Origin: Strigamia acuminata
Taxonomy: Eukaryota
Reading direction: 5' to 3'
Length of the DNA stretch: 64,000 nt
Assembly: GCA_949358305.1 (NCBI GenBank)
Contig: OX442314.1
Location: forward strand, 26,908,001-26,972,000
Position numbers and translations under genes: made by a program. Under the pieces are notes generated by a model. It was not told the origin of the DNA, made no database searches, and saw only the letters and a program-made list of their open reading frames with translations. Of this stretch, positions 1 to 64,000 are shown piece after piece. Positions within the stretch are counted from its first letter, which is position 1, and every line of letters begins with the position of its first letter.

Positions 1-1506
1 TTTCTGCCCGGTCCCCATTGGGAATTGACTTGGCCTTTAACATGTGATCAGAGGTGACTTGTTCTGTCAAGACATTTTTGACAGAGAGAATAATTTTCGC
101 CTTCGACTAGTCAACATCTTCTGTCTCAAACTGGAAGGTTTCCAAGTGCGATTATGTTGCGTCTCAACGCATACGGTCATTATGCAGCCCGAATTCTCAT
201 GTTAGTCTAACTAACCACAACATTTATTATTTGCCCATTATTTGCGTATGAATTGCTGGAAAAACGGCGTATTCGACGGTCTCAATTCGTCAATACATTT
301 TATGCCACGACTGTGACTTCCTCCTCAGCCTAGACATTTTGAACTTATACTCGTCTCAATTGCGTATTCATTTCATTATCGACGGTTCGACGACGTTGTC
401 TGCGGTTTGGTACCTGTTTGCGCGTTCACCCAACGTTTGCGCGTGTTCAGGAGAAGAAATATACTCTTCGTAAGTACGCCTAGCATATGACGACATTTTC
501 CCTAGTGAAGAGCGATATTTTGGTCTTAAAATTCGAAGTATCAACGTTCGCCATTTTGTACGGCGCCCGAATTGAATCCTGCACCCATAAAATACAGATT
601 TCACGAATAGACGCTGTCTTAACCTAGCTACCACCCCCGGCAAAGTTTTAAGAGTTGCAGCGCCTGCGAACCTAAATTTTCTGGTTATTACAATCCCTGG
701 AAATTCTTAAATTTCCGAAACCATTGTTAAAAAGTCGACTACGACGTGACAACGTGTTTTGTCATTTGTGCAAACGAAGTTCATGCTTGCTTCTGATGCA
801 TGTAAATTTGAAATACAAAAATCTTTTTTTAAAAATCCAATAGAACCCCCACACAACCTGAACAACACCCAAACACTGTCTTTAACTTCTTCTTTCTTCA
901 TCTAAGCTAAGTTATTGGTTTTATAAAGTGAATTAAAATGTGTCATGCAGGAGTAAAACCTTGGACATAAAAAAGTTTCTTACCTGCTCAAGCTCGGGCT
1001 CAAGGCTACTTGAATACTATAAGGTTGCGCCATCTGGTGGAAATTTAACGATTTTTTGCGCATTGATCTGCGCACAACGTCACAGAAACGTGCGTGCTGT
1101 CACAGATTATAATCTTGTGTTGCTGTATCACCGGCCATTCATGACGTCAAATTACTGAACAGATTTTTAAATTACATTTAATTAAATTTTAATTCACACG
1201 CATAAAATTTTATTTTATTTTATGTTAACTTAAAATTTGACTTTTAACTCTCGGTATTAAATATCCCTAACAATCTGAAGTCACGTACCAGCATGATACC
1301 AGTATTATTTTAGAACTTTTACATATGTTGCTGCGCCCTTTGATGACGACACGCTTTTTGACCAATGACATCAAAGTATCCAAGTTGCACCCCCCTGGCT
1401 CGTGCTCCAGAATGAGTATTTTCAACACCAACCACCAGATGGTGCAAAAACTAGTTTATTTTTTGTGACATCCCAGAGTTTAAGAAATTCATAACTAGAC
1501 ACGAGC

Positions 1507-1883
1507 CAGTGTTGAACATCGGGTACCCGTACCCGTAACCGTAACCGTACCCGCCTGTACCCTACGGGTAACGGGTACAGATCTCCCGCGACTCCCGGTT
1601 ACGCGTCGGGTACGTTTTTTTAATTTTCAACGTGTGGTGCTAACGTCGTAAATATGAGCTATAAAAATGTTAGCACCATGTTGCGAATTAACACAACAAC
1701 ACGAACAGTCGAACAACACGTAACACGAACCGAAAATGCTTGATTTGATTGCGATCGGTATGGGTACGGGTAGGGTACAGTGTGTACGGCTACTGGTAGG
1801 GTAGGGTACGGGTAAGAAATTTTAATGGGGGACGGGTAACGGGCGGGTAACGGGTAGAGCTTTTATGCCAATGTTCAACACTG
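1507..1883. mobile_element. hAT-type MITE
   Basis: TIR CAGTGTTGAACAT; 8-bp TSD ACACGAGC; subterminal TACCCG repeats. Confidence 0.9.
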
Positions 1884-2001
1884 ACACGAGCAACCGATTA
1901 GCAGACATGGCTGCCTGCCTGCCGAGAACTGTGTTCGAATCGCCATCTGAACAATTTCATCACGTTTTCATCACAATTGACTCAGATAAGTATTAAACTG
2001 A

Positions 2002-3700
2002 CTAGCTGTTCACCCGCCGTTCACCCGTAAACCATAAATCAATTTTTGCCATAAATCAAACACATTAGAGAGTTTGCGGGATGCATTTTTCCCTTACAGT
2101 TAAAAACTATATGGTATAAAAATAGTGTAAGGAAAAAATAATAAAATAAGTTTTTGCGGGCTGCACTTTTCCCTTATCACTACACTATTTCAGCCAACTA
2201 CTGACAGTTAGTAATTTTGAGCCTAAAAATTCAATTTGGGGATATAAATGTGCAAATTTCTGCATAAAATACCGTTATAATGCCTATAAAGTATGGTTTT
2301 GTGCCTAAAATTAAATTCTGGGCCTCACTTATCATTCAATCTACATACCTAGGACTGATGTGTTTGATCGGGACAACAAAATAATCGCCATTTGCAATGG
2401 GCGGAGCTAACAATATAGTGTTCTCAATTGTGATTGGCTGCGCTATATTTTAATTTAGTGTTGAAAACGATACACTAAAGATTTTTCCCTTACGATATGG
2501 CACTAAAATAGTGTAACGTGGCATAAAATAAGGGAAACTCTCTACTGATATAAACCTTAATACGTGCCCTTGATGCGATCGAAGCGAAGAAATTAAAATG
2601 GCGGCGAATGAGGTCGTTGCTAATCCAAATTTTAAGGCCATACCGGATTGGCTGAGCTACATTTTATTTTAGTGTTCAAAACTATACACTAAAGGTTGTT
2701 TGCTCCACGATACACTATTCAAATAGTGTGCCGTAGAGCTAAATAAGGGAAAAATGCATCCCGCAAACTCTCTCATAACTTATATGTACAGCAAAATAAA
2801 AATAAAATAAAAATAAATTTTGTAAAATAATGGAAAACCCAAACCAAAATCCAACACAAATTTAACCCAAACCAAACCAAACCAAAATCATACCCAACAA
2901 ACCAAACGCCAATGCAGCCATCATCCACCAACATCCCCGCAAGCACCTGCCATCACCCCCGCATGCACCCGCCATTACCCCGACAAGCACCCGCCATCAC
3001 CTCCGCAAATACTCGCAAAGACCCGCAAAGACCTGCCATCTATCGGTAGCTTTTATCATTTTCTCCTCCTTTTTTATCCAAATAAGATCGATTTTTGCTA
3101 ATAAAAAGCCCAACCATAATTCCAATCAAAGAGTTATTGACACTATCGCTTTCAGCGGGATTTTTCACACTGGAAACATGTTTTAAACAATCAAATCGCT
3201 CCATTTTTTTTAAATTTTGGGTTTTTCATGGTCGAATTCAAATTTTGAAAAAATTTTCCAAAGATCGCCCGAATCGGTACTTTTTCTTGACCGAATCAAA
3301 AATTAAAAAATACAGGCTTGTGCAGAATTGTCTCCTCTAGTTTCAGAATTTTCCGAGCTCATCTTGATGTAGAAACAATTGAAAAACATATCGCGATGAA
3401 CATTTTGAAATTTATTCATTCGATTCACCCGCTAAATTGGGCAGAATCGCTACTTTTTTTCACCCGAATCAAAAAATAAAAAAAACAGGCTCGTGCAGAA
3501 TTGTCTGCTCCTTAAAATGAGCTTGGTTTCAGAATTATCGGACCGTATTTCGGCATAGAAACCAACAAAAAACGTTTCGTGACAAAAATGTTTAAACCGC
3601 CACCAGGTGGCACTACCGTTTCTCGAGTGTTACACAGGAAGTGCGCGGACGGACGCAGCTTCGTACTCGTCGTATTTAGTAGCTTTAGGGGATTAGGGGA
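2002..3700 (-). mobile_element. Probable non-autonomous Helitron
   Basis: On the minus strand it starts A|TC at 3700 and ends GC-rich..CAGCTAG|T at 2002; internal duplication near 3250-3590; no TSD. Confidence 0.55.
2068..2772. mobile_element. TIR MITE nested in the Helitron-like element
   Basis: 29-bp TIR GAGAGTTTGCGGGATGCATTTTTCCCTTA; TSD not resolved. Confidence 0.75.
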
Positions 3701-4920
3701 TTTATTTTATCTGTATTCTTTAGATTTAAAGTGCGTTGCTTTTATTCATATTTTACAGTTGTAGTCAAGTCGAGAAAACATAGAACTATAAAATGGAAGT
3801 AGTTGGCTGTTAAAAGCTGTAGCGTTTTTGTTAAACAAATTAACTATTTTTTCGTCAGGTGGCAATAGTAGCAATGTACGTACGAGCATGGCAGCGTTGT
3901 CGTAGCGAGATCAACTAGCCGAAATGGTAAATTGTATAACGGAAAAAAGAAAGCGTATTTAAAAAAAATTGTAAATGATAAAATATCGTAATGTTTAGCC
4001 ACATACAGTAGATGTCTGATGTATTTCAAGCTTCGCTCCACATTAAACTAATGGGTTCAAACGAAAATGATAATGCTAAAATGCGCCAGGTTAAAACGTA
4101 TCGATTAGTATGAATAAATTATTTTCTTCTCTTTTATTTTATTTTATTTATTCACTTATTTATTTATTTTCTGTTAGGTTGTTACATGACTACTAAAATG
4201 AATCGATATACAACAACGATGAAAAAGACTGACAATACATATAGTATAAACAGATAATGACTTTTAAAGGTACGATTTTACAATTATGCAATGTGCCGAT
4301 GTGATTTCAATCTTGCAACAAAGTATCAATGGGAGTTCAAATTCTTTGGAGTACGTTAAAACAAACCATTTGCAATCGTGGTATTATCGTAATTTTAATA
4401 TACCATTTATTGCTATCATTATCCGTTAAGGTGCATTTATTTTAAGTTTTATTGTGTTATATAGAATTCCACTTAAGTAAACCAACTAATACGATAACCT
4501 CAATTTGCTGATGCAGAATGTATCATAACTAATTTTAAGAACTGAAGTGGGTGTTTTTATTCAGCTAATGATAGGAAAAGAAGTTTGAGTATTAGACAAT
4601 TGATACACGACAAAATATAGAAAAATACACTAGGAACTACCGTTTGGTGGGTCACAAAAGCAATTTTTTTTAAATTGTCACAGTTGTGCAAATAAATAAG
4701 TAAGTACCTGTATAGGTTGTAAAAAAAATCAAAAGTGGAAAAAAAACATTTTTTGATTATGGTTTGACATTTTCTAGCTAGTCAATAAGTATTGCTAAAA
4801 AAATTCATTGCGCTGAGGATAAAGTAGGTTGCTAAAATGTTTGACTATCTCCGCATTAATCTGCTGTACGTAATATATTTAGAACTCAACATATACCACA
4901 ATTGTTATAATACCTGGTAC

Positions 4921-5296
4921 TTAAGAAAAATATTTTTTAACAGTTGTGTAGCAATTTTGAAACAACTCTGGTATGATGAGCAATGATAGACCAAACAATA
5001 AACCAAAGGCATTTGCCAAATCACAGAAAAGATCTTCGAGGCTGTATTTAATAATTTCAACGTATTGCTCGATGAAATTTGTAGCTAGCATTATAAAAAG
5101 AAAAGGTACATCTGATGCTTCAGGATTCTGAGAATAAAGATTTGTTTGGTGAATAACTTTCTTGCAAGTAGGCCGACAGTCACATTCTCCTTTTGTGTTG
5201 ATATTCAGAGACAAATTAATGAATTTTGCCAAGACTTCTTTAGCTTCTGATGCAGACTTGCACATGTTTGTGAATGTGTTATTAGTAAATGGTAAC
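4921..5296 (-). CDS. Copy A exon 11: CDCRPTC, TM2 of domain 2, stop
   Basis: In frame with ORF 4921-5331; follows a 54-nt intron; TM2 is DLANAFGLLFGLSLL. Confidence 0.88.
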
Positions 5297-8200
5297 CTAG
5301 TCGATAAATCAAATATTTTTTCACGTGTCATGCGACTGCTGATAACTTACCGGCATGAGATTGATTTGAATAACTTGTCTTGAAAGCATTTGTCGTGGCA
5401 TTGTATATATTCTTCTTCCTTTTCAATACATTTACGTGATTTCAAATTCAGTGAAATTTTCTGTAAGTATAGAGAATTGGTTAAATTACTCTTAAGTGTT
5501 CTTTTCATGTTATGCCTGTGACGATTCTACTTTTGGCTGAATAATTAGCCATTTAAGAGTGATAAATCGGTTTAAACAAGACATTACTACATCTAGTAAC
5601 AACCTAACCGAGATAAGCTACGGAAGTCTGTACAATGTGAATATGTGACCAAATATAATAACTTACGATTTTGTGCGATATAATTACATGTTTATTAACA
5701 TTACAACTGGGTTGAGGTTCTGGATAAGTGTAACGGCGGCTACACTGGTTGAGGATCCGGGCGATGCTGTTCGAGTGGTGCGGCTGACTTTGCGGCATCG
5801 TCACAGTTAGCGCTACGGAGACGTATTCGGTCCCGCAGCTCGGATATCTATTAATACGAAGAATCCTTCGTATTTGGTCGGGAATGTTCATTAGAATATT
5901 CCGTGTTCAAATCAACAAAGCATTATTAGTGTAATATAACAAATGAATTGTTATATTGTTATTCTATGGGCGGGGACAGTCACGACAGTCGAGGGGACCA
6001 TCGCGGGAGTTGTTGAGGCTCCATCCGCCAGCATGCCTTACGACGACAAGATCTCGTGATCAGGCGCCGGGTATTTGTTTTCTGCGTTAAGTCGCTTTCA
6101 GTGGTACCAACCACTGGGTAAACAGTTCCTGGGGGACTACCAGATCGGCATTACCAATACCCGAGTATTTGTTTAGCGCAAGGTATGAATGCAATTGCTC
6201 ACGGGCTACCAACCCGGTGCGTCATCTGTGAATAAGGCTTTTACCGACCTCAGACAAGTCTTGCCTACTTAACGGAAGGGCCAATGCACTGCATCGGAAC
6301 CCTGGGGATACGGTTTGCCCATATTTGTTAAACAGGTTCGACTTCCCGTATATGTGCTCTGGCAGAGCATCTGACCTATGATCGGAGAATCACGCAAATA
6401 GATGCGACTATCACCGATCATATAATTTGATATTTGTTTAACGGTGTTAATCAATCCCGTGCATGGACGATATACTATGCCACCGTACGAAATCTAACTG
6501 TCCCTTGGAACAGCAAGCTAGCGCTACGGGGCCATTTCATGTTGTTAACATGTCTACTGGAGTTAGCCTTCCCAGATATGCCCTACAACAAGCAATAACG
6601 TGATAGTAATAATACATATCCATTGAGAGCTGAGGAGGCCTGATGTGTCGATAGGAAAGTGAGATCAAGCGATAACAGCATTTCAACTACAGACAATATA
6701 AACGGCAACATATTATTTTACCCCCATTTTGACTAGTTTTTACCCCCAAAAGGGGGTTTATTTTTCCCCCCATCCAAACTCCCCCAAGTAAACTAAAGAG
6801 CCCCCCTAACTGTACTATCCCCTACTATTGTATTTTTCCCCCAACCAATTAACCCCCATTTATTTGTAAACGAACCCCCAAGAATTATTTATACAACCCC
6901 CTACGTTTCAAACACTTTCCCCATTGTTACGTCTTGGCTACGGTTAGATTTTGTAGTATATAAGTCGGTCTGGAAGAATCACATAGGGTAACCATAAAAC
7001 ACTGTTGCACAGTTGTAGTAACAATGGCACCTACTCGACTTGTAATTAACGATTCCGATACCGAATCCGATTCCGATAGTTGTGAGTACGAGCCGCCAAC
7101 CAAACGGAAGACTTTTGAGTGGACAAAAATTCGAACCTTTTCTACGGGTGAGGAAGCCAAAGAATACATCCGGAATGAGAAAATGTGGACTTACAAGCGG
7201 ACAGAGTTTTCCATCCTATTTGTGTCGCTGTTTGCAAATACGAGACGACAGACGACTTTGCGTTCCTTTTCCGTGGACATCATAAGTTGAAAGGGATGGT
7301 GAAATGTTGGTCTTTGGAAAGGCACATGGAATCTGTCAATGTCAAGAAGTTTGCTCTTACTCCAACGGTTACCTTACAGCACTACACCGACGGTTACAAC
7401 TGGAAACGAACAAAACCTAGCGTGATTGTCCGTGTACAAGGTAATGTTAAGTCTTACTATGTCACCCCTGGTGGACAACCAAACTTAACAGACACCAGTG
7501 TAAAGAAAGCGTGGGCGCCCAGCTAAAGCGAAGAGGGCCTTGTGTACGCAGTGAGAAGATATTGGGATTACGTGGGGGGTACTTTAGAAATTATTGGGGG
7601 TAAAATTGGTTGGGGGGCAAACACATTACTAGGGGGAAATAAAGTTTGGGGCGGTTATTTAGTTTACACGGGGGGGTTTGGTTGGGGGAAAATTTTATTC
7701 CACTTAGCGGCCAAAATTTAGTCAAAATGGGGGTGGTTTAAATCGGACCCAATATAAACATATTCAGAATCAAGCCAAGGGGGTCGCGCTGGTGAAAACC
7801 AGAGCTTATATAGTTCTAGAGAACAATCAGATTGGTGACAGCCAATCAGATGCCTGAATCGATGGATTCGTGGATCACTAGTCCGGACCTAATATTGAAC
7901 TGGGTCCAGAAGAGTCCGATTGGTTCTCTTCAGAAGGTAAGTACAACAGAATATTGATTCGATAGAATCAATATCTCAAGTAAATAATACTTTGTGGAGT
8001 CGAATAAAATACTGTATATTTTATTCGCAACGTTTATATTAATTCTTAATATAACTCGTAACTTTATCGAGTTTAAACTGCGCGCGTTTAGATAAACAGC
8101 GCCATCTAGTGTGAACATTGGATAATACGGTTTTATAACCGTCACACATCCCCCGGTGACAAGCATAGAGTTTCCAACTGTTTAATTGTCATTCTTAATA

Positions 8201-11200
8201 TCTTAAGAAATGTTCACCAAATTCTATTGAATTATCAGACTCAACTCGTACCGTTTTAATTTATTCAAAATTAATCAACTATTTCTTTTCAGAAACATCG
8301 CAAACGATTAGACTAATCGGCTTACCCGCACAGCACATCTCCTGGTTGCCAAGCAACGAAATGAACTCGTCCGAACTTGTACTCATGTTCGACAGTGCGG
8401 ATTTCGATGGAAATCTTAACTTCTTCGATCACAATAAACTTCTCCGCAGTTTATATAAGTTAGAAGAGACAAATAAATAAATTTATGCAAAACTTTATTT
8501 ATCAAATCTAATCTACGAATCATTCTTTATTACGATTGTTATAAAAATGAAAACTGACTTCAACTTGAAGTCTTTAAACTTTGATCAAAGTAAAAACAAA
8601 ACACACAAATCTTTATGCAATTCAAAACACATCTAATTATGAAAATAATCAAGATCAAAAATAAATTGAATTCAAACTTGAATCCAATTCTTTAAGCAAA
8701 CTTATTCTCATGAATAATAATAATTAGTTCAAAAATCTTCAAACAATTAAACAAATTATTCTTAATTCGAAAATAAACGAAATCACACATGAAAACACAA
8801 CAAACAACACTTGGCATACTTTAAATTTAAAGTATCCACTCGAAAAAACAAATGTTAATTTCTACTCCTTCTTCTCGACGTCAGTCGATTTCTCAACCGG
8901 TTTCTCAACTTCAGTTGAAGTTAGAAAGTCTGAAGATTCTTCAGTCGCCTCAGTGGAGACGGCGGAAAATACTGCTTCCTCGGGTTTCTCCACTTCCTCC
9001 GGACTCGGTGGAGGGAATGGCAAATCTTCCAAAAGATCAGCCACGAAGTCGACGATGGAAATCGGGTTCTCCTCGGCATCCTCGTACTTCGACTCGTCGG
9101 AAATCTCCGACTTAGCAACTGGGGGAACCTCCGGTCGTTTGTTCTGCTCCGTCACGATTTTCTGGAGCCGACGGGCTCGTCCTCGAGCGACGATGTTTTG
9201 TCGCTGTTCTTGGGCGATTGCCTTAGCTCTGTCTAGAGTGAGACATCCTCGCCCACGAGACATGGTTCTCGGGCGAGTGACCACTTCTTCCTCGACGCTC
9301 TCAGCTTCTTGCACCGTTTCGTCCGAAACTTCGGATACATTCGACGAAGGTGGATGTCGGAAGGCTTCGACCGTCAGTCCAGCATTAGCAGCGGCTCTTT
9401 CCTTTGTGAGGAACCTGGGATCGATGTAGACGGCCTCTCCTCGAGCGTTGAGAAACACGCGACAGATTGGGCAGTGAGCCCAACATCTCTTCTCGTTTGG
9501 CTTCATCCCCTTCACGACGTGGGGCTCCACCTCCTTGCGCCAGGGCTCTGAGCGCGGTCGCACCTTCGTGCCTCGGCAGTTGGGACATCTCATGAGAGAA
9601 GAGCCAGCGGAAGCACCGCAACACCAACCACAACCAACACAAAACGGGCAGATGGTCTCTGTTGCCTGGTCGGTAACTATATTGTCGTGGGGGATTCCCT
9701 GCGCAATATCACGCGCACACTGCTCACGACGCAGTCGGGCCGCCTCGTCTTTCTTCTTGGCTTTAAAAGCCATGCGCTGCTCGCGGGAACGAGTCGTCGA
9801 AGCCGGTATACGAAAAGCTCCTGGCGGAGGTTCCGTCCATCCAGACGATGAAGCAGACGATTCTGCTCCGGCGGGAATCCATCCTGGATTCGCAGCTACA
9901 GTTGTAACTGGAATACTGGCAGCGGAAGTATTCGCGACGATTGGCGGAACACTCGCTACGGGTGGCTGGAACACTGGCGTGTGAGGGGCCAGTGGGACAC
10001 TGATGACGTTAGTCGGCGGGTGTACCAGTTGTGCGAGCGGGGCCAGTTGGGCCATTGGAGCTGGCTCAGAAATAGTCAGCTGGGCACTTATCCCGGGAAG
10101 GACTTTCGTTAGCAGCGGCGCATTCTCTTGCATATTAGGCGGAAGGCATTCCGGGTGCGAACCAATCCAGTTCAAGGCGGCTAATTGAAGCGGCGTCAGG
10201 TTGAATGTCGGCACGGGCGCAATTTGTTGCAACCTTATCAAATTTTGTTCGGCTGAACGACGCTGCTCCTTTTCCGTCGAGGTGGACGAGCTGGAGCTGG
10301 TGCTACGTTGATGCCGACGGTGACTGCGTTTAGAATGATGCTTATTTGAACCCATTCTAAACAAATAAATTATTTATTAAAATAATTTCGCTTCAAAAAA
10401 AAACTTCAATTCTTTGAATTCAAAAAATTGCAAAACTACGTTCGTAACAACTTCGTGTAAATTGAGTTATTTATAACTTGTATCACATGGCACTTAATGA
10501 CTCATGTCCCCTTGTGTTTATGACAAGAGAATAGACTCGCCTGAAGGATTGTTCAAAATTGCAACTTGTTGAGTTTTCTCTCGAAAATTCTTTTAGACTA
10601 ACTTTTTCATGAAAAGTCTAGTTCTGAATAATTAATTATTCTATTCTACGTATGGGTGAAAATAAAATAACGAATAAACTTCGGTTGGGAATTTATTACA
10701 ATTAAAATATTACCCAAGCCTCGACCGCGACTTAATTTTAAATTAATGCTACCACGCGAAAGTTCAATAACGTATTATCTGAATTTAAGCTTCTTCATTA
10801 TTTAATAGAACAATTAATTCTCCTGCTAAATTAGCTAAGTCACGTTTATAACTACACGTGAATTTTACCCAGTTTTAATCAAAACTTAATCGGGACGCCG
10901 TATACGAGTGTTACGAACAATTTTTACATTCTTTGAAAAAGAATTCAAGATTTACTTACGTAACTATCGATTTAGGAACTCCTAATTTTCCGCAAACTCT
11001 CACTTAATGGATAAGTTCGTTCGTTTTAATCTTTCTCGACGTGCGAAGAAAAGGTAGAGACGAGTAGACTGGTGTCCTCGTGTTGAAGTGTGTGTGTGCA
11101 ATGAACCCTGGGATTTTTATCCCCTTTTTAATCGGGTTCGAGGTTTAATCGCACTTCGATAATCACGTGTCTTCGTGAGAAGACGAGATCACTTGTTTCA

Positions 11201-14200
11201 AGTAAATCTTCGTATTTTTTAGTAATAAAAAATACCTGCATATCTCAAATAAAATGAATCAATGAGATAATCTATCGAAACTAATTAATTTCAATACAAG
11301 TTTATATTTTAATATAAATCTGACAAAAATGCGTGTTTATTATGTCCCCCGGTGTTGAGATTATAAATCACTACACGAATTTAGACATGTAAAATAAGAT
11401 AAACCTTGAGATTTTATCTCATTGTTGGTAAGGCTTCCTGAATACTGCCGTAATATTTCGCACAAAATTTTCATCTGAATATTTCGGATTTGGAACTCGC
11501 TCTCTTCGAGGACGCGTGCTAGTTTGTTCAACTAGTTTCTGGGGTTTACGTGGTTTGCGAGGAGGTTTCTTTAGAGGTTCTCCTCGTTCCACTGCTGCTT
11601 TCTTCTCTACAGCAATTAATCGCTGTCGATGTCTATGTTTAGACTTTTCTTGTACAGATCCTTTAGTCTGTACTTGAGGCGAGTCGGATAATTCCATCGG
11701 AACTTCCGTAGGAGTTTCAGGAATTATTTCCTCTTGATCGGGAGGTGACGGAAGATCATTACTTTCGTCCATCCATTTAGGATTTTCCTGATCAGTATTT
11801 GAAGCAGTTTTCTGCCCTATTTTCCGAGTTTCAATCGGATATAACGGCGTGTAAGGATATAAAGCCTTAATATTCACTGATTTTTCTATTAAACCATCAG
11901 CAAGTTTGCGTAATTTATACGCGCTACCTGGAAGAATTTCGACAATCTCCCAAGGACCATCCCGCTTCTCAGCAAGACCTGCGGAGATCTTTTTATCTGC
12001 GCACGAGAGAATGTGAGTTTGTTTCCAAACTAAATCTCCCATTTTGAATTCAACAATTGTGAATTTTTGTTCATGAATCTTACGATGTCTCTCGTAATTC
12101 AATTGAATTCTTCTGTGCATCTCTTGATGCGCTCTACGTAATATGTCAAGTAATTCTTGAACATATTTCTCAGGGTTATGCTTGTCAAATGGATTGGCAT
12201 GCCTGAGAATTCTCGGATCGAAAGGTAAGGTAACAATTCTCCCCGTATTCAGCAACATCGGTGTCGCATTCGTTGCAGCCGATTTATTATTACGAATTAC
12301 AAATGCAAATTCGTCTAAATATCGCGGCCATTGGGTGTGCACATCAGTGTAAATTGCCAATAAAATCTTAATGTCCCTGTTGGCTCGCTCTGTCGGGTTA
12401 GCCTGAGCATGATAAGTGCTCGTATGAGCCGGTCGGATATGATAAGTTTCGCAATATTCATTATAAATATCTGAAACGAATTGTTTCCCATTATCACTAA
12501 CAATCTTCTTTGGGTGACCCCAACGATTTGCAACAGATCTTAATTCTTGAACGCAATTAGCGCTCGTGGCTTTGGTTAAAGCTTTAATCTCTACAAATTT
12601 AGTACAATTGTCAATTATGACGAAGACGTACTGATTTTGGGATCTCCCAGCTGGTTTTGGCCCCATTAAGTCCATATTAATATGTTCCCAAGGGTTGGTC
12701 ATGTTATGAGGTACATAAGGACCTGCACGCTTTTTCTGCTGATCCGGTTTGTATTGACTACAATGTGGGCAGCTTTTAACGCAATTTCTTACGCTTCGGC
12801 TCATTCCGGGCCAATAATATATCAATCGAATTTTCTCGAGAGTTTTACTCATGCCTGCGTGGCCGCTCAAAGGGTGACCATGACAGGCGAAAAGCACTCG
12901 CTTTATGAGTGACCTGGGAACAACTGCTTTGAAGCCATTACCAGAGTCATTGAGCTCTTCTTCAAACGAAGGGTTAAAGAAAATGATCATTTGATCGCCG
13001 TCATCTTCCTTTTTGTCCAAACAATAGTTTCTAACTTGGTTTTTCTATTCTTTTATTTCCGATTTCGGAATTCCAACAATTCTGTCGAATAAAAGATACT
13101 CTTGAATGCGTTTTCATTCAGTGTCGACTAACTGCGCGTCAATTATTTCCCTTCTTGTAGGTGGGACTTCTTTTATCACATCTGTGAGAGCACTATACAA
13201 AGTTTCTTGTATCTCCTCCCCCTCCCTTTCTTCAGAATATTCTTTAGAATTTTCTGAAAAATGGACACAAACATTTGCTAAATATTCTGACTTTCCTGGA
13301 GCACGATTCAAAGAAATCGAAGGATTGCCGTCCCATTCTGGCCAGTACTGATTTATTTCGATTGGTTCCACATGATCACGAAGAGGAATGTCTTCCTCTC
13401 CTAATGGAGCTCTCGAGAGTGCGTCTGCAACTTGGTTACAAGCACCCTTTCGAAATACAATCTTAAAGGCACCACATTGGATTCTTAAGGCCCATCGGCC
13501 AAATTTTCCCGATGGTTCAGGCGTTCGCATAAGCCATTTTAATGCTTCAGCATCTGACTCGAGTGTAAAAGTACCATATTCTAAATACGGTTTAAAACGA
13601 TCAATAGCCCACACGACTGCTAGGCATTCGAGTTCTGGCGTTGTGTAACGCTTCTCCGCTCCTCTCAATACTCTGCTTGCATAGGCTACAGGTCTGGCTG
13701 CCGTGCCAGTTTTCTTTTTGTCTTTATCCAAAAGATCAACATCTTGGCAGATGACAGCTCCTAAGCCTTCGTGAGATGCGTCAGTCATGACTACGAAAGG
13801 TTTGGACATGTCCGGTTTATGCAGACAATTGTCATTACAAAGTAGTGCTTTAATTTTATTAAAAGCTTCAGTTTGAGTATCTCCCCATTCAAATGGAGTT
13901 TTCTCATTCATCATACATGTGTATGGTGCAGCAATGGCTCCGTGATTAGGAACGAACTTCCTGAAGAAGTTTGTCATTCCATGAAACTGTTGAATGTCTT
14001 TAGCACATGTCGGAGTCGGAAATTTCATAATTGCAGAAATTTTATCGGGATCTCCATATAAACCGTCAGGTTTAATCCAATGTCCTAAGAACTTAAATTC
14101 TGTTCTTCCAAAACGAGACTTCGCTTTGTTAATCGTCATATTAGCTTGGTTAAGCTTTTCCAACACGTCTCTAACATGAATGAGATGTTCATCCCAAGTA

Positions 14201-17200
14201 TTTGAATAGACAATTACGTCGTCTAAATAAACTAACGCGTAGTTTTGCAATGCTGAGCCTAAAACGCCTTCCATCAATCGTTGGAAAGTGCAAGGAGCAT
14301 TACAAAGTCCAAATGGCATTCGCACAAATTGGTAAGGGCCATTCGGTGTGTAAAATGCCGTTTTTGGACGATCTTCTTTACACATCTCGACTTGATACCT
14401 TTGACAAGGTCAATGGATGTGAAATATCTACCTGGTCCAGTATTATGCAATAGCAGGTCTATACTAGGCATCTGAATCACATCGAGTTCGGTGATTGCAT
14501 TCAACCACCTGTAGTCGATACACATTCTGTACGTACCATCAGGTTTCGCAACAATTACAGGATGGCTAATGAATGGCCCAGTGGCCTTTTCAATTAATCC
14601 ATCTTGTTCTAGTTCAGCAACTAATTTGGACATAATGGCTCTCTTGGCCGGATTGTACATACGGTACTGCATTCTGGGCAATGAATGCCCTTCTTTGAAT
14701 TTAATACGATGTTGAGTAACATTCGTACATCCAACTTGGTCACGAAATACATTAGATACTGCATTGACCACTTCTCGAAGCGCTAGGCGCTGTTCAGGAG
14801 TGCAATCACTACCTTCAACTAACTTCTCATCCCATTCTAAAACGGGTGCATCAGATAATTCAGTTGAATCAGCGACTGACGCAAGTTCTTCTAAATACTC
14901 GAAAGTAATTCGATTTAGAGGTGCCATTGCAAAATTATCTTCTTCCGACACATAAGGGGCGGACCAAGTAGGTTTATCAGCACAAGAGAACTCTTGGAGA
15001 TGTGGATGTGTACTAATCTTTTGTCGACGCATGAAATTGTGTCCAAGTATTAATCCACAGACTCGTTTTGCTAAAACTATGAAATTCATCGGCGTGAATT
15101 CATCAGCCCACTGTACGCACAAAGTTATTTGTCCGACTGGTTTGTGTGCTACGCCTACAGCATTAACCAACATGTTTCTGGATGCTTCTTGCAAAAATTC
15201 AGGCAGAGCTTGAGTTTCTGACAAAAGCTGTTCCCCAATATAACATTGAGAAGCTCCTGTGTCCATGAGCGCATTGTAGGTGAGCCCACCAATTGTGACT
15301 TTCATTCGAGGATCGTCTTTATTATTACCCAAAGTAATATTGTGCAAATTATTGCCTCCTATGACTCGGTTGAGTCGTCAAAGTCTACAAAATTTCTTCG
15401 TGTAACATTTATGTGGAAACAACGTCAAAGTCTTGAATTGCTTCGTCATCTTTTGTAGATTTTCATCTACCCCTCCGCTATGACTAGTGGCTTCTTCAAA
15501 AAACGTAGTTTCCACGTCCATAAACAACGAATCCGACATAGCATCAGCTATTTCTGGGGGCTGAATGAATCCTTCATCCCCCGGATCTAGTTTTTTGCAC
15601 TAGAATCAGTTGAATCGTTAGATTCGGGTTTAGCCAATTGTTTGACTATCTCAGCTAATTGATTAGTGAGTGTCGACTGCAATTTATTCTCAAAATTGTT
15701 AAATTTGGAATCAAGTTTCGCATCCAGTGTTGCATCCAACACTGGACACATCTGTTCACTCGAATCCAAAGTAAGGGACTTGGCGTTATTCTTAGGTTGC
15801 GAACGAGTGTCCGGTTTCCTAGGTGGGAAAACGACTGGATCGATTACTCTTACTCCATTGGCTGTACGGCTGTACAGCCCTTTTTTCTTCGTAATGGCAT
15901 TATAAATGTCCAAAAAAGGAAGTTCGTCTAAACCTTGCGTGTGCAAGAGAAGATCGTTGGCGGGAGTAATACTTCCCAAAAATATACTCGCAGCTCCCTG
16001 AGAGTTAAGGTTATCTTGTAATAACCATAGTTGGTAAAACTTATGTGTATAATCATACAAATTCTCAGTGTCGAGTTGTCTCAACTTAGTTAATTGGGTT
16101 GTTCGTTCCAAACATGTGGCAACAAACCTCCCTCTGAACGCTTTTTCAAAAGTGTCCCAATCATTAAAGTCATCTCGTCTCTCTTGAAACCAACTATATG
16201 CGATGTCGGTTAAGTAACCAGCCACGCCTTTTACTAACATTTCATCGAGTGAAATATTTCGCAGAAACGCAACGTTTCGAATTATACTGAGAAATCGCTC
16301 GCTTTCTTCAGTTTTACCCGAAAATACAGGTATGTCTGGGGGTTTCAAACTTATAGCTTGGGGTGTTGCAGATGTGGAATTTTTTTCCTAATTGTGCTAA
16401 TTTATGCATGTTCAATGCAATAGTAGCTAAGTCGTTCGCGGACATCCCAAAACTACTAGTTGGTCGCGAATTATCATTCGTTGATCCATTATTAGAATGA
16501 CTCGAATTATTTTGACTAGAGCCGTTAAAATTGTTGGGGTTGAAATTATTCGACCCTCCTTGATTTTGTCTACCTTGATGGCCAAAATTCGAATGATTAT
16601 TCGGTCCACCCTGGTTGCCAAAGTTTGAATGATTATTCGATCCACTGGGATTTTGTCTTCTTTGGTTACCAAAGTTGGAATGATTATTCGCTCCACCTTG
16701 ATTTCCAAAGTTTGAATGATTATTCGAATTTCCCTGATAACCTTGGTTCGAAAAATTATTCGACTGGTTCTGATTGCCAGGTTGTGAATAGTTATTCCAC
16801 TGGCCTTGATTACCGGAACTTGAACAGTTATTCGGATTATTTAAGTTATTTAAGTTCGGCTGAACTGGATAACTTCCTTGTATTAAGGGCAATTGGTTTG
16901 GAATATTATTATTTCCAGAAAAAGGATTCAAACGATTGTTTGGATCAACTACCCCTCTTAATTGAGAACTTAAATCGTTATTTAAACCATGAATGGGTTC
17001 TGCAACAAGATTCGGACAACTGTTGGCTCCATTCGGAAAACCAGGATTTGGGTTTCTATTATTATTAAGACCCATAAATCTTCTTCTATGAGAAGCAACA
17101 AGTTGATTATTCAATCGCCGATAAAACGCTTGTTCAAAACTGCCGGGTGTAGGATTCTGTTGATCCCAACGAGATTTCCGGTTGGTCGTCGGAGGTCCTG

Positions 17201-20200
17201 TCGTTTTCTGTCGATACCGAGTGATCGGAGTCGACAGATTCAAACCAGGATCTGTCGGTCCCTGATTACGTGGAGTCTGTGATCTAGAACTAGAATGCTC
17301 CGACGGGTCTCGATGTGTGTTAACAAAATCCAAAACTTCGGCCATTGTCCCAAATTGAATTGGATTCAAACAATAATCCCGACAAATGAAAAGTTCAGCT
17401 GGACCTAAATGTGATCCATCTAATGGACGATTCATTTCCTCCACGGGGGCAGGATCAGTTAATTCCACAATAGGATCGATAATGGCGACTGGGTCAGTCG
17501 GTTCAATTGAAACATTATTATCGTCCACGTGGTTTTCCACGACATTCACACTTTCCGTTTCATCTGGAACGGATACAAGTCCAGCTAAATTAATTCCACC
17601 GGTCAAACACGTTCTTTCCTTACCACGGGTATTCATCGAATGCTGGTTACTAGTCATCTTTAATCGAAAATCTAAAAATTCACAAATCAACGAAGAAGTC
17701 ACAAGCGATCTGGAGGGTTGCAAACGAAGCAATGGTTTCACTGGGTCGTTTTGGGTTTCAAATACCTCTGCAAACCTCTCCGATTGGTCGAACTTCAAAC
17801 GTTAGTCTCACGAGATTTTAATCTTGTCTGTGATTGATGGATTTCACCATTTTTCGCGGACCCATGATCTTGTCAGATTTCAAAATTATGACGTAGTCAC
17901 AAAATAAAAATGGACGATCATCCAAATTCACCGCAAAAAGTATTACTTATTTCCATAATAAAATCTTATTTATTAATAATTTGAATTTCGCTGAAATTTC
18001 GTATGATAAGAGCACGTGAAACCTTTTAGACTACTACGGCTTTGCTGTAAAGCATTAGTTGCTAGGCAACACAACAAACGAGAATTTCTTCGCCAACATT
18101 TGAATGAATTTTTCACTCGTAGAATTTTGATTTCAATGTCTCGAAATCTTGATTTTGACCGAACATTTTAATGTAGAATCAAGTATGTAAATAGAATAAA
18201 CTCTTTGAAATAAAAATATAACTTTTAATTCCTTCGAAAATGTCAATTTCCTTGTATTTTATTCACGCGAATAAAGTTAGGTTTAACTTGAAATCTCAAG
18301 TAATTATATAGTTATTAAAAAAATTAACAAACTACAAATACCTGCCGGAATTCTTTTTAGAATTCCTGATAAAACTTTGAACTTCTCGTATTAGGCCCAA
18401 CCACGTGGTTTCTCGAATCGACGACGGCGAATCGACGTTTCACGGGCGGACTTAACAACGACAAGTTCGGGCAAGATTTTCCAATTCTCGTGGTCTGATC
18501 ATTAGGCCTGACCACGCGGTAGAAATTATTATTTTTGTTAAAACATACAATTTCTTCGGCGGAAAATCGGAATAAAAGTGAATTACACTGTTTATCTTGT
18601 GAAACACTTGAAACAGAATGAAATATATTAGACACGAATATAAATTTCATTCGAAACTTATTTTTACACACAAAAATCACCGTAAAAGTTACACTATTCG
18701 AATTCACAATAGACACAAAACTTCAAATATTTTATTTAAAATTTGGACAGCCTATCTCGGTAGAACCTCCACTTGTGACGATTCTACTTTTGGCTGAATA
18801 ATTAGCCATTTAAGAGTGATAAATCGGTTTAAACAAGACATTACTACATCTAGTAACAACCTAACCGAGATAAGCTACGGAAGTCTGTACAACGTGAATA
18901 TGTGACCAAATATAATAACTTACGATTTTGTGCGATATAATTACATGTTTATTAACATTACAACTGGGTTGAGGTTCTGGATAAGTGTAACGGCGGCTAC
19001 ACTGGTTGAGGATCCGGGCGATGCTGTTCGAGTGGTGCGGCTGACTTTGCGGCATCGTCACAGTTAGCGCTACGGAGACGTATTCGGTCCCGCAGCTCGG
19101 ATATCTATTAACACGAAGAATCCTTCGTATTTGGTCGGGAATGTTCATTAGAATATTCCGTGTTCAAATCAACAAAGCATTATTGGTGTAATATAACAAA
19201 TGAATTGTTATATTGTTATTCTATGGGCGGGGACAGTCACGACAGTCGAGGGGACCATCGCGGGAGTTGTTGAGGCTCCATCCGCCAGCATGCCTTACGA
19301 CGACAAGATCTCGTGATCAGGCGCCGGGTATTTGTTTTCTGCGTTAAGTCGCTTTCAGTGGTACCAACCACTGGGTAAACAGTTCCTGGGGGACTACCAG
19401 ATCGGCATTACCAATACCCGAGTATTTGTTTAGCGCAAGGTATGAATGCAATTGCTCATGGGCTACCAACCCGGTGCGTCGCCTGTGAATAAGGCTTTTA
19501 CCGACCTTAGACAAGTCTTGCCTACTTAACGGAAGGGCCAATGCACTGCATCGGAACCCTGGGGATACGGTTTGCCCATATTTGTTAAACAGGTTCGACT
19601 TCCCGTATATGTGCTCTGGCAGAGCATCTGACCTATGATCGGAGAATCGCGCAAATAGATGCGACTATCACCGATCATATAATTTGATATTTGTTTAACG
19701 GTGTTAATCAATCCCGTGCATGGACGATATACTATGCCACCGTACGAAATCTAACTGTCCCTTGGAACAGCAAGCTAGTGCTACGGGGCCATTTCATGTT
19801 GTTAACATGTCTACTGGAGTTAGCCTTCCCAGATATGCCCTACAACAAGCAATAATGTGATAGTAATAATACATATCCATTGAGAGCTGAGGAGGCCTGA
19901 TGTGTCGATAGGAAAGTGAGATCAAGCGATAACAGCATTTCAACTACAGACAATATAAACATATTCAGAATCAAGCCAAGGGGGTCGCGCTGGTGAAAAC
20001 CAGAGCTTATATAGTTCTAGAGAACAATCAGATTGGTGACAGCCAATCAGATGCCTGAATCGATGGATTCGTGGATCACTAGTCCGGACCTAATATTGAA
20101 CTGGGTCCAGAAGAGTCCGATTGGTTCTCTTCAGAAGGTAAGTACAACAGAATATTGATTCGATAGAATCAATATCTCAAGTAAATAATACTTTGTGGAG

Positions 20201-23200
20201 TCGAATAAAATACTGTATATTTTATTCGCAACGTTTATATTAATTCTTAATATAACTCGTAACTTTATCGAGTTTAAACTGCGCGCGTTTAGATAAACAG
20301 CGCCATCTAGTGTGAACATTGGATAATACGGTTTTATAACCGTCACATGCCATTTTACATTACAACAAGTAGTTGAACATTAATTTAATTTACAGCTACT
20401 GTATTCAGGCTTTTTTGGGAGGTGCAACATAATATGAGTAAAAAATTTGGCGGGGTAATGTATCCTCTTAGTTTATTCTTGGATAATACCATGTTCACAC
20501 AACTCGATTCCACGGATTTGAATTGGAATTCATTAAATAATGTCAGCAGTCTGTAGCATTCCATTGTTGCTACTAAAACCCGGTTTGGTTTGATTGAATC
20601 ACATTTTGGTGTCAACACAACTCCATCTAAGTAAATATTGGAACTGTTCAGTTGGATCAGATCAGATCTAGCCAAACTCGATCCATTGGTTTGAACATGA
20701 TATAAGATTTAGCCTCGGAATCCAATCCAAACAGGAAGCACGAGAGATTCTGGTTTTTGTTAATAATAAAATCATAATATCAAGATATTTAGATTGTTGC
20801 CTAATCATGGTGTTGTAATTTTGGGATTAATCTATAAAAAATGGAAATTATTTGTCATATAAGTATAATATATTTTACTTCGAAAGATGATATTTGCAGT
20901 ATTGACATGGTAGACATAATGATGTTCCGTCGACTTGTAAGAATAGATTGGATTTTAGCTCCAGGTGGACGAAGGTACAACTGCAAAATTAAATAATAAT
21001 AAAAAAAACTTGATGCTACCCAATAATTTAAAACGATAATTTCATTATTTATACAGCATGTAGTAATGTGAGTGCGGAAAGGCATCATATAGTATACGGT
21101 AGATCGAGGAGAAACACATTATGGCGTACCAAGAAGTCAATGGGCCCATTAGCGAGTTGGGTTTGATGGGCCCTTTATCACAGATGTAGCTTACACACCA
21201 GTAAGATTTTTCGGTACTCACAGGATCACTTTAAAACCTTCATAGGCCCTTCATAGGCATATGTGTGAAATTTTGACAGTTTCTTTTGCGAATCTTTTGT
21301 ATTAATCTAGTAAGTAAAATAAACGTCTACCGGCTCTGAACAAAACGCAGGGTACACCCAAAATGGGGTACCCAATTTGGGTACCCAAGTGCAACGAAAT
21401 TTATCTATTTAAAAATAAAAAGTTGCACTTTTCTTTAAGATTTGTTATATTTTGACATCATTTAAGTCATGTAGAAAAATGATAACATTGATTGGGAATT
21501 ATTTCTTCCACAAATATAACTGATTCGTTTTTTTAAGATAAATCATTCCTCCTTTTTGGTTTTACAAAACCAGGAGGAGTTACTCAATCAACCAGAAAAA
21601 AATATCAACTGTGTTTGGATCATAACAGGATGTCAGAAATAATGGTAAAGTTTTTCTTTCTTTTTTAAATGATTTTGATGATTTTTTGAAAGTGTTTTAA
21701 TAATTTTATGTTTAATTTTGATAATTTTTAGTTTTATTTTGATAATTTTTAGTTTTATTTTGATAATTTTTAGTTTTATTTTGATAATTTTTAGTTTTAT
21801 TTTGATAATTTTTAGTTTTATTTTGATAATTTTTAGTTTTATTTTGATAATTTTTAGTTTTATTTTGATAATTTTTAGTTTAATTTGGATAATTTTGTGT
21901 TTAATTTGGATAATTTTATGTCTTGTTAGTCTGTTGACCACTTCTGGGTCCCGTAGCTCCACCAAGGGCCGATTATTGAAAAGTAAAGTGACCGTTGGTC
22001 ATCCCACGATCTCAATACATGGTAATGTTTATGATCGTTGATACTAATGGGACAAGGGCTGGCAGTTTTGGAAGTGACTGCCACAACAGATTTAGTCTGT
22101 TTTCAATCACAGTGGGCATAATAAAAATTAAATTGAATTCTGAAAATTTGTAAAAAATTTGATTAATCATTTCAGGAAATTTTGGGTACCCAAATTGGGT
22201 ACCCCATTTTGGGTGTACCCTGCGTTTTGTTCAGAGCCACGTCTACCCCCCTTCGAATTCCTGCTAGCATGAAATCCTGAGTTGTGACTCGTTCGAATCG
22301 GGTTGTTTCGATTTAACCAAGTTTTGCAAAAGAGCGTAATCATTGACGGTGGGTCGTCGATATTCGTAATCGTCGACGATTTAACCCGAGCTCATACTTT
22401 TGTTGCGGTAAAAAACCCTTCTGTTATCTTACCTGCCATAATCCATCAGAACAGTCATTACTCTTTCCTTTTATAAGAGCAATAAAGAATGCAGATGCAG
22501 CTCCAGCGTACTTTAGAGGCTCTAAAACAAAATAAAATGGATCTTTAATTCTTCATTTTATATTATTTTTATAACTTTTTCTGTACCGATGGTAAATTCC
22601 AAGCATGTTCCTGAATGCAGTTTTAAGTCATTGGTAATGTACGTTACATTTAACTCGAATACCTAGAATAATGTGAACAGCAGCATTAATTAAAATCAAC
22701 TGATCCTGAAATAGATTGCATAAACAAAAAAGCAAAAAAAAATCATATTCTGCCTCCAACTGCAGTGGTTTTGGAACTTGGATGCATACTGTAGCTGAAA
22801 CTGACAAAATTTAAATTTTTCCACTAACGTTAATTTGTGAGAGTGGACGGACACCATTCAGGCACGGGAATGCCCGTGGTCACAGCTATGTTCAGTTGGC
22901 CCATGGTTGATTGCTCAGGGTACTGGGACTGGCGTACCGGCCGAGTCTCTGAGTATCACCATGGTGAACAAGAGTGGAGCAGAACCGCTAGGTGTTAACC
23001 AGAGCTGTTCCCACAAGACTCTCAGCTCCAACAGGATGTTGGACCTTATATAGTCCACTCTTGCACCATGGGTCCGAGAGTACCTTTCCTATTGGTTGAG
23101 GGACCACTGACCGGATATGACGTCATCCTGGTCACTGCCCCTAACCCATCAACGCCACCTGGTTGGACTGGGCCATGCGGGAATGGTGTTGCAGTGGCCG

Positions 23201-26200
23201 GTTATCGGTCACAAGTTCATTAACTTTCAACACTTTTTAGAGCATGTGAATTAAAATCCTTCAGGTTCAGTTATTCAGTTTATGGTTCCAATAAGCAATA
23301 ACAATTGGCACACGGAAAGACAAATAAACGTGAATGCCACTTACCTTTGGAACAAAGTTCATTGCGATTTTATTCAATTTAGGCTTTTGATATCTCCATA
23401 AATTTTTGAGCGATGGGTTCTTATCACTGTTCATTAGATCAATGAAATGAATTTTGCATGGATCTTTCATAATCTTCTTTGCGTATCGTTCTCTGTATGT
23501 GGTCATTAGTATGCCATCTTTGCAGGCAATTATATTAGGCATGTAAATTGTATCGTTTTCTTTAACTTCAACTACGACTTTGATTGGTTCGCTGTAGTAT
23601 AGCTGTATTTTCGTTGCAGTTAAATATACGGCAATTATGGTATTTGTCAATAACACAATTAAACATACGAAACGACCAATCGATGGCATTTTATGTGAAG
23701 TATCGTGGCTTGTTTTAGACATTACTTTGTCATGTATCTTCACTATTTTACTTTTAAGGCTTGTGTTTGATTGACGAAGAGGCTGAGAATTGTATCTTCT
23801 AATTTTCTCGTGCAGTCGCTTAATCAATGCTTGTCCTATTGCTACCAAGGATAACAATGATAATCCCAATGAAAATCCCAAATTTCCGCCAAAGTCTATT
23901 AGCAATGCGATTATGTCGTAGTCAGGCACTTCAGTCATGACTATGAATGTTGTATCAGGCTGTTTCATTTCGACGACAACTGTACTCTCGTCGGGTGATC
24001 TCGCTGAGGTTACTTCCGATATGTATATTTGCTTTGTGCATGGTCTCAAGCAACCACAATCCAATGTCGCTTTTGTTGATAATACAGTTTTGAATGTGTT
24101 GCCATGAATTTTAGCAACAATGGTTTTATCTTTTACCTCGCTGCAATCCTTAATTTCATTGTTAAAATCCATATACGGTAGTCTGAAATTTAAAAAGACT
24201 TTATTTATATCAGCAATCAGAAGAAAATGTGTGTTTTTAGATTTTAAAGTTAGATTTCAAGTCTGATAAACTTGATTATATAGTTAATATTTTGACTAAC
24301 CGGCATTCAGGTTTCTCTTTCTGAGCCAAACATTCTTCGTAACACTTTATGCTATCTTTTACGTTTGAGTTGCACCCAGGTTGTTGTGATGGTAGGAAAT
24401 TGTACTGGAAATTAAAATTTTAGTTACTTTTTATTCTTGTACAATCGAAGTCCAACAATTTTGTATAGCACACAAAGGCAATGTCTAGTGCCAGGGTAAA
24501 ATGACTTCTTCTAAATCATCCTACTCTTCTCAATTTAGCAACAAATTTTTGGTGACTGAGAAACTTTCTTGCAAGAAGAACATGTCAACCAGGATAGTGT
24601 TCGATTTATTAACAAATGAGGGTTTTATCTTTAGTTTGAAATGATAACGCGAGCATGTGCCCTTAATTAGAGTATAAGAACGGAAAAAAATAACAAAAAA
24701 GTAAATAAATAACTAGATTTTTCCCTGTCAATAGACATTTGCAAACATATATGTAGATACCTGTCGCGAATGATAATTCACTAACAACATATTGCCCATT
24801 TCCGCTGGTGCTGCGTATTCAAAAGTCATTAGAGGATTTACGGCCATTATCTATCAAAAACAAATTTAATTTAGCAATAAATAATAGGCGCATTCACAAA
24901 TGCAAGCTGATCTTGCAGTTAAACAGGTTCTGCTGTTTAAATGTTGTGCGCATGCACACTGCGGCTGAAAACTGACTAAATTAGCCGATATTTTTTACGT
25001 TAGATTGGGATAATCAGTTTAAACGGCAGTTTAAATATGTTGTTTAAGATTTAGTTTAGTCTAAATGATTATAAACATGTGCAGTAATCTAATCATGTCC
25101 ATGTTAGGGTTCAACCGTAATACCCAGCTTTGGAGAGCATACTCTAGCCAGTTTGACCTGAGCACAGAGCTGTAACGTCCTGCAGACGTTATGCACAGAG
25201 CTGTCAACGATCGAGATGATATGATCGGCGACGAAACGATCGGCGATGATACGATCGGCGATGATACGATCGGCAACGAAACGATCAGCGACGAAACATC
25301 GGCGACGAAATAACCTGACAACAAACTAATACCACAACACACAAGAAACAGAAAACAGGATCATTTCGACGCCAATTTAGGCGACGAAATGATCGGCGAC
25401 GAAACGTGGGCGACGAAATGATTTAACTCCGTTGAACCGTAATACCTGTAACATAACGAGATAAATCATGGCCGTGTCGTTATGTTGAGACTCGGGCTAA
25501 AACCTGGCTCTATTGTTTATTCGTTAGTCACGCCACCACTTGTGGCAGCACCGTACAACAACATGTTACATCTCCCTTTTTTTTAAAAAACAAATGAGTA
25601 AATACTAATAATAAACATGAGAGATTATAAAACAAAATCAGATTAGATATGACTAGCAATGAGTTATTTAACTTACTAAAACAAACAAACACACAACTTT
25701 AAATACGAGTATTAGTATTATAATTATAAGTTCAATTTGTCCGGTGGTCGGCTGATCCGTCCGCTGCGAGTCACCGTCACTCTTGGTCCGCACACGATCG
25801 GTGATGATTGCGTCGCCGGCTGCGATGATTGTTCTGCCGCAACCGGAACGCCTGGTGGATCTGGAATCGCCTCTGATTGATGGGCCTCCAGGTTAGGCCT
25901 GGACTGTGAACGACTGCTCTGCGATGTGACAGGTAACTTCGCCTTCGTCTGCTTGAGATGCGACGTGTTCCGCCTCATCACTCGTCCATCAGGAAACTCC
26001 ACCTTGAACGATCTCGGTCCCTCAGCACCTTCTTTTATTCTTCCTCCTTCCCAATGCCGATGATTGGTTCGCACCCTGACCTCCATGTTTGGCTCAACCG
26101 GGACAGCTGGCTTCGCTGTGCGATCCGCATACAGTTTCTGTCGCTGCCGCTCATCTTGCAACGCCGCCGGTACGTCCTTCTCCACTTTTGGTTGCAATAA

Positions 26201-29200
26201 TTGTCGGCCACCGGTCAAATGGGATCGCGTTCTTCTGCTGAACAACCGTTGTGCCGGAGAACCCAAACTCGCGCTTCTTGGAGTGTTTCTCCAATTCAGA
26301 AATGCCAATTGCAAATCTGTTCCGTCTTTATTGCATTTCTGAATTATATTCTTTACGCTTTGAACCGCCCTTTCTGCTAATCCATTGGCCCTTGGGAACC
26401 GCGGCGACGACGTTTGATGTAGAAATCCCCACTCTTTGGCGAATTGTGCAAACTCACGCGACGAGTATTGAGGACCATTGTCGCTTTCAACCACTTCTGG
26501 AATCCCATGAACCCCGAACCAGCGTTTCATCTTGTCTATTATTTCGCTAGACACTGTCGTATTTAATTCCGTCACCTCCGAAAAACCTGAATAACTGTCC
26601 GTGACTACTAAATAGTCTTGTCCTTTTATTTCAAAAAGATCCGTTGCCACTCTTTCCCACGGCAATTCCGGGACCGGCTTATTCATGATTGGTTCCTGAT
26701 CATTATCGCGTTGTGTGCTTTGGCATACACTGCATTTTTGCACAAATTCTTAAATTTCCGTGCTCATACCCAACCAAAATACTGCTTCTCGGGCTCGGCG
26801 AATTGACGACTGTATACCCAGATGCCCCAAATGAATATACTTCAAATAGTGTGGTTGCAGCTCTCTAGGAATTATTGGTCTGCTATTCTTGAACAATATT
26901 CCATTATATACTGCGATTTCATCTCGGAAACTCCAAAATGGCTTGACTGCCACTGGCGCCTCCTCTTTGCTTGCCGGCCAGCCCTTCAAAACAATTTCGA
27001 TCAATTGCTGACTCTCAAAATCCTCCTTAATTGCTTGTTGCAATTTTTCCATTGCCTCTCCCGTCATTGGCAACACAATGTGCACCTGCAACTCTTCGGG
27101 ATCTTCATCAGGCTTGACTGGCAGACAATCTCGGCTGAGTGCATCCGCCACCGGAATGTCCGTCCCTTTTTTGTAAATTATTTCTGGCCCGTAAGGTAAC
27201 AAATCAAAGAAAATTCTCTGCAAACGCGCCGGAGCTCGGTCTATGGTCTTCTTAGCAATGGCTTCCAGCGGCTTATGATCCGTCTCGACAATCAACTTCT
27301 TCCCATAGATGTAATCATGGAATTTGAAACACCCAAACCGAATAGCATACGCTTCCTTCTCTATTTGTGGGTATCTCTGTTGACACGACGTCAATGCCTG
27401 CGTCGCATAGCATACAGGTTTCCCATCTTGAAACAATGCCGCCCCCACCGCATGAGAACTGGCATCAACGGAAAGAACGACGTCCTTGTTGACATCATAA
27501 TATGCTAATACCGGTCTGGTCTTCAATGCCGCTTTTATCTGCATAACTGCCGACTCCTGATCGTGCGACCATTCCCAAGCAACCGCCTTCGGCAACAACT
27601 TGCGCAATGGTTCCGTCAACACCGAATAATTCGGCAAAAATTGCGCCAAGTACACCGTCATCCCTAAAAATCTTCTCAACTCGTCCTTGCACGATGGAGA
27701 TTTAAGCCTGTCGATCGCCTCGACCTTTTCGGGATCCGGTTTAATGCCGTCTTGCGTCAAGATATGGCCCAAAAATTTTATTTCTGTTGCCTCCAACACG
27801 CATTTTTCTTTGTTCAACCGCAACCCTTTTTCATAAATCCGTCGCAGTACCTTATTGACCAAACTCCTTAATTCGGCCAACGTTTCCGCAAACAAAAGTA
27901 CATCATCGATTGATACATCCGTGTTTGAAATCCCTTCTAGTATTTCTTCCATCATCTGCTGGAATACTTCAGGCGCGGAAATTAATCCGAACGGTAATCG
28001 AAGACATCGGTATCGCCCCCACGGCGTATTCACTGTCAAATAATTCGCCGTCCGCTTAGTAACCTTGGATTGCCAATACCCGTGCTTTAAATCCAGTTTC
28101 GCAAAATATTTCGCATTCTTAACTCGAGCCTTAATGTTTTCAAATGTCTTTAGCGGATAATGCCGTCTTTTCACGTGCTTGTTGACATCCGTCAGGTCGA
28201 TGCACAGCCGAATTTTCTTTCCGCGTTGTACAATGACTAACGGACTCACCGCTGGTGTTGGTTCCGTCACTGGCTCAATTACTTCCATTTTCACCATGCG
28301 GTCCAACTCTGCTTTGACTCGATCTTTTAATGTATGTGGAATTTTGCGCGGTGGATGTATTGTGAACTGCGTTGTCTCATCTATATCAACGTCATAAATA
28401 AAGTCCTTTGCGCATCCAAGTCCTTCAAACACTTGCTTCTTAATTTCCGCATCCGTTAACTCCGGATTTATCGTGTCCACACGCGTAACTAAATTCAATT
28501 TGCTGCACGTGTTTTTACCGAAAATTGCTGGCACTTTTTCATCAACAACTTGAAATGCCACTCGCGCCCGCATTTCCTTGACTTTACAATTAATGACAAC
28601 TTCACCCAGTACGGCCATATGATGTCCCGTGAACGACTTCAACTGCTTTGTGCGCGATGCATCTAATTGCAGTCCAAGCTTCCGTACTACAGCTGCTGAT
28701 ATGACATTGCATCTTGCCCCGGAATCCAATTTTATGTCCAGTTGCAACTTGTTATTTAGCTTAACTCGCTCATACCAGTCCTCATTGTCATCAATGCTGT
28801 CAGTAATAATTCTGCGTACCACCATGGTCCCGTACAATTCGTCATCATCATCCTCGTCCTCTGTCTCGGCTGCTATTGCGCCCACTTCCTTTTTTGTGGC
28901 TTCCTTTTTTGTTGAATTCGCCCTTTCTGCCTGCTTCATGCGACATGCTACCGCAAAATGCCCTTTCTTGTGACATTTATTACATTTCTGGTTAAATGCT
29001 GGGCATTTTCCATACTCATGCCCTCTGTTGCATCGATTGCAGGTTTTGGCGCCACCTGTGGACGATTTTTGGAACTGCGCCGGTCGCTTACCGGGTTTTA
29101 TAAAGTCCACTTTAATTTCTTCTGTTTCTTTTATTGTTTTTACTTGCTTTTCCGCACTCTCTGCTGCTCTAGCAATTTGAATTGCCTTTAGCACTGTTAA

Positions 29201-32200
29201 TCCGGTTTCTTCCAACAATCGCTGGCGCACCACTTCACTTCGAATGCCGCACACAATTTTGTCTCGCAACAGCCCATCTTCCAGCGCTGCAAATGCGCAT
29301 TTGGCCATTTTCGTCCGTGCATCGGTTAAAAATTCGTCAAACGATTGTCCTTCTTTTTGTATAAGGCGGAAGAACTCATACCTGCAAAACGTTTCGCTTT
29401 CTATAGGCTCAAAATGCGTTTTGAACTTGTTTTTCACCGCAGTTATGTCCTTTTTTTCTGCTTCAGTCAGCGCCAACGTCTTGAAAATTCGTCTGGCTTC
29501 TGGCCCAACACAAGTCATTAATGCTGCTACTTGAATTTCTGCCGATTGACCCACGAGACTCGCCGCCTTTGCGTACCAGTCGTACGCGTCGATCCACTCC
29601 TCCCATGCGGTCGCCATGCCGTCGCTGGAAATTATGAGCGGTTTCGGCTGTCGTATGCCTGCTGGTGGCCGTACCTGCTCTGCAGCCATCCTGCCTGCTG
29701 GTCCTAATCGCAGTTTCAACCAGATTTGACTGACTAATTGTCCGTTTTTTCACTTCTGACACCATGTAACATAACGAGATAAATCATGGCCGTGTCGTTA
29801 TGTTGAGACTCGGGCTAAAACCTGGCTCTATTGTTTATTCGTTAGTCACGCCACCACTTGTGGCAGCACCGTACAACAACATGTTACAATACCCAGCTTT
29901 GGAGAGCATACTCTAGCGAGTTTGACCTGATCTGGGGATATAATTGGCTGGTTCATTTGATACCGTGCCAGAAAAGTTGAATTTCTGCTCGTTTTATCCA
30001 GCATTGCCAGAAAATTTTTATTATCCAGCATTTGCCATACATTTTACTCAACATAGGATGAACTAGCCATTTGGAAATGAATAGTATGCATTCATACTAC
30101 GGTATTTTCATACTATGAAAGAAAAAGTTCTTTCTTCCGCAAATATTGTGTAAATTATTGCGTGTATTTTTAATTTGACAATTGATTGGTCGGTATTCAT
30201 GTACAAAAGCAATATTTCAATGGGAAGAGTTTATTTTTCTGTAATTCGCCTGGTACGCTTTAAAGGAAAGTAAAGTAAACACCGTGTATTCTCACCATCA
30301 GACCTGGTTTCTCGCAGCTTCCATTTTTCTGAAACTGCCACATCATAGAGAATCCCTCAGCCATGGATAAATCTAAATAATAATGTAATAATGTAATAAT
30401 GCAATAATGTAACTTGAAACTTATTTACTGTATCCAGTTCAGAAAAAAAATCCTTTTCTCACGAAATGTTATTGGAGATATTTTTAATTTGATGCTAGAT
30501 TGGCAGGAAATGACACATTCTATTGTTAATGATAATGAAGCATCGTAATACAGCATTTGTTATCAAAGTGTAATTTCTGAACCAACAATGCTAGACTAAC
30601 AATGTCAATCGACAATATTGTCTAGCATTGTTGATTAAGAATTTACAACTTGGAAGACGATGTCGCAACAATGCAACAAAAACAACAGATACCATATGAG
30701 GAAAGGACTTTTTTCTAGGGTCCGATTTAAACCACCCCCATTTTGGGGGGAAAAATAAACCCCCTTTTGGGGGTAAAAACTAGTCAAAATGGGGGTAAAA
30801 TAATATGTTGCCTTTTTTCTACTTTGCAGAGCAGTTTTTATTACCTGTTTTGAAGATTAAAGCAGCTCCCATCATTGTGTTTTTTTCACTGATCTCTATA
30901 TTGGAATTAGTTGTTACAATTTTGCCATTATTTTTAGTCATTTTAAAAATAGATTTCTTGTACTAAAAAAGAAATTTCTGAACTAAATACACTGGAAAAA
31001 AATATGGCTTTACAAATTGTAAATGTTCCAAAAGTTAATGTGGAAATGTGAGCTTTACAGTTTTTGTAAAGTTTTTCTTGTACTAAAAAAAGAAATTTCT
31101 AACTTAAATAAAATAAAGGAATAAAGCAAATCAGAAAGGAAATGAAGTGCTGAACTGTACTTTTACACATTGGCTGAAAGCACATTTACAAACTGTAGAC
31201 GCGCTAAGAATCCTTTGTTATATTTCGAATGTCCGAATCGAATAAAAGGATCACATGTTTAACGGAACACAAAATAAAATAACACGTCTTTACTCTTTGG
31301 AATGAATTTTACAACAAACGAAAAACATTCACATAACGTGCCTTCAACATTACAAACTTGTTCAACATGCAAAACCAATGATAATTTAACAATCTTGTCC
31401 TGATTTCTTGGCCAGGGATGACAAATGCATTAATAGTACAAACAGCGTTGAAATTTTTAATTTATCGTCTGTGTGGGTGTTTGTTTGTTTTGCTTAGCTT
31501 TGTTTTGCTTTGAATCCTCCAATGTGGCCTGGGAAGCCGGGATGTTTGACACCCCTGCTTTAGTTCATTGATTTATAATTTAAGTTTGTTTAATTTCTGT
31601 GTTGCGCCTAGAAATAGCATTGTTTGATAGCATTGTCTTTGTTTCCAATATTTAAAGTGGGGGCGCTTATTCATTGAGATCAAAGCTGTTGGTTTGTGTT
31701 GTAATGCTCCTTAATCATAGATGGCGCCAAAAGCCAGTTTTTATGTGAATTCATTACTCTCGTTTTGTAACAATTCCATGTAGAGATATCCTGCACAGGG
31801 GCGCCGGGCAGAGAGGGGCGCTGGGCAGTGAGGGGCGCTGGGCACAGAGGGGCGCTGGGCACAGAGAGGCGCTGGGCAGAGAAGAACTTCAGGCAGAGAG
31901 GGGCGCCGAACAGCGAGGGGTGCCGGGCAGAGATGGGTGCCAGGCGCCTCCTACAAAGAGTCTTCATGTGTGTTCAAATATAACCTGCACTTGTAGGCCC
32001 AATTAACCACATTGTTGATAGTGTGTAAAACACACGGGCTCCACAGGTCAGGGGGCGCCATTCCGGGTGACATTTTTTTTTAGTTCCGAAAATGCATTTT
32101 TAGTTCCAAAAATGCATTTTTATGTCCGAAAATGCATTTTTAGGTCCAAAATTTTTGGTTAAAATATATTTTTCACAAAAATGCTTACTGGTACTTCTTT

Positions 32201-35200
32201 TGGAGGGGGTGGGAGTGGGGTGCCGAAATAGTAAATCTAAAAATAATTTTTTTTTAATTACGACAAGGGGCAAGGGGCGCCTGATTTCTTTTAAGCCCAG
32301 GGCGCTGAAAAGTGTTAAGACGGCCCTGATCCTGCATAAAACCTGTGAATGTTTTCACTTGTAAACCTGGTTCACACTTGCGGATATGCTGCGGAATTGT
32401 TGCATCCGCGGTTTGCTACAATGAGCTTGTCGCGCTCAACTCTAACTGTCGCTAACTCGTGGTATGAGTCACTCTCTAATCTCGCAATACCGCTTTACTC
32501 AAGCGGTTACCCAAATAATGTGAAACGGCAAACAATGTAAAATGGTAAATATAATAAATGTATTTATTATATGGGAATTTACAGGTAAAAGGAATAAAAT
32601 ATGTAAGGGAATAAAGGTAAAAGGTTGGGGATGTGTGAAGTTGTCGGGAAACTGGTCGAGGTCGTCCTTTGTTGACGCTCTGGATCCAAGATGGCGTCCG
32701 CGTGGTAACGTGGTGTCGTCTTGGGCCGGCGTGGCAATGAATGGCGTCCTCGTCTCACGTTTCTTGTTCGGTCCTTCGGGCTCACGCTGGTCGGGCGCGA
32801 GTGAATGCCTAAAAGGTCTTACTTCTGGTCTGTTGTCTAGGTTTAGGGTTTTTTGTAGGTGTCCGGCGATCACACAGCGGCGGACTCTTCTGGCTCCCGG
32901 CGATCACACAGCGGCGGGAACGCTCGTCGTGGTTTTACTGCAGTTTAGGCTTGTGCGACCGTTTGTCTGCACAACTCGCTAAACTGGAGTGGTGTTTGCT
33001 GTTTCTAGCGGGTGTGCTAAAACAGCGCGGTAATCTTATCACGCAGGTTACTCTGCGGAGGTTAACACGAATCAAATGTACTCACGAAGAATATATCCTT
33101 TGTCCCTGGTCACTCCTAGTGCTTGACTTAGGCCTGATCGGTAGGACGGTAGATTTCTCGTGTGTTTCTTGTTTGATGGTTGTGTTGGTTCTGCCCGCTC
33201 AGTGCAAGGCACATTCCTTTGCACAAAGCGGGGTTGACAGGTGACCAGAATCACCCAATGGTGGGGTGGACGAGCCATCCCCACTCCCTCAGGGCAGACG
33301 CCTGTCCATTGACTAGATGTCAATGCACTGAGGGAAGGGAGACGCGCTTGCGGCTCCCCTTACACCCGAAACGAGGTCACGAGAGAAACTCTTCGTTGAC
33401 CCCGGTCCAGTCGGGTCACAACACTTCCCCCTCCGAGCTCAGACCGTGGGGCTGAGCGATCACTTCTTTCCTGGGGGACCCGACACTGAGTCCGTCACCT
33501 GGGCGTAACTCACTCCAGGGACAGGCGGTTGAGTGCCGGGTGGCGCGGGTAGATCGCCTACTAGCGCCGAGGACCGATCTCGGGGGTCCTCATGCTCCGT
33601 AATGAAGCATAATGCATGGCCGTCAACTGGCTCATGCGGGGCACGCGTCCTCTCGTGTAACCAAACGCTCGGGATGTAGGCGGAGAAGCCGGTGTTCGTA
33701 TGCCGGATGGCATTGGCTTCCGCTGGCGTCACTGGCGCACGGTGGGCTCTCAGCAACCTCTGGTGGAAGATGAGGTCTTTAGTCTTCCGGATCTGGTTGT
33801 GAAGCCAGATGAAGACCGATTTGCCTTTGTCCCGCTGCGCGAGGATAAACCTCCTGGTCGCCGTCGTCATCGAAAGATGGGGAAATTCTTCGATGATTCG
33901 CCCGTAATAATCTGGTGGAGGCGGTGCCGGCTGCGGCTTCTGGGTGGCCGCGGGAATCACGGCTTGTGTCGTTGTCGCCGCTTGGGCCGGTGGAGTCACG
34001 GGCGGGGTCGGCTTCGTTCGCTCGACGGACTTGACGGGTGGTGTTCGGCACAGCAAGCGCTTTGGTCTACCCGCCACTTCGAACAGGGCGGGTCCTTGCG
34101 GGGATATCTCCGCAGGCATCGGTGGCGGAATCGGAACTCCGCTCGTCGGCGAGATCATCATCTCCACATCCTCTGCCGATTCTTCCGTCTGGATGGTCAT
34201 GGCGCGTAGTTGTTGGGTAGGCGCCGCCGTCCAGGTGGCGGAGGTGTAACGAAACGCCGTGCTTCGCAACTTGTACCCCTCAAATTCGGGGTTTACCACA
34301 TCCCTGGTTAGCTCGTACCGAGTCAACACAGGGTCGGGCAGAATGGAGCTCCACTCTGCGAGGAGTGCACGGGGAACCTGTACACCCTCTCTGTCCACGA
34401 CAGACCATGCGGCCATCGCCTGACGCCCTTCTCCGAAGAGTGCTGGGGTTAGCAGCTGCATCATGACCTTGGTCAATGATAGCTGTAGGCTGCGACGATT
34501 CACTGGATTCGATCGCTCTGAATCCGCAGTGAAGGCACACGAGAGCTTACTCATCATCGCCGTTGCCCATTCGATGAAATATCGCTGGGCCTGATCCACA
34601 CCTCGCAAGGCGGGTGCGGAGACTCTTGGGTCTTCCATCACGAAGCGAAACGCTGAGAGCTCGGAGATAGTCGGGTTGGCGGCTTCTCTCGCGAGTCGCG
34701 CTTCTTCGTCTCGCCTCTCGAAGAACAGGGCCGAGGAACCGGGTCGGGGTCGGCTCGGCCTGTAAATGTCGGTCAAATTGGCTCGACATTCCTGCATAAT
34801 GCTCTGTCCAACGGGGAGAGGGACTGAGCGGTCGGTGTGTAAATTCGGCGGATCGCTCGAATTCAACAACGACGGCGGCGGCAGGTTCGGAGGCGGCTGC
34901 GTCTTGGTCGGCAGCGTTGGCGTCGGCAGCGGTGGTGGTGGCGTCTCCGTCGTCTGCACCCCAGTCATTGCGACTTGGGGCGCCGGGAGAGGTTGTTCGG
35001 AGCCCGAGGGCTGCACGATGGCGGTTGGCATGCCATCGGGTCGTGGTCGCGAATTTATGTAGTCTGCGAGCCACCTTGCCACCTCGTGTGGGGTCACCTT
35101 TCCGTCGGTGACAACACCCATCTTCCTGGCGTGTTTCATCGCGGGATCGAAACGTGTCAGTTTCGTCCGCTTCATCTGCGTCAGAATCTCGCGAAGGTCC

Positions 35201-38200
35201 CGCGTATCTGCCGCTGGGACGTGTCGCTCACCTGACTGGCTACCACTTCGTCGACCCGCTCTCTTGGAGACGTAGGCGGGTTCGGGGATGGGACGGCCCC
35301 GAGCTTCGCACCTCGCGAAGTATCGCTCCTTGCGATCTTTTTTCCGCTGCTCGCGATGAGTCAGCGGACGTCTAGAAGTGCTGGGACGAGAGACTCGCTC
35401 TTCGTCACCAGACATCCAAACCTCCTTGTACTCCTTACCGTCTTTAATCTGACGGTTTACGAAAATTCGCGGTCGGGAATACTGCGAAGGGTCACGCACT
35501 GTACTAGTGGATGGCCCAGCTTCGTTGCTTTCAGTCGTGTTTTGAGCGACACGCTGCTTCTTGGTTGTCACCGGGGAACGCGACTGGCTGTTTCCGGCGC
35601 CTTTGGAGCGCTTGCGCTTCCGCGGGTAGCTGCTTTTGGGCCCCAAAATCCCCAGGTGGTGGAGTTGCCACATCTCGGCTTGGGATGTTAAAATTCCCAT
35701 CCGAGGTCTTCACTGGGGCGTACTCTCTCCCAATCGCAGCCTCTCAAACCACAGATGAATATCATCCGCGGTCATCCCCTCGTTTTGGAGGATGCGCTCG
35801 GCCACTGCCGCAGCGGTATCTACCAGCTGTTGTCTATAATGCTGGTAGATGGCCTCACGGGCCTCTTCTGTCTCGGCTGCTCGCCACGCATGCAGCACGT
35901 GTTCCTCCGCCGGAGAGCCAGTGTACTGACTTGACAATCCGGGGTGGAAAATTGGCGATTTCGGGTCCTCGTCACGAGCTAACTCTGTGGCGATGCCTTC
36001 GCGCATTCCCTCCGGGAACGTATCCAGGAGCGTGCAGTCTCGTACCCAACGTCGGGCGATGCATCGGGAATGTAGTATTCGCAGGCGCCAAGGGTCGGCG
36101 TCTTCGCCGAAACATCGTCGGTAAAATTCGGGCAGCGCGCCTCGAAATATCCCGCCACGAGCGATGCAAGCGGGGTCTAATGGTCCCCATGTTTTACGTA
36201 GTGCCATCTGGAAGGATGGAGAAATAAACAATTAATAAAAAGTTAATATTTAAATACGTAGATAAATGGTTGGTTTCGAGGGACGTTGCCGATACGTGCA
36301 GCCGTCCGTCGAGACCGATTCCTGTCTATCGGTGCGAACGTAGGACGAATTGTCCCTCGTCGGATAGAGAAAGAGAAGTCATCACGTAAAAAAATCTGTC
36401 TCATGTCCAAAACGCACAGCGAGACGGAATCGAGCCTTTAATCCGGATTTTTATCATCAGATTTTACTTAAAATTAATTCTAACGTTAATTAGAACATTA
36501 CTAATAATTAAATTAATAATTATCAGTCATTCGTAAAAAGAATTCGTCGGGTGTAAATTATTACTAAAATTGCACAATAAATGTGCTTGTCGAAATTTTA
36601 TTAAATAAATAAATCTAATAAAGAATTATTCCGAAGTCGGACTTTGTCTAATTTTTTAAAAAAGTTAAAGTCAAATTAAATTTATCCAACACACCGAAAA
36701 ATTCATCGTACGAATGTTAAGTTGCATCAATTCGATGCGTCAAATTACTTGTGGAGAAAAATATTCTTTTACAGAATATTCTCCCCTTGTCATAAAATTA
36801 TTTATGGCTCGAGCCCATTGTCTCGCTCGTGACTCAAGTCATGAGGAATTTTCGAGACGCGAGGCGACGTGAAGTCTGCGCTCGCACCCCGAAAACAAAT
36901 TAACAAGGAAAAAATACGATCGTGTGAGCGATCGCGGTTAATAATTAATTAAACGCTATTGCGAGTGCAAAGCACTCATGTCAGGTATTAGTCAACAAAA
37001 TTTCTTCTTCAGCAGCATGGAAATAATTCTCATGCGCCGAGGCCGACTTCTACCTGATCGGGTGGCACTTGGTCCACATCGTGGTCCCAGTTCTCGTCCT
37101 CGTGCTCGATGGCAAGCACGTCGTTCTCTTCCTCGTCCATGGCGAGGAGCGCGCACAAAAAGCTCAATCACGATTACAAAAAAAAGGATGATAAAACTAT
37201 CTCAAAAAACTCGATAAAAACGTTAAAAACGAGGATCACGCACGAATGCAGCGATCAGCTGTGAAAAGCGGAAGTTCGTGTGAACACGAGGTAATCGCGA
37301 TGGATTCTGGGTAATATACTCCAGAACCCGGGTGTTTGAGACTAGTGCGCACCTACCCGTGCGCATGTTACGCTACGGGTCTCCTTTGTTCTCACTCCCG
37401 TGCGCGATTGCTGCTACGGGGTCTTTTGCACGCGGTATCCGACCCGTGCCGATAATTTTGCTACGGGTCCCGCGCTTCCACGCCATCTTGTGACGTGAAT
37501 TCGACCGATATCCGCTTTGTTGGACTTAGCGGAATTTTCTTCGAGTCTCGCAACGTGATGGCTTGCACTATCGGTCGATTAGAATTTATTTTTAGTGCCG
37601 CCATCGACTCGTAATTTATTTTATTTCTTTCCTACGACCTTTCCGCCTTCTATAAACGGATTATCTCTTTTTGGTCGCAGGTTACGGATCGAGGCAGGTA
37701 CGATATTTTTTGTTGTTTTTTGTGTCTGTACCTCCTCATTATTGTTTTCTTTTTTATCCGTGTTTTTTGTGTTTGTTTCAGGAGTTTCTCCTGTTTCCCC
37801 CCCGACCAAAATTGGATCCGGAACGGATTCAACTATCTCGTTTACCGGAGGTGAAGGGGCGTCGAAATACTCCTCGTTGTCACTTGGCGGTGCTTGTTCC
37901 GACTCGCCAGCGAACATATCGACGATTTGGCCGTCAGTTTTAGACTTGACTTGGCCCTTGGCCCACATTTCTTGCGGGAATTCCGGAATGTACGGAGTTA
38001 ACTCTCGTACCTGGATCGACTTTTGCTCGGTGTTGTCCTCGAGCTTGCGTAATTTATACGCGTTACCGCCATGCTTGCCGATGATTACATACGGACCATC
38101 TCTCTTGTCGGCCAAGCTGGCGGTGATCCCTCTCGCTGCATTTGAGAGGGTGTGTGCATCTTTCCACACCAAATCATTGATCTCGAAATTCACGAATTTC

Positions 38201-41200
38201 CCACCGCTTTTATCTTGTAAAATGCGGTCGCGCATGTTAAAAATGTGCGCCATCATATGTTTGTATGTGTTTGAAATTGTTTGCTCCAATTTATACACAT
38301 ACTCATGTGGTTTCTCTGGGTCCACCACATTTACTGACTCTGCCACTCGTGGGTCCCAAGGCACTCGTAGCTCTCGGGCGAAGTTGAGGTAGGCCGGAGA
38401 AAAATCTCTCGTCCTCGAGACTGTTGTTCGTATGCTGAACGCGATCTCCCTCAAGTATTCATCCCACCTATTGTGGATGTCAGTGAATATGCTTAGTGCA
38501 TATTTAATGTCCCTGTTGAGTCGCTCAACGGGATTTGTTCTAGGATTGTAGGTCGAAGTATGTGACGCCACAATCCTGAATTTCTCACAAAACTTACCCC
38601 AAATTTTCGAGATAAATTGGGGTCCGTTATCGGATATTATTTTACGTGGAAATCCGTAACGTAACGCCACGTCGTAGATACATTCAACGATTTTCTCTGC
38701 TGAAGGTCTAGCGACGGCGTACAACTCGGGCCAACGAGTTGCCACGTCCATTATAACGATAATGTACGCATTTTTATTTCCCGTAACGGGTTTTGGGCCC
38801 ATCACATCGACACTTAAACAATCAAAAGGCGCGTAAGGCCCTAAGAAAATAGTTTCGAATGGTGATTTACTCTTCGGCTTGCACGCTTGACATCGCTGAC
38901 ATTGGTGGACAAAAAGAGCAATATCTTTTTTCATCCCTGTCCAGTGAAAAAGCTGTGTAGCACGATAGAGTGTTCTGCTTACTCCCGCATGGCTCGCAAG
39001 CGGGTGCCCGTGTAACAACCACAGCACGCGACCGATTAAGGAAGCGGGTATTACTACCTTTACTGCGGTGTCCGATTCACTCAAGTCATCTTGGTGATTT
39101 GGGTGATGTTTCACCAAAAGGCCGTCATCCAATAGGTAATCTATGGATTCGTGTGCATAACGACGCTTCTGCCTTCTGGTTAAGTTGGGCGGATATTTTC
39201 CTGTCAGTACGAATCTAGCTCTGTCCTGACATTTTTTGTCTAATTTTTGTTGCACAATTATTTCCTCCCTTGTCGGGGGATTGCTTTGCATCTGCTTGCC
39301 GACATGAGCGTGGAAGGCGCTTAGAAGCGGGTCATTTATTCTCCGCTCTAGCTTAAATTCCTTCTTTGCATTTGGGTAATTGTCAGCAGCTGGTTGGTAT
39401 AACCGCGTCCAGAATCCACAGAATTTTACATCTGCCGGAGACGCGGTAGGAATTTCATTCATCTTCCTTAAATCCCAACGGTGACAACTCGTCGGGCAGT
39501 AAATGATGCGGGAATCATCCTCGCCATCATCGTCAGTGTCGATTGGATCTGACACTGGTGCCCGTGACAGAGCGTCAGCCACGACGTTATATTTGCCGGG
39601 CTTGTATTGAATGGTCAAGTCGCATGCCATCAGTTCTAACTGCCATCTGGCTAGTCGACCGGCTGGCTCTTTTAATTTCATCAGCCATTGTAACGCTTGA
39701 TGATCTGTGTGGACTACAAATTTGGTATATTCGAGATAATCTCTGAATTTCCTTATGGCCCACACAACGGCCAAACACTCCAACTCGGTGGCATTGTAAT
39801 TCTTTTCAGCGCCTTGGAGTTTGCGACTTATAAACATGCACGGCAGGTCTTGTTCGACTCCGTCGCGCACGTGTGTTTGAAGCAACGCGGCTCCCAACCC
39901 AACTCTGCTGGCGTCCGTGTGTAATATGAACGGCCGGTTTAAGTCGGGTAGAGGCATTACGCCGACTTCCGTCAGCATCCTCTTTATTGCATTAAATGCG
40001 ATGTTGCACTCATTTGACCATACAAATTCGTTTTCATTCTTCAGGAGGTCGGTAACTGGGGCTGCCACTTCAGCTAGACCCGGTAGCAACCTGCCAAAGA
40101 AGTTTATCATTCCCATAAACCGTTGGACACCTTTAACGTCCTCGGGTGGTGGGAAACGATTAATCGCATCGATTTTTTCGGGGCCAATAGCTAAACCATT
40201 GACTCCAATGCGATAACCCAGGAAGGCAAGCTCCTTTCGACAGAACTTGCTCTTGCCCGGATGCACGTGTAACCCAGCTTTTGCCAGCCGGGTGAGCACT
40301 TGGTCGATGTGCTCAATGTGCTCTTCGAATGTTTTAGAGGCAATAACTATGTCATCTAGGTATGCCCATACAAACTGATGCAGGATATCACCCAATACGC
40401 TTTCGATTAGCCTCTGAAAGGTACTGGGAGCATTCACTAAACCAAATGGCATGACGTTGAACATCAACCGTCCAATTGGCGAGTAAAATGCTGTTTTTAT
40501 CTTATCCTCTGGCCTCATCTCAACCTGCCAGTATCCCTTCGACAGATCCATCGTCGTAACCCAAGAAAAGGGGCTAAGCTCTCTCAAAATGGATTCGATA
40601 GACGGCATCTGTATGGGATCTATCTCTGTCACCGCGTTTAATGGGCGGTAATCAATGCATAGGCGTGGATTCGAGCCCGGGCGCATCACGAGCACAACTC
40701 GCGTCGCGTATTCTCCCTGGGCCTCGGAGACAATGCCACTGTCTAGCATTTCTTGGCACATTTTTTGCACTATTTCACGTTTTTGCGGGTTCATTCCCTT
40801 ATACGCAACTCGTATAGGTTTATTATCCGTCAATTTAATTTCGTGAATAGCCCTATTCGTTCGGCCCGGTTTTTTCGACAGGATCCCCTCATATTTAAGT
40901 AGGACCCTTCGTAGGGCTGCCGCTTCGTTTAATTCTAAAGCGGCGTCGGCGACAAGCGTTTCCACTACATTGTCCCGTTGCAATTCTGTTACGAATGCTT
41001 TAAAATCGTAGTCTTGAACGAATTTCTTTAGGCCTTTCTCCCACTGTGTCTTGTCGGCCGCTTCTTTTACAAGAGCTGGTGGCACGACAATTGCGGGTCT
41101 TTCCTTATCATTTCTGATATAATTCCAAGATTTCGTTATTGGATTTGGTTGTATTTCCATTGACGCCATGAGGTCTAAGCCCAACAGAAAAATTCTGTCG

Positions 41201-44200
41201 CATGTGGGCAGGACCAGGAAAGGGTGCTGTTCTACCCCTCCGAGCCACTCCATGGTCAATAATATAACTCCTTTTGGACGCGCCATTCCGTTGGCGGTTT
41301 TTAGACGTATATTTTTATTAACGCCTTTTATCTTATCGGTGAGACCCAATGATGCTACTATGTCTTCGGAAACGAACGAGCGATCTGCTCCCGAGTCTAG
41401 CAGTCCCATAATTTTTTCACGTTCTATTGTCATGGGCAACATGCATAGGCGGTTGGTGTATTCGACCGCCACGTTGCACATGAAAACACGAAATTCTTCT
41501 GTGTCTTCGACTACTTGAGGTAATTCTTCAAGCAGTAGGTTCGGTTCTTCCGCCTCAGCCTCAGCGTTTGCGGTAATTACCTGCAAAGCGTTGTTGGCCC
41601 TGTCTTGAATTTGGGCGTTAGCTATGTCACTACCCATTTCTTTGACTGGTGGCGGCTTATCGAACCCTTTGTTAAACCCCTTCTTCTTCATGTATGGCGC
41701 AGACGGTCGAGAATTTATTTCTTCGCCGCCTGCGCTGACTCGTTTTTTGACTCGTTTTTTGCCATGGCGAGTTTAATCTCTGCCATTTGCTTCATTATTG
41801 CGTCAAATTTAGCGTCTTCTTTCGCTGTTCTTGGGCACTCATTGGAGTAGTGGCCCGGTTGGTTACACTTGAAACAACGAATATTTGATTTGTCTCTTGG
41901 GGCTTCAGTCGATTTTTTCTTTTCAGGGTCTGCCTTCGACGGTGGCGTGTAATTTTTCCGAAAATACTTCGGAATTCGGCCGGCATTTGGTTTTAACCTG
42001 GCGCGAAATTCTTCTACCGCTCTATCTCGATGGATGAGATGTACTAGCGGTCCTTCCTCATCGCAACCCGTTGATAAGGTATCGCGATAGCTTCGTATTT
42101 CTTCGTCCGTCGAATAATCGTCTTTTTCTTCTTTTTCGTCTGATTTTCCGGCATCTTGTCCGGCTTCCTCCCCCTCCTTGACCTCCTCCAGTGTCGCTTG
42201 CATGGCTGACGCTGTCGGTGCCTTTTTAGGGGCGGCCAAAGGGTTGGAAGGCAGCGTGGATGTCAGTTTATTTTTTATTTGCAAACCAACGCTAGCTTCT
42301 GCCAGCTCCATTATACCGCTAAGATATTCAGTAGGGCGCATAATTTTATCTGTCGCCCCATATCTTTCCGCACTCAACTTGAGACGTTTAGCGGTTGCTG
42401 CTTTCTCCGCTTCTGGTAAAGCGGAATAATATCTCTTCTCGATATCTATCGTGTTCTCAAACAGGAAGGCGCTCATCTCCTCGTAGCTGCCCCCTGTCGG
42501 TGCCCTTTCTTCAAGTAGCACCCGTTGCGAGTATTCCGACAAACCGCCGAGAAAGAAAAGGTTGAATCCCGTGGCATGAAATTCCATCGGGGCCTTTTCG
42601 AACAACAATCTGGCGCGAATGTCGTAATCCATTATGGTTTCACCAGGCATCTGGCGAAGACCTCGCATCTTTCGGCTCACCTCTTCGGGTGTCTCGCCGT
42701 AGCGCAGGTCGAATCTCATTAAAAAGTCGTCCCAATTGACGCCTTTCAATCCTTGGTACCACTCACGTGCCGAGCCTGTCATTAGCTCGACAATACCGTG
42801 GGTGAGCATGTCTCCTACGGTGGCTTTAGTGGCAGTCTTAATTCGAATTACTTCGTCAAGGAAGCGATCTCCCGCTTTCCATGACCCGTCGAAACGGTTC
42901 TGAATATAAAATTGCCACCTAATATTCCCGGTAACGCTCATGGTGTCTCGTCGGGAGACAGCGTATTTTTTCTTTACGCGGTCACCAGTGCTACGATTAC
43001 GATCGTTTCGTTTGCTCAGATCGATTCCCTCGGCTTTTAACGAGCCAAGTAGTGCTCTTCCAAGCTCTCCCATCGTATACTGCCGACCCGTCGAATCGGT
43101 AAACGCGCTTTGTCGGGGAAGGTCCTGAAACTCCTCCCGTCGGTGGTCGCTATTTTCCGATCGACGTCGTTTCTCTCTATCGCGCGGAGAGTTGGATCTC
43201 TTCCGGCGATTACTTGATTTTTCCTTTCGTCTGTCGTCGTTGGATGAGGGGTCGGAGCTGGGGTCAGGAGACGGTGAGCGGCGTGGCGGGTTGCGCCGTG
43301 AAGAGTTTGACTCTTTCCGGCCCCTACGACGGTCGTCACGTTCCCTTTCCCTGCGTTCATCGCGCTCTCTTTCCCTTCGTCTTTCTCCGGAACCTCTCTC
43401 CGAATCGTGATGACTGGGTGCATTTGACTCCAGCCCATCTGACGACGAATCACTATTTCCGTAGCGATAATATTTCGGTCTTTCATCGCGTTTGCCTTCT
43501 CCTCGCGAAGAGGTGCGATCATGCGATTGTCTCCTTGACGACTCGTCGTCTTTAAGGATGGGTACTGGTTGTTGCCACTCAGTCCCTTGCGGATTATCTT
43601 GCTGTTGGCTTGTGAGAGCTTGCTCTTCATTTCGCCTAGCATTATTAGCGTTGATTAACCGTGTTATCGCATTATTTGTGGCTGAATCGAGAGCTTTCAT
43701 GCGGGGCCGAGTTTGTTGTTCTCTGGCCGACGCATCTCTCTTGCTCGGAGTAGCTGGTGTCGCCCTCTCCGGCTGGGGTTTGGGTTTGGCCTTCGGCGTG
43801 CGCTTTGGGTCTCCCTCTAGGCTCTCGTCGGACAGCTCGGATGAACTGACCTCTGGTTTGCGAACGGATTTCGGGTCATCTCGTCGCAATCTGGCCATAA
43901 ATGCTCGTTCTGCTTCTTGTTGCGAGTGGAAAGCATATCGATGTGCTCTCAGGGCTCGGTCAACTATTTCTACCTCCTCGGGAGTAGTCGGATTGGGCTG
44001 GGTTCTGCCGTACTCGAGAGCTTGCGCTTCTCTTTCCGCCAGCTTCCTCCGTCTCTCGCGAATGGCTTGTCGAGCCTCGTTCTCTGCATCCGCTTCAAAT
44101 TGAGCGGAATCAACCAATTGTTGAGCGTGTGCACCTTCAACAATGGTGATTTGTGGGGATACACTGTGCGCTTTTAAAGCTGCACGTACGATTTGTAACG

Positions 44201-47200
44201 TTTCGTACACTGTAATCTTCCCCGTCGGAAGGGTGTATCTCACTCCCTCCGCTTGTGCCAATTGCATCGCATCAATCAAGGTGCCCGAGACGCTGTAAGG
44301 CTGGCTCGAAACACGCTTGACAGAGGACGAGTTGGACTTGTGCCCTTCAGACACTACCGAGGCTGGTCGACTGTGCGTAATTGGCGTGTTTAGCGCTGAA
44401 TTCGCTGTCGTGTCGGACGCCGTCCTTTGTATCGAAGACGTCGCCCTCGGATCGTTTACCTCGGTATCGTGCGTTAGACGAGGCGATTGGTTACGGGATA
44501 AAACCTCGTTTCCGCTCGTCTCGCCGTCACGATGGAGACGCGGCGGTTTGGAGTGGGACGGATCCTCACTCCGCTCCGTCTCGTCCAATCGCTGCCTCGT
44601 CTCGGCGTGAGACGGGTGCGATGCCTCCGAAGCGCTTCGTCGGTCTGGCTTGGCCTTGCGGCGTTTTTGCCTAGACTCGTGCGCTGAGGCTTTGGGTAAG
44701 GGACCTCCAGATCGCAAATGATAATCGGCGCCTTTACGGCTACCAGCTCTCTTATTTGCGTCGGAGTCGGAATCCGTTACTCGGATATTGTCTGCCATTT
44801 TTGGGTATGAAAAATGATCTCAAGTTCTATTCGAGTCGTTTAAATCGATCCCGGACAGGCCCCCACGTGTCGCGCTCAACTCTAACTGTCGCTAACTCGT
44901 GGTATGAGTCACTCTCTAATCTCGCAATACCGCTTTACTCAAGCGGTTACCCAAATAATGTGAAACGGCAAACAATGTAAAATGGTAAATATAATAAATG
45001 TATTTATTATATGGGAATTTACAGGTAAAAGGAATAAAATATGTAAGGGAATAAAGGTAAAAGGTTGGGGATGTGTGAAGTTGTCGGGAAACTGGTCGAG
45101 GTCGTCCTTTGTTGACGCTCTGGATCCAAGATGGCGTCCGCGTGGTAACGTGGTGTCGTCTTGGGCCGGCGTGGCAATGAATGGCGTCCTCGTCTCACGT
45201 TTCTTGTTCGGTCCTTCGGGCTCACGCTGGTCGGGCGCGAGTGAATGCCTAAAAGGTCTTACTTCTGGTCTGTTGTCTAGGTTTAGGGTTTTTTGTAGGT
45301 GTCCGGCGATCACACAGCGGCGGACTCTTCTGGCTCCCGGCGATCACACAGCGGCGGGAACGCTCGTCGTGGTTTTACTGCAGTTTAGGCTTGTGCGACC
45401 GTTTGTCTGCACAACTCGCTAAACTGGAGTGGTGTTTGCTGTTTCTAGCGGGTGTGCTAAAACAGCGCGGTAATCTTATCACGCAGGTTACTCTGCGGAG
45501 GTTAACACGAATCAAATGTACTCACGAAGAATATATCCTTTGTCCCTGGTCACTCCTAGTGCTTGACTTAGGCCTGATCGGTAGGACGGTAGATTTCTCG
45601 TGTGTTTCTTGTTTGATGGTTGTGTTGGTTCTGCCCGCTCAGTGCAAGGCACATTCCTTTGCACAAAGCGGGGTTGACAGGTGACCAGAATCACCCAATG
45701 GTGGGGTGGACGAGCCATCCCCACTCCCTCAGGGCAGACGCCTGTCCATTGACTAGATGTCAATGCACTGAGGGAAGGGAGACGCGCTTGCGGCTCCCCT
45801 TACACCCGAAACGAGGTCACGAGAGAAACTCTTCGTTGACCCCGGTCCAGTCGGGTCACAACAAGCTGTGATTGGCTGCGGAAACAAAATCGCTCGGAAA
45901 TCTAATAAATATTTCTAGTTTTCCGCGCGATTTTTTTCCGCAGCCAATCACAGCCCATTTGCAACAAACCCCGGATGCAACGTATCCGCGGCGTATCTGC
46001 ACATCCGCAAGTGTGAACCAGGCTTAAGACTGGTATCGGTATCGGCTATCGGCCGATATTTCGGTATTTACCGATATCGGATCCGATATATTTTGGCGTG
46101 GCCGATACCGATATTGCCACGTTTCTAAAACGTATCATTTTAGACAAAAACGAATACGTTTTAGACGAAAACGAATACGTTTTAGACGAAAACGAATACG
46201 TTTTAGACGAAAACGATATGTTTTAGACGAAAACAATACGTTTTAGACGAAAACGATATGTTTTAGACGAAAACAATACGTTTTAGACGAAAACGATACG
46301 TAATAGGCAAAAACGATAAGTTTTAGAAACGTCTTTGAACGCAATTTTAATTTTTTTTTTTTGGGGCTGGGGGCGGGAGGTCAGACAATATCGGCGCAGG
46401 TATCGGTATCGGCCGATATTCGGTTGCCGATTATCGGTATCGGTGATACTACAAAATACTGGTATCGGTCAAAGTCTACTTAAGACCATATTCATTTCAT
46501 TGTACACGCCAATGCTTAGGACAGTTTCCCACAAACAAAGGGTTATTATGGGTCCAGTGCGCAAAATTCTGTTAGAAAGGAAACTGTAAGTGACTTGAAA
46601 ACAAGTGAATATTAAGTGACGATCAGGAAAAGTGTGGTTCGAAAATCGAAACTAATGGCGGATCTAAACGAGCATGGTTTTACCCAGATCGAGAAGCTCG
46701 ATAAAAACTATTCTACATGAAGATGGAAAGTGATGATTTTACTTGAAAAACATGGCATTCTGAATACGATCGACGAACAAGCATCGAAATTGAGATCACA
46801 ACCGAGATTGAAATCGTGATCACGATCAAGAACGAAACAAAAATGACGAGGCCAAACATGACAGGAAAAACCCTAAGGCCAACGCAATCGCGGTCGGAAA
46901 CGCAAATAAAAGTGACCAGAAAAATGATGGACAGCGCAGAGACACCAAGTGGGATAAAAATCTTAGCTATGGCTCTGCTAAAGGGCCCATCATCCAACTT
47001 GCACACAGGCCCATTGGTGTATCGTATCCATGACATGTAATTACATCCCTAAGTACTTAATTCATTTTAAGCGACGATTTGACGGAACCAAGTGATCGCA
47101 TAAAATGAGGGATATCTTTATTTGCGTTTTGAAATAACAGATTTTCTTACTTAATTGATAAATAAATAAAACATTCTTACTTGATGTGCTTCTACAAGCT

Positions 47201-47663
47201 CCAAATTGTTTAGCATACTTGAATCTAGCCACAACTGAGTGTAATTAAAAGCTTTGGTAGCACACTTTAGAATCCCTTTCACTCCATTCCCACAATTTAT
47301 AATATCGTCTGCGCCAACTGTTGTTGATAGCCAATATGGAGCCAAAGTTGCGGTATCTAATCCTGCCAACATATAGCCAGCTATTTTTAGTTCTTTCGTT
47401 TCTTTATATTCAATCTCAACTTTAATTGGGTTAGACAAGTAGTGTTGCACTCTTCGGCATGTCTGATAACAACAAATGGTCGAGCAAAGCGTTACTGCAA
47501 CCAGCCATGAAATGCGAACTGCAACGGATTTCTGTTTGTCCAATAACTTATTCATTATTGGCAGAGATGTCTTCTCGATTGAACTTGCAATTTCTTTTCT
47601 GCACAGATGCCGAATGCGTTTTTTTTTCATGTTGAAAATTCTTAAATTTCCGTTACGTCTCAT
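4921..47663 (-). CDS. DEG/ENaC (pickpocket/ASIC-like) channel gene copy A, 11 exons, ~820 aa, two fused subunit domains
   Basis: Manual join of 47663-47181, 30962-30845, 30372-30296, 24850-24761, 24404-24301, 24182-23345, 22662-22587, 22521-22433, 20980-20879, 5460-5351, 5296-4921 gives 2463 nt. All introns are GT-AG, phases are compatible and there is no internal stop. There are two TM1 regions (RISWLVAVTLC..YLSNPIKV; RFVCLIVLL..YYSEPIKV), two Cys-rich thumbs (CGCLRPC; CDCRPTC) and two TM2 with GxS (DFGGNLGFSLGLS; DLANAFGLLFGLS). Confidence 0.82.
5351..5460 (-). CDS. Copy A exon 10 (thumb of domain 2, CHDKCF..SCR)
   Basis: 110 nt, CG|GTAAGT donor in phase 2; paralog exon 52266-52157. Confidence 0.82.
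5517..8146 (-). repeat. 3' LTR of Gypsy 1, interrupted by a MULE insertion
   Basis: Matches 18774-20347 plus 1056 extra bp; purine tract CCGGGGGATG (minus) at 8147-8156. Confidence 0.95.
6704..7750 (+). mobile_element. Internally deleted Mutator-like (MULE) DNA transposon
   Basis: 9-bp TSD AATATAAAC; subterminal inverted ACCCCCATTTTGACTA; transposase remnants DRVFHPICVAVCKYETTDDFAFLF and C-terminal RKRGRPAKAKRAL. Confidence 0.85.
8862..10355 (-). CDS. Accessory ORF of Gypsy 1 (~497 aa, Cys-rich zinc-binding motifs, no TM), function unknown
   Basis: Open ORF between integrase and the 3' LTR; the ATG lies 1 nt after a tttgtttag acceptor; motifs CPFCVGCG, CPNCRGT, HCPIC. Confidence 0.75.
   Translation of the reverse strand: MGSNKHHSKRSHRRHQRSTSSSSSTSTEKEQRRSAEQNLIRLQQIAPVPTFNLTPLQLAALNWIGSHPECLPPNMQENAPLLTKVLPGISAQLTISEPAPMAQLAPLAQLVHPPTNVISVPLAPHTPVFQPPVASVPPIVANTSAASIPVTTVAANPGWIPAGAESSASSSGWTEPPPGAFRIPASTTRSREQRMAFKAKKKDEAARLRREQCARDIAQGIPHDNIVTDQATETICPFCVGCGWCCGASAGSSLMRCPNCRGTKVRPRSEPWRKEVEPHVVKGMKPNEKRCWAHCPICRVFLNARGEAVYIDPRFLTKERAAANAGLTVEAFRHPPSSNVSEVSDETVQEAESVEEEVVTRPRTMSRGRGCLTLDRAKAIAQEQRQNIVARGRARRLQKIVTEQNKRPEVPPVAKSEISDESKYEDAEENPISIVDFVADLLEDLPFPPPSPEEVEKPEEAVFSAVSTEATEESSDFLTSTEVEKPVEKSTDVEKKE
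11419..15347 (-). pseudogene. pol: Pol of Gypsy 1 (PR, RT, RNase H, integrase), frameshifted
   Basis: ALMDTGAS protease, YLDD RT, TDAS..ADALSR RNase H, HHCC plus DLMGP..SDNG..ERANR integrase; split across ORFs 14274-15347, 13114-14385 and 11419-13020. Confidence 0.92.
15556..15596 (-). promoter_or_regulatory. Programmed -1 ribosomal frameshift signal (Gypsy 1)
   Basis: A_AAA_AAC immediately before the gag TAG, a 7-nt spacer and hairpin GGGGG-ATGAA..TTCAT..CCCCC. Confidence 0.75.
15587..17657 (-). CDS. gag: Gag of Gypsy 1 (Asn/Gly/Gln-rich N-terminal half plus capsid-like domain), split by a +1 homopolymer indel at ~16380
   Basis: ORFs 16314-17798 (ATG at 17657) and 15587-16348; capsid-like IPVFSG..A.SW..W..F...FRGRF; removing one A from the A7 run joins the two ORFs. 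Confidence 0.8.
18754..18771 (-). promoter_or_regulatory. Primer-binding site, tRNA-Gln type
   Basis: TGGAGGTTCTACCGAGAT lies 2 nt from the 5' LTR and is complementary to an animal tRNA-Gln 3' end (ATCTCGGTRGAACCTCCA). Confidence 0.8.
18774..20347 (-). repeat. 5' LTR of Gypsy 1 (1574 bp)
   Basis: About 10 substitutions versus the 3' LTR by eye; minus-strand TATATAA at 20007-20013 with nearby CCAAT boxes. Confidence 0.95.
20879..20980 (-). CDS. Copy A exon 9 (LYLRPP...SSFE)
   Basis: 102 nt, ttttgcag| acceptor; paralog exon 52721-52620. Confidence 0.78.
21332..22238. mobile_element. Mutator-type MITE containing a 21-bp minisatellite
   Basis: ~57-bp TIR GGCTCTGAACAAAACGCAGGG..; 9-bp TSD ACGTCTACC; absent in the paralog near 54120. 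Confidence 0.9.
21697..21921. repeat. 21-bp tandem repeat (TTTTGATAATTTTTAGTTTTA)n
   Basis: About 10 copies visible. Confidence 0.9.
22433..22521 (-). CDS. Copy A exon 8 (EPLKYAG...GLWQ)
   Basis: 89 nt, CAG|GTAAGA donor; paralog exon 54752-54667. Confidence 0.78.
22587..22662 (-). CDS. Copy A exon 7 (..LHSGTCLEFTI)
   Basis: 76 nt, phase 0 to 1; GxC motif of the DEG/ENaC ectodomain; paralog exon 54900-54816. Confidence 0.75.
22836..23213 (-). mobile_element. Probable solo LTR (378 bp) in intron 6 of copy A
   Basis: TGTGA..TCACA termini; imperfect 4-bp TSD AATT/AGTT; minus-strand TATATAA; absent from the paralog. Confidence 0.65.
23345..24182 (-). CDS. Copy A exon 6: thumb and TM2 of domain 1, linker, TM1 of domain 2
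   Basis: 838 nt within ORF 23267-24172; AAG|GTAAGT donor; the paralog exon 56072-55235 has identical length. Confidence 0.9.
24301..24404 (-). CDS. Copy A exon 5 (Cys-rich thumb, CYEECL..ECR)
   Basis: 104 nt, ends in phase 2 CG|GTTAGT; paralog exon 56775-56672. Confidence 0.82.
24761..24850 (-). CDS. Copy A exon 4 (IMAVNP...YHSRQ)
   Basis: 90 nt, tttttgatag| acceptor, CAG|GTATCT donor; positional counterpart of exon 9. Confidence 0.7.
25205..25430. repeat. 15-bp repeats (ATCGGCGACGAAACG), likely a DNA-transposon subterminal array
   Basis: About 7 tandem copies plus a second cluster; flanked by a ~55-bp direct repeat (25110-25163 and 25432-25446/29894-29930). Confidence 0.6.
25447..29888 (-). 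mobile_element. Full-length Ty3/Gypsy element 2 (short LTRs, single gag-pol ORF, Mag-like) in intron 3 of copy A
   Basis: Identical 124-bp LTRs at 25447-25570 and 29765-29888; 5-bp TSD ATACC; PBS TGGTGTCAGAAGTG (tRNA-Leu-like) at 29751-29764; PPT at 25571-25584. Confidence 0.96.
25724..29689 (-). CDS. gag-pol: Gag-Pol polyprotein of Gypsy 2 with one in-frame TAA at 26750-26752
   Basis: Two CCHC knuckles, LDSGA protease, SIDD RT, DASS RNase H, integrase SDNGPQY; ORFs 26750-29719 and 25724-26743 are in the same frame. Confidence 0.92.
30296..30372 (-). CDS. Copy A exon 3 (DLSMAEG...KPGLM)
   Basis: 77 nt, phase 1 to 0, ATG|GTGAGA donor; the paralog exon 61393-61317 has the same length. Confidence 0.75.
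30718..30812 (-). mobile_element. 95-bp MULE miniature with the same termini as 6704-7750
   Basis: GGCAACATATT and ..AAATCGGACCC ends; 9-bp TSD TTTTTTCTA; absent in the paralog near 61785. Confidence 0.9.
30845..30962 (-). CDS. Copy A exon 2 (YKKS...MGAALIFKT)
   Basis: tttttag| acceptor, G|GTAATA donor, 118 nt; the paralog exon 61932-61815 has the same length. Confidence 0.75.
31797..31950. repeat. ~19-bp GC-rich tandem repeat (AGAGGGGCGCTGGGC..)
   Basis: About 7 degenerate copies. Confidence 0.8.
33460..37140 (-). CDS. Predicted spliced accessory gene of Gypsy 3 (exon 37140-37054 plus 36207-33460, one in-frame TGA at 35710-35712), function unknown
   Basis: gccATGG start, CAG|GTAGAA donor, tctccatccttccag|ATG acceptor in phase 0; ORFs 35710-36231 and 33460-35700 are in the same frame. 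Confidence 0.65.
37621..41691 (-). CDS. pol: Pol of Gypsy 3 (PR-RT-RH-IN), intact, -1 frame relative to gag
   Basis: LLDSGAD, YLDD, TDAS, HHCC, DVMGP..SDNG..VERLNR, KRDGPY. Confidence 0.96.
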   Translation of the reverse strand: MKKKGFNKGFDKPPPVKEMGSDIANAQIQDRANNALQVITANAEAEAEEPNLLLEELPQVVEDTEEFRVFMCNVAVEYTNRLCMLPMTIEREKIMGLLDSGADRSFVSEDIVASLGLTDKIKGVNKNIRLKTANGMARPKGVILLTMEWLGGVEQHPFLVLPTCDRIFLLGLDLMASMEIQPNPITKSWNYIRNDKERPAIVVPPALVKEAADKTQWEKGLKKFVQDYDFKAFVTELQRDNVVETLVADAALELNEAAALRRVLLKYEGILSKKPGRTNRAIHEIKLTDNKPIRVAYKGMNPQKREIVQKMCQEMLDSGIVSEAQGEYATRVVLVMRPGSNPRLCIDYRPLNAVTEIDPIQMPSIESILRELSPFSWVTTMDLSKGYWQVEMRPEDKIKTAFYSPIGRLMFNVMPFGLVNAPSTFQRLIESVLGDILHQFVWAYLDDIVIASKTFEEHIEHIDQVLTRLAKAGLHVHPGKSKFCRKELAFLGYRIGVNGLAIGPEKIDAINRFPPPEDVKGVQRFMGMINFFGRLLPGLAEVAAPVTDLLKNENEFVWSNECNIAFNAIKRMLTEVGVMPLPDLNRPFILHTDASRVGLGAALLQTHVRDGVEQDLPCMFISRKLQGAEKNYNATELECLAVVWAIRKFRDYLEYTKFVVHTDHQALQWLMKLKEPAGRLARWQLELMACDLTIQYKPGKYNVVADALSRAPVSDPIDTDDDGEDDSRIIYCPTSCHRWDLRKMNEIPTASPADVKFCGFWTRLYQPAADNYPNAKKEFKLERRINDPLLSAFHAHVGKQMQSNPPTREEIIVQQKLDKKCQDRARFVLTGKYPPNLTRRQKRRYAHESIDYLLDDGLLVKHHPNHQDDLSESDTAVKVVIPASLIGRVLWLLHGHPLASHAGVSRTLYRATQLFHWTGMKKDIALFVHQCQRCQACKPKSKSPFETIFLGPYAPFDCLSVDVMGPKPVTGNKNAYIIVIMDVATRWPELYAVARPSAEKIVECIYDVALRYGFPRKIISDNGPQFISKIWGKFCEKFRIVASHTSTYNPRTNPVERLNRDIKYALSIFTDIHNRWDEYLREIAFSIRTTVSRTRDFSPAYLNFARELRVPWDPRVAESVNVVDPEKPHEYVYKLEQTISNTYKHMMAHIFNMRDRILQDKSGGKFVNFEINDLVWKDAHTLSNAARGITASLADKRDGPYVIIGKHGGNAYKLRKLEDNTEQKSIQVRELTPYIPEFPQEMWAKGQVKSKTDGQIVDMFAGESEQAPPSDNEEYFDAPSPPVNEIVESVPDPILVGGETGETPETNTKNTDKKENNNEEVQTQKTTKNIVPASIRNLRPKRDNPFIEGGKVVGKK
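41697..41760 (-). promoter_or_regulatory. Programmed -1 ribosomal frameshift signal (Gypsy 3)
   Basis: Two A_AAA_AAC heptamers, a 6-nt spacer and stem GCGCAGGCGG/CCGTCTGCGC; the -1 frame is open into pol. Confidence 0.85.
41715..44798 (-). CDS. gag: Gag of Gypsy 3 (1027 aa, long Arg/Ser/Glu-rich N-terminus, C-terminal CCHC)
   Basis: Capsid-like SAREWY..W..F..RFDLRY; knuckle CFKCNQPGHYSNEC. Confidence 0.92.
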   Translation of the reverse strand: MADNIRVTDSDSDANKRAGSRKGADYHLRSGGPLPKASAHESRQKRRKAKPDRRSASEASHPSHAETRQRLDETERSEDPSHSKPPRLHRDGETSGNEVLSRNQSPRLTHDTEVNDPRATSSIQRTASDTTANSALNTPITHSRPASVVSEGHKSNSSSVKRVSSQPYSVSGTLIDAMQLAQAEGVRYTLPTGKITVYETLQIVRAALKAHSVSPQITIVEGAHAQQLVDSAQFEADAENEARQAIRERRRKLAEREAQALEYGRTQPNPTTPEEVEIVDRALRAHRYAFHSQQEAERAFMARLRRDDPKSVRKPEVSSSELSDESLEGDPKRTPKAKPKPQPERATPATPSKRDASAREQQTRPRMKALDSATNNAITRLINANNARRNEEQALTSQQQDNPQGTEWQQPVPILKDDESSRRQSHDRTSSRGEGKRDERPKYYRYGNSDSSSDGLESNAPSHHDSERGSGERRRERERDERRERERDDRRRGRKESNSSRRNPPRRSPSPDPSSDPSSNDDRRKEKSSNRRKRSNSPRDREKRRRSENSDHRREEFQDLPRQSAFTDSTGRQYTMGELGRALLGSLKAEGIDLSKRNDRNRSTGDRVKKKYAVSRRDTMSVTGNIRWQFYIQNRFDGSWKAGDRFLDEVIRIKTATKATVGDMLTHGIVELMTGSAREWYQGLKGVNWDDFLMRFDLRYGETPEEVSRKMRGLRQMPGETIMDYDIRARLLFEKAPMEFHATGFNLFFLGGLSEYSQRVLLEERAPTGGSYEEMSAFLFENTIDIEKRYYSALPEAEKAATAKRLKLSAERYGATDKIMRPTEYLSGIMELAEASVGLQIKNKLTSTLPSNPLAAPKKAPTASAMQATLEEVKEGEEAGQDAGKSDEKEEKDDYSTDEEIRSYRDTLSTGCDEEGPLVHLIHRDRAVEEFRARLKPNAGRIPKYFRKNYTPPSKADPEKKKSTEAPRDKSNIRCFKCNQPGHYSNECPRTAKEDAKFDAIMKQMAEIKLAMAKNESKNESAQAAKK
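46031..46478. mobile_element. hAT-type MITE with an internal 20-21 bp minisatellite (TTTTAGACGAAAACGAATACG)
   Basis: 8-bp TSD CTTAAGAC; TATCGG subterminal repeats; left TIR eroded. Confidence 0.75.
46520..46950 (+). mobile_element. Copia 5' fragment (degenerate PBS plus gag start)
   Basis: GGTTATTATGGGTCCAG resembles the copia GGTTATGGGCCCAG PBS; followed by MADLNEHGFTQIEKLDKNYST*RWKVMILLEKHGIL; boundaries approximate. Confidence 0.65.
47181..47663 (-). CDS. Copy A exon 1: N-terminus and TM1 of subunit domain 1
   Basis: ORF 47151-47663; hydrophobic TM1 followed by YLSNPIKVEIEY; donor CAA|GTAAGA; an alternative ATG lies at 47630. Confidence 0.85.
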
Positions 47664-49513
47664 AATCCTGGTGCTTTTTTTTGTCAGTATTGAATTTCTT
47701 TTCAGTTTTTTAAATTGTTCTCTGGTAGAAACGCATTAATTCCACACTGATCTGAACGTAGTTAGAAAATTTCCTATTAATTAAAACTTGCGTTGATTTT
47801 TTACATCTTTGTAATTAATTTTTTTTTGAAATCTTAATATTTCTAAAAGTTACTGGCCTTACCCTAAAGCCGCCGCTGACAACGTGCTTCAAATTGTTCG
47901 ATGAAGTTATTCGTCGTGATAAATCCAGAGCACTTGTCAGTCCAGTTCTATAGCTTGAAAATAAACATACATTGGGTAAATTGTGTGTATGCATACAGGT
48001 TGTCAGCCGAAGTGTCCCAAGCAGAGAGAATTAATAGATGTTGCCATGGGCTTGTTGTTGAATGTTGGGTTAGGCGTAATGTTGCATAAAAATGATATTA
48101 AAATGTCGTTAATTAGATATTCGAGACAAGCTATTTAATGGCTTTCTTGTTTACAACTTTACAGTTTTTATGACTGTAAAATTTTTATGACTGAAAAATT
48201 ATCAACATTAAAATTAAAAAGGAAGTTTCTTAACGACATGAATTTCCTTTGGCACAAAATAGCTATCAGTAAGTAAAAACTCGATGAGAATAAAGAGCGA
48301 GTTTGAAACTTTACTACAACCGTGACGGTGTTAAAACTTCTGACCAAGTGCTTTTTCCGCAGTCGAATTTTATTAATACAGAGTAACAACAGGAAAACTG
48401 TAACCAATTAACAATAAAGTTAAACTTAAAAATATATTATACAGTTCACTTATTGTTATTGCATTCCAAAATGTACATACAATAATGCATTGTATAATAC
48501 AATTGAAAAAATGCATTAGAAAATGCATTCTTATTAATGAGAATGCATTTCATAATATACTTTTTGCAAAATTTGTTATGATTTTCAATCCAATACATTC
48601 CAATAGATTTCCAAATGACTGCCGAAAGTACAATGCAGAGATTGGCTAATCTTGTAACTAAATTCCAAGAAATTTTTGCGACTTTTTCAAAATTTGCTTT
48701 AAAAAAATTTTTTTTTGATATTAAATGCATTTCGCACTTTAATCGCAGGTATTGGATCACTATTAAACATGCCTGAATGTAAGGTATATTTGCTCCAAAT
48801 AATTTTATAAAAAGATGTAGCTAGAGCTGAAGCGTTTTTGACGAGGAAGTTAACCATTTTTTCGCCAGGTGGCAATAGTATCAAAATACTTTCGAGCTGG
48901 AGTGCGTGGTTCGCAGCGAGATCAACAGGCCCATAATAGTCAACTATTTTTTAATCAGGTGGCAATAGCAGCAATGTACTAGCCAAAATGGTAAATTGTA
49001 TAACGGTAAAAAGAAAGTGTATTTAAAAAAAGTGTAAATGATAAAATATTGCAATATTTAACCACATACAGTAGGTGTCTGATGTATTTCAAACCTCGCA
49101 CCACATTAAACTAATGGGTTCAAATGAAAATGATAATGCTAAAATGCGCCAGGTTAAAACCGATTAGTATCAATAAATTATTTTCTTCTCTTTAATTTTA
49201 TTTTATTTATTCACTTATTTATTTATTACCTGTTAGGTTGTTACATAACTACTAAAATGAATCGGTATACAACAATGATGAAAGAGACAGACGACACATA
49301 ATGACTTTTAAAGGTACGATTTTACAATTATGCAATGTGATTTCAGTCTTGCAACAAAGTATTGTTTAATTACAAATCAATGCGAGTTCAAATTCTTTGG
49401 AGTACGTTAAAACAAGCGATTTGCAATTGTGGTATTATCGGTATTTTAACAAACCATTTATTGCTATCATTATCTGTTAAAGTGCATTTATTTTTATTTT
49501 TATATTGTTATAT

Positions 49514-51251
49514 TGTGACGATTCTACTTTTGGGCTAATTTATTAGTCCTTTGAGATAGATAATTCGGTTTATACAAGACGTTGCTAAGTTTAGCAACAA
49601 CCTAACCGAGATAAGCTACGGAAGTCTTTACAAACATGAATATGTGATCAAGTAGAAATAACTTACAGTTTTAGTGTGACATAACATATTTATTATTAAA
49701 TATTAACAATAACAAAGATGGGTTCTTGACGCGTGTAAACGGGCGGCATCAACTGGTTGAGGATCCGGGCGAAGCCAAAGGGATACGGCTGACTTGCGGC
49801 ATCGTCACAAATATCGCTACGGAGACGTATTTGGTCCGCAGCTCGAGTATCTAATAATGCGAAGAGTCCTTCGCATAAGTAGGAATATTCAGCAGAATAT
49901 TCCATGTTCCAAATGAATAAAAGTAAAGTAATTAGTGGAATACAACAAATGAATTGTTGTATAAATATTAATTGGGCGGGGACCGTCACGACAATTGAGA
50001 GAACGTCGCGGGAGTTGTTGAGACTCCATCCGCCAGCATGCCTTACGACGACAAGATCTCGTGATCAGGCGCCGAGTATTTAATTGTGTGCTTTAACTCG
50101 CTATCGGTGGTACCAACCACCAGGTAAACATTTCTATGGACTTACCGGGTTTAAAAGATATTGCCAATACAGGATTACCAATGCCCGAGTAATTTGTTTA
50201 ACACGACATATTTTATATATCGTTCACGGGTTATTAACCCGGAGGGTACAATGGGGCGGGGACCGTCACGACGGTCGAGAGAACCATCGCGGGAGGATTT
50301 GACTCCTCCATCCGCCAGCATGCCTTACGATGGCGGGATCCACTGATCGAGCACCGGGTAAAATATTAATCGGCCACTGCCGTTGGATTACCATTATCCA
50401 GGTAGTTATTTATCGCAACATCTTGAAGATATTACTCACGGGCTACCAACCCGGCGTGTCACCTGTGCATTAGGCCTTTACCGACTTTTAACGAGCGGAA
50501 GGACCAATCGTAGAAAGACGGGAACCTGCGAGGGCTTTTACAACAGCCATCCTGCAGCGGACTGAGGCCAGTTAGCTGAGGGACCTACTTTCATTTAGCA
50601 AGGTCGTACTGTATACGACCGTTATATTAAGCCACCGTACGAAATCCTACTGTCCCGTAGAACAGCTGGCTAACGTTACGGGGCCATTTCATGCGGATGC
50701 ATGTCTATTACCGGAGTTAGCCTTCCCGAAAAGGCCCTACAACAACAATAACAATAGTAATGAATACCGATTGTGGAGAGCTGAGGTGGCCTGATGTGTC
50801 GATAAGAAAGTGAAATCAAACGATAACAACAATTCAATTACAGACATTTACAGTTATCAAGCCAGGGGGGTTACTGGGTGAAAACTGATGCTTATATAGT
50901 TCTGTAGAACTACTAGATTGGCGACAGCCAATCAGCATACGAATCGGCGGATTCGTGGGTCACTAGTCCGGACCTAATATATGACTATGTCCAGATGGGC
51001 CCAGTTGGGGTCCGGAAGGGTCCAGTTGGTTCCCTTCGACAGGTAAGTAGCGTGGATATTGATTCAACAGAATCAACATCATCAAGTAATTAATACTTAG
51101 TTTATGTCGAATAAAATAGTTATATTTTATTCACCGTGTCTAAATAATTATTTATCACACTTTTTAGTTTTATCGAGTTTGAATTACGCGCGTTTGGTAA
51201 ACAGCGCCATCTATTGTGAACATTGATAAATACGGATTTGTAATCATCACA
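49514..51251 (-). mobile_element. Solo LTR of a family related to Gypsy 1
   Basis: TGTGACG..TCACA termini; 4-bp TSD ATAT; collinear similarity to 18774-20347; absent from the paralogous flank near 4460. Confidence 0.92.
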
Positions 51252-52897
51252 ATATGTATAGACTTCTACTTAAGTAAACCAACTAATACGATAACCTGAA
51301 TATGCTGATGCAGGGTGTAACAAATTTCAAGAATTGAAGTGGGTGTTTTTATTCAGCTAAAGATACGAAAAGAAGTTTGAGTATTAGACAATTGATACAC
51401 TGCAAAATGTAGAGAAATGCACTAGGAACCAGCGTTTGGTGGGTCACAAAAGCAATTTTTTTTAACTTTTAGAGGAGGTTGAACAACAAGTCACAGTTGT
51501 ACAAATAAATAAGTAAGTAGGTAGTAAAGGAAATCAAAAGGGAAAACAAAACATATTTTGATGATGGGTTGACATTTTCTAGCTAGTCAATAAGTATTGC
51601 TATAAAAATTCATTGCGCTGGGGATAAAGTAGGTTGCTAAAATGTTCTAGTATCTATGCATTAATCTGCAGAATTGGATTTAGAACTCAACATATACCAC
51701 AATTGATATAATACCTGGTACTTAAGAAAAATAATTTTTAACAGTTGTGTAGCAGTTTTGAAACAACTCTGGTATGATGAGCAACGATAGACCGAACAAT
51801 AAACCAAAGGCATTTGCCAAATCACAGAAAAGAGCTTCAGGCTGTATTTAAGAATTTCAACATATTGCTCGATGAAATTTGTAGCTGGCATTATTAAAAC
51901 AATAGATACAGTTGATGCATTAGGATGCTGAAAATAAAGGTTTGTTTGGTGAATAACTTTCTTGCAAGTAGGCCGACAGTCACATTCTCCTTTTGTGCGG
52001 ATATTCAGAGACAAATAAATGAATTTTGCCAACACTTCTTTAGCTTCTGATGCAGACTTGCACGTGTTTGTGAATATATTATTGGTAAATGGTAACCTAG
52101 TCGATAATTCAAATTAAAATAATATAATTCAGTATGTCATGCGACTGCTAATATACCGGCACGAGATTAATTCGAATAATTTGTCTTGAAAGCATTTGTC
52201 GTGGCATTGTATATATTCTTCTTCCTTTTCAATACATGGGCGTGATTTCAAATTCAGTGAAATTTTCTGTAAGTGTAGAGAATTGGTTAAATTACTCTGA
52301 AGTGTTCTTTTCATGTTATGCGATTTTACATTACAACAAGTAGTTAAACACTAATTTAATTTATAGCTACTGTATTCAGGTTTTTTTGGGAGGTGGAGGA
52401 TAATATGAGTAAAAAATTTGGCGGGGGATTGTTAGTTTATTCCTGGTTAAGGTTTAGCTTTGGAATCCAATCCAAACAGGAAACACGAAAGGTTCTGGTT
52501 TTTGTTAATAATATAATCATAATATCAAGATATTTAGATTGCCTTATCATGTGTGGTATTTTTGGAATTATTCTATAAAAAATGGAAATTATTTGTCATA
52601 TAAGTATAATATATTTTACTTCGAAAGACGATATTTGCAGTATTGACATGGTAGAGAAATCGATGTTCCGTCGACTTGTAAGAATAGATTGGATTTTAGC
52701 TTCAGGTGGACGAAGGTACAACTACAAATTTAAAATAAAAATTAAAAAAAACTTGAAGCTATCCGATAATATAAAACGACACATTCATTATTTACACAGC
52801 ATGTAGTAATGTAAGTGGGGAGAACCACATTATGCTGTGGCGTAGCAAGAACGGGCAAGAACGGGCCCGAAAGCAAATTGGGTTTGATGGGCTCTTT

Positions 52898-53967
52898 GGG
52901 GCCGTCCATAAAGAAGGTCACGCTAAAATCGGCTTTTTTTAGACCCCCCCTCCCTCCATGTCACACTACTGTCACACTAAGCTTCACCCCCCCTACCCCC
53001 TATGTCACAGTCACGGTTTATTATCATTGGCGCGGATGAATAAGCGCGCTTATTCATTCCGCGCCAGTTATTAAGGGGTTTCATAAATGACACGCTGAAG
53101 GCGCTGAAGTGATTGTTCCAATAATCACAATCACTGCATTATTGAGGACCCACACCAGATCCAAGTGATTATTCCTTAAGTCACATAACTTTTTTTTTTT
53201 TTTTTTTATTATTCTTATTTTTTTAATGTATTTTTGTAACCTATTTATTTATTTTTTTAAATTAAATTAATTATTTATTTTAATTTTTTTAAATATTTAC
53301 AACCAACTCTTATTTCCTTAGTTTAAGCACTCTTCAGCACTAAAAACTCCTTTTCAGACGATTATAAATAAGCGCTGAAACGCTGAAGCGATTATTCATG
53401 TGATTGGCCCATCCAAGTCACATGATAATCGCTTCAGCAGAATAATCGTCATAATCGCTTCAGCGCCTTCAGCGCACCATTTATGAAACCCCTTATTGTA
53501 ACCCTGTCAATTATTTAAAACCAAAAGTTCATACTTAAAATGCAGTCAGTGTTTGTTGTTTCTGATCAAACTTGAACTTCCACCCTTGAATTTCATTTTT
53601 GGCATTTTGGGGAAAGTCATTGCTAGATTTCAAATGCTTCCAGATGTTCGAAACTTCCACATCGCACAGTGATGCCCGTCACACTTTTGTACTACAAAAG
53701 TTGATCGTAAAGCAGTTTGTTTTGATTTGCCATCGTATCAGGCTGAGGAGGAAAACTCCTCACAGGAAGCATTTCCTGTTGCAAAAAGCTCATGGGCTGG
53801 TTACCCTGGCAACCACCCACATGTCTTCAAGTTGTGCCTGAAAGATCTTTGCTTGTGACATCACATTTCCAAGAACCCCCCCCCTTCCCCCTATGTCACA
53901 ATTTGTCACGAGATTGGCTTACCCCTCTCTCCCCCCTAAGACCGTGACCTTCTTTATGGACGGCCCC
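52898..53967. mobile_element. MITE with GGGGCCGTCCATAAAG TIRs (Zator/PIF-like), with a nested MITE at 53075-53492
   Basis: 25-bp perfect TIR; 3-bp TSD TTT; empty site at ~21172; nested TIR GGGGTTTCATAAATG. Confidence 0.85.
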
Positions 53968-54234
53968 TTTATCACAGATGCAGCTGACACACCAGTAAGA
54001 TTTTTCGATACTTACAGGGTCACTTTAAAACCTTCTTTGGCCCTAGGAATTTGTGTCAAAATTTGACTGTTTCTTTTGCGAATCTTTTGTATTAATCTAG
54101 ATTATAGAAAGTAAAATAAATGTCCTTCCCCCCCCCCCTTTGAATTTCTTATAGCATAAAATCATGCCTGACTTGTGACTTTATCAAATAGGGTTGTTTT
54201 GATTTGACCAAGTTTGGCAAAAGAGCTTAATCAT

Positions 54235-54590
54235 TTACCATGTTTACATGTACTCACTTATCCAGATAAGTGAAAATGCGAATATTACTTTCGTGGAAAA
54301 CTGCATGCGTTTACAAAGAATCAGTTTTCTAACAAAGGTGATGTCATAAGACGTTTTTAACTCTCTGTTGTGACGTCAGCTTTTTTAGATAAGTAATGAG
54401 TGGTTGTTTACATTGCAAATGGTACTGCGCAAAACACTCAAAATCTACTGTACCTCAAACAAGTAGATTTTAGTTTTCCAGATTAGTTAAACTTTTCTGG
54501 AAACTGATTTGTTTACATGATCAGTTTTCAAAAAAAGTAAATTTTGCATTTTCACTTATCTAGATACGTGAGTACATGTAAATATGGTAA
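54235..54590. mobile_element. MITE with ~55-bp imperfect TIRs
   Basis: TTACCATGTTTACATGTACTCAC.. is inverted at the right end; absent in the paralog near 22343. Confidence 0.8.
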
Positions 54591-55234
54591 CTGACGGTGT
54601 GTCGTCGATCAGTCATAATCGTCGACGATTTGACCCGAGCTAATTTTTTTTATTCTGTTATCTTACCTGCCACAATCCATCAGAACAGTGACTCCTTACA
54701 TTTATAAGAGCAATAAAGAATGCAGATGCAGCTCCAGCGTACTTAATAGGCTCTAAAACAAAATAAAATGTGTCTTCAATTCTATGTTATATTATTTTTA
54801 TAACTTTCTCTGTACCGATAGTATAGTCCAAGCATGTTCCCGAATGCAGTTGTAAGTCATTGATACTGTACGTGTCATCTGTTGAACTTAACCCGAGTAT
54901 CTGAAATATTGTGAATTTCAGCATTAATTGTAATCTACTGAACCCGAAGTAGATTGCATAAACAAAATAGCAAAAAAAAAATCGTTTTCTGCCTCCAACT
55001 GCAGTGGTTTTGGAACTTGGATGCATACTACAGTAGTAATGTAACTGAAACTGACAAAATTGAAATATTTTTACTTAGTTTGTTCACTTTAAACACTCTT
55101 TATAAAGCACGTGATTTAAAATCCTTCAGGTTCAGTTACCGGTATTCAGTTTATGGTTCCAATAAGCAATAACAATTGGCACACAGAAAGACAAATACTC
55201 AGCGAGCTTACAAATAAACATGAAAAACACTTAC

Positions 55235-56072
55235 CTTTGGAACATGTTTCATTACGACTTTATTCAATTGAGGCTTTTGATATCTCCATAATGTTTCGAG
55301 CGATGGTTTCTTATCACTGTTCATTAGATCAATGAAATGAATTTTGCATGGATCTTTCATAATCTTCTTTGCATATCGTTCTCTGTATACGGTCATTAGT
55401 TTGCCATCGTTGCAGGCAATTATATTAGGCATGTAAATGGTGTCGTTTTCTTGAACTTTAACTACGAATTTGATTGGTTCGCTGTAGTATAGCTGTATTT
55501 TCGTTGCAGTTAAATATACGGCAATTATGGTATTTGTCAATAACACAATTAAACGCACGAAACGACCAATCGATGGCATTTTATGTGAAGTAATGTGGCT
55601 TTTTTTAGACATTACTTTGTCATGTATCTCCACTATTTTACTTTTAAGGTTTGTGTTTGATTGACAAAGAGGCTGAGAATTGTATTTTCTAATTTTCTCG
55701 TGCAGTCGCTTAATCGATGCTTGTCCTATTGCTACCAAGGATAACAATGATAATCCCAATGAAAATCCCAAATTTCCGCCAAAGTCTACTAGCAATGCGA
55801 TTACGTCGTAGTCAGGCACTTCAGTCATGACTATGAATGTTGTGTCAGTCTGTTTCATTTCGACGACAACTGTACTCTTGTCGGGTGATCTCGCTGAGGC
55901 TACTTCCGATATGTATATTTGCTTCGTGCAAGGTCTCAAGCAACCACAATCCAATGTTGCTTTTGTTGATAATACATGTTTGAATGTGTTGCCATGAGTT
56001 TTAGCAACAATTGTTGTATTTTTTACCTCGCTGCAGTCCCTAATTTCATGTTTAAAATCCATATATGGTAGT
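55235..56072 (-). CDS. Copy B exon 6 (TM2-linker-TM1 fusion exon, still open)
   Basis: ORF 55208-56062, closely similar to ORF 23267-24172. Confidence 0.85.
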
Positions 56073-56106
56073 CTGAAATTTAAAAATTGTTTTTATTTAA
56101 ATCAGC

Positions 56107-56576
56107 TGTGGCAGCTGTGACAGCCTGGGGACTGGATACCATGGGTGGGACGCATACTCATGTTAAATAAGACAAAGGACTCCAGATTGATGGGTTGTTG
56201 GCTTTTATTAATCGTTGTGTAGGGGTTGGAGTCTCCAGTCTACACATGTGTTTGGCGGTGCCATACCAGCACCGACCCGTCACACGTGGGGAGGGATCCC
56301 CATGAATGACGTGGCCGGTTGGACATAACTATTTTGCCGCACTTAACTGTACAGCCCATGTAACTGCTCATGGGTGGTGGATCGACCATCTCACCACTGA
56401 GCGTCACCGGTCTAGGTCTCGGTTTCGGTCTCGACTCAGCGCTCTTCTGTCCTTACACCACTCTGCTCCCTCCTTTCCCTTACTTGGTCATATCACTCCG
56501 TGAGGAGGGGACCTTGGGGCCATTGGGCAGTGTTTGGTAGTGACGCAGGTCACCTTTGGGTGGCCAAGCGGTCACA
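56107..56576 (-). mobile_element. Probable solo LTR (470 bp) in intron 5 of copy B
   Basis: TG..CA termini; TSD CAGC; empty site at ~24211; minus-strand AATAAA. Confidence 0.75.
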
Positions 56577-56843
56577 CAGCAATAGGAAGAAATGTGTTCT
56601 TTTTAAATTTTAAAGTTAAATTTCAAGTCTGATAAACTTGACTACACTGTATAGTCAATATTTTGATTTACCGGCATTTAGGTTTCTCTCTCCGCGCCAA
56701 ACAATCTTCGTAACACTTTATACTATCTTCTTCGTTGGAATTGCACCCAGGGTGTTGTGATGGTAGGAAATTGTACTGGAAATTAAAATGTTAATTCTCA
56801 AAGTCTTACAATTTTGTATATAACACATCAAAAACACAAAGAC

Positions 56844-59800
56844 TGTTGGGATATTTGATGTGGAAAATCACCACTTGATGTCATTGTGTAATTAATGTAG
56901 TTTGAGTTTTTTTTGTATCCTGTGGTGACACTCCTACCATATATGGAGTGAACATCCTTCCTGTGTTTTTTCCCCACTCATTCACTTGATGTAGAACAGT
57001 GAGGTTGCTCCTAACTTGTATTAAACTTCAACCGTTTTTACTTGATTCATAACAAATGGTAGCAGAGAGGAAGGTTGAACAATCATCAGCCACATTGAAT
57101 TGATGAAAAACGGTATTGAGACCGAAAAACAAGAAGATTTGAGCAGATTTGAGGCAACGGTTGAGAGCAACCACGAGGCGAAAACCGAGAGTAACGACGC
57201 GCCATCTTGAAGTGCACGATACGAGACGACGAGAAACAACTTTAACAAAGACTGTGAGCAACAATTCGATTCGAGGTGAATTAAACAATATTGAGATTGT
57301 GCCACAGAACCGAGACGGAAGAAAAAGTTGAACAATACGTGCAATTTGAGACGAAACCAACAAAGATGAGCGATACCGGTAATTGGAGTTTGGCAAACAT
57401 TGAGCCACTAAATGATGCGAATTATTTCTTATGGGAATCAAGAGTGGAGGGAATCCTCAGAGCCAAGAAATTGTGGAAAGAAGTAATTGTAGGAGCCGAA
57501 CCGCCACGTGGAGTTCAAGGAGAAGCGGATTTTGCCGCAAAAGAGAAAACCTGGGACGAATGGGATGATAAAAACGCGGCGGCCCACTTCACGATGATCA
57601 GCACAAGAACGGCACCACAAGTTTTGAAGTATTCAAACACAAAAGGTGCAAAGGCACTTTGGGATTTGGTAAAAACCAACATGGCGGCGAAAACCCAAGA
57701 ATTGCAAATGAGGAGTGCCTGCGAGCTGACACAGCTAAAGATGAATAACAAAGAAGATGTAGACACGTACATGAACGGGCCGAAGCCATAATTAACCGCT
57801 GTGCAAAACTTGGCAAAAAAATAGATGACTACGAATGCAAGTTTTATGTGACGAAAGGATTGCGGAGAGAATTTGACGCAAATGTGCGCGCAATTGAAGT
57901 GCAGGCGAATTTAGACATGTCAAAAATTCGCAACATATTAAAAATGGAGGAAGGGCGAATTTCAGCTTGAAAAGATGACAAAAACGCGACAACAAATGAA
58001 ACCGCACTCAAGACACGTGAGAGAAGGCAGAAGCCAAAGCGCACATGCTTCAACTGTGGCTGTCGAGGACATATGGCAAGAGAATGCTACAGTGAGGCAA
58101 AATGTTTCAACTGCCAGGAATTTGGACATTTATCGAAAGATTGTTCGAAACCCAAACGAGAGTTTAAAAGTGGCGACTCAAGAGGACGTGGGCGAGGCAG
58201 AGGCGGTCAGCGAGGTTGCGGCAGAGGAAAGAGCGAAATATCAATGATGGCACTTGAAGAAAAAGCAGAATTCACGCTAATGACGTACGAGATGGATGAA
58301 AACACGAATGATGAAGAGACGAATGAAGAACCAGATGGAGAGAGCGATTGGGTATTAGACTCCGGATCGACAAGCCACATGACGGCGCTGAATGCGAAAC
58401 ATTTCGACACATTTGATAAAGATGAGAAAAATATCGGAATGGCGAAGAAGGGAAAAAGCATGAAGTCAATTGGAATGGGCGAGATTGTGCTCGAACACGA
58501 CAGAAAAAATTCCAGATTGAAGAAAGTATTGTGTGTGCCGCAAATTGGAAGCAATTTGTTGTCAGTATCGAAAATTGTCGATAATGGACTAAAAGTCACA
58601 TTCTCCAAAATGAGCGCAACAATTAATGATGAAAATGGAGAACAAGTTATGACGGTACCAAGAAAAGGAGACATGTTTGTGTTGCACGCGAATATTAAAC
58701 AATGCGAGAAGTCGTACCAAGCGGAGGAAAATGGCAATAATTGGCACGTGAGATTGGGACACCTGAATTACAACACCCTGCGAGAAATGAAAAATGAAGA
58801 ACTTGCATATGGCATAGAAATTAGCAGCAAAGGTGGCACCGTGTGTGAACCATGCATCGCAGGAAAAATGAAAAAGACGTCGCACAAGTCGGTAACAGAC
58901 CGCCAATCGTCCAGCATCATGGAGTTGTGGCACATCGATCTAATTGGACCAATTGGACCCGAATCTCGAGGAGGTGCAAACTATGTAATGACTGTAGTGG
59001 ACGACTGGAGTAGGATGTTGATGGTAAAAACATTAAATGCAAAAAGCGACGCAAAAGAGAAGTTGACAGAACTAATCACCTGCATGGAGAGACAGACTGA
59101 CAAGAAGCTAAAGAAATTGAGGAGCGACAATGGCGGCGAGTTCTTGTCCAAAAGCATGAAAGAATGGACGACAAAAAGGGGCATTGAACATCAGCTGACC
59201 ACAGCATTTAACCCGGCTAGCAACGGCGTCGCAGAACGCGCGAACCGGACAATACTTGAGATGTTGAGAGCAATATTAAAAGATTGCAAACTGCCAAAGA
59301 CGTTTTGGGCGGAGTGTGCATCGACAGTGGCACACATCCGCAACCGATGCAAATCGTCAATTCATGGACGCACACCATTTGAGATATGGTTTGGCAGAAA
59401 ACCAAATTTAAAATTTTTGAGAAGATTTGGATGTATAGCATATGTGCTAATCAAGGATCATAAACGAAAGAAACTAGATCCCAAGGCAGAAAAAGCAATA
59501 TTCATTGGCTACTCGAATACAAGGAAGGCCTACCGAATTTATCATCCGGAAAGTGATTCGATTAGTGAAGAAATCGATGTGAAATTTGACGAGAGTAAAA
59601 CTGGTGCAGACTTGCTGAATGGAAAAATCCAAGACGATGAAGAGATTGAAACAGTCAAAATCGATCTGAACTGCGAAGAAAATGAAGACGAGTCAGACGA
59701 TGCCGAGGAAGAAAAACAAAATGAAATAAATGAAGAAGAAGAGGAAACAAATGAAACAGAGATCAACGCGGAAGAAAATGACGACCAAGATGAACGTGCC

Positions 59801-60731
59801 GAACCACCACAGAGAGGGCGACCGGCAGGGGTGACCAGAGAAATGAAATTGGTCGCAGACACGATGCAAAGAGAGAAACGAGAACGACAGTTAGTCGCCC
59901 AAGGAGCACGAAGATCAGAGAGAATTAAGACGAAGCAAATGGCATTACTAGTAGAAGAAATTCTAACGCCGAAAAATTATAATGAAGCGACAAATTCCAA
60001 CAACGCGACGGAATGGAAAGCCGCGATGGATGACGAAATGAGTTCGATGAAACAACACGGAGTGTGGAAAATTGGAAAATTGCCAAAAGGAAAGAAGGCG
60101 GTGAAATCCAAGTGGGTTTATAAAGTGAAGTTAAATTCCGAGGAGGAACCGGAAAGATTCCGAGCGAGACTAGTAGCCACTGGATACTCGCAGAAATTTG
60201 GGGACGACTACGAGCTGATCTTCGCCGGGCGAAGTTCGCCCCGGTTATCCGAATAGAGACTCTGAGAATGCTGATTAATGTAGCAGCGAAAATCAACAGA
60301 CCATTAAAGCAACACGATGTCAAAGCCGCTTATCTTCACGGCAAGCTGAAAGAAGTAATATTTATGATGCAGCCAGAAGGATACGTTGAAGGAGGAAAGG
60401 AACATGTATGCCAATTAATCAAAAGCATTTATGGATTAAAACAGGCAGGGAGATGTTGGTTTGAAATGTTAGACAAAACCTTGAAGAAAATTGGATTTAA
60501 ACCATCTCCAGAGGACCCATGCCTTTACGTGATTTTTATTGACGGCAACTTTATGTTTCTAGGCGTATACGTGGACGATGACCTGTCCTTGGCATCCACA
60601 GACGAATTTGAGACGGAATTAATGTCGAAAATGAAGGAAGAAATTGAGTTCGTGAGCATAGGCAGACTGGAATACATCTTGGGAATCCAAGTCGAGTATA
60701 AAAATGGAAGAATCAACATCCACCAAGGCTA
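56844..60731 (+). mobile_element. 3'-truncated Ty1/Copia LTR retrotransposon
   Basis: LTR 56844-57054 (TGTT..AACA); PBS TGGTAGCAGAG (initiator tRNA-Met) at 57057-57067; domain order gag-PR-IN-RT; no RNase H or 3' LTR. Confidence 0.93.
57366..60731 (+). pseudogene. gag-pol: Copia gag-pol, frameshifted and truncated
   Basis: IEPLNDANYFLW gag start, CCHC knuckles, WVLDSGSTSHM, WHVRLGH, LRSDNGGEF, IYGLKQ, YVDD; split over several ORFs. Confidence 0.92.
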
Positions 60732-61038
60732 GATGGAGGTACACCACACTAATGCTGTTCACACCCACGACTTGCGACCTGCAAGGGGTATCCCTGAAGT
60801 TGTTAAGACGAAGTGCGGACACCCATCGAAAGCTAAGAGCATTGTGTTCACAATGACAAGAAAACTAAATAACAATACAAAGTGTTGGGGTACATTGGAT
60901 AATAATTGGCGATAGATTTGTTGGGGGGAATAAATTTATTAGGGGAAACTAAAGTTAGGGGAGTGTCATAATTTAATTGGGGGGGTTTTGAGTGGGGGAA
61001 ATTAAAATTATTTTAGGGGGGTAATTTGTCGCCTTTCC
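60732..61038 (+). mobile_element. Right arm of a MULE related to 6704-7750
   Basis: Degenerate K(C)G(H)PSKAK/RALCSQ* matches RKRGRPAKAKRALCTQ*; followed by a similar G-run-rich subterminal arm; right end approximate. Confidence 0.65.
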
Positions 61039-63313
61039 TAACAATAGGTAATCGATTACAATGTCTGTACATCTAATGCAATTATGGAGTTCCGATCTGC
61101 TTTTAAGTGTCACTGCACAAGTGAAATGGCTCTGCCAATGGGAGAAAGGCCCAACTTATAGTGAGCTAGAGTATACCGGTATGTACATACAATATTAAAC
61201 ATCTCATCTATCTTCGATGTTAAATTGTTCGTTATGTTACTTGGGAGGAGTTTGTTTTTCCGTAATTTGCCTGGAACACTTTAAAGAAAAGTAAAGTAAA
61301 CACCCTGTATTCTCACCATCACAGCTGGTATCTTGCAGCTTCCATTTTTCTGAAACTGCCACATCATAGAGAATCCCTCAGCCATGGACAAATCTAAAAA
61401 TTTCAATGATATAACTTGAAACTTATTTACTGTATCCAGATCAGATAAAAATCCTTTCCTCACTAATGTTGTTGCAGTTATTGGGGATATTTTATGGTAG
61501 ATTGGCAGGAAATTGCACATTCTATTGTTAATGATAATGAAGCATCGTTACAACATTTGTCATTAAGGTGTAATTTCTGAACCAACAATGCTAGACTAAA
61601 AATGTTAATCTACAATATTGTCTAGCGTTGTTGATTAAGAATTTAGAACTGGGAAGACAATGTCGCAACGATGCTACAAAAACAACAAATGTCTCATTGG
61701 ATTTGTCATGTCCAATTTCCTACCAATTTTACAGTTTTACCTTGGGCATAATGGCTATGTGCGAGCATGACAAGGAAAGGACTTTTTTCTGCTTTGTAGA
61801 GCAGTTTTTATTACTTGTTTTGAAAATTAAAGCAACGCCCATCATTGTATTTTTTTCACTGATCTCTATATTTGAATTAGTTGTTACAATTTTGCTATTA
61901 TTTTTAGTCATTTTAAAAATAGATTTCTTGTACTAATAAAAAGAAATAACTTAGTTAAATATAATAAAGGAATAAAACAAATCAGAAAAGGAAGTGAAGT
62001 GCTGAACTTGAGTTTTACATATTGGTTTAAAGCGCATTTACAAACGGATCGTGGTAATTAGATCGAATAAAACAAGAGTGAAATCGGATTTTGCTCTTGT
62101 TCAAACATGTTTGTGCAACAAAAACGAATGCATTGCGCGCTTATTCAATGCAGCTAGCAGTTGAGAGTTTGAATAAGCGCGAAATAAGTATATTGAATTA
62201 TGCTTTTGTTCAAACAGTGTAGAACCACATTTGCAATCGCTAAAATTGCTCCCAAATTTTCGACGTTGTTAAATTGTGACGAATTAAAAATATTTACTTC
62301 AAACATACACAGGACCTAGCTCTCTTTTAGGAGAGAACAGGAACTGGATAGCCAAAACACATTCAGGATAAAGTCATTGTCTTAATCTAAACGATGTGCA
62401 GGTGTGAGGGGTGGCTTAATCTTGGTTTAATCCTTTGGCCAAGTTTGTTGGAAATTAGTTATTCTTGGTTATTACATATAAATATTAATTTATGTTATAT
62501 TTTAAACAGTAATTCTTTTACTTACAAATGCATAAAACATTTGTATTTATGTATTTAATCAACTATATTAAATTTGCCATCTAGGGACAAAATTATTCAT
62601 TTACATGAATATAGTTCATGACTGTCACACAGTTACCATACAAAATCAGACAGGACAAGAGCGCATGACTTCCTGTTGGAGGGCAATATGTCTTGTGTCG
62701 TCTGTATGTCTATGAGGGATGCAGGATTTTTATTAGTCATGACCGTATCAAAAATATTTCTAAGACTATCAGAGGGTTCTTCTTCAGCTCTCCTTTTCAC
62801 TGCTGCAGCAACCTTACACTTAGCAAGTGCAGCAGCTAAGTCTGCCATTAGTGTTTGGGAATTACCTGTATATAAGCTACATGCTTTATCAACACATACT
62901 TGTACAAGTAGTATGTACATTTTTCTCTGTTGATGAGCATCTTGGCTGCGGATTGCTTCACTTTAGTGACGCCGTTTTAGCGACGCCGTTTTTAAGGTGC
63001 TTAGGTTCAGTTAGTTTAGGTTAGTTTAGGTGTAGTTAGTTTAGGTTAAGTCAAGGTCATGATGCTGCATTTCCGATTAATCGGAGATGCAGCATGTGCG
63101 TGGACGCTGGCCCACAAGCCTACAGTAGGGGGTGAAGGAGAGATTGAGTGGTGACCATATTTTTTTTCAGGTTTTTAGGCTCTTAGAGTATCAAAATCCT
63201 AGCTATGGCTCTGCTAAGAGCCCATCATGCAACTTGCACACAGACCCATTGGTGTATTACTACGCCGCTGACCACGAGTACTGTATTTATGCTGTAACAG
63301 CAGTGTGCACCTA

Positions 63314-63617
63314 TACTCTGGTTCGACTCAAGAGTATGCCCTTCTAAGAGCCGCATCACTGGTGTAGTGATCCATAAATGTAGACCCAAACACCATAACA
63401 AACAATAGTTTTTCATTCACATGTCCATAGAACTTTATTTCTTACAAGGAAGTAACATTTATGTATAAAAATAATCAAAATTATATCAACTTAAATGGTA
63501 ATAACAATCACAAATGATAATAAAAATAAAAACTACTTCCCCTAGTGGTAGTAATACAACCTTGAGTTAGGAGTAATGCGGCTCTTAGAAGGCATACTCT
63601 TGAGTCGAACCAGAGTA
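63314..63617. mobile_element. MITE with TA flanks (Tc1/mariner-like)
   Basis: ~45-bp TIR TACTCTGGTTCGACTCAAGAGTATGCC; inserted in a ~33-bp tandem repeat. Confidence 0.8.
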
Positions 63618-64000
63618 TATCTATGCTGTAACAACAGTGTGCACCTACAGTATCTATGCTTTAACAACAGTGTGCACGTATCCATGACATGTAATTGCAT
63701 CCCTAAGTTCCCAATTCACTTTAAGCGACGATTTAACAGAACCAAGTAATCGCATAAAATGAGGGATACCTTTATTTGAATTTTGAAATAACAGATTTTC
63801 TTACTTAATTGATAAACAAATAAAACATTCTTACTTGATGTGCTTCTACAAGCTCCAAATTGTTTAGCATACTTGAATCTAGCCACAACTGAGTGTAATT
63901 AAAAGTCTTGGTAGCACTCTTTATAATCCCTTTCACTGCATTCCCACAATCTATACGATCCTCTATGCCATTTTTTATTGGTCGCCAATATGGAGCCAAA

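Follow-up and report, generated by a model that had tools for sequence, protein, structure and literature searches.

Gene A, its tandem copy and the surrounding elements

The stretch of DNA analysed here (the window) comprises 64,000 nucleotides of the centipede Strigamia acuminata and contains two tandem copies, A and B, of a DEG/ENaC gene. Gene A consists of 11 exons on the minus strand, from 47,663 to 4,921, and its span of 42.7 kb is explained by three LTR elements lodged in introns 1, 3 and 9. Exon ends were placed by hand from sequence and homology. When the exons were joined by script from their coordinates, the product was 2463 nt and 820 aa long with no internal stops and with GT-AG ends at all ten introns, which bears out the 11-exon join of about 820 aa proposed by the first-pass annotation.

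All exons of gene A are read from the minus strand. Exon 1 (47181..47663) encodes the N-terminus, TM1 of unit 1 and the start of the finger (aa 1-161) and contains a second ATG at 47630. It is followed by exon 2 (30845..30962, aa 162-200), which has 92% amino acid identity with the corresponding exon of paralogue B, exon 3 (30296..30372), which shares its boundary column with exon 8, exon 4 (24761..24850), which is missing in paralogue B, and exon 5 (24301..24404), which carries the unit 1 thumb cysteines. The fusion exon, exon 6 (23345..24182, aa 291-570), encodes the end of the unit 1 thumb and TM2, a basic linker (approximately 23821-23674), and TM1 and the finger of unit 2. Exon 7 (22587..22662) contains the GxC motif of unit 2, a motif also found in the Strigamia relative P0001, while exons 8 (22433..22521) and 9 (20879..20980) are placed by the join. 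The thumb cysteines of unit 2 lie in exon 10 (5351..5460), and its TM2 and the stop in exon 11 (4921..5296).

The fusion exon measures 838 nt (24182-23345) and sits within a stop-to-stop open frame at 24256-23267 on the minus strand, with an AG acceptor and a GTAAGT donor. Pfam ASC (PF00858), run one by one on exons 1, 6 and 11, matched all three, the fusion exon in two separate stretches (E 5.9e-16). With a profile of the unit derived from 20 single-length relatives, two whole DEG/ENaC units were recovered in the gene A protein, at aa 22-423 (E 6e-50) and aa 432-817 (E 1e-53), and Kyte-Doolittle hydropathy, the only predictor applied, gave four peaks in the 820-aa join at aa 47-65, 393-411, 462-480 and 786-804. 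Frame, splice sites and domain matches thus agree on what had been read from the letters at first: an uninterrupted exon that joins TM2 of one subunit to TM1 of the next, with two ASC units and four transmembrane segments in one frame. By the same hydropathy measure each unit has the DEG/ENaC hallmark of two TM helices flanking a large ectodomain, and the gene departs from the DEG/ENaC rule of one two-TM subunit per polypeptide.

The linker is basic (11-12 K/R), as first described, but is 46-49 aa long depending on the boundaries chosen and not the ~55 aa originally given. Scanning of the linker found no GTRAG donor and no polyA hexamer, and its frame is open, so that the cryptic intron named earlier as a way in which the join could fail did not appear; nor do a stop, donor or polyA signal follow TM2 of unit 1. 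With the local base composition, the chance that a 49-codon linker is open is 0.024 and that 279 codons are open is 6e-10. Because the join falls within a single exon whose linker lacks a donor and a polyA signal, a gene-prediction artefact is ruled out for the window, as had been argued. A six-frame profile scan of the window for a third unit returned the known exons and weak matches only (E 0.1-5), which leaves no third-unit remnant upstream or downstream of gene A within that stretch. We regard the two-unit fused architecture of gene A at the DNA level as practically certain, and predict that this copy is probably translated as one chain.

Paralogue B (51722..64000, minus strand) is a tandem copy and likely a pseudogene. 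Its exon 1 is cut by the end of the window, exon 4 is absent, exon 11 is frameshifted by 1 nt immediately ahead of the last TM2, and the second TM1 contains an Arg. Its fusion exon (56072-55235) is nonetheless 838 nt long and open, as reported before, and A and B end at the same stop. The two copies differ at 102 of the 1506 exon bases compared. As B is both young and broken, it lends the junction weaker support than the first-pass annotation stated, and the covalent tandem of two DEG/ENaC units, which does hold at the DNA level, draws more on the joins of relatives and on the position trees described below. The broken state of B had been overlooked, as had the existence of a whole centipede subfamily with this join and of three-unit chains.

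Amino acid constraint on gene A is weak, as dN/dS between A and B is about 0.8 (0.82 when pooled, 0.95 for the fusion exon); all seven changes in the linker are non-synonymous. None of the 102 differences creates a stop, compared with 5.6 expected (P 0.004). The 28 variants listed in and beside the linker, from contigs of three sequencing runs, include no indels and no stops, although with about 1.3 stops expected the lack of stops adds little by itself. In five of the six two-unit chains checked, the stop falls 30-37 aa past the second TM2 Asp, which marks these as genuine ends of two-unit proteins. Since B is broken and three young LTR elements lie in the introns of A, the gene A copy may be silent. 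Three sequencing runs cover introns and show no splice joints, and therefore behave as DNA; a fourth run matches repeats only, and none of this bears on whether the gene is expressed. Summed contig depth, which is no copy number, suggests several further copies.

Two of the three LTR retrotransposons in gene A are in sense orientation. The element in intron 9 (5517..20347, minus strand) has a 4-bp target duplication, and one of its LTRs holds a 1-kb insert with inverted ends (~6704-7749). A solo-LTR-like copy, 80% identical to it, is found at 49514-51251, downstream of paralogue B. The intron 3 element (25447..29888, minus strand) has identical 124-bp LTRs and a 5-bp target duplication, and a single in-frame stop at ~26750 interrupts its long ORF. 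The element in intron 1 (32428..45863, entered without a strand) is 13.4 kb long, with 996-bp LTRs that are 100% identical, a 4-bp target duplication, and gag and pol on the plus strand. It also contains unexplained ORFs of 749 and 173 aa on the minus strand at 33460-36231, and the whole lies inside an older element whose inverted ends are at 32362-32421 and 45959-46026. A copia-type element lies between exons 3 and 5 of B (57000-61240), at the site of the missing exon 4. Intron 2 of both copies contains an imperfect palindrome of ~80 bp (30571-30651 and 61565-61645), and intron 6 of gene A has a 413-bp insert of a repeated element (22825-23239) that B lacks and that contigs from other copies pass over.

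Two-unit and three-unit relatives

A full HMMER search with the fusion exon found 74 proteins at 24-43% identity, the closest being 43% identical. The TM2-to-TM1 join is present in 28 of the 74. Twenty of these were looked up and belong to Strigamia maritima (16), Halocaridina (two), Petrolisthes (one) and a Logan protein (one); the remaining eight group with the Strigamia rows in the tree. The matches include 24 centipede-type joins, and all centipede relatives are automatic gene models. In the 21 centipede-type chains measured, which leave out four chains with near-identical units, the linker is 31-59 aa long and basic in every case. The S. maritima UniRef entries T1ITA9, T1JD34, T1ITL7, T1J963 and T1IPM9 share with gene A the order of the two units, the join, the basic linker and a position-specific TM2, and differ in being unnamed automatic predictions at most 43% identical to it.

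Tree tests used 38 of 74 units: those of nine genes with both halves, three Strigamia repeat units, nine decapod units and eight single-length proteins. These were fast searches with 3000 replicates on ~20%-identical sequences, with BRTNaC1 and PDPNaC1 outside the trees. The tree that scored best placed the first units in one clade and the second units in another. The alternative that every gene duplicated its unit independently was rejected (deltaL 126, p-AU about 0), as was an origin shared with the decapod fusion (p-AU 5e-6 and 3e-4), whereas a duplication private to gene A was rejected only marginally (p-AU 0.033 vs p-SH 0.26). In the free tree, support for the unit clades was low (SH-aLRT 39 and 76) and one second unit was misplaced. 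As judged from these sequences, the two-unit join is a trait of a centipede subfamily.

The two halves of gene A are identical at 59 of 351 positions (17%), and all five intron phases common to both agree (0,1,0,0,2), four of the five in the same alignment column. Five matching phases at only 17% identity therefore point to two old paralogues fused head to tail, whose ancestors would have been two adjacent six-exon genes. The first paralogue's last exon would have become continuous with the initial coding exon of its neighbour. The fusion would have happened once, in a centipede ancestor, after which the fused gene would have multiplied as a unit.

Three-unit chains occur as well. P0023, P0026 and P0071 are 1244-1289 aa long, contain three units by profile with three Pfam stretches each, and their units group by position in trees. 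The three-unit decapod proteins include KAK7013173.1 and KAK7028032.1 from Halocaridina, KAK4303610.1 from Petrolisthes and the Logan protein P0071. Position-specific TM2 motifs were observed in the three units of P0023 and P0026 (Halocaridina), P0071, P0077 and P0078 (Logan), and P0060, P0075 and P0079 (Petrolisthes), the middle unit of the Petrolisthes models being much reduced or incomplete. In the P0071 cluster, three proteins of 1268 aa come from contigs 4447-4553 nt long; a 3.8-kb frame leaves little room for introns on these, so we read them as transcripts or an intronless gene. The decapod chains resemble gene A in that DEG/ENaC units of the same broad clade are linked TM2-to-TM1, and differ in that their three units with six TM could supply every position of a trimer, and in a separate fusion origin. 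Neither a third unit, by the six-frame scan of the window, nor a common fusion origin was found for gene A. The decapod chains are candidate single-chain trimeric channels.

In Strigamia, P0004, P0005, P0010 and P0018 form a subfamily whose chains are made of near-identical units, three or more in each. P0004 overlaps P0005 at 76%, and the two combined show at least three such units. The UniRef entries T1IZL2 and T1IU28 represent the same architecture. This P0004-type subfamily is apparently a separate, younger triplication or a case of homogenisation.

Other searches added little. A word-based protein search, a method insensitive at this divergence, gave no matches to the fusion exon, and with two family alignments it gave one and two proteins, subject to the same insensitivity. 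An ESM Atlas search returned generic ASC clusters only. Of 139 pattern matches in a metagenome scan, two loci remained: L001, a single-unit gene, and L002, which has no join within its 1.7-kb contig. The L001 gene (1909-3486) is intronless and ASIC-like and lies in a eukaryotic contig, between genes that look nitrilase-like and EXTL-like by their motifs.

Pore residues and fold

All 13 first units and 25 of 27 single-length proteins have Gly three positions after the TM2 Asp (+3), compared with one of eight second units, where Ser (four) and Asn (three, including the second unit of gene A) are found instead; the rows compared are kin, and these counts are therefore not independent. P0031, one of the two exceptions among the single-length proteins, resembles a second unit split from its chain. 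At position +6, which lies four residues ahead of the GxS Gly, four of the eight second units have Ser and both units of gene A have Gly. This position matches Gly378 of PDPNaC1, the pore constriction of that channel (PMC12714832), and alphaS583/betaG525/gammaG537 of ENaC (PMC2229513). GxS itself is kept in TM2 of both gene A units, as G-L-S.

The HG motif is absent before either TM1 of the gene A protein. PDPNaC1 also lacks HG yet conducts (PMC12714832), and a missing HG therefore does not exclude DEG/ENaC membership. Ectodomain 1 has 11 Cys and ectodomain 2 has 12, and the thumb pattern is kept in both. The degenerin position of unit 1 is occupied by a bulky residue, and unit 1 has lost two usually conserved cysteines that unit 2 keeps (C511 and C590), which we take to be the partners of one disulfide.

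The best matches of the family profile among solved structures were BRTNaC1 (E 3e-43), a heat- and proton-gated channel of Scolopendra (PDB 8YMR), and PDPNaC1 (E 1e-39; PDB 9JF7), which were also the top fold matches. For fold comparison, the Strigamia two-unit homologue P0007 (791 aa) stood in for the gene A protein; its model reached pLDDT 78 and pTM 0.72 over 791 aa with 55 sequences, compared with pLDDT 46 with nine. Residues 51-379 of P0007 match PDPNaC1 and 423-772 match BRTNaC1, each with Z 20.7, rmsd 3.5-3.9 and 316-323 aligned, with the caveat that this is a homologue model and that AlphaFold has seen ASIC trimers. Several ASIC chains align with P0007 over ranges such as 46-775, covering only ~310 residues. 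Judging from the range ends only, this would fit a swapped ASIC TM2 end landing on TM2 of unit 2, that is, units placed as neighbouring protomers.

The gene A protein resembles BRTNaC1 and PDPNaC1 in its compact ectodomain of ~300 aa, and PDPNaC1 also in lacking a canonical HG, a feature stated for the latter. The two known channels differ in being single subunits of 421-431 aa with two TM that form homotrimers (PMC9974506 and PMC12714832), while gene A has two unlike units, ~20% identical to them, and a changed second pore motif. From these nearest characterised relatives only, which are antennal proton and heat sensors, we infer a possible sensory role for gene A, whose stimulus may be protons, heat or a chemical.

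Assembly and significance

The fused pair likely takes two neighbouring positions in a trimer, with a free single subunit completing the cation channel, a reading that we place slightly above even. The first-pass annotation had offered a free third subunit, cross-linked pairs of trimers and linker cleavage, and we rank the free third subunit first. The tether would fix the interface between unit 1 and unit 2 in a fast-diverging and probably sensory family, and the free subunit would produce an asymmetric 1:1:1 pore. The probable working analogue is the vertebrate ENaC beta-gamma pair with its 1:1:1 heterotrimer (PDB 9BTU, 9BLR, 6WTH), likewise a fixed pair with an exchangeable third and an asymmetric pore, whose dimers accept alpha, delta or beta as the third subunit (bioRxiv 2024.05.28.595834); vertebrate ENaC differs in its separate genes, the absence of a covalent link, its distant clade and its 8-12% identity. 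Engineered ASIC concatemers, joined head-to-tail via cytoplasmic termini with a fixed subunit order as in gene A, are functional (PMC4529235 and PMC10329638). Pairing with a free subunit is also favoured by the two-unit frame, the matching introns, the family-wide join, the position-specific units and pore motifs, and the presence in Strigamia of single-unit genes of the clade, P0045 and P0046. Against it, BRTNaC1 and PDPNaC1 function alone as homotrimers (PMC9974506 and PMC12714832), and ASIC dimers also conducted by themselves, cleavage products being present (PMC4529235).

Two-unit chains might instead assemble only with each other, with three chains forming a tethered pair of trimers (1+2+1 and 2+1+2), or two chains a single pore with a hanging fourth unit, which we consider rather unlikely. 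Such assembly would suit the excess of two-unit over single-unit models of the clade among the matches obtained, linkers whose 31-59 aa could reach a second pore, the ability of engineered ASIC1a dimers to conduct alone (PMC4529235) and the dimer pairs seen for ENaC beta-gamma (bioRxiv 2024.05.28.595834). However, in the P0007 model the TM2 helix runs to aa 408 and leaves ~14 residues before the next TM1. In three-unit chains, where neighbours must share one pore, the joins are similar or shorter (69-141 vs 84-112 residues in two-unit chains, counted from the Asp in TM2 until the following TM1 ends), and constant position-specific pore motifs suit one fixed stoichiometry better than two. Ordinary free subunits, produced by cleavage of the linker or by additional synthesis of unit 2 from an internal start, are very unlikely: topology places the linker in the cytoplasm, where lumenal convertases cannot act on it, the junction alignment has no conserved cleavage motif, and unit 1 lacks the signals needed to end after TM2. 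The linker is, on the other hand, basic and unconserved, and it contains a Met in 18 of 21 relatives, a small excess over the 13.5 expected; P0031 is a lone second unit beginning in linker-like sequence, unless it is a split annotation, and engineered concatemers do give fragments (PMC4529235 and PMC10329638). It is decidedly unlikely, finally, that the family architecture is real while the gene A copy is decaying, or that the pair is a non-conducting sensor or regulator. The broken B, the dN/dS of ~0.8, the three recent LTR insertions and the missing cysteines and bulky degenerin-position residue of unit 1 would accord with this, but the gene A frame and all 20 splice sites are intact, stops are below chance, and both TM2 keep GxS. 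The two lost cysteines are presumably partners of one disulfide, and we count their joint loss against decay or loss of conduction.

In the DEG/ENaC literature cited here (including PMC7067487, PMC5203786 and PMC9822975) there is one two-TM subunit per gene. A natural two-unit chain upsets the trimer's symmetry, so that either a partner subunit or tethered double pores must be assumed, alternatives that experiments can tell apart. Such chains, with two or three units and position-specific pore residues, are ready tools for an asymmetric ENaC-type pore. They make accessible the question of which pore position sets gating and selectivity, for which the engineered concatemers now needed fragment. 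Naturally fused channels are known in K2P, TPC and Nav/Cav; these are four-fold channels into which their units divide evenly, whereas two units do not divide a trimer. Somewhat tentatively, and at less than even confidence, we propose that at least three natural DEG/ENaC concatenations, comparable to those of K2P, TPC and Nav/Cav, arose in mandibulate arthropods. Centipedes would have gained a large repertoire of two-unit sensory receptors with an exchangeable free subunit, while whole trimers in a single chain would have arisen in decapods and, as an event of its own, in one subfamily of centipedes.

Searches of the openly accessible main-text literature found no description of natural two- or three-unit DEG/ENaC genes. 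The two-unit architecture can be seen in UniRef and NCBI as unnamed models and is undescribed in the literature covered. Three to five TM were predicted for 46 of 578 insect PPKs in PMC8438182, in passages that do not interpret them as fusions. Pipelines that look for ~450 aa with two TM may have broken up or discarded such genes, and the present chains point to an overlooked and expanded candidate sensory family in centipedes and crustaceans. The nearest insect matches form the P0028 cluster (Drosophila, ~431 aa), a conserved single-unit gene that we take to be ppk17.
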